Below are positions 1-32,000 of a stretch of 32,000 nucleotides of DNA, piece after piece. Origin of the DNA: Ktedonobacterales bacterium (GTDB taxonomy: Bacteria; Chloroflexota; Ktedonobacteria; Ktedonobacterales; JADMIN01); the NCBI GenBank assembly GCA_030167145.1, contig CP126532.1, positions 4,260,001-4,292,000 on the forward strand. Direction: 5' to 3'. The notes under the pieces are model-generated. The model saw only the letters and a list, made by a program, of their open reading frames with translations, did no database searches and was not told the origin of the DNA. Numbering within the stretch: position 1 is the stretch's first letter; each line of letters starts with the position of its first letter. The translations under genes were made by a program, and so were the position numbers.

Positions 1-14
1 GTTAACCGGATGCC

Positions 15-662
15 GTGGATGGATACCATCCCGTTACCGTTACACCAGGAGAACTGAATACTATGGCCACCGATGGCACGCCGGAACCGGCGGCAAAGCG
101 GTGCGGCGAAGCGATAGCGCGACTGCGAACGACGCGGCGCTGGTCACGGGCACAATTGGTAATCCGCCTGTTTGACGAACTCGCCCCCGATGATCCCAGC
201 TATAACAGCATCAGCGAGACATGGCTTGCGCGCCTGGAGAATGGGCGCATGGTCAAGGTGCCACGCCAGACCGTCGAAGCGATCTGCCGTGCGCTGCGAT
301 GCACACCCCAGGAACGCGCCGTGGTGCTGCTGCATGCCGACCGGAACGTTCTGACCGACCACGAACACGAGCCAACCGTCACGGGCGAGCTATTAACCTA
401 CGTGGTAGACCGCCTGCATACCGAGGCGCACGACGTGCTCAACACCCTGGTTGGGCATCGCGACCTTGCTACGCTCGATGAGTTGGAACTACTCGAAATC
501 ACCTCCACAGCGCTGGATTTGCTGATCGCACGCCGCTGCAAGCAGCAGAGCGTTGGCGATGGCCGCGCGGCAGTGAGTGGCACGTTCGCACGCAATGGCC
601 ACAATGGCCATAACGGTCATATCACGCTGGTGCCACGCCTGAGCAGCAAGACCGGCGCATAG
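15..662 (+). CDS. XRE-family helix-turn-helix transcriptional regulator
   Basis: 215-aa ORF bounded upstream by TAA at 3-5. The N-terminal third (CGEAIARLRTTRRWSRAQLVIRL...SISETWLARLENGRMVKVPRQTVEAICRALRC) fits the XRE/HTH_3 pattern. The start is uncertain: GTG at 15 or ATG at 63. Confidence 0.65.
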   Translation: MDGYHPVTVTPGELNTMATDGTPEPAAKRCGEAIARLRTTRRWSRAQLVIRLFDELAPDDPSYNSISETWLARLENGRMVKVPRQTVEAICRALRCTPQERAVVLLHADRNVLTDHEHEPTVTGELLTYVVDRLHTEAHDVLNTLVGHRDLATLDELELLEITSTALDLLIARRCKQQSVGDGRAAVSGTFARNGHNGHNGHITLVPRLSSKTGA

Positions 663-728
663 GTCTGGGCGCACCGTGCGTGCGCTCAGACACCACCCAC
701 ACAACAACTATGATGAGGATGTTTTCCC

Positions 729-1694
729 ATGTCTTTATCCTTGCCCGCGGGATTCATTGCGCGTGGAATGCGCGCGAACGACGCCGCGGTGATTCGCGGA
801 CTGGTGAGCGATTGCCAGCGTGCGGAGTTTGGCGTGCCTGACCCGGCGATGCTCGAGGGCGTTGAGCTGACCTGGGGCGCGCCGGGCTTCGATGGCGAGC
901 GCGACGCGTGGGCCATCAGCGCGCCAGGCGGGCGGCTTGCGGCGTATGCGCACCTCGGCCCCACACGCATGCATGAGTACGTCCACGCTTTCGTACACCC
1001 TGACTTTTCCGGGCGCGGTCTCGGCTCGTGGCTGATTCAGCAATCGGAGGCGCGTGCGCGGCAACGCCTGGCGGAGCATTCGTTCTCGGATGGAACGGCT
1101 GGGGATGGCGGCAGGTTGGAGCAGTGGGTGGCCGCGCCGAATATGGCGGGCCACGAACTCATGCGCCAGCACGGCTATGACGAGGTGCGGCACATCTGGG
1201 GCATGGTGATTGCGCTGGCCGCGCCGCCGGAGCCGCTAGAGACACCCCCAGGCATTACGATACGCGCTGCCGTGACGGAAGATGATCTGCGCCGCGCCCA
1301 CGCCGCCAATGATGAGGCGTTTCGCGATTCCTGGCACTATGAGCCGCGCACCTACGAGCAATTTCGGTCGCAACTGGTGGATATTCCAGCATTTGATCCG
1401 TCGCTGTGGCTGCTGGCGCTGGATGGCGACGAGGTGGTTGGCACGGCGCTGGGCGAGGTGCTGGGCGAGCGCGGCTGGATCAACGAGGTGACGGTGCGGT
1501 GTCCGTGGCGGGGGCGTGGTGTGGCCATTGCCTTGCTGCACCGCGCTTTTGGCGAGTTCTATCGGCGTGGCATCCGTGAGGTGGGGTTGGGCGTGGACGC
1601 GCAGAATCCGACGGGCGCGACCCGGCTCTACCAGCGCGCGGGCATGCGCGTAGAACGCCAGTATGACGTATTCGAGAAAGTCATCAAGGGATAG
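729..1694 (+). CDS. two-domain GNAT family N-acetyltransferase (MshD-like architecture)
   Basis: 321 aa. There are two GNAT halves, each with an acetyl-CoA motif A (R/Q-x-x-G-x-G/A): HPDFSGRGLGSWL and RCPWRGRGVAIALL. The C-terminal TRLYQRAGM is typical of GNAT. GAGGA lies about 10 nt upstream of the ATG. Confidence 0.8.
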   Translation: MSLSLPAGFIARGMRANDAAVIRGLVSDCQRAEFGVPDPAMLEGVELTWGAPGFDGERDAWAISAPGGRLAAYAHLGPTRMHEYVHAFVHPDFSGRGLGSWLIQQSEARARQRLAEHSFSDGTAGDGGRLEQWVAAPNMAGHELMRQHGYDEVRHIWGMVIALAAPPEPLETPPGITIRAAVTEDDLRRAHAANDEAFRDSWHYEPRTYEQFRSQLVDIPAFDPSLWLLALDGDEVVGTALGEVLGERGWINEVTVRCPWRGRGVAIALLHRAFGEFYRRGIREVGLGVDAQNPTGATRLYQRAGMRVERQYDVFEKVIKG

Positions 1695-1715
1695 CGAGAA
1701 AGAGAAAACGAGACG

Positions 1716-2705
1716 ATGACCACGAGCACAATTGTGATTCCGGCGGGGTATGCATTGCGCCACCCGACACGGGAAGACATTCCGGCGCTGATCGCGCTGA
1801 TTGACGCGCACGACCGCGCCCACTATGGCGTATCTGACCCGTATACCGAGGAGGATATTCTTGGCGACTGGAAGCATCTGAAGGCTGAAACCGACGCCTG
1901 GGTGATGATGGCGGCGAACGGCGAGATTGCGGGCTATGCCACCGCGACGGATTGGGGTTACGGCCAGCTTGGCATAGATGGCTATGTCAATCCGAAGCAC
2001 TGGGGACACGGCATCGGCACGGCATTGGTGCGGCTGGCGGAGGCGCGGCTGCGCGACTTTGTAGACAATGCGCCGGAGGGGGCGCGGGTGGTCGCCGACA
2101 ACGGCGTGATCCTGAGCGATGAGCCAGCGCGGCGTCTGCACGAAGGCGAGGGCTACACGCTGGCGCGGACCTACTGGCGGATGCAGATTGATATGGATAG
2201 CCCGCCACCGGCACCGGAATGGCCGGAGGGCATCACCCTGCGGACGATGGAGCGCGGACGCGATGAGCGTGCGATCTTCGACTGCGTGGAGCAGTCGTTC
2301 GCGGATCACTGGGGCCACGTGCCACGGAAGTTCGAGGAGTGGATCGCGCGCACTGAACGCTCGGACTTCGACCCATCGCTGTGGTTTCTCGCCGTCGAGG
2401 GCGAGCAGATTGCGGGGGTTGCGCTCTGTTCGATGAGGCCCGATGGCAGCGGTTGGGTCGGCACGCTGGGAGTGCGGCGTCCGTGGCGGCAGAAGGGGTT
2501 GGGTCGGGCGTTGCTGCTTCAGGCGTTCGGCGAATTTTACCGGCGCGGAGTGATGTCGGTGGCGCTGGGCGTGGACGCGCAGAGCCTGACCGGCGCGACA
2601 CGGCTCTATGAAAAGGCGGGAATGCACGTGGTGATGCAGTTTGCCCGCTATGAGAAAGAGTTGCGCGCCGGAGTGGACATGAGCACACAAACGCTGAGCG
2701 AATAA
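1716..2705 (+). CDS. two-domain GNAT family N-acetyltransferase, paralog of the upstream gene
   Basis: 329 aa with the same architecture as the upstream gene. Motif A occurs twice (NPKHWGHGIGTALV and RRPWRQKGLGRALL). The C-terminal block AFGEFYRRG...LGVDAQ..TGATRLY..AGM is nearly identical to gene 729..1694. Confidence 0.8.
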   Translation: MTTSTIVIPAGYALRHPTREDIPALIALIDAHDRAHYGVSDPYTEEDILGDWKHLKAETDAWVMMAANGEIAGYATATDWGYGQLGIDGYVNPKHWGHGIGTALVRLAEARLRDFVDNAPEGARVVADNGVILSDEPARRLHEGEGYTLARTYWRMQIDMDSPPPAPEWPEGITLRTMERGRDERAIFDCVEQSFADHWGHVPRKFEEWIARTERSDFDPSLWFLAVEGEQIAGVALCSMRPDGSGWVGTLGVRRPWRQKGLGRALLLQAFGEFYRRGVMSVALGVDAQSLTGATRLYEKAGMHVVMQFARYEKELRAGVDMSTQTLSE

Positions 2706-2710
2706 CCCAA

Positions 2711-2746
2711 GCCAGCCGCGCGGGAGGTCATCTCTCGCGCGCTGGC
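2711..2746 (+). terminator. GC-rich hairpin after the GNAT pair (weak terminator candidate)
   Basis: GCCAGCCGCGCG-13 nt loop-CGCGCGCTGGC forms an 11-bp stem with one bulged C, 6 nt after the stop at 2703-2705. No clean T-tract follows (GTTGATTGAATG). Confidence 0.3.
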
Positions 2747-2825
2747 GTTGATTGAATGAAACATGCCAACCAGCGACGCGGAGCGCCTTGCCCCGCGCCG
2801 TTGCGCTATCGAAAGGAGGCTCATC

Positions 2826-2909
2826 ATGCGAACAACATTCCTCGCTTCATCTGATGTATCGAACGTCTGGCGGTTTGGGCCGCCGTTCAATCAGCGAGGA
2901 ACCACTTGA
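2826..2909 (+). CDS. candidate 27-codon leader peptide (uORF) of the MFS transporter gene
   Basis: AAGGAGG (2813-2819) lies 6 nt before ATG 2826. The peptide is MRTTFLASSDVSNVWRFGPPFNQRGTT. The stop TGA 2907-2909 overlaps the TTG start (2906-2908) of the MFS ORF as TTGA. The MFS SD (GAGGA 2896-2900) lies inside the uORF. Confidence 0.35.
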   Translation: MRTTFLASSDVSNVWRFGPPFNQRGTT

Positions 2910-4180
2910 ATAGAAGCGTGAATGCTTATCGTGTGTATCTGGGGCTGTCGAGTGCGGAGGCGCTCTTCAGTTCGATGTTCTTTGTCGTCGCGACGGTCTG
3001 GCGCGTGGAGGCGGCCGGATTTAATCCATTGCAACTAGTGCTGGTCGGAACGGTGATGGAGAGCGCGATCTTCGTTTTCGAGATTCCGACGGGGGTGGTG
3101 GCCGACGCCTTCAGCCGGAAGCTTTCGATCATCATTGGTCAGGCGATGATGGGGGTGGCTTTCGTCATGGAGGCGCTGTTCCCGCGCTTCGAAGTAATTC
3201 TGGCGGCCCAGGCGTTCTGGGGCATCGGCTACACCTTCACCAGTGGCGCGACTGAGGCGTGGATTGCGGGCGAGGTGGGCGATGGGAACATCGGCAATAC
3301 CTTCGTGCGCGGCACTCAGGTGGGGCTGATCGGCGCGCTGGCGGGCAGTGTGGTTGGCGCGGGGCTGGCCAGCGTGCGGCTGAACCTGGGCATGTTGTGC
3401 GCGGGCGGGGCGGGTCTGATACTGGCGGTGTGCCTGGTGGTCTTGATGCCGGAGACGGGATATCGCGCGACACCACGCGCGGACCGCTCCACCTGGCAGC
3501 ACATGGGCGATACGCTGCGCGGCGGCCTGCGGATAGTGCGGCTGCGGCCGGCATTGCTGAGCATATTGGGCATTGGCCTGTTCTTTGGCCTCTACAGCGA
3601 GGGCTACGACCGGCTCAGCGACGCGCACCTGCTGCAAGACATGCACATCCCGACGATTGGCAACCTGAGCTATGTGGTGTGGTTCGGCATCATTGACGTT
3701 GGCGCGATGCTGCTGAGCCTGGTGGCGACGGAGGTGGTGCGGCGGCGGGTGAACCTGCGCAGCCATGTTGGCGTGGCGCGGGCGCTCTTCGGCTTGACGG
3801 CGCTGCTCTCGGCTGGGGTGATCGCCTTTGGGCTGTCGCGCGATTTCTACGTGGCGGTGGTGGCGATGTGGGCTATCGCGGTGCTGAGGAAGTCTATCAA
3901 CCCGCTGTATGACGCCTGGATTGCGCAGCATACGGACCCGGCGGTGCGCGCGACGGTGATCTCGCTGGCGGGTCAGGTGGACGCCTTCGGGCAGATCGCT
4001 GGCGGTCCGGCGATTGGCGCGCTGGGCACGGTGCGGGGGCTGCGGGTGGCGCTGGTGACGGCGGGGGCGCTGCTCTCGCCTGCGCTGTTGCTGCTGGCGC
4101 GCACGATTCGTCGCGCGCCGAATGAAACGGCTCCCAGTGAGGCGGCGGACCTGGAAGCGGCGGCGCGTACACGGGTGTAG
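2906..4180 (+). CDS. MFS transporter (drug-efflux-like)
   Basis: 424 aa, hydrophobic throughout with about 12 predicted helices. The MFS loop 2-3 motif-A-like GVVADAFSRKLS is present. The start is TTG 2906 (SD GAGGA 5 nt upstream), with GTG 2918 as an alternative. Confidence 0.8.
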   Translation: MNRSVNAYRVYLGLSSAEALFSSMFFVVATVWRVEAAGFNPLQLVLVGTVMESAIFVFEIPTGVVADAFSRKLSIIIGQAMMGVAFVMEALFPRFEVILAAQAFWGIGYTFTSGATEAWIAGEVGDGNIGNTFVRGTQVGLIGALAGSVVGAGLASVRLNLGMLCAGGAGLILAVCLVVLMPETGYRATPRADRSTWQHMGDTLRGGLRIVRLRPALLSILGIGLFFGLYSEGYDRLSDAHLLQDMHIPTIGNLSYVVWFGIIDVGAMLLSLVATEVVRRRVNLRSHVGVARALFGLTALLSAGVIAFGLSRDFYVAVVAMWAIAVLRKSINPLYDAWIAQHTDPAVRATVISLAGQVDAFGQIAGGPAIGALGTVRGLRVALVTAGALLSPALLLLARTIRRAPNETAPSEAADLEAAARTRV

Positions 4181-4252
4181 CTCAACCGTGCAAGCGCATG
4201 CTTTGCCCCTTTTCCGCGCAGGCGGGACGGGGGCATTGCTGCTCCTCACAGC

Positions 4253-4281
4253 TTGCCAGCGAGAGCGCTTGTGGCTATACT
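4253..4281 (+). promoter_or_regulatory. sigma70-type promoter candidate for the 4346 membrane-protein gene
   Basis: TTGCCA (4253-4258), 17-nt spacer, TATACT (4276-4281), about 65 nt upstream of ATG 4346. Confidence 0.5.
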
Positions 4282-4345
4282 ACCCCTGGGCACAGACTGC
4301 CAGCGTAAAGTTGTCCGTTTGCCAATGCATGGTGAGGAGGGACTG

Positions 4346-5017
4346 ATGACACCACGAGCGTTGCGCTGGGTGCGGGTCTGCGGCGGGGTGGCGCTGGCGG
4401 CGGGAGTGTTGAATGCAGGGCTGATTACCATCAATCAGGAGGCTCCTGGATACTTCTATTCACAGATGGGACTGGGGAGTAATGGAGTTCTTGCCTTCTT
4501 GCTGTATATAGGCTTTGTTGTCGGGCTGATCGGCGCGCTGGCGGTGCAGGCGCGGCAGATCAACTGGGTCGGCCGCATTGGATTCAGCGTGGCGATCTTC
4601 GCGCTGTTCGATACGCTCGTGCCACTGGTCACGCTGCTCGCGCTTCTCGCCGCCCTCGCGGTGCGTAACACGCTCGGCACGGCGGGGTTGTGGGCGAGCG
4701 TGGTGAATGACGCGCTGCTATTCGTTGGGCTGCTGCTGGCGGCTGTGGGGAGCTTCCAGACGCGGCGTTTGCCAGGCTGGGGCGTGGCGGCGCTGGTGTT
4801 GCTAGGCCTCTGCCTGTTACCAGAGATGTTCTTTCTCTTCCCGGCCAACCACTTGTTTCAGTCAGTGGACTATCGCTCGCTCAATCTTTTCATGTATCAA
4901 ACCGTATTCGCATTTATCCTTCCCACGATCATGAGCCTGCTTTGGGCTGTGGTTGGGCTGGCGCTGCTGATGGTGAAGCCGAATGCAGTGGTCGCGCCAG
5001 CCTCACAAGCTGCATAG
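4346..5017 (+). CDS. integral membrane protein, unknown function
   Basis: I chose ATG 4346 inside ORF 4253..5017 because GAGGAGG (4334-4340) sits 5 nt upstream. The 223-aa product has about 6 hydrophobic segments and no motif I recognise. Confidence 0.6.
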   Translation: MTPRALRWVRVCGGVALAAGVLNAGLITINQEAPGYFYSQMGLGSNGVLAFLLYIGFVVGLIGALAVQARQINWVGRIGFSVAIFALFDTLVPLVTLLALLAALAVRNTLGTAGLWASVVNDALLFVGLLLAAVGSFQTRRLPGWGVAALVLLGLCLLPEMFFLFPANHLFQSVDYRSLNLFMYQTVFAFILPTIMSLLWAVVGLALLMVKPNAVVAPASQAA

Positions 5018-5030
5018 GTTGCGCGCAACT

Positions 5031-5516
5031 TCAGCTTCGCGAGACGCTGTCAACGATATGCTGAGGTGCGGCGGGGAGCGCGCGAAGCCGGGTGCGCAGG
5101 AAGACGGGGTAGAGCGGCGTGTCGTCCAGCGTGGCGAGGGGGAACCAGCGATAGAGCAGGCGCACGTGCTGCTCGATGCCCTCGTGGGTGCGGGTCTTGT
5201 CGTAGATGGCGGCGTCAGGCGGAAAGCTGAGCAGGTAATAGAGGCCCAACTCATGTCCTGGGATGCCATTGTAGGTGAAGAAGTTCTCGGCGATCCAGAG
5301 CAGTCGCCCAACTTGAGCGCTCACGCCGTCGCTGAGTTCTTCGCGCATCTCGCGCGATAAGGCTTCCTCGGAGGTCTCGCCAATCTCGACACGCCCGCCA
5401 GGGAGCGCCCAGAAGTCGTCTTCGATGAACTTGTGGAGCAGCACATGGCCATTATCCACGCAGACGCCCGCGACGCGGTAATTGAAGCGCATGCGCTGGA
5501 TGTCAAACGAGATCAT
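5031..5516 (-). CDS. NUDIX hydrolase
   Basis: 161 aa. GGRVEIGETSEEALSREMREELS is a near-perfect Nudix box (G-x5-E-x7-R-E-U-x-E-E). The start overlaps the upstream cupin stop by 4 nt (ATGA). Confidence 0.85.
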   Translation of the reverse strand: MISFDIQRMRFNYRVAGVCVDNGHVLLHKFIEDDFWALPGGRVEIGETSEEALSREMREELSDGVSAQVGRLLWIAENFFTYNGIPGHELGLYYLLSFPPDAAIYDKTRTHEGIEQHVRLLYRWFPLATLDDTPLYPVFLRTRLRALPAAPQHIVDSVSRS

Positions 5517-5878
5517 GCGGTTGGCTCCTCGGTGAGATAGTGGGCGGGGTCAAGCGTTTCGGCTTCAAGGACGATGGCGGCCATGCCAGTTTCCGTGCCG
5601 GATTCGTGGCCCTCGCCCGCAGCCCAGAAGGCGGCTTGGCCAGCTATGATGGCAACACGCTCTGGCGCTTCGCCTCGCACCCAGCCCGCGCCTTCGATGA
5701 CGAGGAATAGCTGTGGGATGTCTGCCTGATGGTAGCCAACGCGACCGCCAGGGGCGAGCCGTATGCAGCCAAGCTGGACGAAGCCAGTGGGACGCGCGAT
5801 GGGTGTGATGTTGGCGTAGACGCTATCGAACTGGGTGATCGGTCGGCTGGACGTGCCGCTGAAGGTGAACAGCCTCAT
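5513..5878 (-). CDS. cupin-domain protein
   Basis: I chose the internal start MRLFTFSG (ATG 5878..5876). The 121-aa product has a beta-barrel-like pattern GGRVGYHQADIPQLFLVIEGAGWV...FWAAGEGHESG resembling the two cupin motifs. It is translationally coupled to the NUDIX gene. Confidence 0.55.
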   Translation of the reverse strand: MRLFTFSGTSSRPITQFDSVYANITPIARPTGFVQLGCIRLAPGGRVGYHQADIPQLFLVIEGAGWVRGEAPERVAIIAGQAAFWAAGEGHESGTETGMAAIVLEAETLDPAHYLTEEPTA

Positions 5879-6028
5879 CGCATGGCGCTCTCTTTCTGGC
5901 GAGCGTGGGTGACTGTGGGCGCTCGGCATTTTGGCTCACACGTTGTACCACACGCGGCGGCGCAGTCGTATAGTGCTGAGGTGGGTACGTCCGGTGTTGC
6001 GTGTACGCGACTGTAGGAGGGTGAGGCG

Positions 6029-7294
6029 ATGCTCGAGGGGTTGGATCAGGTTAACTGGAATGGGATGGAGCATGCGTATGGTCCGGCGGCAGATGTGCCT
6101 GATCTGATTCGGGCGCTCGCCTCGCCTGATGTGGAGAAGCGCAACGAGGCGATGCACTGGCTGTATGGGACGATCTGGCACCAGGGCACGGTCTATGAGG
6201 CGACGGCCTATGCCGTGCCGTTTCTGATCGAGCTGCTGCAAGAGCCAGAGGTGCAAGATAAGGATGCGATTCTCTCGCTGCTGGCGCATCTGGCGAACGG
6301 TAGCTCGTATCTGGATGTGCATCAGGATTTCTATCCAGAGCGGGATGAGCAGGGCACGCCAGAGTTTGACGAGCAACTTCAGCGCGAAGTCAGTTGGGTG
6401 CGGGCCGCGCATGAGGCGGTGGAACGCGGTGTCAACTTGTATCTGGACCTGGCGCGCGACGCCCGGCCAGCGGTGCGGATGGCGGCGGTGTATCTGGTGG
6501 CGTCGTTCACGGAGCGGGGAGCGCGGACGACACCGGTTTTGCTGGCGCAGATGGAGCGTGAAACTGACGCGCGGGTGCGGGCGTGTATCCTGCTGACGCT
6601 GGGTGCGCTGGGTGAGCATGGTCCTGGGGCGCGAGAGCGCTTCGAGCAGATGATCGCATCGGACGCGCCGGAGTTGCTGCGGGTGGCCGCCGCGATGGGG
6701 ATGGTGTGGGCCGAGCGCGAGCACGCGCCGGAGGCCGCAGTGCGTCTGCTGGTGGCGGCGCTGGCGTATCCGCAAGACGAGAACATGGAGCAGTATGCGG
6801 ACCTACCCTGGGCGCGGAGCACGCTCGCCGGAGACATCTGCAATACGCTGGCGTGGCTGGGGCCGCGCGCAGGCAGAGACGCTGTGCCATTGCTGGCGCG
6901 GGCGCTGCTGGATCCGGCGATTGCGGCGAGCGGCAAGGCGGCGGAACGCCCGGATGTGAATACGATCACCTTCACGATGACGCCTGCGGATGGGGACGAG
7001 AGCAAGGCAGTGCGCGGTGCGATTACCAACGTACCAGAGGCGTATCCGGCGCTGAACATCCTGCGGGCGCTGCTGACGCTGGCCTTCGCTGGCGATGAGC
7101 GTGAGGCGACGGACGGGCAAGGGGCGCCGGAACCGCAGGCGCTGAGCGACGAGCAGCGGACGGCGCTGAAGGCAATTGTGGAAAGTGACAGCGTTTGGGA
7201 GCTTTCGATGAATGCGGCGGAGATATTGCGGGCATTCCACCTGCCGGATTCGCGCGACGGGCTGCGGGCGCTGGAGGCGGCACAGGGCAACTAG
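6029..7294 (+). CDS. HEAT/ARM-like repeat protein, unknown function
   Basis: 421 aa. There are recurring about 30-40 aa helical repeats with (D/E)xxVRxxAxxxL-type cores (DARPAVRMAAVYLV, TDARVRACILLTLG, APELLRVAAAMGMV). GGAGGG lies just upstream of the ATG. Confidence 0.7.
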   Translation: MLEGLDQVNWNGMEHAYGPAADVPDLIRALASPDVEKRNEAMHWLYGTIWHQGTVYEATAYAVPFLIELLQEPEVQDKDAILSLLAHLANGSSYLDVHQDFYPERDEQGTPEFDEQLQREVSWVRAAHEAVERGVNLYLDLARDARPAVRMAAVYLVASFTERGARTTPVLLAQMERETDARVRACILLTLGALGEHGPGARERFEQMIASDAPELLRVAAAMGMVWAEREHAPEAAVRLLVAALAYPQDENMEQYADLPWARSTLAGDICNTLAWLGPRAGRDAVPLLARALLDPAIAASGKAAERPDVNTITFTMTPADGDESKAVRGAITNVPEAYPALNILRALLTLAFAGDEREATDGQGAPEPQALSDEQRTALKAIVESDSVWELSMNAAEILRAFHLPDSRDGLRALEAAQGN

Positions 7295-7602
7295 CGCCAG
7301 TCGAGTTCCGTCACCGCGCCAGAGACGATGGTGATGGCGGTAGGGTGCTGTGGGTCTGGTCCCCAGATGGTATAGTCCCCTGCGGGGAACGGCAGAAAGA
7401 CGGCGGCGAACATAGAGCGGCCATTGAATCGCCGTTCCGCTACGTCGGTGTGGACGCGGCGGATGTCGTCGTGCCTTGGGCTGACTTCGATTTCCGTGCC
7501 ACAGCGGTCGGCGCGGGTGTAGATGACCAGCGTGCCGGTGTGCTCGCCAATGTCGAGCACGACGGGGGCGGTGTGAATGCGCTGATGATGCGTTTCGGCC
7601 AT
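7291..7602 (-). CDS. small conserved hypothetical protein
   Basis: 103 aa. The pattern VVLDIGEHTGTLVIYT...GTEIEVSP...HTDV.ER......AAVF..L..GDY recalls a small beta-rich family common in high-GC Gram-positive genomes, but this is recollection only. The 3' end overlaps the HEAT gene by 4 nt, convergently. Confidence 0.5.
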   Translation of the reverse strand: MAETHHQRIHTAPVVLDIGEHTGTLVIYTRADRCGTEIEVSPRHDDIRRVHTDVAERRFNGRSMFAAVFLPFPAGDYTIWGPDPQHPTAITIVSGAVTELDWR

Positions 7603-7698
7603 AGCAGGTGGTTCCTCCTCTAGCGACCTGGTGGGACGCTGGCGAGAGCACTAGAACTTGTACGGCTCCGGCGCTCTCGCTCACTGTGTGGCATGGCC

Positions 7699-9066
7699 TT
7701 ACGTTGGGTTGTTGAAGCCTTCGTTGGGCACGCCGAGGTAGGGGAACGAGGTGAGGAATGGGACGTTGTTGTCTTTGGGGGTCAGGCCATCGGTGATGAC
7801 CGACGATGCCGCGTCGGGCTTGAATGCGGGGTTAATCAGCGGGTAGGTGACACCGGCGATGGCGCGTAGCTCGATGGTGACGACGTCGTCGAAGACGCGG
7901 CGGCCATTAGGGAAGCCAGCCAGATCGCCGCCCAGCAGCCCCAGAATGTTCGGACTGCTCGACGGGGGGATGGCCATATTCAGCCGCAAGAGGTCGGCGG
8001 GTGTGGGACCGGTGAAGTTCTGGAAGCCGGGGATCAGGCCCGCCGGTATGCCGGTGAGCAGAATGGCGACCAGATCGGCGCGCACAGCGGTAAGGGCTGC
8101 CAGGTTGGGGAAGACGCCCGGATAGAGCACGGGGAGCAGACCCGCAAGCTCTGGGTGTTGCACGTACTTGAGGAACTGGCTGTCGTCCTTGGGGTCCAGG
8201 GCGTTCCAGCGGTCTTTATCGCCTATCGGCACGATGACTTCGTTGAAGAGGGGATTGCCGAGCCGCGAGACCTGCACCCATGGGCCACTTTCGGTATCCG
8301 GCCCCTGCGCGCCGTTGCGTATCACGCCTTTGCGGCGGCTGGCCGAGGCGTAGATGCCGATGATCGAGCGGGGAGCCTTGGGATCGGTGGGCATGGCGCC
8401 GTCGCGCGTGAGTTGATTCTTGGGAATCTGGAGCGCGATGGTGTGTACGTTGAAGCCTTTGCTTGTGTTGACGCCAGGTTCGGCGGGCATGGGGAAGATA
8501 TGCAGATTTTGGAAGGGCCGGAGGGTGGCGAGGTCGAAGATCGCGCCAAGGTCTACATAGAACCCTTCGGCGCGCTGCCCAGCGAAGACGGTCTCGCCGC
8601 TGGTGAGCCGGTGGACGGCGGCCTGGGCCAGCGCGGGATAGTTGGGCGTGGATGAGGGGCCGATGCGGCAGGGTGGCGAGGCCAGCCCACTGCTCAGCAG
8701 CCGTGTCGCGCCGTTCTTGATCTTTGTCACGGAATAGAACTGGCGCACATTCCAGTTCGGACTATTCAGCGAGGTGATCTGGCCGGTATTGTAGAGGAAA
8801 GTTTCAGGGTTGCTGATCTTCGTCTGGAAGCGGAACTGGTAGGTGATGTTTTCAATGCCGTCGCCATCGTTGTCAATGTTGATTTCGTAGACCACATCGT
8901 CACCAAATTGGAAGAAGTTGGGGCCGCCGGCCGGTTCTTCCAGAGGGATGTAGTTGGCGATGATGGTCACGGTGTCGGTCCGGTCGGGACTGACAAACGC
9001 ATAGACATCGGTGTTGTCGGCGACGGGATCGTTGGCGATTTCGGGTGCTTCGCGGTGGGATGACAT
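7699..9066 (-). CDS. DUF4331 family protein
   Basis: I chose the start at MSSHREAP (ATG 9066..9064), with AGGAGA 7 nt upstream. The N-terminal SHREAP...DNTDVYAF...IANY.P.E.P.GGPNF..F..D..Y.I.IDN.GDG is the hallmark of DUF4331. 455 aa. Confidence 0.75.
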   Translation of the reverse strand: MSSHREAPEIANDPVADNTDVYAFVSPDRTDTVTIIANYIPLEEPAGGPNFFQFGDDVVYEINIDNDGDGIENITYQFRFQTKISNPETFLYNTGQITSLNSPNWNVRQFYSVTKIKNGATRLLSSGLASPPCRIGPSSTPNYPALAQAAVHRLTSGETVFAGQRAEGFYVDLGAIFDLATLRPFQNLHIFPMPAEPGVNTSKGFNVHTIALQIPKNQLTRDGAMPTDPKAPRSIIGIYASASRRKGVIRNGAQGPDTESGPWVQVSRLGNPLFNEVIVPIGDKDRWNALDPKDDSQFLKYVQHPELAGLLPVLYPGVFPNLAALTAVRADLVAILLTGIPAGLIPGFQNFTGPTPADLLRLNMAIPPSSSPNILGLLGGDLAGFPNGRRVFDDVVTIELRAIAGVTYPLINPAFKPDAASSVITDGLTPKDNNVPFLTSFPYLGVPNEGFNNPT

Positions 9067-9115
9067 ACTTGCGTCTCCTAATGGAATGCTCGCGGTACGC
9101 AGAAACGGCCATGCG

Positions 9116-9397
9116 CTAGCTGAGGCCGCGCAAGAGGTGGGCGACGAGCACAGGATCGCGGCGAATGATCTCGCGTGTGCCGACCAGGAAGGCGACCTCG
9201 CCTTTGGCGGCATCGCGCACGTAGAGCATCATCGGTTCAGAGAGGGCGGCAAGGGGCAGATCCGCTGCGCTAGGCGTCTGCGCGAGTTTGGGCAGTGCGC
9301 TGGCAGCGGGGACGCCGAAGGCGCTGGCGACGACGCCGATGCTGGCGGCGCTGACGGTGGTCTGGGTGAGAAAGCGGCGTCGGGTGAGTTTTGCCAT
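9116..9397 (-). CDS. small twin-arginine (Tat) signal protein, unknown function
   Basis: Start MAKLTRRRFLTQ (ATG 9397..9395), with AAGGAG 9 nt upstream. It has a Tat motif (RRRFL), a hydrophobic h-region and an ASA-type cleavage site. The 93-aa gene lies 50 nt upstream of DUF4331 on the same strand. Confidence 0.6.
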   Translation of the reverse strand: MAKLTRRRFLTQTTVSAASIGVVASAFGVPAASALPKLAQTPSAADLPLAALSEPMMLYVRDAAKGEVAFLVGTREIIRRDPVLVAHLLRGLS

Positions 9398-9497
9398 GGT
9401 GCGCATCTCCTTTTGAGCAATGTTGAGCACAGTTGGGCATTGGCCCGATACATCCGTGATGGTGAAGAACAGGCGGCGCGCGGGCAGCCAGCGGCGC

Positions 9498-9524
9498 GGC
9501 GTGCGTCTAGTGGACGCCCCTACG
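9498..9524 (-). repeat. REP-like element, degenerate copy (family R1)
   Basis: GGCGTGCGTCTAGTGGACGCCCCTACG keeps the 3' arm and CCCTACG tail of the R1 consensus, but the 5' arm is eroded. Confidence 0.5.
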
Positions 9525-9643
9525 CTGTGGCGCGGCTCAGTCATCCCGGCAGATGGAGAGCGGGCGGGAATACCACACGTGACGGGTTGTTTTACTGGTT
9601 GTTTGGGGTGGCTGAGTCGAGGGTGACTCTGCTACGCGACGGC

Positions 9644-9668
9644 GGGCGTCCACCGGACGCCCCTACGG
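9644..9668 (-). repeat. REP-like element (family R1: GTAG + 8-bp hairpin)
   Basis: GGGCGTCCaccGGACGCCCCTACGG. The minus strand reads CCGTAG followed by the GGGCGTCC/GGACGCCC stem. Confidence 0.8.
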
Positions 9669-9882
9669 ATGGGGAGCGGCCACGCTACACACCGCACTAC
9701 GATGGATCGTGAGCCTTATCGGGCGCTGGGGGATGATCCATTCGGCCACATGGATACCGCATGCTCCGTGCCAGACAAGTTCACCAACTGAGGCGCATTG
9801 TGCGCGCGTTGTGATACGAATCCGTATGCCAACATGTACACGGGTGCGCGGGGAGTGGATGAGAGCGCGCCGGTGCGAGGGT

Positions 9883-9930
9883 AGTGTAGCATGCGAAGAT
9901 TTGGTGTGGAATGAGGACAGAGACGGACAT
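9883..9930 (-). promoter_or_regulatory. composite promoter-like motif (extended -10 TGCTACACT plus conserved upstream 16-mer)
   Basis: The minus strand reads ATGTCCGTCTCTGTCC-N26-TACACT, and the N26 ends in TGC. The same two blocks occur with identical 26-nt spacing at 15823-15870. Confidence 0.35.
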
Positions 9931-10022
9931 CAGCAGTCAACGCCGTGCAGAGGGGGACACGGGTTTGGGGGTGGGCGCTGGCATCTCCGGACAGAGTCCA
10001 GCGACGCCAGCAGAACACATGC

Positions 10023-11213
10023 TTAGAGCGCTTCGAAGATGGCGGCGATGCCCTGGCCGCCACCGATGCAGAGCGAGGCCGCGCCGTACTTCAGGCCGTT
10101 GCGGCGTAGCTCGGAGATCAGGGTGAGGGCGAGGCGTGCGCCACTGGCGGCGAGCGGATGGCCTAGCGAGATCGCGCCGCCGTTGACGTTGGTTTTGTCG
10201 CGGTCCAGCCCTAGCTCTTTCTCGACGGCGAGGTACTGGGCGGCGAAGGCTTCGTTGACCTCGACGCGATCCATCTGGGCGAGAGTGAGGTCGGCGCGCT
10301 TGAGCGCCTGGCGGATGGCGGGCGCGGGGCCGATGCCCATGATGGTTGGCTCGACGCCGACGATGCCCCAGGAGACAAGGCGCGCAAGCGGGGTGAGGCC
10401 ATGCTCACGTGCGGCAGCGCCGGTGGCGATGACGAGGGCGGCGGCGGCGTCGTTGATGCCGCTGGCGTTGCCGGGCGTGACCACGCCGCCCTGCTTGAAG
10501 CGGGCGGGGAGCTTGGCGAGCGCTTCGAGCGAGGTCTCGCGGATGCCTTCGTCCTGGTCTACGACGACCTCTTTGCCCTTGCGGTCCTTGATGGTGACAG
10601 GGGTGATCTCTTCGGCGAGCCAACCCTGTTGCTGGGCGTGGCGGGCGGTCTGCTGGCTGCGCAGGGCGTAGGCATCAATCTCTTCGCGGCTGATGTGATA
10701 CTGCTCAGCGAGGTTTTCGGCGGTGATGGCCATGCCGCAGCCACAATAGCTATCTACCAGGGATTCCCAGAGATAGTCTTCGAGTTTGTGCTCGCCGAGA
10801 TTGAGGCCGGTGCGTGCGCCACGAATGACGAAGGGGGCCTGGGTCATGTTCTCCGCGCCGCCGACGAGGGCAATAGAGCCTTCACCGAGCAGCAGGGATT
10901 GCGCGCCGTTGACGAGGGCCTGAAGGCCGGAGCCGCAGAGGCGGTTGACGGTGAGGGCGGGGACTTCGATGGGCACGCCAGCCTTGAGGGCGATGTGGCG
11001 GGCGCAGTAGATAGCGTCTTTGCTGGTTTGCAGCACGTTGCCGAAGACGACCTGATCTATGTCTTTGGCATCCACACCAGCGCGCTGGAGAGCGGCCCTG
11101 GCGGCGATGACGCCCAGGTCATTGGCGGAGACATCCTTCAGCGCGCCCATGAACGTGCCGAAGGGGGTGCGCGCGCCGCCAACGATGACGATATCGCGAT
11201 CTTGATAGTCCAT
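10023..11213 (-). CDS. acetyl-CoA C-acetyltransferase (thiolase II)
   Basis: Start MDYQDRDIVIVGGARTPFG. The motifs are NRLCGSGLQA (acyl-Cys), NEAFAAQ, NGGAISLGHPLAASG and the C-terminal CIGGGQGIA. 396 aa. Confidence 0.9.
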   Translation of the reverse strand: MDYQDRDIVIVGGARTPFGTFMGALKDVSANDLGVIAARAALQRAGVDAKDIDQVVFGNVLQTSKDAIYCARHIALKAGVPIEVPALTVNRLCGSGLQALVNGAQSLLLGEGSIALVGGAENMTQAPFVIRGARTGLNLGEHKLEDYLWESLVDSYCGCGMAITAENLAEQYHISREEIDAYALRSQQTARHAQQQGWLAEEITPVTIKDRKGKEVVVDQDEGIRETSLEALAKLPARFKQGGVVTPGNASGINDAAAALVIATGAAAREHGLTPLARLVSWGIVGVEPTIMGIGPAPAIRQALKRADLTLAQMDRVEVNEAFAAQYLAVEKELGLDRDKTNVNGGAISLGHPLAASGARLALTLISELRRNGLKYGAASLCIGGGQGIAAIFEAL

Positions 11214-11289
11214 GATGGTTTTGCCTCCCACAGGTGGGGTTGGGTACACGTCGCGGTGTACCCGATGATTGGGCGTCCAGCGGTGCGAC

Positions 11290-11314
11290 GGGCGTCCGCC
11301 GGACGCCCCTACGA
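11290..11314 (-). repeat. REP-like element (family R1)
   Basis: GGGCGTCCgccGGACGCCCCTACGA, 8 nt downstream of the hbd stop on the minus strand. It is preceded by the partial copy GGGCGTCCAGCGG and the shared CGGTGCGA leader. Confidence 0.85.
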
Positions 11315-11321
11315 TGGTGTG

Positions 11322-12182
11322 CTAATTGTCGTCGGCGCCGACGTAGAAGCCTTTGCCGTTCTTTTTGCCGTAGCGGCCAGCCTGGACCATGCGGCGCAGA
11401 AGGGTGGGCGGGGCGTAGGCGGGATCGGGATATTCCTTGTAGATGGCTTCGGCGGCGTAGAGGGTGGTGTCGAGGCCGACATAGTCGAGCAGCTCGAAGG
11501 GACCCATGGGATAGCCGCAGCCAAGCTTCATTCCGGTGTCAATGTCTTCTTTGGTGGCGATGCCGTTCTCGTACATGCGGATGGCGGCGAGCATGTAGGG
11601 GATGAGCAGGAAGTTGACGACGAAACCGGCGGTGTCTTTGGCGATGATCGGCGTCTTGCCAACGGAGATGGCGAACTGGCGCAACTCTTCGATGGTCTGG
11701 TCGCTGGTGGCGATAGAGCGGATGACCTCGACCAGCTTCATAAGCGGGACAGGGTTGAAGAAGTGCAGGCCGATGACGCGGTCCTGGCGGGTGGTGACGG
11801 CGGCCATTTCGATGATGGGCAGCGACGAGGTGTTGCTGGCGAGGAGGGCGTCGCGTTTGGCGATGCCTTCGAGTTTGGCGAAGAGATCGCGCTTGTGGTC
11901 GAGATTTTCGATGATGGCTTCAATGATGAGGTCGCAGTCCGCGAACTCGGCGAGATCGAGCGTGCCACGGATGTGGCCGCGATATCCGGCGGCCTGTTCG
12001 GCGGTGATTTTGCCTTTGCCGGTGAGCATGTCCCACGCGCCAGTGACTCGGGCCATACCCTTATCGAGCAATTCTTGATTGACTTCGTTGAGCAGCACAT
12101 CGTAGCCTGCCTGGGCAGTGACCTGGGCAATGCCGCTGCCCATGAGGCCACCGCCGATGATGCCGACTTTCTTGATCGCCAT
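11322..12182 (-). CDS. hbd: 3-hydroxybutyryl-CoA dehydrogenase
   Basis: Start MAIKKVGIIGGGLMGSGIAQ (Rossmann GxGxxG), with AGGAGG upstream. The 3HCDH-type blocks NTSSLPI, HFFNPVPLMKLVEV and GFVVNFLL are present. 286 aa. Confidence 0.9.
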   Translation of the reverse strand: MAIKKVGIIGGGLMGSGIAQVTAQAGYDVLLNEVNQELLDKGMARVTGAWDMLTGKGKITAEQAAGYRGHIRGTLDLAEFADCDLIIEAIIENLDHKRDLFAKLEGIAKRDALLASNTSSLPIIEMAAVTTRQDRVIGLHFFNPVPLMKLVEVIRSIATSDQTIEELRQFAISVGKTPIIAKDTAGFVVNFLLIPYMLAAIRMYENGIATKEDIDTGMKLGCGYPMGPFELLDYVGLDTTLYAAEAIYKEYPDPAYAPPTLLRRMVQAGRYGKKNGKGFYVGADDN

Positions 12183-12276
12183 TGATCTATGATCCTCCTG
12201 AGATCTCCATGTACAGTCTTGTGGAATGACCGCGCCACATTGTACCGCATGGGCGCGGGGTCGGGCCATAGCGGCG

Positions 12277-12302
12277 GGCGGTTGAAACCGCGCCTGAATG
12301 GC
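12277..12302. repeat. 26-nt motif with 14-bp palindrome GCGGTTnnAACCGC (copy 1)
   Basis: GGCGGTTGAAACCGCGCCTGAATGGC matches 20930-20955 at 24 of 26 positions. It lies 95 nt upstream of the hbd start. Confidence 0.6.
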
Positions 12303-12397
12303 GTACCGCTGCTCCGCTACGCTCACAGCCTGCTCCGCTCCCTATAGATCGCTAGCTGCGCCGCAGGCTGGCCCCGCTGTCGCAGGTTGGGAGCAGA

Positions 12398-12421
12398 GGC
12401 AGACAGGAATGTCCGCCCCAC
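12398..12421 (-). repeat. REP-like element (family R2: GTGG + hairpin)
   Basis: GGCAGACAGGAATGTCCGCCCCAC. The minus strand reads GTGG then the stem GCGGACA/TGTCTGC with one mismatch. It abuts the R1 copy at 12431. Confidence 0.7.
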
Positions 12422-12430
12422 GGTGCGAGC

Positions 12431-12455
12431 GGGCGTCCACCGGACGCCCCTATGA
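12431..12455 (-). repeat. REP-like element (family R1)
   Basis: GGGCGTCCaccGGACGCCCCTATGA, with the tail variant ATAG on the minus strand, 27 nt downstream of the GH31 stop. Confidence 0.85.
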
Positions 12456-12481
12456 GGGACAGATGCGAGCACAAGGGATGT

Positions 12482-15133
12482 CTATGCGAGTGTGACCTCC
12501 ATGGTGAAGGGGGCGGAGATGCGGCCCAGTGGGATGCGGATGAGGGTTTCGTAGCGGCGGGCGACGATTTCGCCGCCGGTGAGTGGGCGGCCATCGAGGC
12601 TGGCGGCGGCGATGGTTGGGCGGGGGTCGTGCGGGCCAGCGGCGAAGGGCAGGTGGAGTTCGACGAGCCAGTCGCGGGGTTCGGCGTCGTAGTCGCCAGT
12701 TGGTTGGGCAGCGATGAAAGTGAACCTCTCCCCCAACCCCTCTCCTCGTAGGAGAGGGGAGATGGCTGTGCCAGTGCGGGAGGCGGTGAAGGTGGTGAGG
12801 CGGGAGGAGCCGCGCTGGTAGGCAGGGGTGGCGCCGTCGTCTTCGTAGAGGCTGCCGGTGGCCTGGCTGTCGGCCTCGGGGCCGAGATAGGCGGCGAGGG
12901 TGATGGGGTCGTCGGGGCGCTCACCAACGAATTGCATGACGGGGCCGAGCGGCAGAATCGCGCCTTCGCGAACGAAGAGCGGCAGCACGTCGAGCGGGGA
13001 GTCTACGCGGCGGCGCAGCGGGCCGACGATGCGCTCACCGGTGCGCCAGTCGCGCCATGCGCCGCGCGGGAACTGGACGATGCGCTGGGGCTGGTTGTCT
13101 TCGATGACGGGGGCGCAGAGAAGGTCGCCGCCGAGCAGGTGCTGATCTTCGATGGTGGCGAGGGTGTCTTCATCGGGGAAAGCGTAGGCGAAGGGGCGGG
13201 CGATAGGCGCTCCGGTGCGGGCGGCTTCGGCAAAGACGGTGTAGAGGTACGGCAGCAGGCGGTAGCGCAGCTCGATGGCGTCGCGGATCAAGGTTTCGAA
13301 GGGCTGGCCGAAGGCCCAGGGTTCCTGCGCTTTGGTGGCGAGGGCGCTGTGGTTGCGGAAGAACGGGAAGACGGAGCCAAGCTGAGTGAAACGGACGAGG
13401 AGAGGCCCGGTGGCGTCGAGCCAGAAGCCGCCGGTATCGAAGCCGACGAAGGGGACGCCGGAGAGGCCAAGGGCGAGGCACATGCGCGCGGCGAGGCGCA
13501 TATGTTCCCAAGTGCTCTGGTTGTCGCCGGTCCAGAGCGCGGCGTAGCGCTGGACGCCTGCATAGCCGGAACGCGAGAGGACGAACGGGCGCTGGTCGGG
13601 GCGGTGGCGGAGCAGCCCTTCGTGGGTGGCGCGGGCCATCTGCATGCCGTAGGCATTGTGGAGCGCGCGATGGGGGATGGGGCCGTCATAGCCGTCGGGG
13701 TGCTGCATGGTGTCGGTGGCGAGGGTGGTGCCGCGCGGGGTCGCGCCGTCGGGGACAAAGCGGTCGGTGAGGGCAGGCTCGTTCATGTCGTCCCAGATGG
13801 CGGTGACGCCTGCATCGAGGAGGACGCGCTGGCGCTCGCCCCACCACTCGCGGACGTCAGCGCGGGTGAAGTCTGGGAAGACGCACTCGCCGGGCCAGAC
13901 GACTCCGATGAAGAGGGAGCCGTCGGCGTTGCGGATGAAATAGTCGCGCTCCAGCCCTTCATGGAAGGTGGGGTCGGTGGGGTCGGCTTTGATGCCGGGG
14001 TCAATGATGGTGACGACTTTATAGCCCTGGGCGTTGAGGTCGGCGAGCATGGCGGCGGGGTCGGGGAAGCGGTGAGGGTCGAAGGTGAAGTCGCGGTAGC
14101 CGTCCATGTAGTCTATGTCGAGCCAGAGGTGGTCGCAGGGGATGCCACCCTGACGGAACCGGGCGGCGATGTCGCGGACCTGAGGCTCCGGGTAGTAGCT
14201 CCAGCGGCACTGGCCGTAGCCGAGCGCCCAGCGCGGGGGCATGGGCATGTGACCGGTGAGGTCAGCGTAGCGGGCGAGGACGGCGGCGGGGGTGGGTCCG
14301 GCGAAAATATAGTAGGTGAGGTCGCCGCCATCGGCGCCGAAGGTGAGGGTGTCGGCGGTGGTGGCTCCGGCGTCTAGCTCGGCGCGCCAGACGCTATCGA
14401 GGAAGATGCCGTAGGCGCGGCCCTGGCGCAGGCCGAGCCAGAAGGGGATGCTGGCGTACATGGCGGTGGTGTCGGGGCCATGGGGCTGGGGTGGGTCGGT
14501 GTTCCAGTAGATGATGCGCTGGCCGCGCCGGTCGAGCGGGGCGGTGCGTTCGCCCGCGCCAAGGATGCGTTCTCCGGGGGCGAGGCGCTTGGCGCAGCGG
14601 ACGTGGCCGGGGTCGCGGGTGGTGTCGGGGATGTGATTGGGGGCGGGCGCAGTGTGGATGCCCATGCCGAGGGCGGGGTCGTCTTCGGAGAAGGGTGTGC
14701 CGTCGGGCCAGCGGCAGGTGAGGCGGAAGGGATCGGTGGCGATTTCGAGGCGCATGGCAGGGGTGGTGAGGGTGAGAATCTCTTCCCCTGCCCCCTCTCC
14801 CACGGGGCGAGGGGGTTGTAGGGTTGCCGATTCTGCCGATTTTGCGGAGTCGTGGGTTTGTTCATGGATGGTGACGGAGGGCCAGGTGTCGCGGACGACG
14901 GCCCAGGAGGGGGCGGGAGTGACGCCGGGCGGGAGGTAGCGGACGCAGGCGAGGTCGTCGGCGAGGATGGCAATCTCGACGCGCGTGCCGTCGGCGGCGA
15001 CGAAGCGCCAGGAGGGACCCTCTCCCCCACCCCCTCTCCTACGAGGCGAGGGGAGCGCAGAGGAGTTGCCGGGTTCAAGCTGGACGGATCCGATGGGTTG
15101 GTAGCCACGAGGTTGGCCGGGCTGATGGTTCAT
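12482..15133 (-). CDS. glycoside hydrolase family 31 alpha-glucosidase
   Basis: 883 aa. The motifs are WLDIDYMDGYRDFT, IWDDMNEPA (nucleophile Asp in the WiDMNEP motif) and RSGYAGVQRYAALWTGDN. AAGGAG lies 8 nt upstream of ATG 15133. Repeat elements are read in frame within the ORF (see findings). Confidence 0.9.
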   Translation of the reverse strand: MNHQPGQPRGYQPIGSVQLEPGNSSALPSPRRRGGGGEGPSWRFVAADGTRVEIAILADDLACVRYLPPGVTPAPSWAVVRDTWPSVTIHEQTHDSAKSAESATLQPPRPVGEGAGEEILTLTTPAMRLEIATDPFRLTCRWPDGTPFSEDDPALGMGIHTAPAPNHIPDTTRDPGHVRCAKRLAPGERILGAGERTAPLDRRGQRIIYWNTDPPQPHGPDTTAMYASIPFWLGLRQGRAYGIFLDSVWRAELDAGATTADTLTFGADGGDLTYYIFAGPTPAAVLARYADLTGHMPMPPRWALGYGQCRWSYYPEPQVRDIAARFRQGGIPCDHLWLDIDYMDGYRDFTFDPHRFPDPAAMLADLNAQGYKVVTIIDPGIKADPTDPTFHEGLERDYFIRNADGSLFIGVVWPGECVFPDFTRADVREWWGERQRVLLDAGVTAIWDDMNEPALTDRFVPDGATPRGTTLATDTMQHPDGYDGPIPHRALHNAYGMQMARATHEGLLRHRPDQRPFVLSRSGYAGVQRYAALWTGDNQSTWEHMRLAARMCLALGLSGVPFVGFDTGGFWLDATGPLLVRFTQLGSVFPFFRNHSALATKAQEPWAFGQPFETLIRDAIELRYRLLPYLYTVFAEAARTGAPIARPFAYAFPDEDTLATIEDQHLLGGDLLCAPVIEDNQPQRIVQFPRGAWRDWRTGERIVGPLRRRVDSPLDVLPLFVREGAILPLGPVMQFVGERPDDPITLAAYLGPEADSQATGSLYEDDGATPAYQRGSSRLTTFTASRTGTAISPLLRGEGLGERFTFIAAQPTGDYDAEPRDWLVELHLPFAAGPHDPRPTIAAASLDGRPLTGGEIVARRYETLIRIPLGRISAPFTMEVTLA
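12725..12761 (+). repeat. GC-rich palindromic element inside the GH31 CDS (copy 1)
   Basis: CCTCTCCCCCAACCCCTCTCCTcgtAGGAGAGGGGAG has a perfect 10-bp stem and a 3-nt loop. It is translated on the gene strand as SPLLRGEGLGER. Confidence 0.8.
14780..14822 (+). repeat. GC-rich palindromic element inside the GH31 CDS (copy 2, imperfect)
   Basis: CTCTTCCCCTGCCCCCTCTCCCACGGGGCGAGGGGGTTGTAGG is translated as PRPVGEGAGEE and directly abuts the 9-mer doublet repeat at 14823. Confidence 0.7.
14823..14843 (+). repeat. 9-bp doublet repeat GTTGCCGATTCTGCCGATTTT inside the GH31 CDS
   Basis: This is the same word as at 15248, 15458 and 15678 in the intergenic field. It is translated on the gene strand as KSAESAT. 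Confidence 0.8.
15018..15055 (+). repeat. GC-rich palindromic element inside the GH31 CDS (copy 3)
   Basis: CCCTCTCCCCCACCCCCTCTCCTACGAGGCGAGGGGAG is translated as PSPRRRGGGGEG near the N-terminus. Confidence 0.75.
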
Positions 15134-15162
15134 GGATGTTGCTCCTTAGGGTGTATCAGGTG

Positions 15163-15701
15163 TGGTGGCCGAAGTGGCCGGAATGGGCGATTGTGCGCTG
15201 ATGGCAGTTGTTGGAGTTGCCAGCGAGATGCTGGCGGTACAGGTGGAGTTGCCGATTCTGCCGATATTTGCAGGGCAGACAGGAATGTCTGGCCCACCAG
15301 TGGCCGAAATGGCCGATTTGTGCGGTTGGGTGGGGGGAATGACGGGATGTGGCGGGGAATGACGGGAGATGGTGGGAGATTTTTCGCCGTTTTCGCCGCA
15401 ATTTCGCGTTGCACGTATGGTGAGCAATGGCTGATATGGCCGATGTGCGCGAAGGCAGTTGCCGATTCTGCCGATTTTTTGATTGTGCGCGGAAGGTACG
15501 TGGGGTAATGGTGGTGGAAGCTCCGCAGCATGAATGTTACGGGTAATCCTGTACGGACGAGAGCCGCGAAGGGCGAACAGCTAGCTCGTGCGAGGGAGTT
15601 TTCGCCGTTTTCGCCGCGATGTTGAGTGGCCGATATGGCCGATTGTGTGATCGTGCGCATGTGTGTTGCCGGTGTTGAGTTGCCGATTCTGCCGATTTTT
15701 A
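15163..15701. repeat. field of at least 10 stuttered 9-bp doublet repeats (three or more word families)
   Basis: GTTGCCGA-TTCTGCCGA-TTTT occurs at 15248, 15458 and 15678. GTGGCCGA-nATGGCCGA-TTGTGCG variants occur at 15165, 15298, 15425 and 15624. TTTTCGCCG-TTTTCGCCG occurs at 15380 and 15598. GGGAATGACGGGA occurs twice in 15336-15378. Confidence 0.85.
15273..15297 (-). repeat. REP-like element (family R2)
   Basis: GGGCAGACAGGAATGTCTGGCCCAC. The minus strand reads GTGG then the hairpin GCCAGACA-TTCC-TGTCTGCC. Confidence 0.7.
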
Positions 15702-15822
15702 GGATGGATGGCGAAAGTGGTGGTTGTGGGATGCCGCTCTATCGCCGTTGCCCCAGTTGCCAATATGTTCGCGAGGGCATACGGCGATAGCGTGCGATGG
15801 GGCGCAGGGAGTTCCACTGGGC

Positions 15823-15870
15823 AGTGTAGCATGGGATGGGAGCGGGGCGCGAGGGGACAAACACGGACAT
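15823..15870 (-). promoter_or_regulatory. composite promoter-like motif, second copy
   Basis: The minus strand reads ATGTCCGTGTTTGTCC-N26-TACACT, preceded by TGC. It is the counterpart of 9883-9930. Confidence 0.35.
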
Positions 15871-15955
15871 TGGCGGGCAGCGGGGAAGGTTTGAAGTGGG
15901 CTATGACGGCGGGTTGGTGGGAGGGGGTACGATGGGACTGGGACAAGGAAGAGGG

Positions 15956-15984
15956 TTGCGCGAATGGGCGGGTACGATTACAAT
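15956..15984 (+). promoter_or_regulatory. sigma70-type promoter candidate for the 16164 membrane-protein gene
   Basis: TTGCGC (15956-15961), 17-nt spacer, TACAAT (15979-15984). Confidence 0.45.
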
Positions 15985-16163
15985 AGACTAGTGGCATGCT
16001 CTCTAGCTGGGCGCGGCTTGCCCGCGCGGTCGCGAGCGTATCGCCACTCCACAGATGTCTACTTCCGCGCACTTTTTGGTCGCCGCTCTGGCGGCTTTGC
16101 TGGCGTTCGGCTTGCTGAGGCTGGGCGCGGCGTCTGTTGATCCGCTGCGAAAGGATCCCGTTG

Positions 16164-16553
16164 ATGAAATCCGCTCGTTCCCCCAAGCCGCTGGTCAGCA
16201 CGCTGGTGGCGTTGTTATTTGTGCTGGCGTTTGTGCTGCCATTTTTTCAGTATGATTACCTGGCCGGTCCGGCGACGCCATTCGATCAGGTGCAGGCTGG
16301 CAGCATTCGCTATGGGGTGATTTTGGCGCTGGCGCTGGTGTGGCTGGGGATCCAGCTTTTCTGGAAGGCGCCGACGGAGGCGACGAAGCTGGGGCTGGCG
16401 GCGTCGGCGACGATTGTGTGGCTGGCGATGACGCTGTTCTTCAATTTCCACGATCCGCAGTACGGTGGCCCGGTGGCGTTCTTCGCGCTGATGGGCGGGT
16501 TGGGGATTGTGTTGTTGTGGACGCGCTTCCTGGCGGACGACATTTCGTTCTGA
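16164..16553 (+). CDS. small integral membrane protein, unknown function
   Basis: Start MKSARSPKPLV (ATG 16164), with AAGGA 8 nt upstream. The 129-aa product has 4 hydrophobic segments. A strong terminator follows. Confidence 0.6.
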   Translation: MKSARSPKPLVSTLVALLFVLAFVLPFFQYDYLAGPATPFDQVQAGSIRYGVILALALVWLGIQLFWKAPTEATKLGLAASATIVWLAMTLFFNFHDPQYGGPVAFFALMGGLGIVLLWTRFLADDISF

Positions 16554-16577
16554 GGCGAAACGCATCGTTTGGCAGAG

Positions 16578-16623
16578 CAGCCCGGAGTGGGGAGACCATT
16601 CCGGGCTGTTTTGTGTCTTTTTT
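16578..16623 (+). terminator. rho-independent terminator
   Basis: CAGCCCGGA-13 nt loop-TCCGGGCTG forms a 9-bp stem and is followed by TTTTGTGTCTTTTTT. It starts 25 nt after the stop at 16551-16553. Confidence 0.75.
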
Positions 16624-16767
16624 GTGAAGGGTCTGTGAGTAGGAGATTGACGGCGGTGAGGTAGAAATGTCTGGTCCTCAGGAGAGAAGTTGGCCATATT
16701 CCAGAGCATCAGTGGAGCACAGGTGGTGGGGTGATGTGAGGGCATACGTTATGCTACTGGCTCGCAT

Positions 16768-17451
16768 ATGGAGTACGCGGACGCGGCGCGGTATGACAGG
16801 CCGCGAGGAAGCGAGTGGAATATGACATCGAACGCAGCGAACCAGCAGGGAGCGGATGCCGCGAATATGGCACACGGGGCACAAGCGGCGAGCGCGCCGG
16901 TACATGTGCCGAGTGAACAGGAGTTTCGGGATGGGGATGCGCGGGCGCTGTATGCGCGGATGCGCCCGGACCAGCGAACGGCGATTGGCGATGAGTTTCT
17001 ACGGCAATTCCGGTTGTCGGATGATGCAGAGGCGCGGAAGCAGGACCGGAAGGTAGACGGTATGCTGTCGGCGGATGAGGTGGCGGCGCTGCATGTGTAT
17101 GCGCGTGAGCATCATCCAGAGATCGTGGAGAAGGTGTGGAAGCATCCGGTGACACAGGCCTCGCTGAGGGCGCCAGGGGTGGCCGCGCCGCCGATGAGCA
17201 AGGAGGAGGAAGAGGCGATGCAGGCGCCGGTGGTGCTGACGCCGACGGAGACGGTTTCGGTGGGCGGGGCTGGTGGATACTACGGCGGGACGCAGATGTA
17301 CCAGGAGGTCGGGGCGGTGCGATCCTCGGAGCTATTGGAAGAGCCGCGTGAATGGGATATCGCGAGCAGTGGGGATAATCAGGCGCAGAGTGAGGTGGAC
17401 CGTGCGATAGAGGAGGGCACGCACCCTGCGCCAGATCCGATGCAGGAATAG
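16768..17451 (+). CDS. hypothetical acidic protein
   Basis: 227-aa ORF with coding-like composition on this strand and no motif I recognise. The alternative start ATG 16822 (MTSNAANQ) is equally plausible. Confidence 0.45.
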   Translation: MEYADAARYDRPRGSEWNMTSNAANQQGADAANMAHGAQAASAPVHVPSEQEFRDGDARALYARMRPDQRTAIGDEFLRQFRLSDDAEARKQDRKVDGMLSADEVAALHVYAREHHPEIVEKVWKHPVTQASLRAPGVAAPPMSKEEEEAMQAPVVLTPTETVSVGGAGGYYGGTQMYQEVGAVRSSELLEEPREWDIASSGDNQAQSEVDRAIEEGTHPAPDPMQE

Positions 17452-17498
17452 GAGCGTATGGGCTGGACGGCCCAGGAAATTGCTACCGGGCGCCGCGC

Positions 17499-17711
17499 TG
17501 GCAGGTATGCTGGGGCGGCGTCGTTGTGTGAGAAGAGTTGTTTGGCAACGAGGGGATGATGTAGGATAGCGTCACGGCATATTTTCAGCGGGTGGGGTCG
17601 GCGGACAAGACGTTGCGTGAGTATCCGGGGGCGTATATCAATTTGCTCAGCGACACCAACTACGAAGAAGTGCTGGGCGACATTGATGGCTGGCTGGACG
17701 CTCATGTGTAG
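17499..17711 (+). pseudogene. relic 3' fragment of an alpha/beta-hydrolase (lysophospholipase/monoacylglycerol-lipase-like) gene
   Basis: One frame reads ...WGGVVV*EELFGNEGMM*DSVTAYFQRVGSADKTLREYPGAYINLLSDTNYEEVLGDIDGWLDAHV*. The tail matches the family C-terminus (s.DKtl..YpGayHell.e....v..di..Wl), but Ile replaces the catalytic His. There are two in-frame stops (17529, 17562) and no start codon. Confidence 0.35.
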
Positions 17712-17731
17712 CGAGGAAGTAGGGGGATGAC

Positions 17732-18652
17732 ATGGCGCAGAGCATACGACGGATGAAACTTGGGGTGATGCCGGGGCTGAGCGAGATTGGGTTCAATGGG
17801 CGCGCGCCGCGTTTTGGCGATATGCGGGCGGCGGCGCTGCTGGCGGAGCAGGTGGGATTCGATTCGTTCTGGCTGGCGGATCATCTGATCTATCGGTTTC
17901 CAGAGCGGGATGAGCAGGGCATATGGGAGGTCTTCACGTTCCTGGGGGGACTGGCGGCGGTGACGAGCCGGATATCGCTGGGGCCGCTGGTGGCCTGCAC
18001 GTCGTTTCGTAATCCGGCGCTGCTGGCGAAGATGGCGGATAGCCTGGATGAGATAAGCGATGGGCGGTTCGTGCTGGGGCTGGGCGCGGGCTGGCATGAG
18101 CCGGAGTATACGGCGTTTGGGTATCCATTCGATCATCGGGTGGGGCGCTTCGAGGAGGCGCTACAGATTATCGTGCCGCTGCTGCGTGAGGGGCATGTGG
18201 ATTTCGCGGGGCAGTATTATGAGGCGCGGAATTGTGTGCTGCGCCCGCGCGGGCCGTCGCGGTCGGGGCCGCCGATCTGGATTGGCGCGGGGAAGCCACG
18301 GATGCTGGAGCTGACGGCGCGGTATGCGGATGCGTATAACACGGTGTGGCATGTGGAGCCGGAGGAGGTGGCGGAGCCGTTCGCGGCGCTGGATGCGGCG
18401 TGTGCGCGGGTGGGACGTGACCCGAAGGCGATCACGCATACGGCGGGGGTGCATGTGCGGATGCTGGCGCGAGGGGAGCAGCCGAGGGCGAATGAGCGGC
18501 GGATCGCGGGCGAGCCGGAGGCGGTGGCAGAGAAGCTGCGTGGGTTCCGCGCGGCGGGTGTGGAGCATCTGGTGGTGGTGCTGGAGCCGAGCGACCTGAC
18601 GGGGATCGAGCGGTTCGCGGAGGTGATCGCGCTGTTAGACGAGGATGAGTAG
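17732..18652 (+). CDS. LLM-class (luciferase-like) flavin/F420-dependent oxidoreductase
   Basis: 306 aa. MKLGVMPG...FDSFWLADHL...LGLGAGW.E.E...G..F..R..RFEE is the typical luciferase-like monooxygenase family pattern. Confidence 0.85.
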   Translation: MAQSIRRMKLGVMPGLSEIGFNGRAPRFGDMRAAALLAEQVGFDSFWLADHLIYRFPERDEQGIWEVFTFLGGLAAVTSRISLGPLVACTSFRNPALLAKMADSLDEISDGRFVLGLGAGWHEPEYTAFGYPFDHRVGRFEEALQIIVPLLREGHVDFAGQYYEARNCVLRPRGPSRSGPPIWIGAGKPRMLELTARYADAYNTVWHVEPEEVAEPFAALDAACARVGRDPKAITHTAGVHVRMLARGEQPRANERRIAGEPEAVAEKLRGFRAAGVEHLVVVLEPSDLTGIERFAEVIALLDEDE

Positions 18653-18679
18653 AGTTGAAGCGCTGGCGGCCAGATCTGC

Positions 18680-18704
18680 GGGCGTCCGCCGGATGCCCCT
18701 ACGA
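18680..18704 (-). repeat. REP-like element (family R1)
   Basis: GGGCGTCCgccGGATGCCCCTACGA has one stem mismatch. It sits between convergent stops, 28 nt after the LLM stop and 8 nt after the DUF155 stop. Confidence 0.8.
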
Positions 18705-18711
18705 TGGCGTG

Positions 18712-19830
18712 TTAATGTGGGCCGATGAGCGCGACGACGAGTTCGACGGCGATGAGCACGATGACGAGGATTTCGAGGAGGGTGGCCCAGGCGGCGTGGG
18801 AGTCGTCGTGGAGCATGGAGGCGGTCTCGCGCAGGACTTGCAGCGTTTCGGCGATGCTGGCGCGCCAGACGTTGACGCGCAGGGTGGCGAGCGCGGCGGT
18901 GTAGACGCGGTTCCAGTAGACATCTTCGGAGACTTTGAGGGCGTTTTCGACGCGGGCGCTGGTCTGGGTGATGTCGGTGATGAGGGCGTGAATCTCGTGG
19001 AGGAAGGCGCCGGTTGAGCCGAGACTGCTGACGATGGGGCGGCGGCGCTGCTGAATGCGCGGGGCGATGTGCATCAGGTCGCGCTCGACCTGGTCGTCGT
19101 AGGTGCGGAAGGAGAGCAGTTCGACGTTGGCGAATTCGAGAAGCAGGGCGGCGTCGTCGCGGGCGATGGCGTCTGGTTCGATGACGATGGCGGCGCTCCA
19201 GGTGAGCAGGATCAGGTCGTCTTCGTAGTAGCTGAGCGAGGTGGCGAGCGATTGGGCTGACGCGCTGAGGGGACGGCGTTCGCCCAGGGCGGCGCGCAGC
19301 AGGGTGGGGCTTTTACCCAGCAGCGAGGCGGGTGCGCCAGGGGCGAGTTGCTCGACGAGTAGGATGGCGTAGTCTTCGGTGCGCGTGGTGACGTTGGGTT
19401 TGAGGATTGCGGGGGCGAGCATTTTGCGCAAGACGTCGCAATTGGTCTCGAAGACGCCCATGACGGAGGAAGGGACGTTCTGCACGTGGGCCATGAGGTC
19501 GGTCAGGTCGTCCCAGGTGAGCGGGTCGTCGAGCGGGAGCACCAGCCGCAGGGCGAAGATGCCGAGGTCGTAGATGCGGGCGGAGAGGTAGGCGCGCAGG
19601 TGGCGTTCGCCGATGGGCACGGTGTAGTCGCCCATACTCAGCTCTAGCGGCAATTGGGCGATCTCGATGTTGCCGCCGCGACTGGCGACGGGCCGGACAC
19701 GGGCACTGGGGGCAGAAGAGACTTCGCGTGCGCGGTCGAGGTTAATGGTGTCGGCGACATCGTAGAGTTGGTAGAGATGGAGCGCCGCTTTCTGGATTGG
19801 CGGCGGCGTGATGGTGGATAGTGGCTCCAT
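18712..19830 (-). CDS. RMD1/DUF155 (YagE-like) family membrane protein
   Basis: 372 aa. The C-terminal part DVYWNRVYTAAL..L.V..W...I...L.VL.E....L.D..H.....LEILVIVLIAVELVV matches my recollection of DUF155 (PEffW...lY...R...L..h...LEwiIIvLI.iEi) with a terminal TM helix. Confidence 0.55.
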   Translation of the reverse strand: MEPLSTITPPPIQKAALHLYQLYDVADTINLDRAREVSSAPSARVRPVASRGGNIEIAQLPLELSMGDYTVPIGERHLRAYLSARIYDLGIFALRLVLPLDDPLTWDDLTDLMAHVQNVPSSVMGVFETNCDVLRKMLAPAILKPNVTTRTEDYAILLVEQLAPGAPASLLGKSPTLLRAALGERRPLSASAQSLATSLSYYEDDLILLTWSAAIVIEPDAIARDDAALLLEFANVELLSFRTYDDQVERDLMHIAPRIQQRRRPIVSSLGSTGAFLHEIHALITDITQTSARVENALKVSEDVYWNRVYTAALATLRVNVWRASIAETLQVLRETASMLHDDSHAAWATLLEILVIVLIAVELVVALIGPH

Positions 19831-19848
19831 GGGCGGCGCTCCTTGGGG

Positions 19849-20793
19849 CTAGCGGCGGTGGAGGGTAGCTTCGACGACATCGGCCAGCGCCTGGATGAAG
19901 CGTGGGGCGGTGTTGAGCGATTGGGTGCGGGCGAACTGGATGCCGTAGCGTTCGGCCTGCTCGCGGGCGCCGATTTCGATGTCGTAGAGGATTTCGAGGT
20001 GGTCGGCGAGGAATTGCACCGGCGCGATGAGCACGGCGCGTTTGCCCGCAGCGTGTAGCTCTGGCATGAGGTCGGCAAAGTCCGGTTTGAGCCACTCTTC
20101 GGGGGTGTGCCCGGCGCTCTGGTAGCAGAACTGCCATTGGTCAGGAGTGACGTCCGCGCGCTCGGCCACAGCGGCGGCGGTTTCTTTGAGGTGATTGATG
20201 TAGTTGGGTTCGTTGGCGATGACGCGCTTGGGCATGCTGTGCGCGGTGAGCAGGACGGGGATGCTGGCGCGCTCGTCGGCTGGGAACATGGCCAGCGCCT
20301 CGCGGACTCGCTCGGCGACGGCGTCGAGGAAGGCGGGCTGCATGTGCCAATCTTCGGAGATGGCCACGGGCAGGGCGTCGCCATAGCGGTCGGCAACGGC
20401 GTCGCGCAGGGTTTCGACGTAGCCGCGCATGAGAATGGGGGAGTATTGCGGCGACATGATGATGCCAACGATCTGCTGGCTGCCTTCGGCAATCTCTGGC
20501 AGGGCGTCGCGGATGTAAGGAGGCGCGAAGCGCATGCCGACGCCGACTTTGAAGCGCGGGCCGTTGGGGTGGCGGGCGGTAAGTTCGGCTGCGAGCGCGG
20601 CGGCCTGCTCGCGGGTGATGCTCAGCAGCGGTGAGCCGCCGATGAGTTCGTAGCGGCGGCGAAATTCGGTGATGAGGTCGTCGTCGGCGGGATGGCCGCC
20701 ACGGACATTGCGCAGATATTCGGGCATGTCGTCGAGCGTGGCGGGGGAGCCGTAGGTCATGAGCATGACGCCGATGTGTTGCTCTTCGGGCAT
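19849..20793 (-). CDS. hemH: ferrochelatase
   Basis: Start MPEEQHIGVMLMTYGSP. The motifs are YGSP....D...YL...R, GGSPL, LLTAHSMPKRV and YQSAGHTPEEWLKPD. 314 aa. It lies 18 nt upstream of the DUF155 gene. Confidence 0.9.
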   Translation of the reverse strand: MPEEQHIGVMLMTYGSPATLDDMPEYLRNVRGGHPADDDLITEFRRRYELIGGSPLLSITREQAAALAAELTARHPNGPRFKVGVGMRFAPPYIRDALPEIAEGSQQIVGIIMSPQYSPILMRGYVETLRDAVADRYGDALPVAISEDWHMQPAFLDAVAERVREALAMFPADERASIPVLLTAHSMPKRVIANEPNYINHLKETAAAVAERADVTPDQWQFCYQSAGHTPEEWLKPDFADLMPELHAAGKRAVLIAPVQFLADHLEILYDIEIGAREQAERYGIQFARTQSLNTAPRFIQALADVVEATLHRR

Positions 20794-20929
20794 CTGATGT
20801 AGGTCGCTTTCCGTATGGGTGCGTTGGCGGGCTGATAATAATACACACAAGTCCGCATAAGAGTGTAGCGTATGGCGGTGGTGTCTGGCCCATCAGTGGG
20901 CGGTATCGGGTGATGAACGGCAGCGAGCT

Positions 20930-20955
20930 GGCGGTTAAAACCGCGCCTGTATGGC
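20930..20955. repeat. 26-nt motif with palindrome GCGGTTnnAACCGC (copy 2)
   Basis: GGCGGTTAAAACCGCGCCTGTATGGC lies upstream of hemH. Confidence 0.6.
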
Positions 20956-20967
20956 CTGCGGCCGCAA

Positions 20968-20985
20968 AACCCGCCTGCGCGGGTT
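20968..20985 (-). terminator. hairpin with short T-run on the minus strand (weak terminator candidate)
   Basis: The minus strand reads AACCCGC-GCAG-GCGGGTT followed by TTGCGG. The stem is 7 bp and the T-tract is only 4 nt, including stem bases. Confidence 0.3.
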
Positions 20986-21147
20986 CGGGAGAGGGCAGAG
21001 GTGGACGGGGATGAGTACCCCATGGGGAGGCGTGGGGGAGGGGTGATTGTGTGATGACTGGCAGGGCGCTATAATGGGCGCGGGCAAGCGTGACCTGACG
21101 GTGGGCGATGGGCTGGTCCGGCGATGGCAAAGATGTGTGGTCATGAA

Positions 21148-21429
21148 CCCCATGGCTAAAGCCAGGGGCTTGCAGCTCACTCGTTGCCGCGTGTCCGCGT
21201 ATGGCTGCATGACATCAGCCCGGCAAGATTGCTCCTGCCGCGAGTACAACGCTGAAGCGCTGACGTTGGACATTTTACCCTGGCGACGTTTCCCGCCAGG
21301 AACCGCCAATGTTCAGTTGGAAACGTGCTGTTTGAACCGTTTGCTCCGGCGAGCCGGAGTGCCTGAGCACACAACGAGTATAGCACAAGCAAGGGAGAGC
21401 GGCGCTTACCCCAGCCCTAAAGGGCGGGG
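21148..21429 (-). mobile_element. candidate IS200/IS605-derived miniature element (PATE-like) or orphan structured RNA
   Basis: Two similar hairpins with TTTA loops lie in the same orientation. On the minus strand they read GGCCCCGCCC-TTTA-GGGCTGGGG (21409-21429) and AGCCCCTGGC-TTTA-GCCATGGGG (21148-21168). They bracket about 240 nt with at least 4 further stems and an internal TGCTATACT extended -10 (21377-21385, minus). No credible ORF is present. Confidence 0.3.
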
Positions 21430-21447
21430 CCTCCGCGCCACGAAAAA

Positions 21448-22821
21448 GTGAAGATGGATAACGCGCGTAGGGCAGATTTCCAGACTGGCACTGATCTGGC
21501 GCTTTCTGTGCCTGCTGATATGGGGGCGATGCGGCGCGAGTGTGAGCGGTTGCGGCAGCGGAACGCGGAGCTTGAGGAGCAGGCGCGGACGCTGAGCATG
21601 TTGCAGGAGATGGTGAGCACAGTTGCGTCGGAACTGCGGCTGGATCTGTTGCCGCGCCAGATGGCGGTGGCGGCGCTACGGCTGACGGGTGCGGAGGCGT
21701 GCGCGGTGTATCTGGCGGATGGCGCGGGGGCGCTGGTGGCGAGTGCGGTGGAGACGGGTCAATCGGCGGCGGATAGCGGTATTTTCGCGCTGCTGGATCC
21801 GGCGGCGGAGTCGCGACCGGGTAGATATGCTGATGGGGCTGAGCATACGGAGGATGAGGTGCGGATGGAGCTGGGGACGGGTCTGGCGGGTTGGGTGGCA
21901 GAGCAGGCGGAGTTGGTGTTGGTGGCCGATCTGGAGCACGACCCGCGCTTTGCGCCGGAGACGTTTGCGCCGGATGCGGGGGTGCTGGGGGCGCGGCCAA
22001 GCGCGCTGCTGGCGATGCCGGTGGTCTGCGCGGATCTGGTGCTGGGGGTGGTGGAGGTGGCGTATCTGCGCGCAGGGGCGGCGTTCGACGCGAGCGGGGT
22101 GGAGTTGATTCGCACGCTGGCGATGCAGGCGGCGCCAGCGATTGCCAACGCACAGTTGTATCAGCGGTTGCGGCGCGAACGTGAGCGGATGCTGGGGGCG
22201 CAGGAAGATGAGCACGAGCAACTGGCGCAGGAGATGCGAAATGGGGTGGGGCGGAAGCTGGCGCGGCTGGTGATGCAGATCGAGCTGGCGGAGCATTTGG
22301 CGCGGCAGGAGCCGGAGAAGGTGGTGGGCGAATTGCGGGCAGTGCGGCAGACGGCGCTGGTGGCGACGCGCGAGTTGCGACAGATGCTGTTTGCGCTGCG
22401 GCCGTTGGCGCTGGAGACGGAGCATGGTGGGCTGGTGACGGCGCTGGAAACGTATCTGTTGCGCTTTCGCGGTGGCGCAGGGCCAGAGATGAGTCTGCGG
22501 GCTGAGTACGCGCGGCGGTTGCCGCACGAGGCCGAGGCGGCGGCGTTCGCGGTGCTGCGGGAGGCGATTGCGAATGTGCTGAACCACGCGAACGCGCAGA
22601 ACTGCTGGGTCGAGATTCGTGAGTACCCTGATAAGGTGGTGGCGGCGGTGCGCGATGATGGCGATGGTTTCGATATGCGCGCGGTGCAGGCGGAGTATGA
22701 GCGGAGCGGGCACTGGGGGTTGCTGAGCATGATGGAGCGGGCGGCAAGTGTGTCGGCGAAGCTGACGATTGCCTCACAGCCGGGCAAGGGTACGATATTG
22801 TCGGTGGAGCTTCCTCGTTGA
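21448..22821 (+). CDS. GAF-domain sensor histidine kinase (HisKA_3/NarX-LiaS type) with degenerate H-box
   Basis: 457 aa with an N-terminal coiled-coil and a GAF-like region (GTGLAGWVAEQAELVLVADLEHDPRF). The dimerisation/H-box is EHEQLAQEMRNGVGRKLA. The HATPase_c motifs are N-box LREAIANVLNHANA, G1 RDDGDGFD and G2 GHWGLLSMMERA...GKGT. The start is GTG 21448 or ATG 21454. Confidence 0.85.
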   Translation: MKMDNARRADFQTGTDLALSVPADMGAMRRECERLRQRNAELEEQARTLSMLQEMVSTVASELRLDLLPRQMAVAALRLTGAEACAVYLADGAGALVASAVETGQSAADSGIFALLDPAAESRPGRYADGAEHTEDEVRMELGTGLAGWVAEQAELVLVADLEHDPRFAPETFAPDAGVLGARPSALLAMPVVCADLVLGVVEVAYLRAGAAFDASGVELIRTLAMQAAPAIANAQLYQRLRRERERMLGAQEDEHEQLAQEMRNGVGRKLARLVMQIELAEHLARQEPEKVVGELRAVRQTALVATRELRQMLFALRPLALETEHGGLVTALETYLLRFRGGAGPEMSLRAEYARRLPHEAEAAAFAVLREAIANVLNHANAQNCWVEIREYPDKVVAAVRDDGDGFDMRAVQAEYERSGHWGLLSMMERAASVSAKLTIASQPGKGTILSVELPR

Positions 22822-22847
22822 CCTGTTTAACGGGCCTATGCTACACT
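22818..22847 (+). promoter_or_regulatory. extended -10 promoter candidate upstream of the ferredoxin-like gene
   Basis: TTGACC (22818-22823), 18-nt spacer ending in TGC, TACACT (22842-22847). It overlaps the kinase stop codon. The implied leader to GTG 23027 is about 170 nt. Confidence 0.5.
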
Positions 22848-23026
22848 GGCTTGTAGTGTGTCTTCTGCTCTGCTGTGTGCGATGGGTGCGCCTGTGTTCT
22901 GGCGGATGAGCGCGCGATGTGGTCGTGCGCGGGCCGAAGCGATGGGCGCGTGCATGTTGCGCTAGCGGTAGCTGGGTCGCCGGTGGGGCGTTGCTCCACA
23001 CTCAAAAAGAGACAGGAAGTGCGTCA

Positions 23027-23359
23027 GTGCCAAAGGTTACATTCGTGAATGAGGGCCGCACCGTGGAGGTGGAGGCCGGCACGTCGGTGCGCTATGCGGC
23101 GCTCGAGAATGATATTCCGCTGTATTGTATGTGGTTTGGTTTGTCGAAGCTGGCCAATTGCCATGGCAATGGCTTGTGCTGGACGGATCGGGTGCGCGTG
23201 TCGCCAGCGTCGGCGGTGAATCCACGGACGCCGCTGGAGAAGACGATGAATCAGATCGGCACGTTCCCGAAGAATCGCAGCCCGCAGACGCGGCTGGGGT
23301 GCCAGGCGCTGGTCTATGAGGATTGCGAAGTGTATACGCGGTGCAAGCCAAAGCGGTAG
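23027..23359 (+). CDS. plant-type [2Fe-2S] ferredoxin-fold protein with non-canonical ligand set
   Basis: Start GTG 23027 (VPKVTFVNEGRTVEVEAGTSVRYAALENDIPLY), with GGAAG about 8 nt upstream. The cluster loop reads NCHGNGLCWTD in place of the canonical NCGGxGxCGTC, and the fourth Cys is retained in RLGCQALV. 110 aa. Confidence 0.6.
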   Translation: MPKVTFVNEGRTVEVEAGTSVRYAALENDIPLYCMWFGLSKLANCHGNGLCWTDRVRVSPASAVNPRTPLEKTMNQIGTFPKNRSPQTRLGCQALVYEDCEVYTRCKPKR

Positions 23360-23480
23360 AGTGTGGCACACGGCTGTGCTAAGCGAGATGAGATGTGTTG
23401 CGCTCGCGCGTGGGTCCGCTGTGAAGTGGATGGGCGCGCGGATTGTGTTGGGTTTGCTGACTGAGTAGGAGAGAAGTGGT

Positions 23481-23705
23481 ATGCGTCTTGATCGCATTTT
23501 CAGCGAGGGTGAGGCGCAGGTGGCCTTGCGTAGGTTGGGATACGACGTGCGCGAGGCTGAGGGGCGTCCGGGCTTTTTTGAGCTGTCGCACGCCAACCTG
23601 GGGGGCCAGCGGACGATGACCGCCGACCAGATGATGTATTTCGCCGAAGGGTCGGCCCTGGCGGATCAACTGGCGCGGGGATTGCCGTCGCGCGAGCCTG
23701 CGTAG
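23481..23705 (+). CDS. hypothetical small protein
   Basis: 74-aa ORF with AGGAGA 8 nt upstream of the ATG and no motif I recognise. Confidence 0.45.
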   Translation: MRLDRIFSEGEAQVALRRLGYDVREAEGRPGFFELSHANLGGQRTMTADQMMYFAEGSALADQLARGLPSREPA

Positions 23706-23846
23706 GCGCGCGGAACGCCGTGGGCGCACGCCGTGCGCCCCTACGGGGGACGAATGCCGTGTGTCGCCGCGAGCGTGGCCCTTGCCCTGCTGAAATGCGT
23801 TGCGCGCCGTCTGGCGCTGTGGCGTCGTTTCAGGAGGGCATTTTTC

Positions 23847-25139
23847 ATGGGTATGTTGCCTGCTCGTGTGGCGCGGTATCGCGCCTTTGCCAGCGAAGGT
23901 GGTCCGCGCGATTTCGTGCAGGATGTGGCATCAGTGCAGCCGGAACCATCGGGGCAGCCGGAGCCGTCTAGAGAGCCGTCAGAGCCGGTGGCGCTGGACC
24001 CCGAACGCCAGCGGCTGGCGAAGCGGTATGCGCGGCAGCGGCAGGCGCTTTCATTGGTGAACCTGGGCATCAGTGCGGTGGTGATTCTGGTGCTGCTCTT
24101 CGGCGGGGTGAGCTTTGCGCTGCGTGATACGCTGGCGGGCGTGAGCGGGTGGGAGCCGTTGCCATCCTGGCAGCCGTTGCGGGTGGGCGCGTATTTTCTG
24201 GTGCTGTTCGCGGCGACGCTGGTGATTGGATTGCCGCTGTCGTATTACAGTGGGTTTGTGCTGCCGCATCGCTATGGCCTCTCGACGGAATCATTTGGTG
24301 GGTGGGTGCTGGATTTTGTCAAGGGATTGGCGATTTCGCTGCCGATTGAGTTGCTGGCGGTGCTGTTTGTGTATGCGCTGCTGGCCGTGGCGCCGGAGAG
24401 CTGGTGGCTGTGGACGGGGCTGGCGATGCTGTTCGTGACGGTGATTCTGGCGCAGTTGGCTCCGGTGCTATTGGTGCCGATTTTCTATAAGCTGACGCCG
24501 CTACCCGATGGGGATGTGCGGCGGCGGGCGTTGCGGCTGGCGGAGCAGGCGCGGACGCGGGTGCGCGGTATCTACTCGATGAATCTGAGCGCGAAGACGA
24601 CGGCGGCGAATGCGATGGTGATGGGGCTAGGCACGACGCGGCGGATCATCGTGGGGGATACGCTGCTGGAGCACTATACGCCGGATGAGATCGAGGTGGT
24701 GCTGGCGCATGAGTTGGGGCATCAGGTCCACAACGATATTCCGAAGCTGATCGCGGTGGAGAGCGTGACGACGCTGGGCGGGCTGTATCTGGTGAATGTG
24801 GTGCTACATGCGGTGGTGGGGCGTGTGCCAGAGTATCACGGGCTGGCGGATCCGGCGACGATGCCGCTGGTGGCGGCGGCGCTGGGGGTGTTCGCGCTGG
24901 TGCTGTTGCCGCTGACGAATGGTTTCAGCCGGTGGGTGGAGCGGCAGGCGGATGTGTATGCGCTGCAATCTACGGGCAAGGCGCCGGCGTTCATCAGCGC
25001 GATGACGCGGCTGGCGAATCAGAATCTGGCGGAGGTGGAACCGTCGCCGGTAATCGAGTTTTTGCTGTACAATCATCCGTCCATTGGGCGGCGGCTGGCG
25101 CTGGCGCGGGAGTGGGAGGCGGGGGAGTCGCGGCCATAA
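23847..25139 (+). CDS. M48 family (Ste24/HtpX-like) zinc metalloprotease
   Basis: I chose the start MGMLPARV (ATG 23847) because AGGAGG sits 9 nt upstream. It has multiple N-terminal TM helices, HELGHQVHND (HExxH) and a NAMVMGLGTTRRIIVGDTLL block. 430 aa. Confidence 0.85.
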   Translation: MGMLPARVARYRAFASEGGPRDFVQDVASVQPEPSGQPEPSREPSEPVALDPERQRLAKRYARQRQALSLVNLGISAVVILVLLFGGVSFALRDTLAGVSGWEPLPSWQPLRVGAYFLVLFAATLVIGLPLSYYSGFVLPHRYGLSTESFGGWVLDFVKGLAISLPIELLAVLFVYALLAVAPESWWLWTGLAMLFVTVILAQLAPVLLVPIFYKLTPLPDGDVRRRALRLAEQARTRVRGIYSMNLSAKTTAANAMVMGLGTTRRIIVGDTLLEHYTPDEIEVVLAHELGHQVHNDIPKLIAVESVTTLGGLYLVNVVLHAVVGRVPEYHGLADPATMPLVAAALGVFALVLLPLTNGFSRWVERQADVYALQSTGKAPAFISAMTRLANQNLAEVEPSPVIEFLLYNHPSIGRRLALAREWEAGESRP

Positions 25140-25217
25140 ATGGCCGGAGCAGGGTGGCCTGTTCGGAGGGTAACGGCGAGTTCGCATAGACCTATGTCAG
25201 TATGCTAGGGGAGTTCG

Positions 25218-25538
25218 ATGGTGAAAATAGGGGCTACAGTTATCGCTTGCATGGGATTGGCATCATTACTCCTCTCGCCGTATTTAGCCTTTCGCGGCTA
25301 TCTGCGTACTCGCGACCGCTGGCCACGTGCGCGAAAAATATGGACTCGATACGGTGGCGCCTTTGCGCTGGCTTCGATAGCATTCCTCATTAATGGAATC
25401 GATTTGATGTCACTCATACCTGTGGAAGCGAGAGTTATTGTGTCTTTGGCGGCCTTTCTCCTCATTATAGTGGCTGGTCTCGTGTATGTCTGGGGGGCAT
25501 ACTATCAAGGCCTAGACAAGCTGCTGTTTGAGGATTAG
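25218..25538 (+). CDS. small membrane protein (first gene of the low-GC island)
   Basis: 106 aa with 3 hydrophobic segments. AGGGGAG lies 6 nt upstream. The codon composition is low-GC, unlike the upstream genes. Confidence 0.5.
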   Translation: MVKIGATVIACMGLASLLLSPYLAFRGYLRTRDRWPRARKIWTRYGGAFALASIAFLINGIDLMSLIPVEARVIVSLAAFLLIIVAGLVYVWGAYYQGLDKLLFED

Positions 25539-25598
25539 GCGAATCTTACTCCAGAGTACTGACACAGATTGCGGCGTTGGGGAATGATAATCCTCCGC

Positions 25599-26045
25599 TT
25601 ATTCGCTATACATGCCGAAATCCTGGCTGATTTGCGTCAAACGAGCGAGGGCCTCGCGCCTGCTGGTGTCGCGCTTACGCTTATAGTCCATGAGGTCGCT
25701 GACAAGGATGCGGCGATGGGTTCCGGTCATCACGTAGGGAATCTCGCCACGTTCGAGTACCTTGATGAGGTAGGGGCGTGACACGTTGAGGATCTCTGCC
25801 GCCTCCTGTGTAGTGAGTTCTTTGTTGATAGGCACGACGGCGACCGCCTGATTATGCGCCAAATGTGGGATTACCTGTCTGAGCAGCCGCACAATTGATG
25901 GCGGCAGTTCTGTCGCTTCTCCGGCAGCGCTTACAAGCTTGGGGGCGTGTTCCTCCGCGAGAATGCTCTTTACTTCATCGAGTTGCGATTGCTCACCCTC
26001 GGCTGCGATAACTGGCCCCTGCTCGTGAGTTCTGTTGGCGCCCAT
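25599..26045 (-). CDS. excisionase-family (MerR-superfamily) helix-turn-helix DNA-binding protein
   Basis: I chose the start MGANRTHEQ (ATG 26045..26043) because GGAAGGGAG lies upstream. LTTQEAAEILNVSRPYLIKVLERGEIPYVMTGTHRRILVSDLMDYKRKR fits the excisionase-type HTH seen in Xis proteins and in antitoxins of PIN-type TA pairs. 148 aa. Confidence 0.7.
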   Translation of the reverse strand: MGANRTHEQGPVIAAEGEQSQLDEVKSILAEEHAPKLVSAAGEATELPPSIVRLLRQVIPHLAHNQAVAVVPINKELTTQEAAEILNVSRPYLIKVLERGEIPYVMTGTHRRILVSDLMDYKRKRDTSRREALARLTQISQDFGMYSE

Positions 26046-26077
26046 ATGTGTCGCTCCCTTCCGCTTTCGCGCAGTGT

Positions 26078-26107
26078 AGTATAGCACAATTTTTGTATTA
26101 TCCGCAA
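26078..26107 (-). promoter_or_regulatory. extended -10 promoter candidate for the HTH gene
   Basis: The minus strand reads TTGCGG (26107-26102), an 18-nt spacer ending in TGC, then TATACT (26083-26078). The leader to ATG 26045 is about 26 nt and contains the SD. Confidence 0.55.
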
Positions 26108-26302
26108 TATGTGAAATAAGCGAAATGCCGACGTGAGGTGCCGTTAACCGTTGCTCATGCTTTGCTATTGCCTCGTTATTTGTTTTGCTATCACGCCGTG
26201 AATACAATCACCATCTTGGCCTGACCCAGGCGCTGCTTTTCTTGTTTCTCTTGACTCTCCGTTACAAAATTTCAAGGGTGCTGACATATTTTGTGATAGG
26301 TA

Positions 26303-26331
26303 TTGACAGCTTGTACCAAATTGCGTATAGT
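26303..26331 (+). promoter_or_regulatory. near-consensus sigma70 promoter of the island operon
   Basis: TTGACA (26303-26308), exactly 17 nt of spacer, TATAGT (26326-26331). Confidence 0.7.
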
Positions 26332-26390
26332 TTCGCTCAGTGAGGTTGTTTTGGCTGAAAGTGTGTGGGACGCCTGTTGAGGTAAGGCCC

Positions 26391-26533
26391 GTGTCCCCGT
26401 GTCCCCGTGTCCCCGTGTCCCCGTGTCCCCGTGTCCCCGTGTCCCCGTGTCCCCGTGTCCCCGTGTCCCCGTGTCCCCGTGTCCCCGTGTCCCCGTGTCC
26501 CCGTGTCCCCGTGTCCCCGTGTCCCCGTGTCCC
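26391..26533 (+). repeat. perfect tandem repeat (GTGTCCCC) x about 18
   Basis: 143 nt with an 8-nt period and no variant unit visible. It lies between the promoter and the SD/ATG of the 26562 gene. The complement is (GGGGACAC)n. Confidence 0.95.
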
Positions 26534-26561
26534 TTTACTATAGTTAAGGAGCAAGTCCACG

Positions 26562-27662
26562 ATGGGTCGCGTACAACGTCAACTACTTCCCGTTACTCTA
26601 GTAACAACCCTGGCTTTGGTGCTGTGTGTGCTTAATTTAGCCAGCGGCGGATTTAGTGCTCATGCACAGCCATCAGTACCGTGCATTGCGGGCACAGATA
26701 CTGGTTGCCCGACCAGTGGCAACTGGTATGGTTCTAGCTTGGATTGGATGATCACCGCAACAAACGACTGGTTTCAGAAGAAAGATTTCTGGTGCGGAGT
26801 GGCAGTAATCCAAGCAATGGAGAGATATGATTGGCTTAAGTATGATGGAAACGCAAGCCCTACATACGAATCGCAGTATTCGCTAGGCTATAACACGGCG
26901 AATCACGATCCATACAATGGCTTGCTCAATACGTCTGCGGCGATTAGTCCTTGGGGACAGGCTGACCCAGGCCTTAATGGTCCTGGCCCCAAATTTGTCG
27001 CTGATATCGCCGCTGATGGAGGGTTGGATCCTCGTGGTCTTGCATGGGGAATTTGGGATGTGACACCCAACGGCTACTACTTCCACAATTGGATCTACGA
27101 AACAGGAAACACCACTGCAGGAGCCAAGTCAGCAACAAACGACTTTGCCGCCGATTATGGGCCGCACAACGGATTGAACGATCCCATCGCGGTGGCAATC
27201 AACACAGGCATGCATTTCTTCGTAATCGATGGGGTCTGGGCCTCAAGCGATCCTTCCGCAGGAGGCGACACACTTTACGACATTGATACGTGGGATCCAT
27301 GGCTCAACCAGGCAGGTGCGTCTTTTGATGGAACCTATCCCTACAACACGTCGATCAATGAAGTCTGGTCATTGTCCGACTGGCTAGGGCAGACAAATCA
27401 AGGTCCGACCTGGATGTGGCAAAATCCCTACAACACAGCAAACAAGTATGATCCTGATCCTAGCACTGGCCTATTCGGTCACCCGGGATCCCCCTACTAC
27501 GATCAGCCGCTGCCCGCGCCTAACAATCAGACGGGCCACTGGAACACGTACTGGGTCACCATTGAGCAAGATGAAGTGACTTCCTGTCAGGCAAGCCCAA
27601 ACATTGCATACGATCAGAACGGTAATCCGTCACCGCACAACGGAGTTGTGTACTGTCCGTGA
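26562..27662 (+). CDS. secreted protein, candidate C39-like (papain-fold) cysteine peptidase
   Basis: AAGGAG (26546-26551) lies upstream of the ATG. It has a signal peptide (LLPVTLVTTLALVLCVLNLASGGFSAHA). The candidate catalytic residues are Q-x5-C in QKKDFWCGVAVIQAM, His in TGMHFFVIDGV and Asp in DIDTWDPW, in the order and spacing of C39-like peptidases. The C-terminal part is W/Y/N/P-rich, with Cys pairs near both ends. Confidence 0.55.
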   Translation: MGRVQRQLLPVTLVTTLALVLCVLNLASGGFSAHAQPSVPCIAGTDTGCPTSGNWYGSSLDWMITATNDWFQKKDFWCGVAVIQAMERYDWLKYDGNASPTYESQYSLGYNTANHDPYNGLLNTSAAISPWGQADPGLNGPGPKFVADIAADGGLDPRGLAWGIWDVTPNGYYFHNWIYETGNTTAGAKSATNDFAADYGPHNGLNDPIAVAINTGMHFFVIDGVWASSDPSAGGDTLYDIDTWDPWLNQAGASFDGTYPYNTSINEVWSLSDWLGQTNQGPTWMWQNPYNTANKYDPDPSTGLFGHPGSPYYDQPLPAPNNQTGHWNTYWVTIEQDEVTSCQASPNIAYDQNGNPSPHNGVVYCP

Positions 27663-27737
27663 TTAGGAGGGGCCAAGTTTGCCCCACCGCATTGCCCCTG
27701 ATTGTTATGGCACCATTGTGCTCGAAAGGATAGTGGG

Positions 27738-28559
27738 ATGTCACGCAACAGAAGCCGCGCCTACTCGTGGCAGGCATCACATTCTACGCGACCCAGTAAG
27801 TTTACGTATGCAACTGTACTTGGCGTGATGGTACTCCTTGTGGGAGTTCTGATGTGGCATGCCAACGGGGCGGTTCCCGCAACTAATACCGCTGCCGGTG
27901 TAGCTACAGCACCTTACAGGGGAAAACCACTCTCGTGGTGCGGATCGGTTAACCAGCCAGAGTGTCCTACAGTCGATCCAGGCTGGGTTACGCTAAACTC
28001 GAACCTACCCGATGCTGCGTCCATTGCAATTGCCAGGGCGCGAGAATTCAAGTCTTTGCAGTCGCGATACGGTTACACCGCGCTTGATTTGCCAACGCTC
28101 GTACATGCCTTTGGGGCGCACACAGGGATCGGTTATTACGATGATGATCATTGGGTAGTGTCTGTGCGAAATGCGTCAGGACGAGAATGTGGTATCTTTG
28201 ATTTTGTCTATGATAGGGCAAATCATCGCATCCGCTTCTCTTCGTTCGGCTTGATATTGCCACAGGATCCCCGCTCAACCAAACCGTTTCCTTATATCTC
28301 ACCCGCATCAGCTATGGCGGAACTTCAGAGCGAGCGTAAGTTAGCTCCGCTTTCCGGTGCCCAGCCAGAACTAGTCTTTTTCCCAATCGATCCGCGATAT
28401 CGCGATCCTTCTTCCCCGGTGAAATGGTTTGGAGGAGGTGAGGCACCTGATGATCCAACATGGCTCATCGTAGGATCAGACGGACAGAGCTATTTTGTTG
28501 GGCATGATATGCGTGTCCATAGTCTTCAGGAAGTGCCAATCGCTGTGGGCCAACCATAG
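27738..28559 (+). CDS. N-terminally membrane-anchored extracytoplasmic protein, unknown function (possible tandem PepSY-like folds)
   Basis: ATG 27738 with AAGGA 7 nt upstream. It has a basic N-terminus and then a TM helix (TYATVLGVMVLLVGVLMW). Two segments show a helix followed by strands (AASIAIARAREF...HWVVSVRNASGRECGIFDFVYD and SPASAMAELQSE...TWLIVGSDGQSYFVGHDMRV). 273 aa. Confidence 0.55.
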   Translation: MSRNRSRAYSWQASHSTRPSKFTYATVLGVMVLLVGVLMWHANGAVPATNTAAGVATAPYRGKPLSWCGSVNQPECPTVDPGWVTLNSNLPDAASIAIARAREFKSLQSRYGYTALDLPTLVHAFGAHTGIGYYDDDHWVVSVRNASGRECGIFDFVYDRANHRIRFSSFGLILPQDPRSTKPFPYISPASAMAELQSERKLAPLSGAQPELVFFPIDPRYRDPSSPVKWFGGGEAPDDPTWLIVGSDGQSYFVGHDMRVHSLQEVPIAVGQP

Positions 28560-28606
28560 GTAGCCGCTAGCCAAGACAAGTCGGATCAATTCCGATGTGC
28601 CCATCT

Positions 28607-28648
28607 CCATGCATGCAACCTCCATTTCTATGATGGTTACATGCATGG
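28607..28648 (+). promoter_or_regulatory. strong intercistronic stem-loop
   Basis: CCATGCATGcAACC-14 nt loop-GGTTaCATGCATGG pairs 13 bp with one mismatch. It lies between the second and third island genes, and no T-tract follows. Confidence 0.4.
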
Positions 28649-28714
28649 ATCTTAGTTAAACGGTAAAGAGATGCAAAGATCCCTTTGTGCTCAAGAGGTA
28701 AAACGGAGCAGGCG

Positions 28715-29263
28715 ATGAGCAACAAGTTGAGATGGATATGGGTTGTGCCGTTGTTGGCGCTGCTGACGCTGCTGGCGGGGTGTGGCCAATCATCAGGAAG
28801 TGTGGCAGGTCTGCCGTCTGGTTGGTCATGGCATCATGACGATCACTATCCGTTTGATGCGCCTGTTCCGCCGCAATGGAGTGTGGCGAGTTTCACCAAT
28901 ACGCAATCTCCCGGCGATGAGTGTGAATATACGGTCAATTTCTTCCCGCCAGGAAGGGAGGCTATTTCAGAACGCGCGGCCAGTGAGCTTGAGCCTGAAC
29001 TCATTGCAATAACGGTGAAAGGAAGTTGCCCACTGGCGGATCCATCTCATGACACGGATTGGACGCCGGAGGCGGGGAGAATCAACGTAGGAGGGACGAT
29101 GTGTACGGTCTATGATCGGGCACCTGAGCCGGATCGGATGGTGGTGGCGACGTTTGGTGGCCATCAATATCTCTTCTACATGCAGTCTCCCGCCAACACA
29201 GCGCAGCGAGACGAAATGCTCTTCAAGCAAATGCTGGAGCGTTTCAGATATACGGGCAAATGA
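28715..29263 (+). CDS. lipoprotein, unknown function
   Basis: ATG 28715 with GGAG 7 nt upstream. The signal peptide carries a lipobox (LLTLLAGC). 182 aa with no recognised domain. Confidence 0.65.
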   Translation: MSNKLRWIWVVPLLALLTLLAGCGQSSGSVAGLPSGWSWHHDDHYPFDAPVPPQWSVASFTNTQSPGDECEYTVNFFPPGREAISERAASELEPELIAITVKGSCPLADPSHDTDWTPEAGRINVGGTMCTVYDRAPEPDRMVVATFGGHQYLFYMQSPANTAQRDEMLFKQMLERFRYTGK

Positions 29264-29284
29264 GCTAGCGGGCTACACGGCAAG

Positions 29285-30922
29285 CTACTCCATGGATCCG
29301 TGGACGAGCGCGCCGCCGATGAGGGTGGCGGCGACGGGGAGGGCGGCAAGACGGTCGGGCGGGATGGTGAAGGGGTCTTCGGCGAGGATGACGAGGTCGG
29401 CGAGTTTGCCGGGGGCGAGCGACCCCTGATGCGCTTCCTGGCCGCCTGCGCGGGCCGCGCCAACGGTGTAGCCCCAGAGCGCCTGGGCGACGGTGAGCGC
29501 CTGGTCTGGCAGCCAGGGCGTGCGGTCGGGGGTGGTGTCGTCGCGGCGGTTGACGGCGGCATGGAGCACGCGCAGCGGGTCGCAGGTGTCTACGGGGATG
29601 TCGGAGCCGAGGGCGAGCGGGATGCCTGCCTGGCGCAACGTCTGGTAGGCGTAGGCGCGGCGGTGCCGCGCGCCCCAGTGGTGTTCGGCGGTGTCGCGGT
29701 CGGCGACGGCGTGGAAGGGCTGGACGGAGGCGGCGACGCCGAGGCGGGCCATGCGCTGGATGTCTTCGGGGGCGGCAAGCTGGACGTGCTCCAGGCGGAA
29801 ACGGCGAGCGGCGAGGGGGTCGGAAGTTGCGTCGGCGGTGGCGTGGGCGCGGTGGGTGAGGTAGGTTTCGATGCCATCGAGCGCGGTGCGCACGGCACGG
29901 TCACCGATGGCGTGGATGGCGACGCCGATGCCGCTGGATGCCGCCTCGGCGACGGTGCGGGCGGTGTCTTCGTCGCTCATGGTGAGCAGCCCACGGCTGG
30001 ATTGGCCTTCGTAAGGGTCGAGCATGGCGGCGGTCTGCGCGCCCAATGCGCCATCCATGAAGAGCTTGATACCGGCGAAGCGCAGGTAGTCGTCGCCGAA
30101 ACCTGCTTGCAGGCCGAGCCGGACGGCATCGGCGAGCGATTGGCGGGGGATGTAGAGCAGCATACGCGGGCTGAGCGCGCCTTCGCGGTGGAGGCGCTGC
30201 ATCAGGCGGAGGCTGCGGTCGCCCTCGATGTTGTGGACGCCGGTGACGCCACGGGCGCGCAGTTCGGCCAGCACGCGGCGCAGTTCGGCCAGCACGGTGT
30301 CGTCGTCGGGTGGGACGATGACCTGCTCGACGAGATCGGTGGCGTCCTCGAAGAGCATGCCGTCTGGCTCGCCGTCGGGTCCGCGTCCTATACGCCCGGC
30401 GGGCGGGTCGGGGGTGGTGGCGTCTATATTCGCGGCGCGCAGGGCGGCGGAGTTGACCCAGAGGGCGTGATAGGAGTGGTCGCGCAGGGCGACGGGGTGC
30501 TTGGGGGCAGCGACATCGAGGCTGGCTTTGGTGGGGAATGCGCCGCCGGGCCAGTGGTTCTTGTTCCAGCTATGGCCCTGTATCCATGCGCCGTTGGGGG
30601 TATGTTCCGCGCGCTGGCGCACACGGGCGGCAGCTTCGTCTTCGGAGGGAATGGCGCGCAGGTCTACGGAGATGCGGCCTTCGGCGTACATCATCAGGTG
30701 GGTGTGGGCGTCTATGAAGCCGGGGAGGACGGTCTTGCCGCCGAGGTTGAGGGTGTCGGTGAGGGGGCCGGCGAAGGCGCGGATGTCGGCGTCGTCGCCC
30801 ACGGCAAGGATGCGCCCGGAGGAGCGGTCCACGGCGAGCGCGGTGGCGCGCGGCTGGTCGGGGTTCATCGTGTGGATGGAGCCGCTGAGCAGCAAGAGGA
30901 TGGGGCGGCGACCGGTGAGCAT
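29285..30922 (-). CDS. amidohydrolase (Amidohydro_3 / YtcJ-like metal-dependent hydrolase)
   Basis: 545 aa. The motifs are LPGFIDAHTHL, VAIHAIGDRAV, FRLEHVQ and ALGSDIPV. Confidence 0.85.
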   Translation of the reverse strand: MLTGRRPILLLLSGSIHTMNPDQPRATALAVDRSSGRILAVGDDADIRAFAGPLTDTLNLGGKTVLPGFIDAHTHLMMYAEGRISVDLRAIPSEDEAAARVRQRAEHTPNGAWIQGHSWNKNHWPGGAFPTKASLDVAAPKHPVALRDHSYHALWVNSAALRAANIDATTPDPPAGRIGRGPDGEPDGMLFEDATDLVEQVIVPPDDDTVLAELRRVLAELRARGVTGVHNIEGDRSLRLMQRLHREGALSPRMLLYIPRQSLADAVRLGLQAGFGDDYLRFAGIKLFMDGALGAQTAAMLDPYEGQSSRGLLTMSDEDTARTVAEAASSGIGVAIHAIGDRAVRTALDGIETYLTHRAHATADATSDPLAARRFRLEHVQLAAPEDIQRMARLGVAASVQPFHAVADRDTAEHHWGARHRRAYAYQTLRQAGIPLALGSDIPVDTCDPLRVLHAAVNRRDDTTPDRTPWLPDQALTVAQALWGYTVGAARAGGQEAHQGSLAPGKLADLVILAEDPFTIPPDRLAALPVAATLIGGALVHGSME

Positions 30923-31078
30923 GGTGATGACGCTGGCTTTCTTGGCGCGCCGCGTGGGCGGCGCTCAGACACTTCGGGGTGAGCATATTCTACCGTATGA
31001 ATAGGTCCCGGCCAATGTGCGGAGAGAGCGGGAGCAAAAAGGGTGGTTGCATGCGAACGGGCGTCCGCCGGATTGTGC

Positions 31079-31103
31079 GGGCGTCCGCCGGACGCCCCTA
31101 CGA
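31079..31103 (-). repeat. REP-like element (family R1) with adjacent half copy
   Basis: GGGCGTCCgccGGACGCCCCTACGA is preceded by the half copy GGGCGTCCGCCGGA at 31059-31072. It lies in the divergent intergenic region. Confidence 0.85.
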
Positions 31104-31138
31104 ACGTGGGGACGTGGTGGACAACTGCCCTCGCTTTC

Positions 31139-31167
31139 TTGCGCGGGTTGGGGGCGCATGTTACACT
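31139..31167 (+). promoter_or_regulatory. extended -10 promoter candidate for the MDR dehydrogenase gene
   Basis: TTGCGC (31139-31144), 17-nt spacer ending in TGT, TACACT (31162-31167). Confidence 0.5.
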
Positions 31168-31207
31168 GGGCGGCAGTATGCTGGGCAAGGTGGAGGCGAA
31201 TCATCCG

Positions 31208-32000
31208 ATGTGGAGCGCGTATCTGAAGATGAGTCCGGTGCGTGTGGCGGCGACACGCACACTCGGCACGGTTTCGCGCCGTGCGTATTACGGGCCGCTG
31301 GCGCCGCTGCGCGCGGGCAGAATCCGCAAGGCGACGCCGCCCGGCAGGCGATGGGTGCGGGTGCGCAACAGTGTGGCGGGGATCGCGGGCGCGGATGTGG
31401 CGCGGGTATATCTGGACGAGGATGGGCGCATTGCGTTGGCGGCGCTGCCCCGGCAGAAGCGCATCTACCTGGGGAGCGAGGTGGCGGGCGAGGTGGTGGA
31501 TGTGGGGCCGGAGGTGGAGTTCTTGCGCGTGGGCGACCGTGTGGCGTATCAACTGGACGTGTGCTGCGCGACGCGGGATATCGAGCCGCCGTGTGAGCAG
31601 TGCGCGGCGGGGAACTATCGTCTCTGTGCGAATCGCTATATGTCTGGGCCGCGCGGGGTGGGCGGTGGCTGGGGTGATGAAATGCTGCTGCATGAGCGGC
31701 AGCTTTTTCTCGTGCCAGACACGCTGGCGGATGAGCAGGCAGCGCTGCTGGAACCAGCGGCGATGGCGCTGCATACGGCGCTGCACCATCTACCACAGCC
31801 AGGCGAGCAGGTGCTGGTGATCGGCGCGGGCACGACGGGCCTGCTGACGATTCAGGCGCTGCGGGTGCTGGCGCCCAGCGCGACGATTGCCGTGCTGGCG
31901 CGGTATCCGTTCCAGGCGAAGATGGCGTGGCAGATGGGGGCGAGCGCACTGCTGGACCCGAAGAAGGACACGGAGGATGTGGTGTCCGCGACGGGCGCAC
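31208..32000 (+). CDS. medium-chain dehydrogenase/reductase (zinc-ADH fold) family protein, 3'-truncated by the window end
   Basis: This ORF runs off the window, is absent from the ORF track, and I translated it by hand. It shows a GroES-like domain, the structural-zinc loop PPCEQCAAGNYRLC, and the Rossmann motif VLVIGAGTTGLLTIQ. I prefer the start ATG 31208 (MWSAYL, GGTGGAGG 10 nt upstream). ATG 31178 is an alternative that would be nearly leaderless. Confidence 0.75.
   Translation, partial: MWSAYLKMSPVRVAATRTLGTVSRRAYYGPLAPLRAGRIRKATPPGRRWVRVRNSVAGIAGADVARVYLDEDGRIALAALPRQKRIYLGSEVAGEVVDVGPEVEFLRVGDRVAYQLDVCCATRDIEPPCEQCAAGNYRLCANRYMSGPRGVGGGWGDEMLLHERQLFLVPDTLADEQAALLEPAAMALHTALHHLPQPGEQVLVIGAGTTGLLTIQALRVLAPSATIAVLARYPFQAKMAWQMGASALLDPKKDTEDVVSATGA

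Follow-up and report, generated by a model that had tools for sequence, protein, structure and literature searches.

A low-GC island between convergent M48 protease and amidohydrolase genes of a Ktedonobacterales bacterium carries a conserved candidate envelope operon preceded by a perfect octamer array

The locus described here lies in a 32,000-nucleotide stretch of DNA (the window) from a Ktedonobacterales bacterium, taken from contig CP126532.1 of GenBank assembly GCA_030167145.1 (positions 4,260,001 to 4,292,000). Near the right end of the window, a segment of low-GC DNA separates two convergent host genes. One codes for a membrane metalloprotease that matches the Pfam families Peptidase_M48 (E 5.5e-27) and Peptidase_M48_N, and the other for an amidohydrolase whose stop codon is 21 bp from that of the last island gene (Table 1). 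Five credible genes occupy the interval (NCBI tags OJF49_004123-004127). Two are orphans that code for a small membrane protein and a helix-turn-helix (HTH) protein, and the remaining three, termed A, B and C, form an operon. A preliminary description made from the sequence alone had counted six genes, but the sixth, called by JGI, is an antisense ORF of 56 aa that overlaps the end of gene B.

Table 1. Features of the low-GC island and its flanks, in window coordinates.
Feature	Position	Strand	Basis or remarks
Left flank: host M48 (Ste24/HtpX-like) membrane metalloprotease gene	23733..25139	+	GC 0.643, GC3 0.78
Left junction	25140..25217	.	Compositional breakpoint estimated at ~25186 (maximum-likelihood two-breakpoint fit)
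Orphan small membrane protein, 106 aa	25218..25538	+	ORF list; GC 0.50; OJF49_004123
Orphan excisionase/antitoxin-type HTH protein, 148 aa	25599..26045	-	HTH_17 at residues 77-125
Near-consensus sigma-70-type promoter of the A-B-C operon (TTGACA-17-TATAGT)	26303..26331	+	Consensus scan, 11/12 matches
Perfect octamer array (CCCGTGTC)x18.2	26388..26533	+	TRF, 100% matches; inferred 5' leader
Gene A: secreted protein of 366 aa, candidate for a divergent C39-like (papain-fold) cysteine peptidase	26562..27662	+	Family alignment
Gene B: 273-aa single-pass membrane protein, well-folded extracytoplasmic alpha/beta domain	27738..28559	+	AF2
Strong hairpin in the B-C intergenic region	28606..28649	+	Inverted repeat, 20-nt arms
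Gene C: 182-aa lipoprotein, lipobox LLAG followed by C	28715..29263	+	Accessory third gene; sequence read directly
Right flank: host Amidohydro_3 amidohydrolase gene	29285..30922	-	GC 0.708, GC3 0.87; Pfam E 3.2e-97

The GC content of positions 25140-29284 is 0.530, compared with 0.642 (sd 0.010, minimum 0.623) in 210 host windows of equal length. This computed profile confirms the sharp drop at 25140 and the recovery at 29284 that had been estimated by hand. A maximum-likelihood fit with two breakpoints places the edges at 25186 and 29260. The low-GC codon usage ascribed to the island genes is likewise real, with GC3 values of 0.47-0.57 (0.65 for the HTH gene) that fall below those of both flanking genes (Table 1). 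Two independent signals point the same way: the strong GC skew of the host (0.224±0.054 on the plus strand of host windows) collapses to 0.03 inside the island, and the Karlin dinucleotide distance is 0.085 versus 0.044±0.0125 (maximum 0.072) in host windows. At the gene boundaries there is a step in each of the four measures (GC, GC3, GC skew and dinucleotide signature), and the island has the deviant composition and codon usage of horizontally acquired DNA. Amino acid composition was ruled out as the source of the low GC, since host codons would give the island proteins a GC content of 0.61-0.64. Moreover, the membrane-protein gene, the HTH gene and the intergenic DNA are low in GC, as is the operon.

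One further sign of foreignness that had been proposed, the absence from the island of the 9-mer doublets of the host, is not significant. The 12 period-9 doublets present in ~27.9 kb of host DNA in the window predict ~1.8 for the 4.1 kb island, and the Poisson probability of finding none is ~0.17. No Rfam family was found in the island. None of the five genes codes for an integrase, transposase or other recombinase, no tRNA target was found, and neither direct (att-like) nor inverted repeats are present at the island ends; the mechanism of insertion is therefore invisible.

Orthologues of the M48 protein (62-78% identity) were located at 16 Ktedonobacterales loci, and none of these loci carries any island gene near the M48 gene. 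The M48 gene stands convergent with an amidohydrolase orthologue (70-72% identity) in loci L008, L009 and L010. As to the question, raised in the preliminary description, of whether these two genes adjoin elsewhere, the gap between them is only 79 bp in L009, an empty site, whereas in L008 and L010 it is filled by sequence unrelated to the island, 508 bp in the former and 2.5 kb in the latter, which includes a gene for a BNR-repeat protein. A second synteny class (L006, L013, L015, L017 and L020) also has no island genes, and tblastn searches at E<=1e-5 revealed no remnants of A, B, C or the HTH gene in the gaps of the relatives. Conservation with these genomes begins exactly at the amidohydrolase stop codon, and alignments of both junctions with the intergenic DNA of the relatives are uninformative past the coding sequence. 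The possibility that the same genes occupy this locus in all relatives, which would have made the island an ancestral feature, is thus not borne out. Insertion of the island DNA at this site is well supported by comparison with relatives whose flanking proteins are only ~65-78% identical, and the proposal of horizontal acquisition holds with respect to both compositional foreignness and placement in what is a short convergent gap in L009.

The two orphan genes are unrelated to the operon. The small membrane protein, in which about three hydrophobic segments can be recognized by eye, forms a singleton cluster and yielded no family match above threshold in Pfam, NCBIfam, PHROGs or PADLOC. The HTH protein carries an excisionase-type domain (Pfam HTH_17, PF12728, E 1.5e-12; TIGR01764, E 5.2e-15) and has homologues on 352 plasmid records; it shares with the plasmid copies an architecture of ~150 aa and 40-53% identity. 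Relatives of this protein were not found in viral contigs. Two of the three plasmid contexts examined, those of Edwardsiella pEI-2234-3 and Crinalium pCRI9333.05, have the HTH gene followed by a PIN gene, with a tyrosine recombinase gene alongside. The island gene differs from such HTH_17-PIN type II toxin-antitoxin pairs, as a PIN partner is absent. No PIN gene, PIN similarity or remnant was detected in the island or elsewhere in the window, and the downstream neighbour of the HTH gene is the convergent membrane-protein gene, 60 bp away.

Neither orphan lies beside the operon at any of ~80 other operon loci, and a function of the HTH protein as a dedicated operon regulator was rejected on this ground. 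Because the membrane protein and the HTH protein never accompany the operon, and because the HTH protein comes from a plasmid-borne family, we conclude that the island is a composite of two orphans and a class-specific A-B-C operon. The preliminary description had portrayed it as a self-contained module, which it is not.

The architecture of protein A suggests a peptidase. Two residues, Cys78 and His218, show no variation among 33 sequences, and in 58 distant ones their conservation is at least 90%. In an AF2 model of A (pLDDT 77), Cys78 is located at the N-terminus of a helix (residues 78-95) and His218 begins a strand (residues 218-227), so that alignment and model agree with the arrangement of clan CA peptidases, in which a Cys at a helix N-terminus is followed by a downstream His on a beta-strand. 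The closest resemblance is to Peptidase_C39_2 (PF13529), a family of C39-like papain-fold cysteine peptidases that is among the catalytic domains of Gram-positive phage lysins (PMC8223927). As in that family, the N-terminal Cys of A belongs to an (N/H)WCG motif where a helix starts, and the His follows ~140 residues on, at the beginning of a beta-strand. A departs from the family in its conserved C-terminal extension of ~120 residues (DPDP...HW...TIEQD) and in its pairing with protein B, for which no counterpart is known.

Searches with A and its relatives, of which 167 representatives match the A profile, are consistent with this assignment at the level of a candidate. Of the 58 distant relatives, 15 match Peptidase_C39_2 at E<=0.01 (best E 7.2e-5), short of the family threshold, over a region spanning both motifs. 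The best score for this family in the first ten relatives scanned is 22.2 bits against a cut-off of 24, and A itself matches no Pfam or NCBIfam model, Peptidase_C39_2 included. Papain-like proteases dominate the top PDB list returned by Foldseek, but with E>=0.16, and Foldseek searches of PDB and BFVD gave no match with E<=0.001. Sequence-profile searches of PDB with three alignments returned nothing, and, trivial signal-peptide matches apart, comparison of A, B and C with Pfam, NCBIfam, PHROGs and PADLOC gave no known family. On the basis of the invariant Cys/His pair, together with weak sequence and fold evidence, we regard A as a candidate Sec-exported C39-like papain-fold cysteine peptidase.

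Protein B belongs to a family of 129 homologous clusters with no Pfam domain. The blocks of its ectodomain are modelled by AF2 mostly at pLDDT 84-98, and neither PDB profile searches nor Foldseek gave a significant fold match or an informative match. A cystatin- or PepSY-like inhibitor role was considered from non-significant fold matches (E 0.26-0.7) and is kept as speculation. The coupling of genes A and B is tight: in 47 of 48 loci, A immediately precedes B. Gene C directly follows B in 23 of 46 loci. The B-C intergenic RNA, which includes the hairpin, folds at -49.1 kcal/mol (z -3.65), and none of 200 shuffled sequences folds as well. Protein C has a signal peptide, a lipobox (MSNKLRWIWVVPLLALLTLLAG before the invariant Cys) and weak LptM-type lipoprotein signal-region matches, and it is 38% identical to the product of the third gene of a paralogous operon in the same genome and 31% identical to that of L040. 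None of the three proteins is covered by a Pfam or NCBIfam model. A and B share only 54-56% identity with their closest homologues, and therefore no donor has been sampled.

A three-gene operon of exported proteins had been recognized from the sequence, and it is indeed conserved across Ktedonobacteria, whereas the HTH gene, whose co-occurrence with it had been put forward for testing, is absent from the other operon loci. The accompanying statement that the proteins could not be placed in any characterised system can now be refined: A-B(-C) is a conserved Ktedonobacteria operon with a C39-like candidate in A, and B is still without an informative match. A, B and C are all expected to act on the outer surface of the cytoplasmic membrane. 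There, B, being nearly always encoded right after A, would tether or regulate A, and the three proteins may participate in proteolysis of envelope or peptidoglycan substrates.

Expression of the operon is likely to begin at the promoter listed in Table 1. Two near-consensus promoters had been noted in the island, but only this one is near consensus, and the likely HTH promoter is weaker. The pattern TTGAC[AT]-N16-18-TAnnnT is also present upstream of A in L003, in L043/L107 and in eight other loci. The octamer array starts 57 nt past the -10 hexamer and ends 28 nt before the ATG of gene A. It is perfect and occurs nowhere else in the window, in agreement with its earlier assignment to the island, and its location between promoter and start codon is that of a simple-sequence-repeat contingency locus. 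Related octamer arrays precede gene A in three further operon lineages (L063, L042 and L107/L043). The unit consensus across lineages is GWCCYCGT, and units are homogenised within each array.

The array in the window is spanned by only one assembly; the perfect 146-bp repeat breaks short-read contigs, and contig L002 starts inside it. The copy-number comparison comes from a related array: L107 carries 9.5 copies and L043/L044 carry 2.5, with flanks that are 100% identical. A stable leader RNA structure was rejected as the role of the array, since none was found and the leader is predicted to be unstructured (z-score +0.71). A G-quadruplex role was also set aside; the template strand in the window reads (GGGGACAC)n, but the related units GTCCTCGT and GACCTCGT have no G-runs. 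The array, located between the promoter and the ribosome-binding site, is probably hypervariable, and slipped-strand changes in its copy number would tune operon expression. The paralogous operon has a C9 tract just after its start codon, which may serve an equivalent purpose.

The closest known parallels are tandem repeats between promoter and start codon that set the level of expression; examples are the poly-G tract of uspA1 and the AGAT repeat of uspA2 (6-23 copies) in Moraxella catarrhalis, and TAACTGA heptamer arrays (reviewed in PMC4679880). Like these, the island array is perfect, has a short unit and forms part of the leader of a gene whose product is exported or exposed at the surface. 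In one operon lineage, the number of copies differs between otherwise identical sequences, and units are uniform within an array. In contrast, the unit here is an octamer, the host is a free-living member of the Chloroflexota and not a host-adapted pathogen, the array is tied to one gene family instead of being found genome-wide, and the effect on expression is a predicted one.

The composition of the operon at other loci bears on how its low GC should be read. The paralogous operon elsewhere in the same genome is 40% identical and equally low in GC (0.53-0.54), and another low-GC island, of unrelated ORFans, lies 2.4 kb from it. In rough NJ trees of A and B, the window and paralogous copies cluster together, with L042 and L063, outside the clade from low-GC hosts. 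At 33 loci with a flank GC of 0.49-0.55, a range matching the 49-55% GC of cultured Ktedonobacteria (PMC6497799), operon GC equals flank GC (mean difference -0.004). Where flank GC is >=0.60, the operon is 0.03-0.13 poorer in GC than its flanks in most contigs, three of which (L043, L044/L106 and L107) represent one lineage. There is no deficit in L103 (flank 0.595, operon 0.605), and L119, which has B only, is richer than its surroundings (flank 0.613, B 0.664). Regression of operon GC on flank GC gives a slope of 0.40 (r 0.46).

These results suggest that the deficit in most high-GC contigs is a persistent property of the operon and not a mark of recency. Because the paralogue is equally low in GC and the two copies cluster together outside the low-GC-host clade, low GC cannot be read as a clock here. 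The recent date given to the acquisition in the preliminary description is accordingly not shown, the relatives available for comparison being distant as well.

The same observations lend some weight to the idea that the operon is native, i.e. vertically inherited, anciently duplicated and relocated within the genome, with a GC content kept low for reasons of its own, for instance because selection acts on its codon usage or regulation, because a nucleoid protein with a preference for AT binds it, or because it escapes the drive to high GC. Two copies of matching GC in one genome, their grouping with L042 and L063, the separate clades formed by operons of other high-GC contigs (L045; L043/L044/L106/L107, one lineage) and the trend of operon against flank GC are all expected if this is correct. 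We nonetheless consider a native operon rather unlikely. The supporting trees are rough, and L103 and L119 depart from the trend. The GC deficit of the island has its edges at the flanking stop codons and takes in all intergenic DNA as well as the membrane-protein and HTH genes, which are unrelated to the operon; the replication-strand GC skew of the host is missing from the island, and the site is empty in L009. The second low-GC ORFan island near the paralogue indicates that this genome accumulates low-GC DNA generally.

Deletion of an ancestral island from the relatives that have M48 next to the amidohydrolase gene is very improbable, as it requires independent losses or replacements in three lineages and leaves the 11-sd GC deficit, the lost GC skew and the deviant dinucleotide signature unexplained. 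The distance of these relatives makes losses possible, and gap content does vary among L008, L009 and L010, but the second synteny class is also devoid of island genes and tblastn at E<=1e-5 detected no remnants in the gaps. We give even less credence to an assembly chimera in which low-GC DNA of another Ktedonobacterium was misjoined, although the source is a metagenome-assembled genome and the array is a repeat of the kind at which short-read contigs break. An independent Logan contig, L002, shows the same right junction, from A-B-C through the amidohydrolase gene to ADH. JGI and NCBI each record a single contig of ~5.07 Mb, and the second operon of the same sample has high-GC DNA on either side of it within a 26.5 kb contig.

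The explanation that we favour, and judge reasonably probable as a whole, is that DNA non-ancestral to the site entered the short gap separating the convergent M48 and amidohydrolase genes and gave a composite island, whose class operon is tuned in its expression by the array. The donor would most probably have been lower-GC Ktedonobacteria, and the transfer, in one event or several, left no trace of an integrase, tRNA or terminal repeats. Such an island resembles known horizontally acquired genomic islands in its drop in GC and GC3, its deviant dinucleotide signature, its absence from the orthologous site in relatives, its mobile-element-type gene (the antitoxin-like HTH) and its placement in a convergent intergenic gap. 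Unlike them, it lacks mobility machinery of any kind, including an integrase, a tRNA target and direct repeats. Its cargo operon belongs to a family that spans the class Ktedonobacteria and is represented twice in this genome, and low GC goes with this operon in most of the high-GC contigs examined.

Taken as an island, the locus is routine. Its analysis defines a conserved, unannotated envelope operon of two to three genes, all named members of which are from Ktedonobacteria, and gene A yields a testable peptidase hypothesis. In this lineage, the recency of a transfer cannot simply be read from low GC, a point of consequence for programs that call islands automatically. More tentatively, A-B-C could be an envelope peptidase system peculiar to Ktedonobacteria, its expression governed by a hypermutable leader array that is inherited with the operon, homogenised at each locus and able to grow or shrink within a range of 2 to at least 18 copies. 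This switch may also be connected to the persistently low GC of the operon in high-GC hosts. The leader array makes repeat-mediated expression switching testable beyond the host-adapted pathogens in which it has mostly been studied and, if the proposal is true, Chloroflexota would gain their first described contingency-type switch, with a free-living soil bacterium as its host.

The abrupt drop in GC content that the preliminary description placed between the convergent M48 protease and amidohydrolase genes is borne out by computation. This DNA comes from a metagenome-assembled Ktedonobacterales genome (5.07 Mb JGI contig; NCBI locus tags OJF49_), in which 210 host windows of the same length as the island average 0.642 GC (sd 0.010, minimum 0.623), whereas the island itself (25140-29284) has a GC content of 0.530. 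A two-breakpoint likelihood fit places its edges at 25186 and 29260, coincident with the stop codons of the M48 gene (25139) and the amidohydrolase gene (29285). Third-position GC is 0.47-0.57 in four island genes and 0.65 in the HTH gene, as against 0.78 and 0.87 in the flanking genes. Protein composition was ruled out as the source of this deficit, since the island proteins recoded with host codon usage yield a GC content of 0.61-0.64. The dinucleotide signature distance of the island (0.085) also lies beyond the host range (maximum 0.072), and its G-over-C skew on the plus strand is 0.03, compared with 0.224±0.054 for host DNA, whichever strand the genes lie on. Neither edge is marked by a tRNA, an integrase or a terminal repeat. 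The host skew (window 1-25139 and 29285-32000) is unusually strong, averaging about 0.22 and rising as high as 0.39 in 300-nt windows; it is 0.255 for M48 (plus strand) and 0.238 for the amidohydrolase gene (minus strand), and is weaker in locus L003 of the same genome.

Synteny was compared among 34 loci encoding M48 protease relatives, taken from species-representative genomes. Sixteen of these are of Ktedonobacterales type (62-78% identity), sharing an upstream histidine kinase, p104 and p74, and none of the 16 carries island genes within 10 kb of M48. In three relatives (L008, L009 and L010), M48 is convergent with the orthologous amidohydrolase gene. Direct adjacency of the two genes elsewhere, raised in the preliminary description, is found in L009, where the gap is 79 bp of host GC. 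The corresponding gap in L008 (L008:11198-11705) spans 508 bp of reduced GC (0.58) with a 149-aa ORF, and that in L010 (L010:7269-9811) comprises 2.5 kb of host GC encoding an unrelated 590-aa BNR-repeat exported protein. In a second synteny class, recognized by ORF sequence motifs only, M48 is followed by carboxypeptidase-like and aldehyde dehydrogenase-like genes. The differing gap contents, together with the absence of island genes, indicate that the content of the M48/amidohydrolase gap varies and that the island is peculiar to this genome. In one relative, a 407-aa ORF (L015:6117-7340) situated some kb beyond M48 on its downstream side ends in a Cys-rich motif, CTSCGLVLDRDENAARNI, and may resemble TnpB/IS605-family proteins.

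The island holds five credible genes, matching NCBI annotation OJF49_004123-004127, rather than the six counted initially; the extra JGI call is a 56-aa antisense ORF. Homologues of the HTH protein occur on 352 plasmid records, and in two of three plasmid contexts read a PIN gene follows directly and a tyrosine recombinase lies alongside. A PIN remnant was sought beside the island HTH gene and none was found.

Genes of the island and octamer arrays upstream of gene A in the window and in other contigs carrying operon genes
Feature	Position	Strand	Description
Membrane protein	25218-25538	+	106 aa
HTH_17/excisionase-type protein	25599-26045	-	148 aa
A	26562-27662	+	366 aa, signal peptide
B	27738-28559	+	273 aa, N-terminal membrane anchor
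C	28715-29263	+	182 aa, lipobox LLAG-C (Cys after cut)
Window array	26388-26533		unit CCCGTGTC (= GTCCCCGT rotated), 18.2 copies
L063 array	L063:1-83		unit GTCCTCGT, at least 10 copies; contig starts inside array
L042 array	L042:~88-104		CTCGTGTC-type unit, about 2 copies
L107 array	L107:1329-1405		unit GACCTCGT, 9.5 copies
L043 / L044 array	L043:7885-7904; L044:1-20		unit GACCTCGT, 2.5 copies

Genes A, B and C belong to a recurrent operon family. A word search gave 34 homologous clusters for A and a profile search of 1.84 billion proteins gave 167 representatives; B has 129 homologous clusters, and all named members of both families are from Ktedonobacteria. The nearest homologues of A and B are only 54-56% identical. 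Of 72 distinct loci surveyed, 48 have enough sequence to place A, which immediately precedes B in 47 of them; C comes straight after B in 23 of 46. The membrane protein and HTH genes were never found with the operon at the other operon loci surveyed, and the island is therefore composite; the self-contained module of the preliminary description has to be given up. The same genome carries a second A-B-C operon (L003:8001-10616; 39-41% protein identity to the island copy), whose annotated start is a GTG at L003 8001. Just upstream (L003:7934-8001), an ATG at 7952 with a good Shine-Dalgarno sequence opens a frame that passes through a C9 run (7962-7970) and soon meets a stop, and removal of one C yields an in-frame, family-typical signal peptide (MRFTPPLRYVQIRIGSVFAVVFALAF...). 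Two readings fit, a frameshift switch based on the homopolymer or an error in the sequence.

Two residues of A are invariant in the family alignment, Cys78, which lies in an (N/H)WCG motif, and His218. In the AlphaFold model (pLDDT 77, pTM 0.79), Cys78 begins a helix and His218 begins a strand, and a Cys at a helix start with a His at a strand start is the papain-like arrangement of clan CA. Foldseek found nothing significant for A in the PDB (best E 0.16); papain-like proteases and deubiquitinases make up most of the leading matches, all of them non-significant. No Pfam model matched A itself. Of 58 distant members of the A family, 15 matched Peptidase_C39_2 just short of threshold, with a best E value of 7.2e-5 and, in the ten scanned first, a top score of 22.2 bits where the cut-off is 24; the stretch concerned aligns with A over its Cys motif and its His motif alike. 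Sequence and model together make A a candidate C39-like cysteine peptidase. Peptidase_C39_2 is listed as one of the catalytic domains in lysins of phages that infect Gram-positive bacteria (PMC8223927), and by this analogy an envelope or peptidoglycan substrate for A is plausible. Some distant members (P0175, P0178, P0186, P0188, P0205, P0255 and P0261) are 600-720 aa with C-terminal extensions, and one long relative has a weak DUF5719 match.

The ectodomain of B is confidently folded in its model (most blocks pLDDT 84-98), with no significant structural or sequence relatives; cystatin-, monellin- and PepSY-like matches (E 0.26-0.7) are non-significant and a hint only. C is a lipoprotein without a known domain. 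RNA from the B-C intergenic region (28560-28714) folds strongly (-49.1 kcal/mol, z -3.65), with a stability that none of 200 shuffled sequences reached. Its main hairpin (28606-28649) is not followed by a T-run and may be an intra-operon processing, stabilizing or attenuating element.

Insertion at the M48/amidohydrolase site is well supported, but neither its donor nor its date is. Low GC extends over the whole 4.1 kb, unrelated genes and spacers included, the skew typical of the host is missing, and elsewhere the site is empty. Transfer is also favored by contigs with flanks of 0.49-0.55, where operon GC equals flank GC (mean difference -0.004, n=33); the same range has been reported for cultured Ktedonobacteria (PMC6497799). 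Of the recent horizontal acquisition proposed in the preliminary description, the insertion stands on an empty site and foreign composition, but "recent" is not supported. The relatives are not close, so the island was inserted since a fairly deep split. Low GC is also a poor clock, as GC is just as low in the paralogous operon (0.536, with flanks at 0.65-0.70) and the operon lies 0.03-0.13 below its flanks in most of the other contigs whose flanks reach at least 0.60 (e.g., 0.574 versus 0.703 in L045 and 0.574 versus 0.647 in L043, which counts with L044, L106 and L107 as one lineage). L103 is an exception with no deficit, as is L119 (B only), which is GC-richer than its flanks. Operon GC regressed on flank GC has a slope of only 0.40. 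NJ trees built for A and for B place the window copy beside L042, next with the same-genome paralogue and L063, and outside the large low-GC-host clade. A second low-GC island (L003:13000-15250; 0.50-0.55 versus 0.65-0.70), 2.4 kb from the paralogous operon, contains five small ORFs without a Pfam domain (the two largest were scanned, without a match). Islands of low GC seem to be common in this genome.

A near-consensus promoter (TTGACA-17-TATAGT, 26303-26331) is followed 56 nt further on by the octamer array, whose copies are all identical and whose last base is 28 nt before the ATG of A. Related octamers (consensus GWCCYCGT) occupy the same position, between promoter and A start codon, in four operon lineages including this one, and 41 copies of the motif were counted in 14,952 nt upstream of A versus 46 in 824,596 nt of background. 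The 179 nt before the array and the 150 nt after it are 100% identical between L107 and L043, the sole difference there being six units plus eight bases. Contigs L063, L044 and L002 (an independent Logan assembly of the right part of the island) start inside arrays, as would be expected if assemblies break at the repeats. No structure is predicted for the leader RNA. Leader repeats likewise precede Moraxella uspA1 and uspA2, which are experimentally studied precedents, and TAACTGA arrays offer a descriptive parallel (PMC4679880). We infer that array copy number may tune operon output.

The feature is a composite island of foreign composition that was inserted here and that chiefly carries a class-specific envelope operon centered on a candidate C39-like cysteine peptidase. 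As an island it is of an ordinary kind. What is worth pursuing is the operon family, the low GC that it keeps in high-GC contigs, and the variable octamer array in its leader.

Follow-up and report, generated by a model that had tools for sequence, protein, structure and literature searches.

Expression-tuning repeats with units of 4-8 nt, transcribed or located upstream of genes, have been described at hmw, uspA2 and gor, and the suggestion in an earlier note on the present DNA that no regulatory element of this form had been described is therefore incorrect. In Haemophilus influenzae, the (ATCTTTC)n repeat in the 5' UTR of hmw1A and hmw2A tunes expression, with the repeats constituting the left arm of a long hairpin which has a G-rich right arm and is cleaved by RNase III (PMC12721329). 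The octamer array considered here shares with this system a unit of 7-8 nt present in more than 10 copies between promoter and start codon, in what is presumably the 5' UTR, as well as a pyrimidine-rich sense strand, copy numbers which vary among strains, and a three-gene operon for an exported protein that occurs at two paralogous loci. Unlike hmw, the array is predicted to be unstructured and lacks a complementary G-rich arm. The hmw alleles never fall below 11 repeats, whereas alleles of 2 copies occur in the operon family of the window, and the host is a free-living, soil-type Chloroflexota instead of a human pathogen, with the effect on expression being here a presumed one. In Moraxella catarrhalis, an (AGAT)n repeat at uspA2 and, 25 bp ahead of gor, the octamer GACTGTTT have graded rather than on/off effects on mRNA (PMC7302503). 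These repeats are likewise found upstream of an ORF, in 2-18 copies among strains and with an 8-nt unit included; the unit sequences and hosts are different, and the mechanism there is transcriptional and incompletely understood.

Two further groups are relevant for comparison. The heptamers GGGNATC and GGGGA(C/T)T of Xanthomonas and Nostoc form G-quadruplexes (G4) and are placed on the non-coding strand no more than 50 bp ahead of ORFs, with no regulatory role having been found for such G-rich repeats (PMC4692102); more generally, long repeats with 5-11 nt units have been catalogued in large GC-rich genomes of free-living bacteria without an assigned function (PMC4692102 and works cited therein). 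The window's array is similar in its G-rich non-coding strand and its position close upstream of an ORF, and also in that its octamer is arrayed in many cyanobacteria and Chloroflexota, recalling the cyanobacterial STRR heptamers. In contrast to those repeats, dispersed in hundreds per genome with 4 units preferred, a single 18-unit array occurs here in about 55 kb, and its homologs in related operons are devoid of G-tracts. Rho-dependent leader attenuators, such as those of mgtA, corA and rho, depend on Rut sites, which are richer in C than in G, low in structure, 60-90 nt long and frequent in 5' UTRs and horizontally acquired DNA (PMC12360218). The present leader is similarly long, C>G and weakly structured, untranslated or carrying only an upstream ORF (uORF), and placed ahead of an operon in horizontally acquired-looking DNA. 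The known attenuators are unique sequences under the control of ligands, sRNAs or upstream ORFs, whereas here a microsatellite is concerned, and the analogy is mechanistic only. To our knowledge, a Rut site with a length set by a microsatellite has not been described, and phase variation driven by repeats has been recorded almost exclusively in pathogens adapted to a host.

Position and make-up of the octamer array

The window, meaning the whole stretch of 32,000 nt that was analysed, derives from a Ktedonobacterales MAG, and the features of the locus are listed in Table 1. The locus is a 52% GC island inside 67% GC DNA; a search for tRNA or integrase borders of this island found no tRNA in the window, and an Rfam scan of the whole window returned no family. 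Tandem Repeats Finder (TRF) reported the array with a period of 8, 18.2 copies, 100% matches and a score of 292. The 18 perfect octamers counted by the earlier note are correct in the CCCGTGTC register. In the register which it used (26391-26533, 143 nt), 17 full GTGTCCCC units are followed by a terminal GTGTCCC, and the array reaches 3 nt further to the left, its full make-up being CCC + 17 x GTGTCCCC + GTGTCCC. The promoter, the GTG at 26340, the repeat, the TAG (26541-26543), the AAGGAG and the ATG described in that note were all confirmed in place. The 146 nt of the sense strand comprise C74, G36, T36 and A0, with the template strand being (GGGGACAC)n. Within the window, GTGTCCCC occurs 19 times against 1.02 expected, a count reached by none of 100 shuffles.

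Table 1. Features of the octamer locus, in coordinates of the window
Feature	Position	Strand	Basis
Divergent HTH_17 (excisionase-type) gene	25599..26045	-	Pfam HTH_17, E 1.5e-12
Putative sigma-70-type promoter P1: TTGACA (26303-26308), 17-nt spacer, TATAGT (26326-26331)	26303..26331	+	11/12 consensus match
Predicted transcription start A26339/G26340; GTG 26340 is the leaderless start proposed in the earlier note	26339..26340	+	8-9 nt past -10
Purine-rich SD-like GAGGTAAGG, GAGG 8 nt before the array's first GTG	26379..26387	+	Sequence; weak
Perfect octanucleotide microsatellite, 18.25 x CCCGTGTC	26388..26533	+	TRF
Candidate uORF through the array, GTG 26391 to TAG 26541, 50 codons	26391..26543	+	ORF list, frame arithmetic
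Predicted RNA hairpin, last ~3 units paired with SD (CCUU:AAGG) and start region (CCCCGUG:CACG-AU-GGG)	26510..26571	+	Centroid
Shine-Dalgarno (SD) AAGGAG of gene A, 10 nt before ATG 26562	26546..26551	+	Sequence
Gene A (OJF49_004125), 366 aa, signal peptide	26562..27662	+	ORF list
Gene B, 273 aa (285 aa from TTG 27702), N-terminal membrane anchor	27738..28559	+	ORF list
Gene C, 182 aa, lipoprotein signal LLAGC	28715..29263	+	ORF list

Over 5,497 nt, the short-read contig L002 (SRR22113990) matches the window without a single difference. Its first 30 nt belong to the array, which is expected given that a de Bruijn assembly should break at such a repeat. The JGI contig L001 is also identical to the window, and the figure of exactly 18 copies comes from one long-contig assembly; a second assembly of the array, sought via the HTH_17 protein, yielded the same JGI contig alone.

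P1 is the best-scoring promoter site within 25000-29500, and its score of 11/12 was reached by 0 of 345 shuffled 660-nt upstream regions. Among 51 distinct orthologous loci, 19 have a match of at least 10/12 located 70-350 nt upstream of gene A, compared to 6% of shuffles, and 16 loci in this survey carry a perfect TTGACA. From the sequence match and its recurrence we infer that P1 acts as a promoter and that transcription would start upstream of the array, with 8 bases lying between the -10 element and GTG 26340. Since the array contains no A-containing hexamers and only 28 nt separate its end from ATG 26562, gene A transcripts must include the array, which is on the sole possible path from the conserved promoter to gene A. 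As is characteristic of contingency loci, the tract is perfect and, at 18.25 copies, long enough to slip; it lies between P1 and the SD/ATG, downstream of the predicted transcription start, and the operon products are predicted to be exported by a signal peptide (A), a membrane anchor (B) and a lipobox (C).

Copy number and repeats in related operons

Related octamers of the form GTG(T/A)CC(T/C)C occupy the corresponding place in the leaders of orthologous three-gene operons, with 2, 2, 2.4, 9.9, at least 10.4 and 18 copies. The unit GTGTCCTC occurs twice in the leaders of L128 and L123 and at least 10.4 times in that of L129, while GTGACCTC is present in 9.9 copies in L126/L148 and in 2.4 copies in L124. 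L124 and L126 share 99.5-99.8% identity in their flanks and have arrays 48 nt, or 6 units, apart in length, and the homologous array therefore differs in length between near-identical strains. The octamer is the sole alignable block among these leaders, having been kept at the leader position in deep-branching orthologs with approximately 45-55% protein identity in spite of flanking leader sequence that cannot be aligned. The array reads as the descendant of a short GTG(T/A)CC(T/C)C tandem motif which has repeatedly expanded and contracted.

Repeats of other kinds are found at the 5' ends of the same operon family. The leader of L178 contains a 13-mer in 6.3 copies. Homopolymer phase variation is known from poly-G/C tracts in the 5' coding regions of Neisseria, Campylobacter and Haemophilus, and a similar arrangement occurs in the paralog L122 (C9) and the ortholog L182 (C8), where the tract directly follows a good SD and start codon and precedes the signal-peptide frame, from which it is in each case 1 nt out of frame. 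This likeness is limited to the relatives, with gene A of the window having the leader repeat instead, which is without a frame link to the gene because an in-frame TAG intervenes. The repeats of the family are of three kinds: octamers or 13-mers arrayed in the leader, and poly-C just past the start codon. The 5' ends of the operon family have more repeats than expected, with 7 in the 17.7 kb of -300..+60 zones and 4 in 231 kb elsewhere, or 7 observed against 0.31 expected (about 20-fold, Poisson 4e-8), a comparison of leader zones with mostly coding DNA which against intergenic DNA alone would give roughly P 0.02.

The best explanation, to which we give about an even chance, is that the array is a hypermutable leader microsatellite, serving as a contingency or "rheostat" locus of the three-gene exported-protein operon. 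An expanded, slippage-prone octanucleotide tract would be transcribed within the 5' leader of the operon, replication slippage would change its copy number, and copy number would in turn set the level of operon expression. The orthologous arrays of 2-18 copies, the 2.4 and 9.9 copies in near-identical strains and the other 5'-end repeat types all argue for a slippage-driven contingency locus, which the earlier note had also proposed. That copy number affects expression is what we infer from this pattern.

Leader RNA and competing readings of the array

The array could alternatively be a neutral microsatellite, a by-product of slippage in a leader that tolerates insertions, with a copy number that has no effect on the operon, which we consider somewhat unlikely. 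Arrays of at least three GTGTCCCC units were found at more than 119 loci (cyanobacteria 51, Chloroflexota 16, actinobacteria 15, others), some genomes having 10-12 loci, and no gene context is common to these loci across many phyla. Since such arrays are widespread without a shared context and no function emerged for comparable repeats in the study of Rehm et al. (PMC4692102), the expansion could be neutral, a reading with which the lack of RNA structure signal above shuffles and the flat predicted SD/AUG accessibility above 3 copies also agree. Neutrality is at odds with the retention of the octamer at the leader position in deep-branching orthologs, with the clustering of three unrelated repeat types at the 5' ends of the family, and with the exported nature of the products, a class typically under phase variation. 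In an orientation census based on a crude longest-ORF gene map, 77 of 131 octamer arrays in other genomes fell "inside ORF", a class which is unreliable because the octamer unit has no stop codon on either strand. A literature search with the octamer string retrieved primers only. Direct repeats can also serve as binding sites for multimers, and the divergently oriented HTH_17 gene adjoins the array locus; it is nonetheless highly improbable that the repeats are operator sites for this protein or another regulator. Neither the paralog L122 nor the octamer-carrying locus P0013 has the HTH_17 gene upstream of its operon, and the 169-aa protein encoded divergently at P0013 is unrelated to it (E 5.4); the 8-bp period would place consecutive sites on different helix faces, and the array is located downstream of the promoter. 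The earlier suggestion that the HTH_17 protein binds the array is consequently not supported by the paralog or by the one ortholog locus with octamers that could be checked.

Two structural properties of the array bear on the remaining readings. As DNA, the template (GGGGACAC)18 presents 18 G4 tracts with 4-nt loops (G4Hunter 1.75), well within the definition of the G4 repeat class as at least 4 runs of at least 3 G with short loops in tandem. It is nevertheless quite unlikely that G-quadruplexes of this strand, or an i-motif of the C-rich one, impede or modulate RNA polymerase, with the array being a member of the G4 repeat class known from Xanthomonas and Nostoc. In favour of this reading, the G-rich strand is antisense and close to the start codon, the 13-mer array of L178 likewise has G3 tracts on the template strand (G4Hunter 1.15), and the orientation of a G4 motif downstream of the transcription start has been reported to alter transcriptional output in vitro (PMC7341879). 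Against it, homologous arrays with the template unit GAGGACAC or GAGGTCAC contain no run of at least 3 G (G4Hunter 0.38), yet have expanded to about 10 copies, which indicates that G4 potential is not what the lineage conserves; the earlier G4/i-motif proposal thus holds for the sequence rule in the window and not for the orthologous units. Four tracts are moreover enough for a G4, which leaves 18 unexplained, and no dispersed arrays of the same kind were found in the approximately 55 kb examined (window, L001 and L122) of the 5.07 Mb genome. Translation of the array, from GTG 26391 or the leaderless GTG 26340, offers another possibility, where the copy number modulo 3 would decide whether ribosomes terminate at TAG 26541 or at TAA 26545 or continue past the SD/ATG to 26635. 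The mode of exit would either couple gene A initiation to translation of the array or block it, and would open an SD-sequestering hairpin. The three exit frames put forward previously (26340..26543, 26407..26547 and 26399..26635) and their stops were verified, and the candidate uORF is in the frame common to the 26340 ORF and ATG 26562. Besides the GAGG ahead of the first array GTG, comparable purine-rich motifs occur 5-10 nt before it in L126, L128 and L123, the gene caller begins the L123 protein at a GTG within the octamers, and the predicted pairing of the SD/AUG with the last units, at about 18 kcal/mol to open, means that coupling by an upstream ribosome would matter. Still, we regard this reading as improbable. 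Leaderless GTG initiation is inefficient in model bacteria, the two-copy alleles have 3-codon ORFs only, the array peptide is not conserved in orthologs and the hairpin is not significant against shuffles. In (GTGACCTC)n, TGA occurs in all three frames, making the array of about 10 copies in L126/L148 untranslatable beyond 3 codons. The previously proposed VSPCPRVP peptide accordingly fits the frames of the window allele and is contradicted by these relatives; a leader peptide or regulatory uORF conserved across the orthologs is ruled out by the stop codons of the GTGACCTC unit.

Returning to the leader microsatellite as a contingency locus, the route that we favour for the effect of copy number on expression, itself with low confidence and on the basis of sequence composition, is that it could set the length of a Rut-like Rho-loading leader, with long alleles attenuated and short ones expressed. 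The array alone would make the leader A-free, C>G and weakly structured, and this stretch of RNA, 16 nt for 2 copies, would reach 146 nt for 18 and so pass the 60-90 nt optimum of Rut sites. The composition of a Rut site (C>G, weak structure, at least 60-90 nt) is found in the array, whose C/G ratio is 2.06, compared to 0.43 for the leader minus the array. The fold of the leader does not exceed shuffles in stability (z +1.36); in the centroid the array stays unpaired, and it is predicted to be essentially unstructured as RNA. Array-free ortholog leaders are not C-rich, and Rho control is therefore not a family trait.

Pairing of the SD and AUG with the final 2-3 units may contribute as well, as in the predicted hairpin (-22.5 kcal/mol, z -1.2), where the predicted opening cost saturates at 3 or more copies. 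Minimum free energy (MFE) folding of 6 leaders placed the units against the start region in 5 of them, and a single U-A to C-G change seemed to be compensatory. The octamer was rejected as a demonstrated anti-SD/anti-start element: cognate duplex energies were no better than those of non-cognate pairs, the fraction at least as good was 0.15-0.33 among 39 background initiation regions and 0.07-0.34 among shuffles, and the opening energy was flat above 3 copies. A long hairpin arm of the hmw type was likewise discarded, given the unpaired array, the leader z-score and the pairing of only the last ~3 units. On these folding models, sequestration of the SD/AUG by the units is a possible minor contribution.

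Reach of the repeats and operon products

The operon family offers a tractable case, with homologous arrays of 2-18 copies, near-identical strains that differ in copy number and paralogs with poly-C instead. It is conceivable, at a low probability, that the whole family is under repeat-driven stochastic control, with its three kinds of repeat as interchangeable devices and the leader tract serving either as a Rho-loading site that can be tuned or as a G4 roadblock on the template strand. Should expression depend on copy number, soil Chloroflexota would be bet-hedging with their exported proteins, much as pathogens do with surface antigens, and contingency loci would extend to free-living, non-host-associated filamentous bacteria; conversion of repeat number into expression through Rho loading or a G4 roadblock would in that case be an undescribed mechanism. 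The short-read contigs L002, L125 and L129 break within arrays, exactly at gene 5' ends, which implies that such arrays are under-reported in metagenomes.

The order of genes B and C, second and third in the operon, is conserved. In the gene A product, Cys78 (NWCG) is nearly invariant and His218 invariant. Its AF2 model has a pLDDT of 72.7, and the best Foldseek matches are cathepsin L, ZUFSP and UfSP2 (E 0.2-1), while a Pfam search of the product returned no family. The product can tentatively be modelled as a secreted papain-like cysteine peptidase; the label of peptidase given to it in the earlier note is likewise only provisional. The operon family belongs to uncultured, mostly soil-derived bacteria, its one named member being Ktedonobacterales (Chloroflexota).

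The array and its genomic setting

On the 5.07 Mb contig of the Ktedonobacterales MAG, the array lies in a gap of 516 nt, flanked by a divergent HTH_17 gene on one side and by a three-gene operon (genes A, B and C, see table) on the other. It is by a wide margin the strongest repeat detected in the 32 kb window, and in the register of the earlier note it comprises 17 full copies of GTGTCCCC and a terminal GTGTCCC (26391-26533), with CCC ahead of them, a size of 18.25 copies; the window has 19 occurrences of the unit where 1.02 would be expected. A short-read contig from a separate data set (L002, SRR22113990) is identical to the window over 5,497 nt and begins within the array, which shows the repeat to be more than a single-assembly artefact, the count of 18 deriving from the long contig only. 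The array is real and non-random, and the promoter P1, the array, the TAG, AAGGAG and ATG following it, and the three exit frames have all been located where the earlier note placed them. P1 outscores every other promoter site across 25000-29500.

Features of the window and octamer units in the leaders of related loci
Feature	Position	Strand	Description
Promoter P1	26303-26331	+	TTGACA 26303-26308, 17-nt spacer, TATAGT 26326-26331; sigma-70 match 11/12
Period-8 array	26388-26533		18.2 copies, 100% matches, score 292 (Tandem Repeats Finder)
TAG	26541		downstream of array
AAGGAG	26546-26551		downstream of array
ATG	26562		downstream of array
Gene A	26562-27662	+	OJF49_004125, annotated as hypothetical; signal peptide
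Gene B	27738-28559	+	N-terminal membrane anchor
Gene C	28715-29263	+	lipobox
L128			GTGTCCTC, 2 copies
L123			GTGTCCTC, 2 copies
L129			GTGTCCTC, at least 10.4 copies; contig begins in array
L126/L148			GTGACCTC, 9.9 copies
L124			GTGACCTC, 2.4 copies; encoded protein identical to that of L126

A short motif, ATAGT(TAAG), follows the array in the window (26534-26551, CTATAGTTAAGGAG), in L128 (349-372, GATAGTTAAGAAGAAGGAG) and in L124 (~3905-3912, GCGATAGTCGG). The window copy gives rise to another TATAGT (26539-26544) that matches the P1 -10 element exactly and is without a -35 partner.

The block at 25200-29270 has a GC content of ~52%, against ~67% in the surrounding DNA, and is probably either acquired DNA or a gene family of distinct composition; a tRNA search of the window found none. 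GC skew on the + strand is strongly positive (+0.2 to +0.37) in the high-GC flanks (20000-25000 and 29300-32000), persists over the minus-strand gene at 29285-30922 and falls to ~0 within the low-GC block. For gene A, a Pfam search found no family. Across its 34 homologs a Cys (NWCG) is nearly invariant and a His fully so, and the top PDB matches of its AlphaFold model (pLDDT 72.7) are all papain-like proteases, at non-significant E values of 0.2-1. Judged from this model, the label of peptidase is reasonable, if tentative. Two short direct duplications, each perfect or nearly so, in or near coding regions (30257-30296 and 15330-15367; a 21-mer x1.9 inside an amidohydrolase gene and a 20-mer x1.9) appear unrelated to the array.

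Repeats in the leaders of related operons

The A-B-C operon is kept in many metagenome contigs and occurs twice in the genome of the window, with related octamers at the equivalent leader position in only a subset of loci. When the leaders of octamer-bearing loci are aligned, the octamer block is the sole invariant stretch. Arrays are perfect within each locus and their unit varies from lineage to lineage, the pattern expected if they contract and re-expand repeatedly. Between L124 and L126, whose flanks are 99.5-99.8% identical, array length differs by 48 nt, or six units, which shows directly that homologous arrays change in length on a short evolutionary scale. In a neighbour-joining tree, array-bearing loci cluster in a basal grade of the family (~45-55% protein identity), while a large crown clade is devoid of arrays.

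A promoter match of at least 10/12 has been found 70-350 nt upstream at 19 of 51 distinct gene A loci, reaching 11/12 at nine; among shuffled sequences 6% attain 10/12 and none 11/12. The promoter lies upstream of the octamers in the window, in L124/L126 and in L128. Since the array is free of A and lies 28 nt from the ATG, gene A transcripts should contain it, and we infer a transcription start upstream of the array. By the comparative evidence, the array is probably a hypervariable microsatellite in what is predicted to be a transcribed leader.

In L123 (60-200), the gene caller places the protein start at a GTG within the two octamers, with the ORF running unbroken into the gene, and the SD-spaced site aligned to the window ATG reads ATC/ACG, which is no standard start codon. 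Should translation begin at this GTG, the number of octamers would act there by frameshift. The same segment gives the only significantly stable fold of six leaders (z -2.68).

Other repeats occur in this operon family. The L178 leader (303-690) carries a perfect 13-mer, (GCCCGTTTGCCCT) x6.3, at 417-498, between a promoter (TTGACA-17-TATCCT) and an ATG at ~684; its sense strand is C-rich. The paralogous operon of the same genome (L122, OJF49_000929; 5936-6010) has no octamer array, and its promoter, TTGACA-17-TATTAT, lies ~124 nt upstream. There, a C9 tract (5962-5970) separates a good SD and ATG (5952) from the called GTG start at 6001. Relative to the signal peptide this ATG is shifted by 1 nt, and removal of one C yields a normal signal peptide (MRFTPPLRYVQIRIGSVFAVVFALAF...). 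The tract resembles a homopolymer on/off switch in its off position. The L182 ortholog (2172-2400) shares this layout: TTGACA-17-TATACT, an SD, GTG 2272 and a C8 tract (2284-2291), the start being 1 nt out of frame and C7 restoring a normal signal peptide. Perfect repeats, taken as homopolymer runs of 8 or more or as units of 4 nt or longer repeated four or more times, number seven in 17.7 kb of -300..+60 zones, against four in the other 231 kb (expected 0.31, Poisson 4e-8); the excess has P of about 0.02 if all background matches are assigned to ~35 kb of intergenic DNA. Outside the leader zones, perfect four-copy repeats lie directly 3' of gene A in L199 (1634-1665, GAGAGCAC) and ~800 nt 5' of gene A in L207 (822-861, GCGAGATTGG), and a C10 tract (11246-11255) lies between two downstream genes of the L122 locus.

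Copy number and alternative readings

Whether this is a contingency or rheostat locus, where copy number affects operon expression, is in our judgement evenly balanced. Rho loading, a template-strand G4, an upstream ORF and an HTH operator are sub-hypotheses, and their likelihoods overlap with this one. Copy number determines the length of an A-free tract (C74/G36); the leader outside the array has a C/G of 0.43, and the leaders of array-free orthologs are not C-rich. Rho loading sites, common in 5' UTRs and horizontally acquired DNA, are described by a C>G bias, weak structure and an optimal length of 60-90 nt (PMC12360218); an array of two units (16 nt) is too short for this range and one of 18 units (146 nt) exceeds it. 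Copy number would then set the length of a Rho-loading tract, with a graded, length-dependent effect. Based on composition only, this is the leading mechanistic guess, though an unlikely one. The earlier note had proposed G4 or i-motif formation, and the template strand does fit the G4 sequence rule (G4Hunter 1.75). However, the homologous units of relatives, GAGGACAC and GAGGTCAC, score 0.38 and have no G-tract, yet expand to ~10 copies; G4 potential therefore belongs to the window allele and not to the element. A G4 route is quite unlikely, though the independent L178 13-mer also places G3 tracts on its template strand (1.15). The translated repeat proposed in that note has its frames as described. 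In addition, a GAGG sits 8 nt 5' of the first array GTG (26391), whose ORF shares the frame of gene A and is ended by TAG 26541. Nevertheless, (GTGACCTC)n has a TGA in each of three frames and two-copy alleles encode ORFs of 3 codons only; no peptide or long-range ribosome traffic is conserved, and the upstream ORF frame is a less likely route still. The HTH_17 protein, suggested as a binder, is not co-conserved with the array in the two loci compared, the paralog and one octamer-bearing ortholog, and an operator role is very improbable.

A neutral repeat is a minority reading of some weight. Among the matches listed from species-representative genomes (L003-L121), (GTGTCCCC) in three or more copies occurs at more than 119 loci, and matches include at least 51 cyanobacterial, at least 16 Chloroflexota and at least 15 actinobacterial loci, with up to 12 per genome (12 in Okeania SIO3B5, 10 in an Oscillochloris MAG of the Chloroflexales). 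It recurs among these matches in filamentous cyanobacteria (Okeania, Nostoc, Symploca, Roseofilum) and is also found in Streptomyces, Pyrinomonadaceae and Tepidisphaeraceae, mostly as 3-5 copies, the longest arrays (15-16.5 copies) lying at contig ends. On a crude ORF map of the matches listed, the commonest intergenic site is directly past the end of a gene (32 cases, median 43 nt), the sense strand being the G-rich one, and arrays upstream of genes occur in both orientations. The unit is a widespread G-tract motif, prone to slippage and tied to no particular gene, and the neutral explanation therefore stays alive.

Folding of the 262-nt leader is no more favourable than that of shuffled sequences (z +1.36), with the array unpaired in the centroid. 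The sole persistent structure is a predicted hairpin at 26510-26571 (-22.5 kcal/mol, z -1.2), in which the last array units would base-pair both to the SD (CCUU:AAGG) and to the start region (CCCCGUG:CACG-AU-GGG). By prediction, opening the initiation region would cost 11 kcal/mol at 1 copy and 18 kcal/mol at 3 copies, with no further change up to 26. MFE folds of relatives have similar array/start pairings. Cognate duplexes do not exceed non-cognate, background or shuffled duplexes in strength, and for this reason an anti-SD function is not claimed.

Likeness to known repeats

The earlier note's statement that no element of this form had been described is incorrect, since comparable repeats have been reported (PMC12721329; PMC7302503; PMC4692102). 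The closest functional analogue is hmw of H. influenzae, a three-gene operon with two paralogs in which (ATCTTTC)n is transcribed in the 5' UTR and more copies lower expression (PMC12721329), although its defining long hairpin was not found in the window leader. In G-tract design and position the array resembles the G4-forming heptamer repeats of Xanthomonas and Nostoc, but these are dispersed in large numbers and without assigned function (PMC4692102). Its host and the diversity of repeat devices inside one operon family make the array notable. In M. catarrhalis, AGAT repeats lie upstream of uspA2, and the octamer (GACTGTTT) located 25 bp ahead of gor ranges from 2 to 17 copies among strains (PMC7302503).
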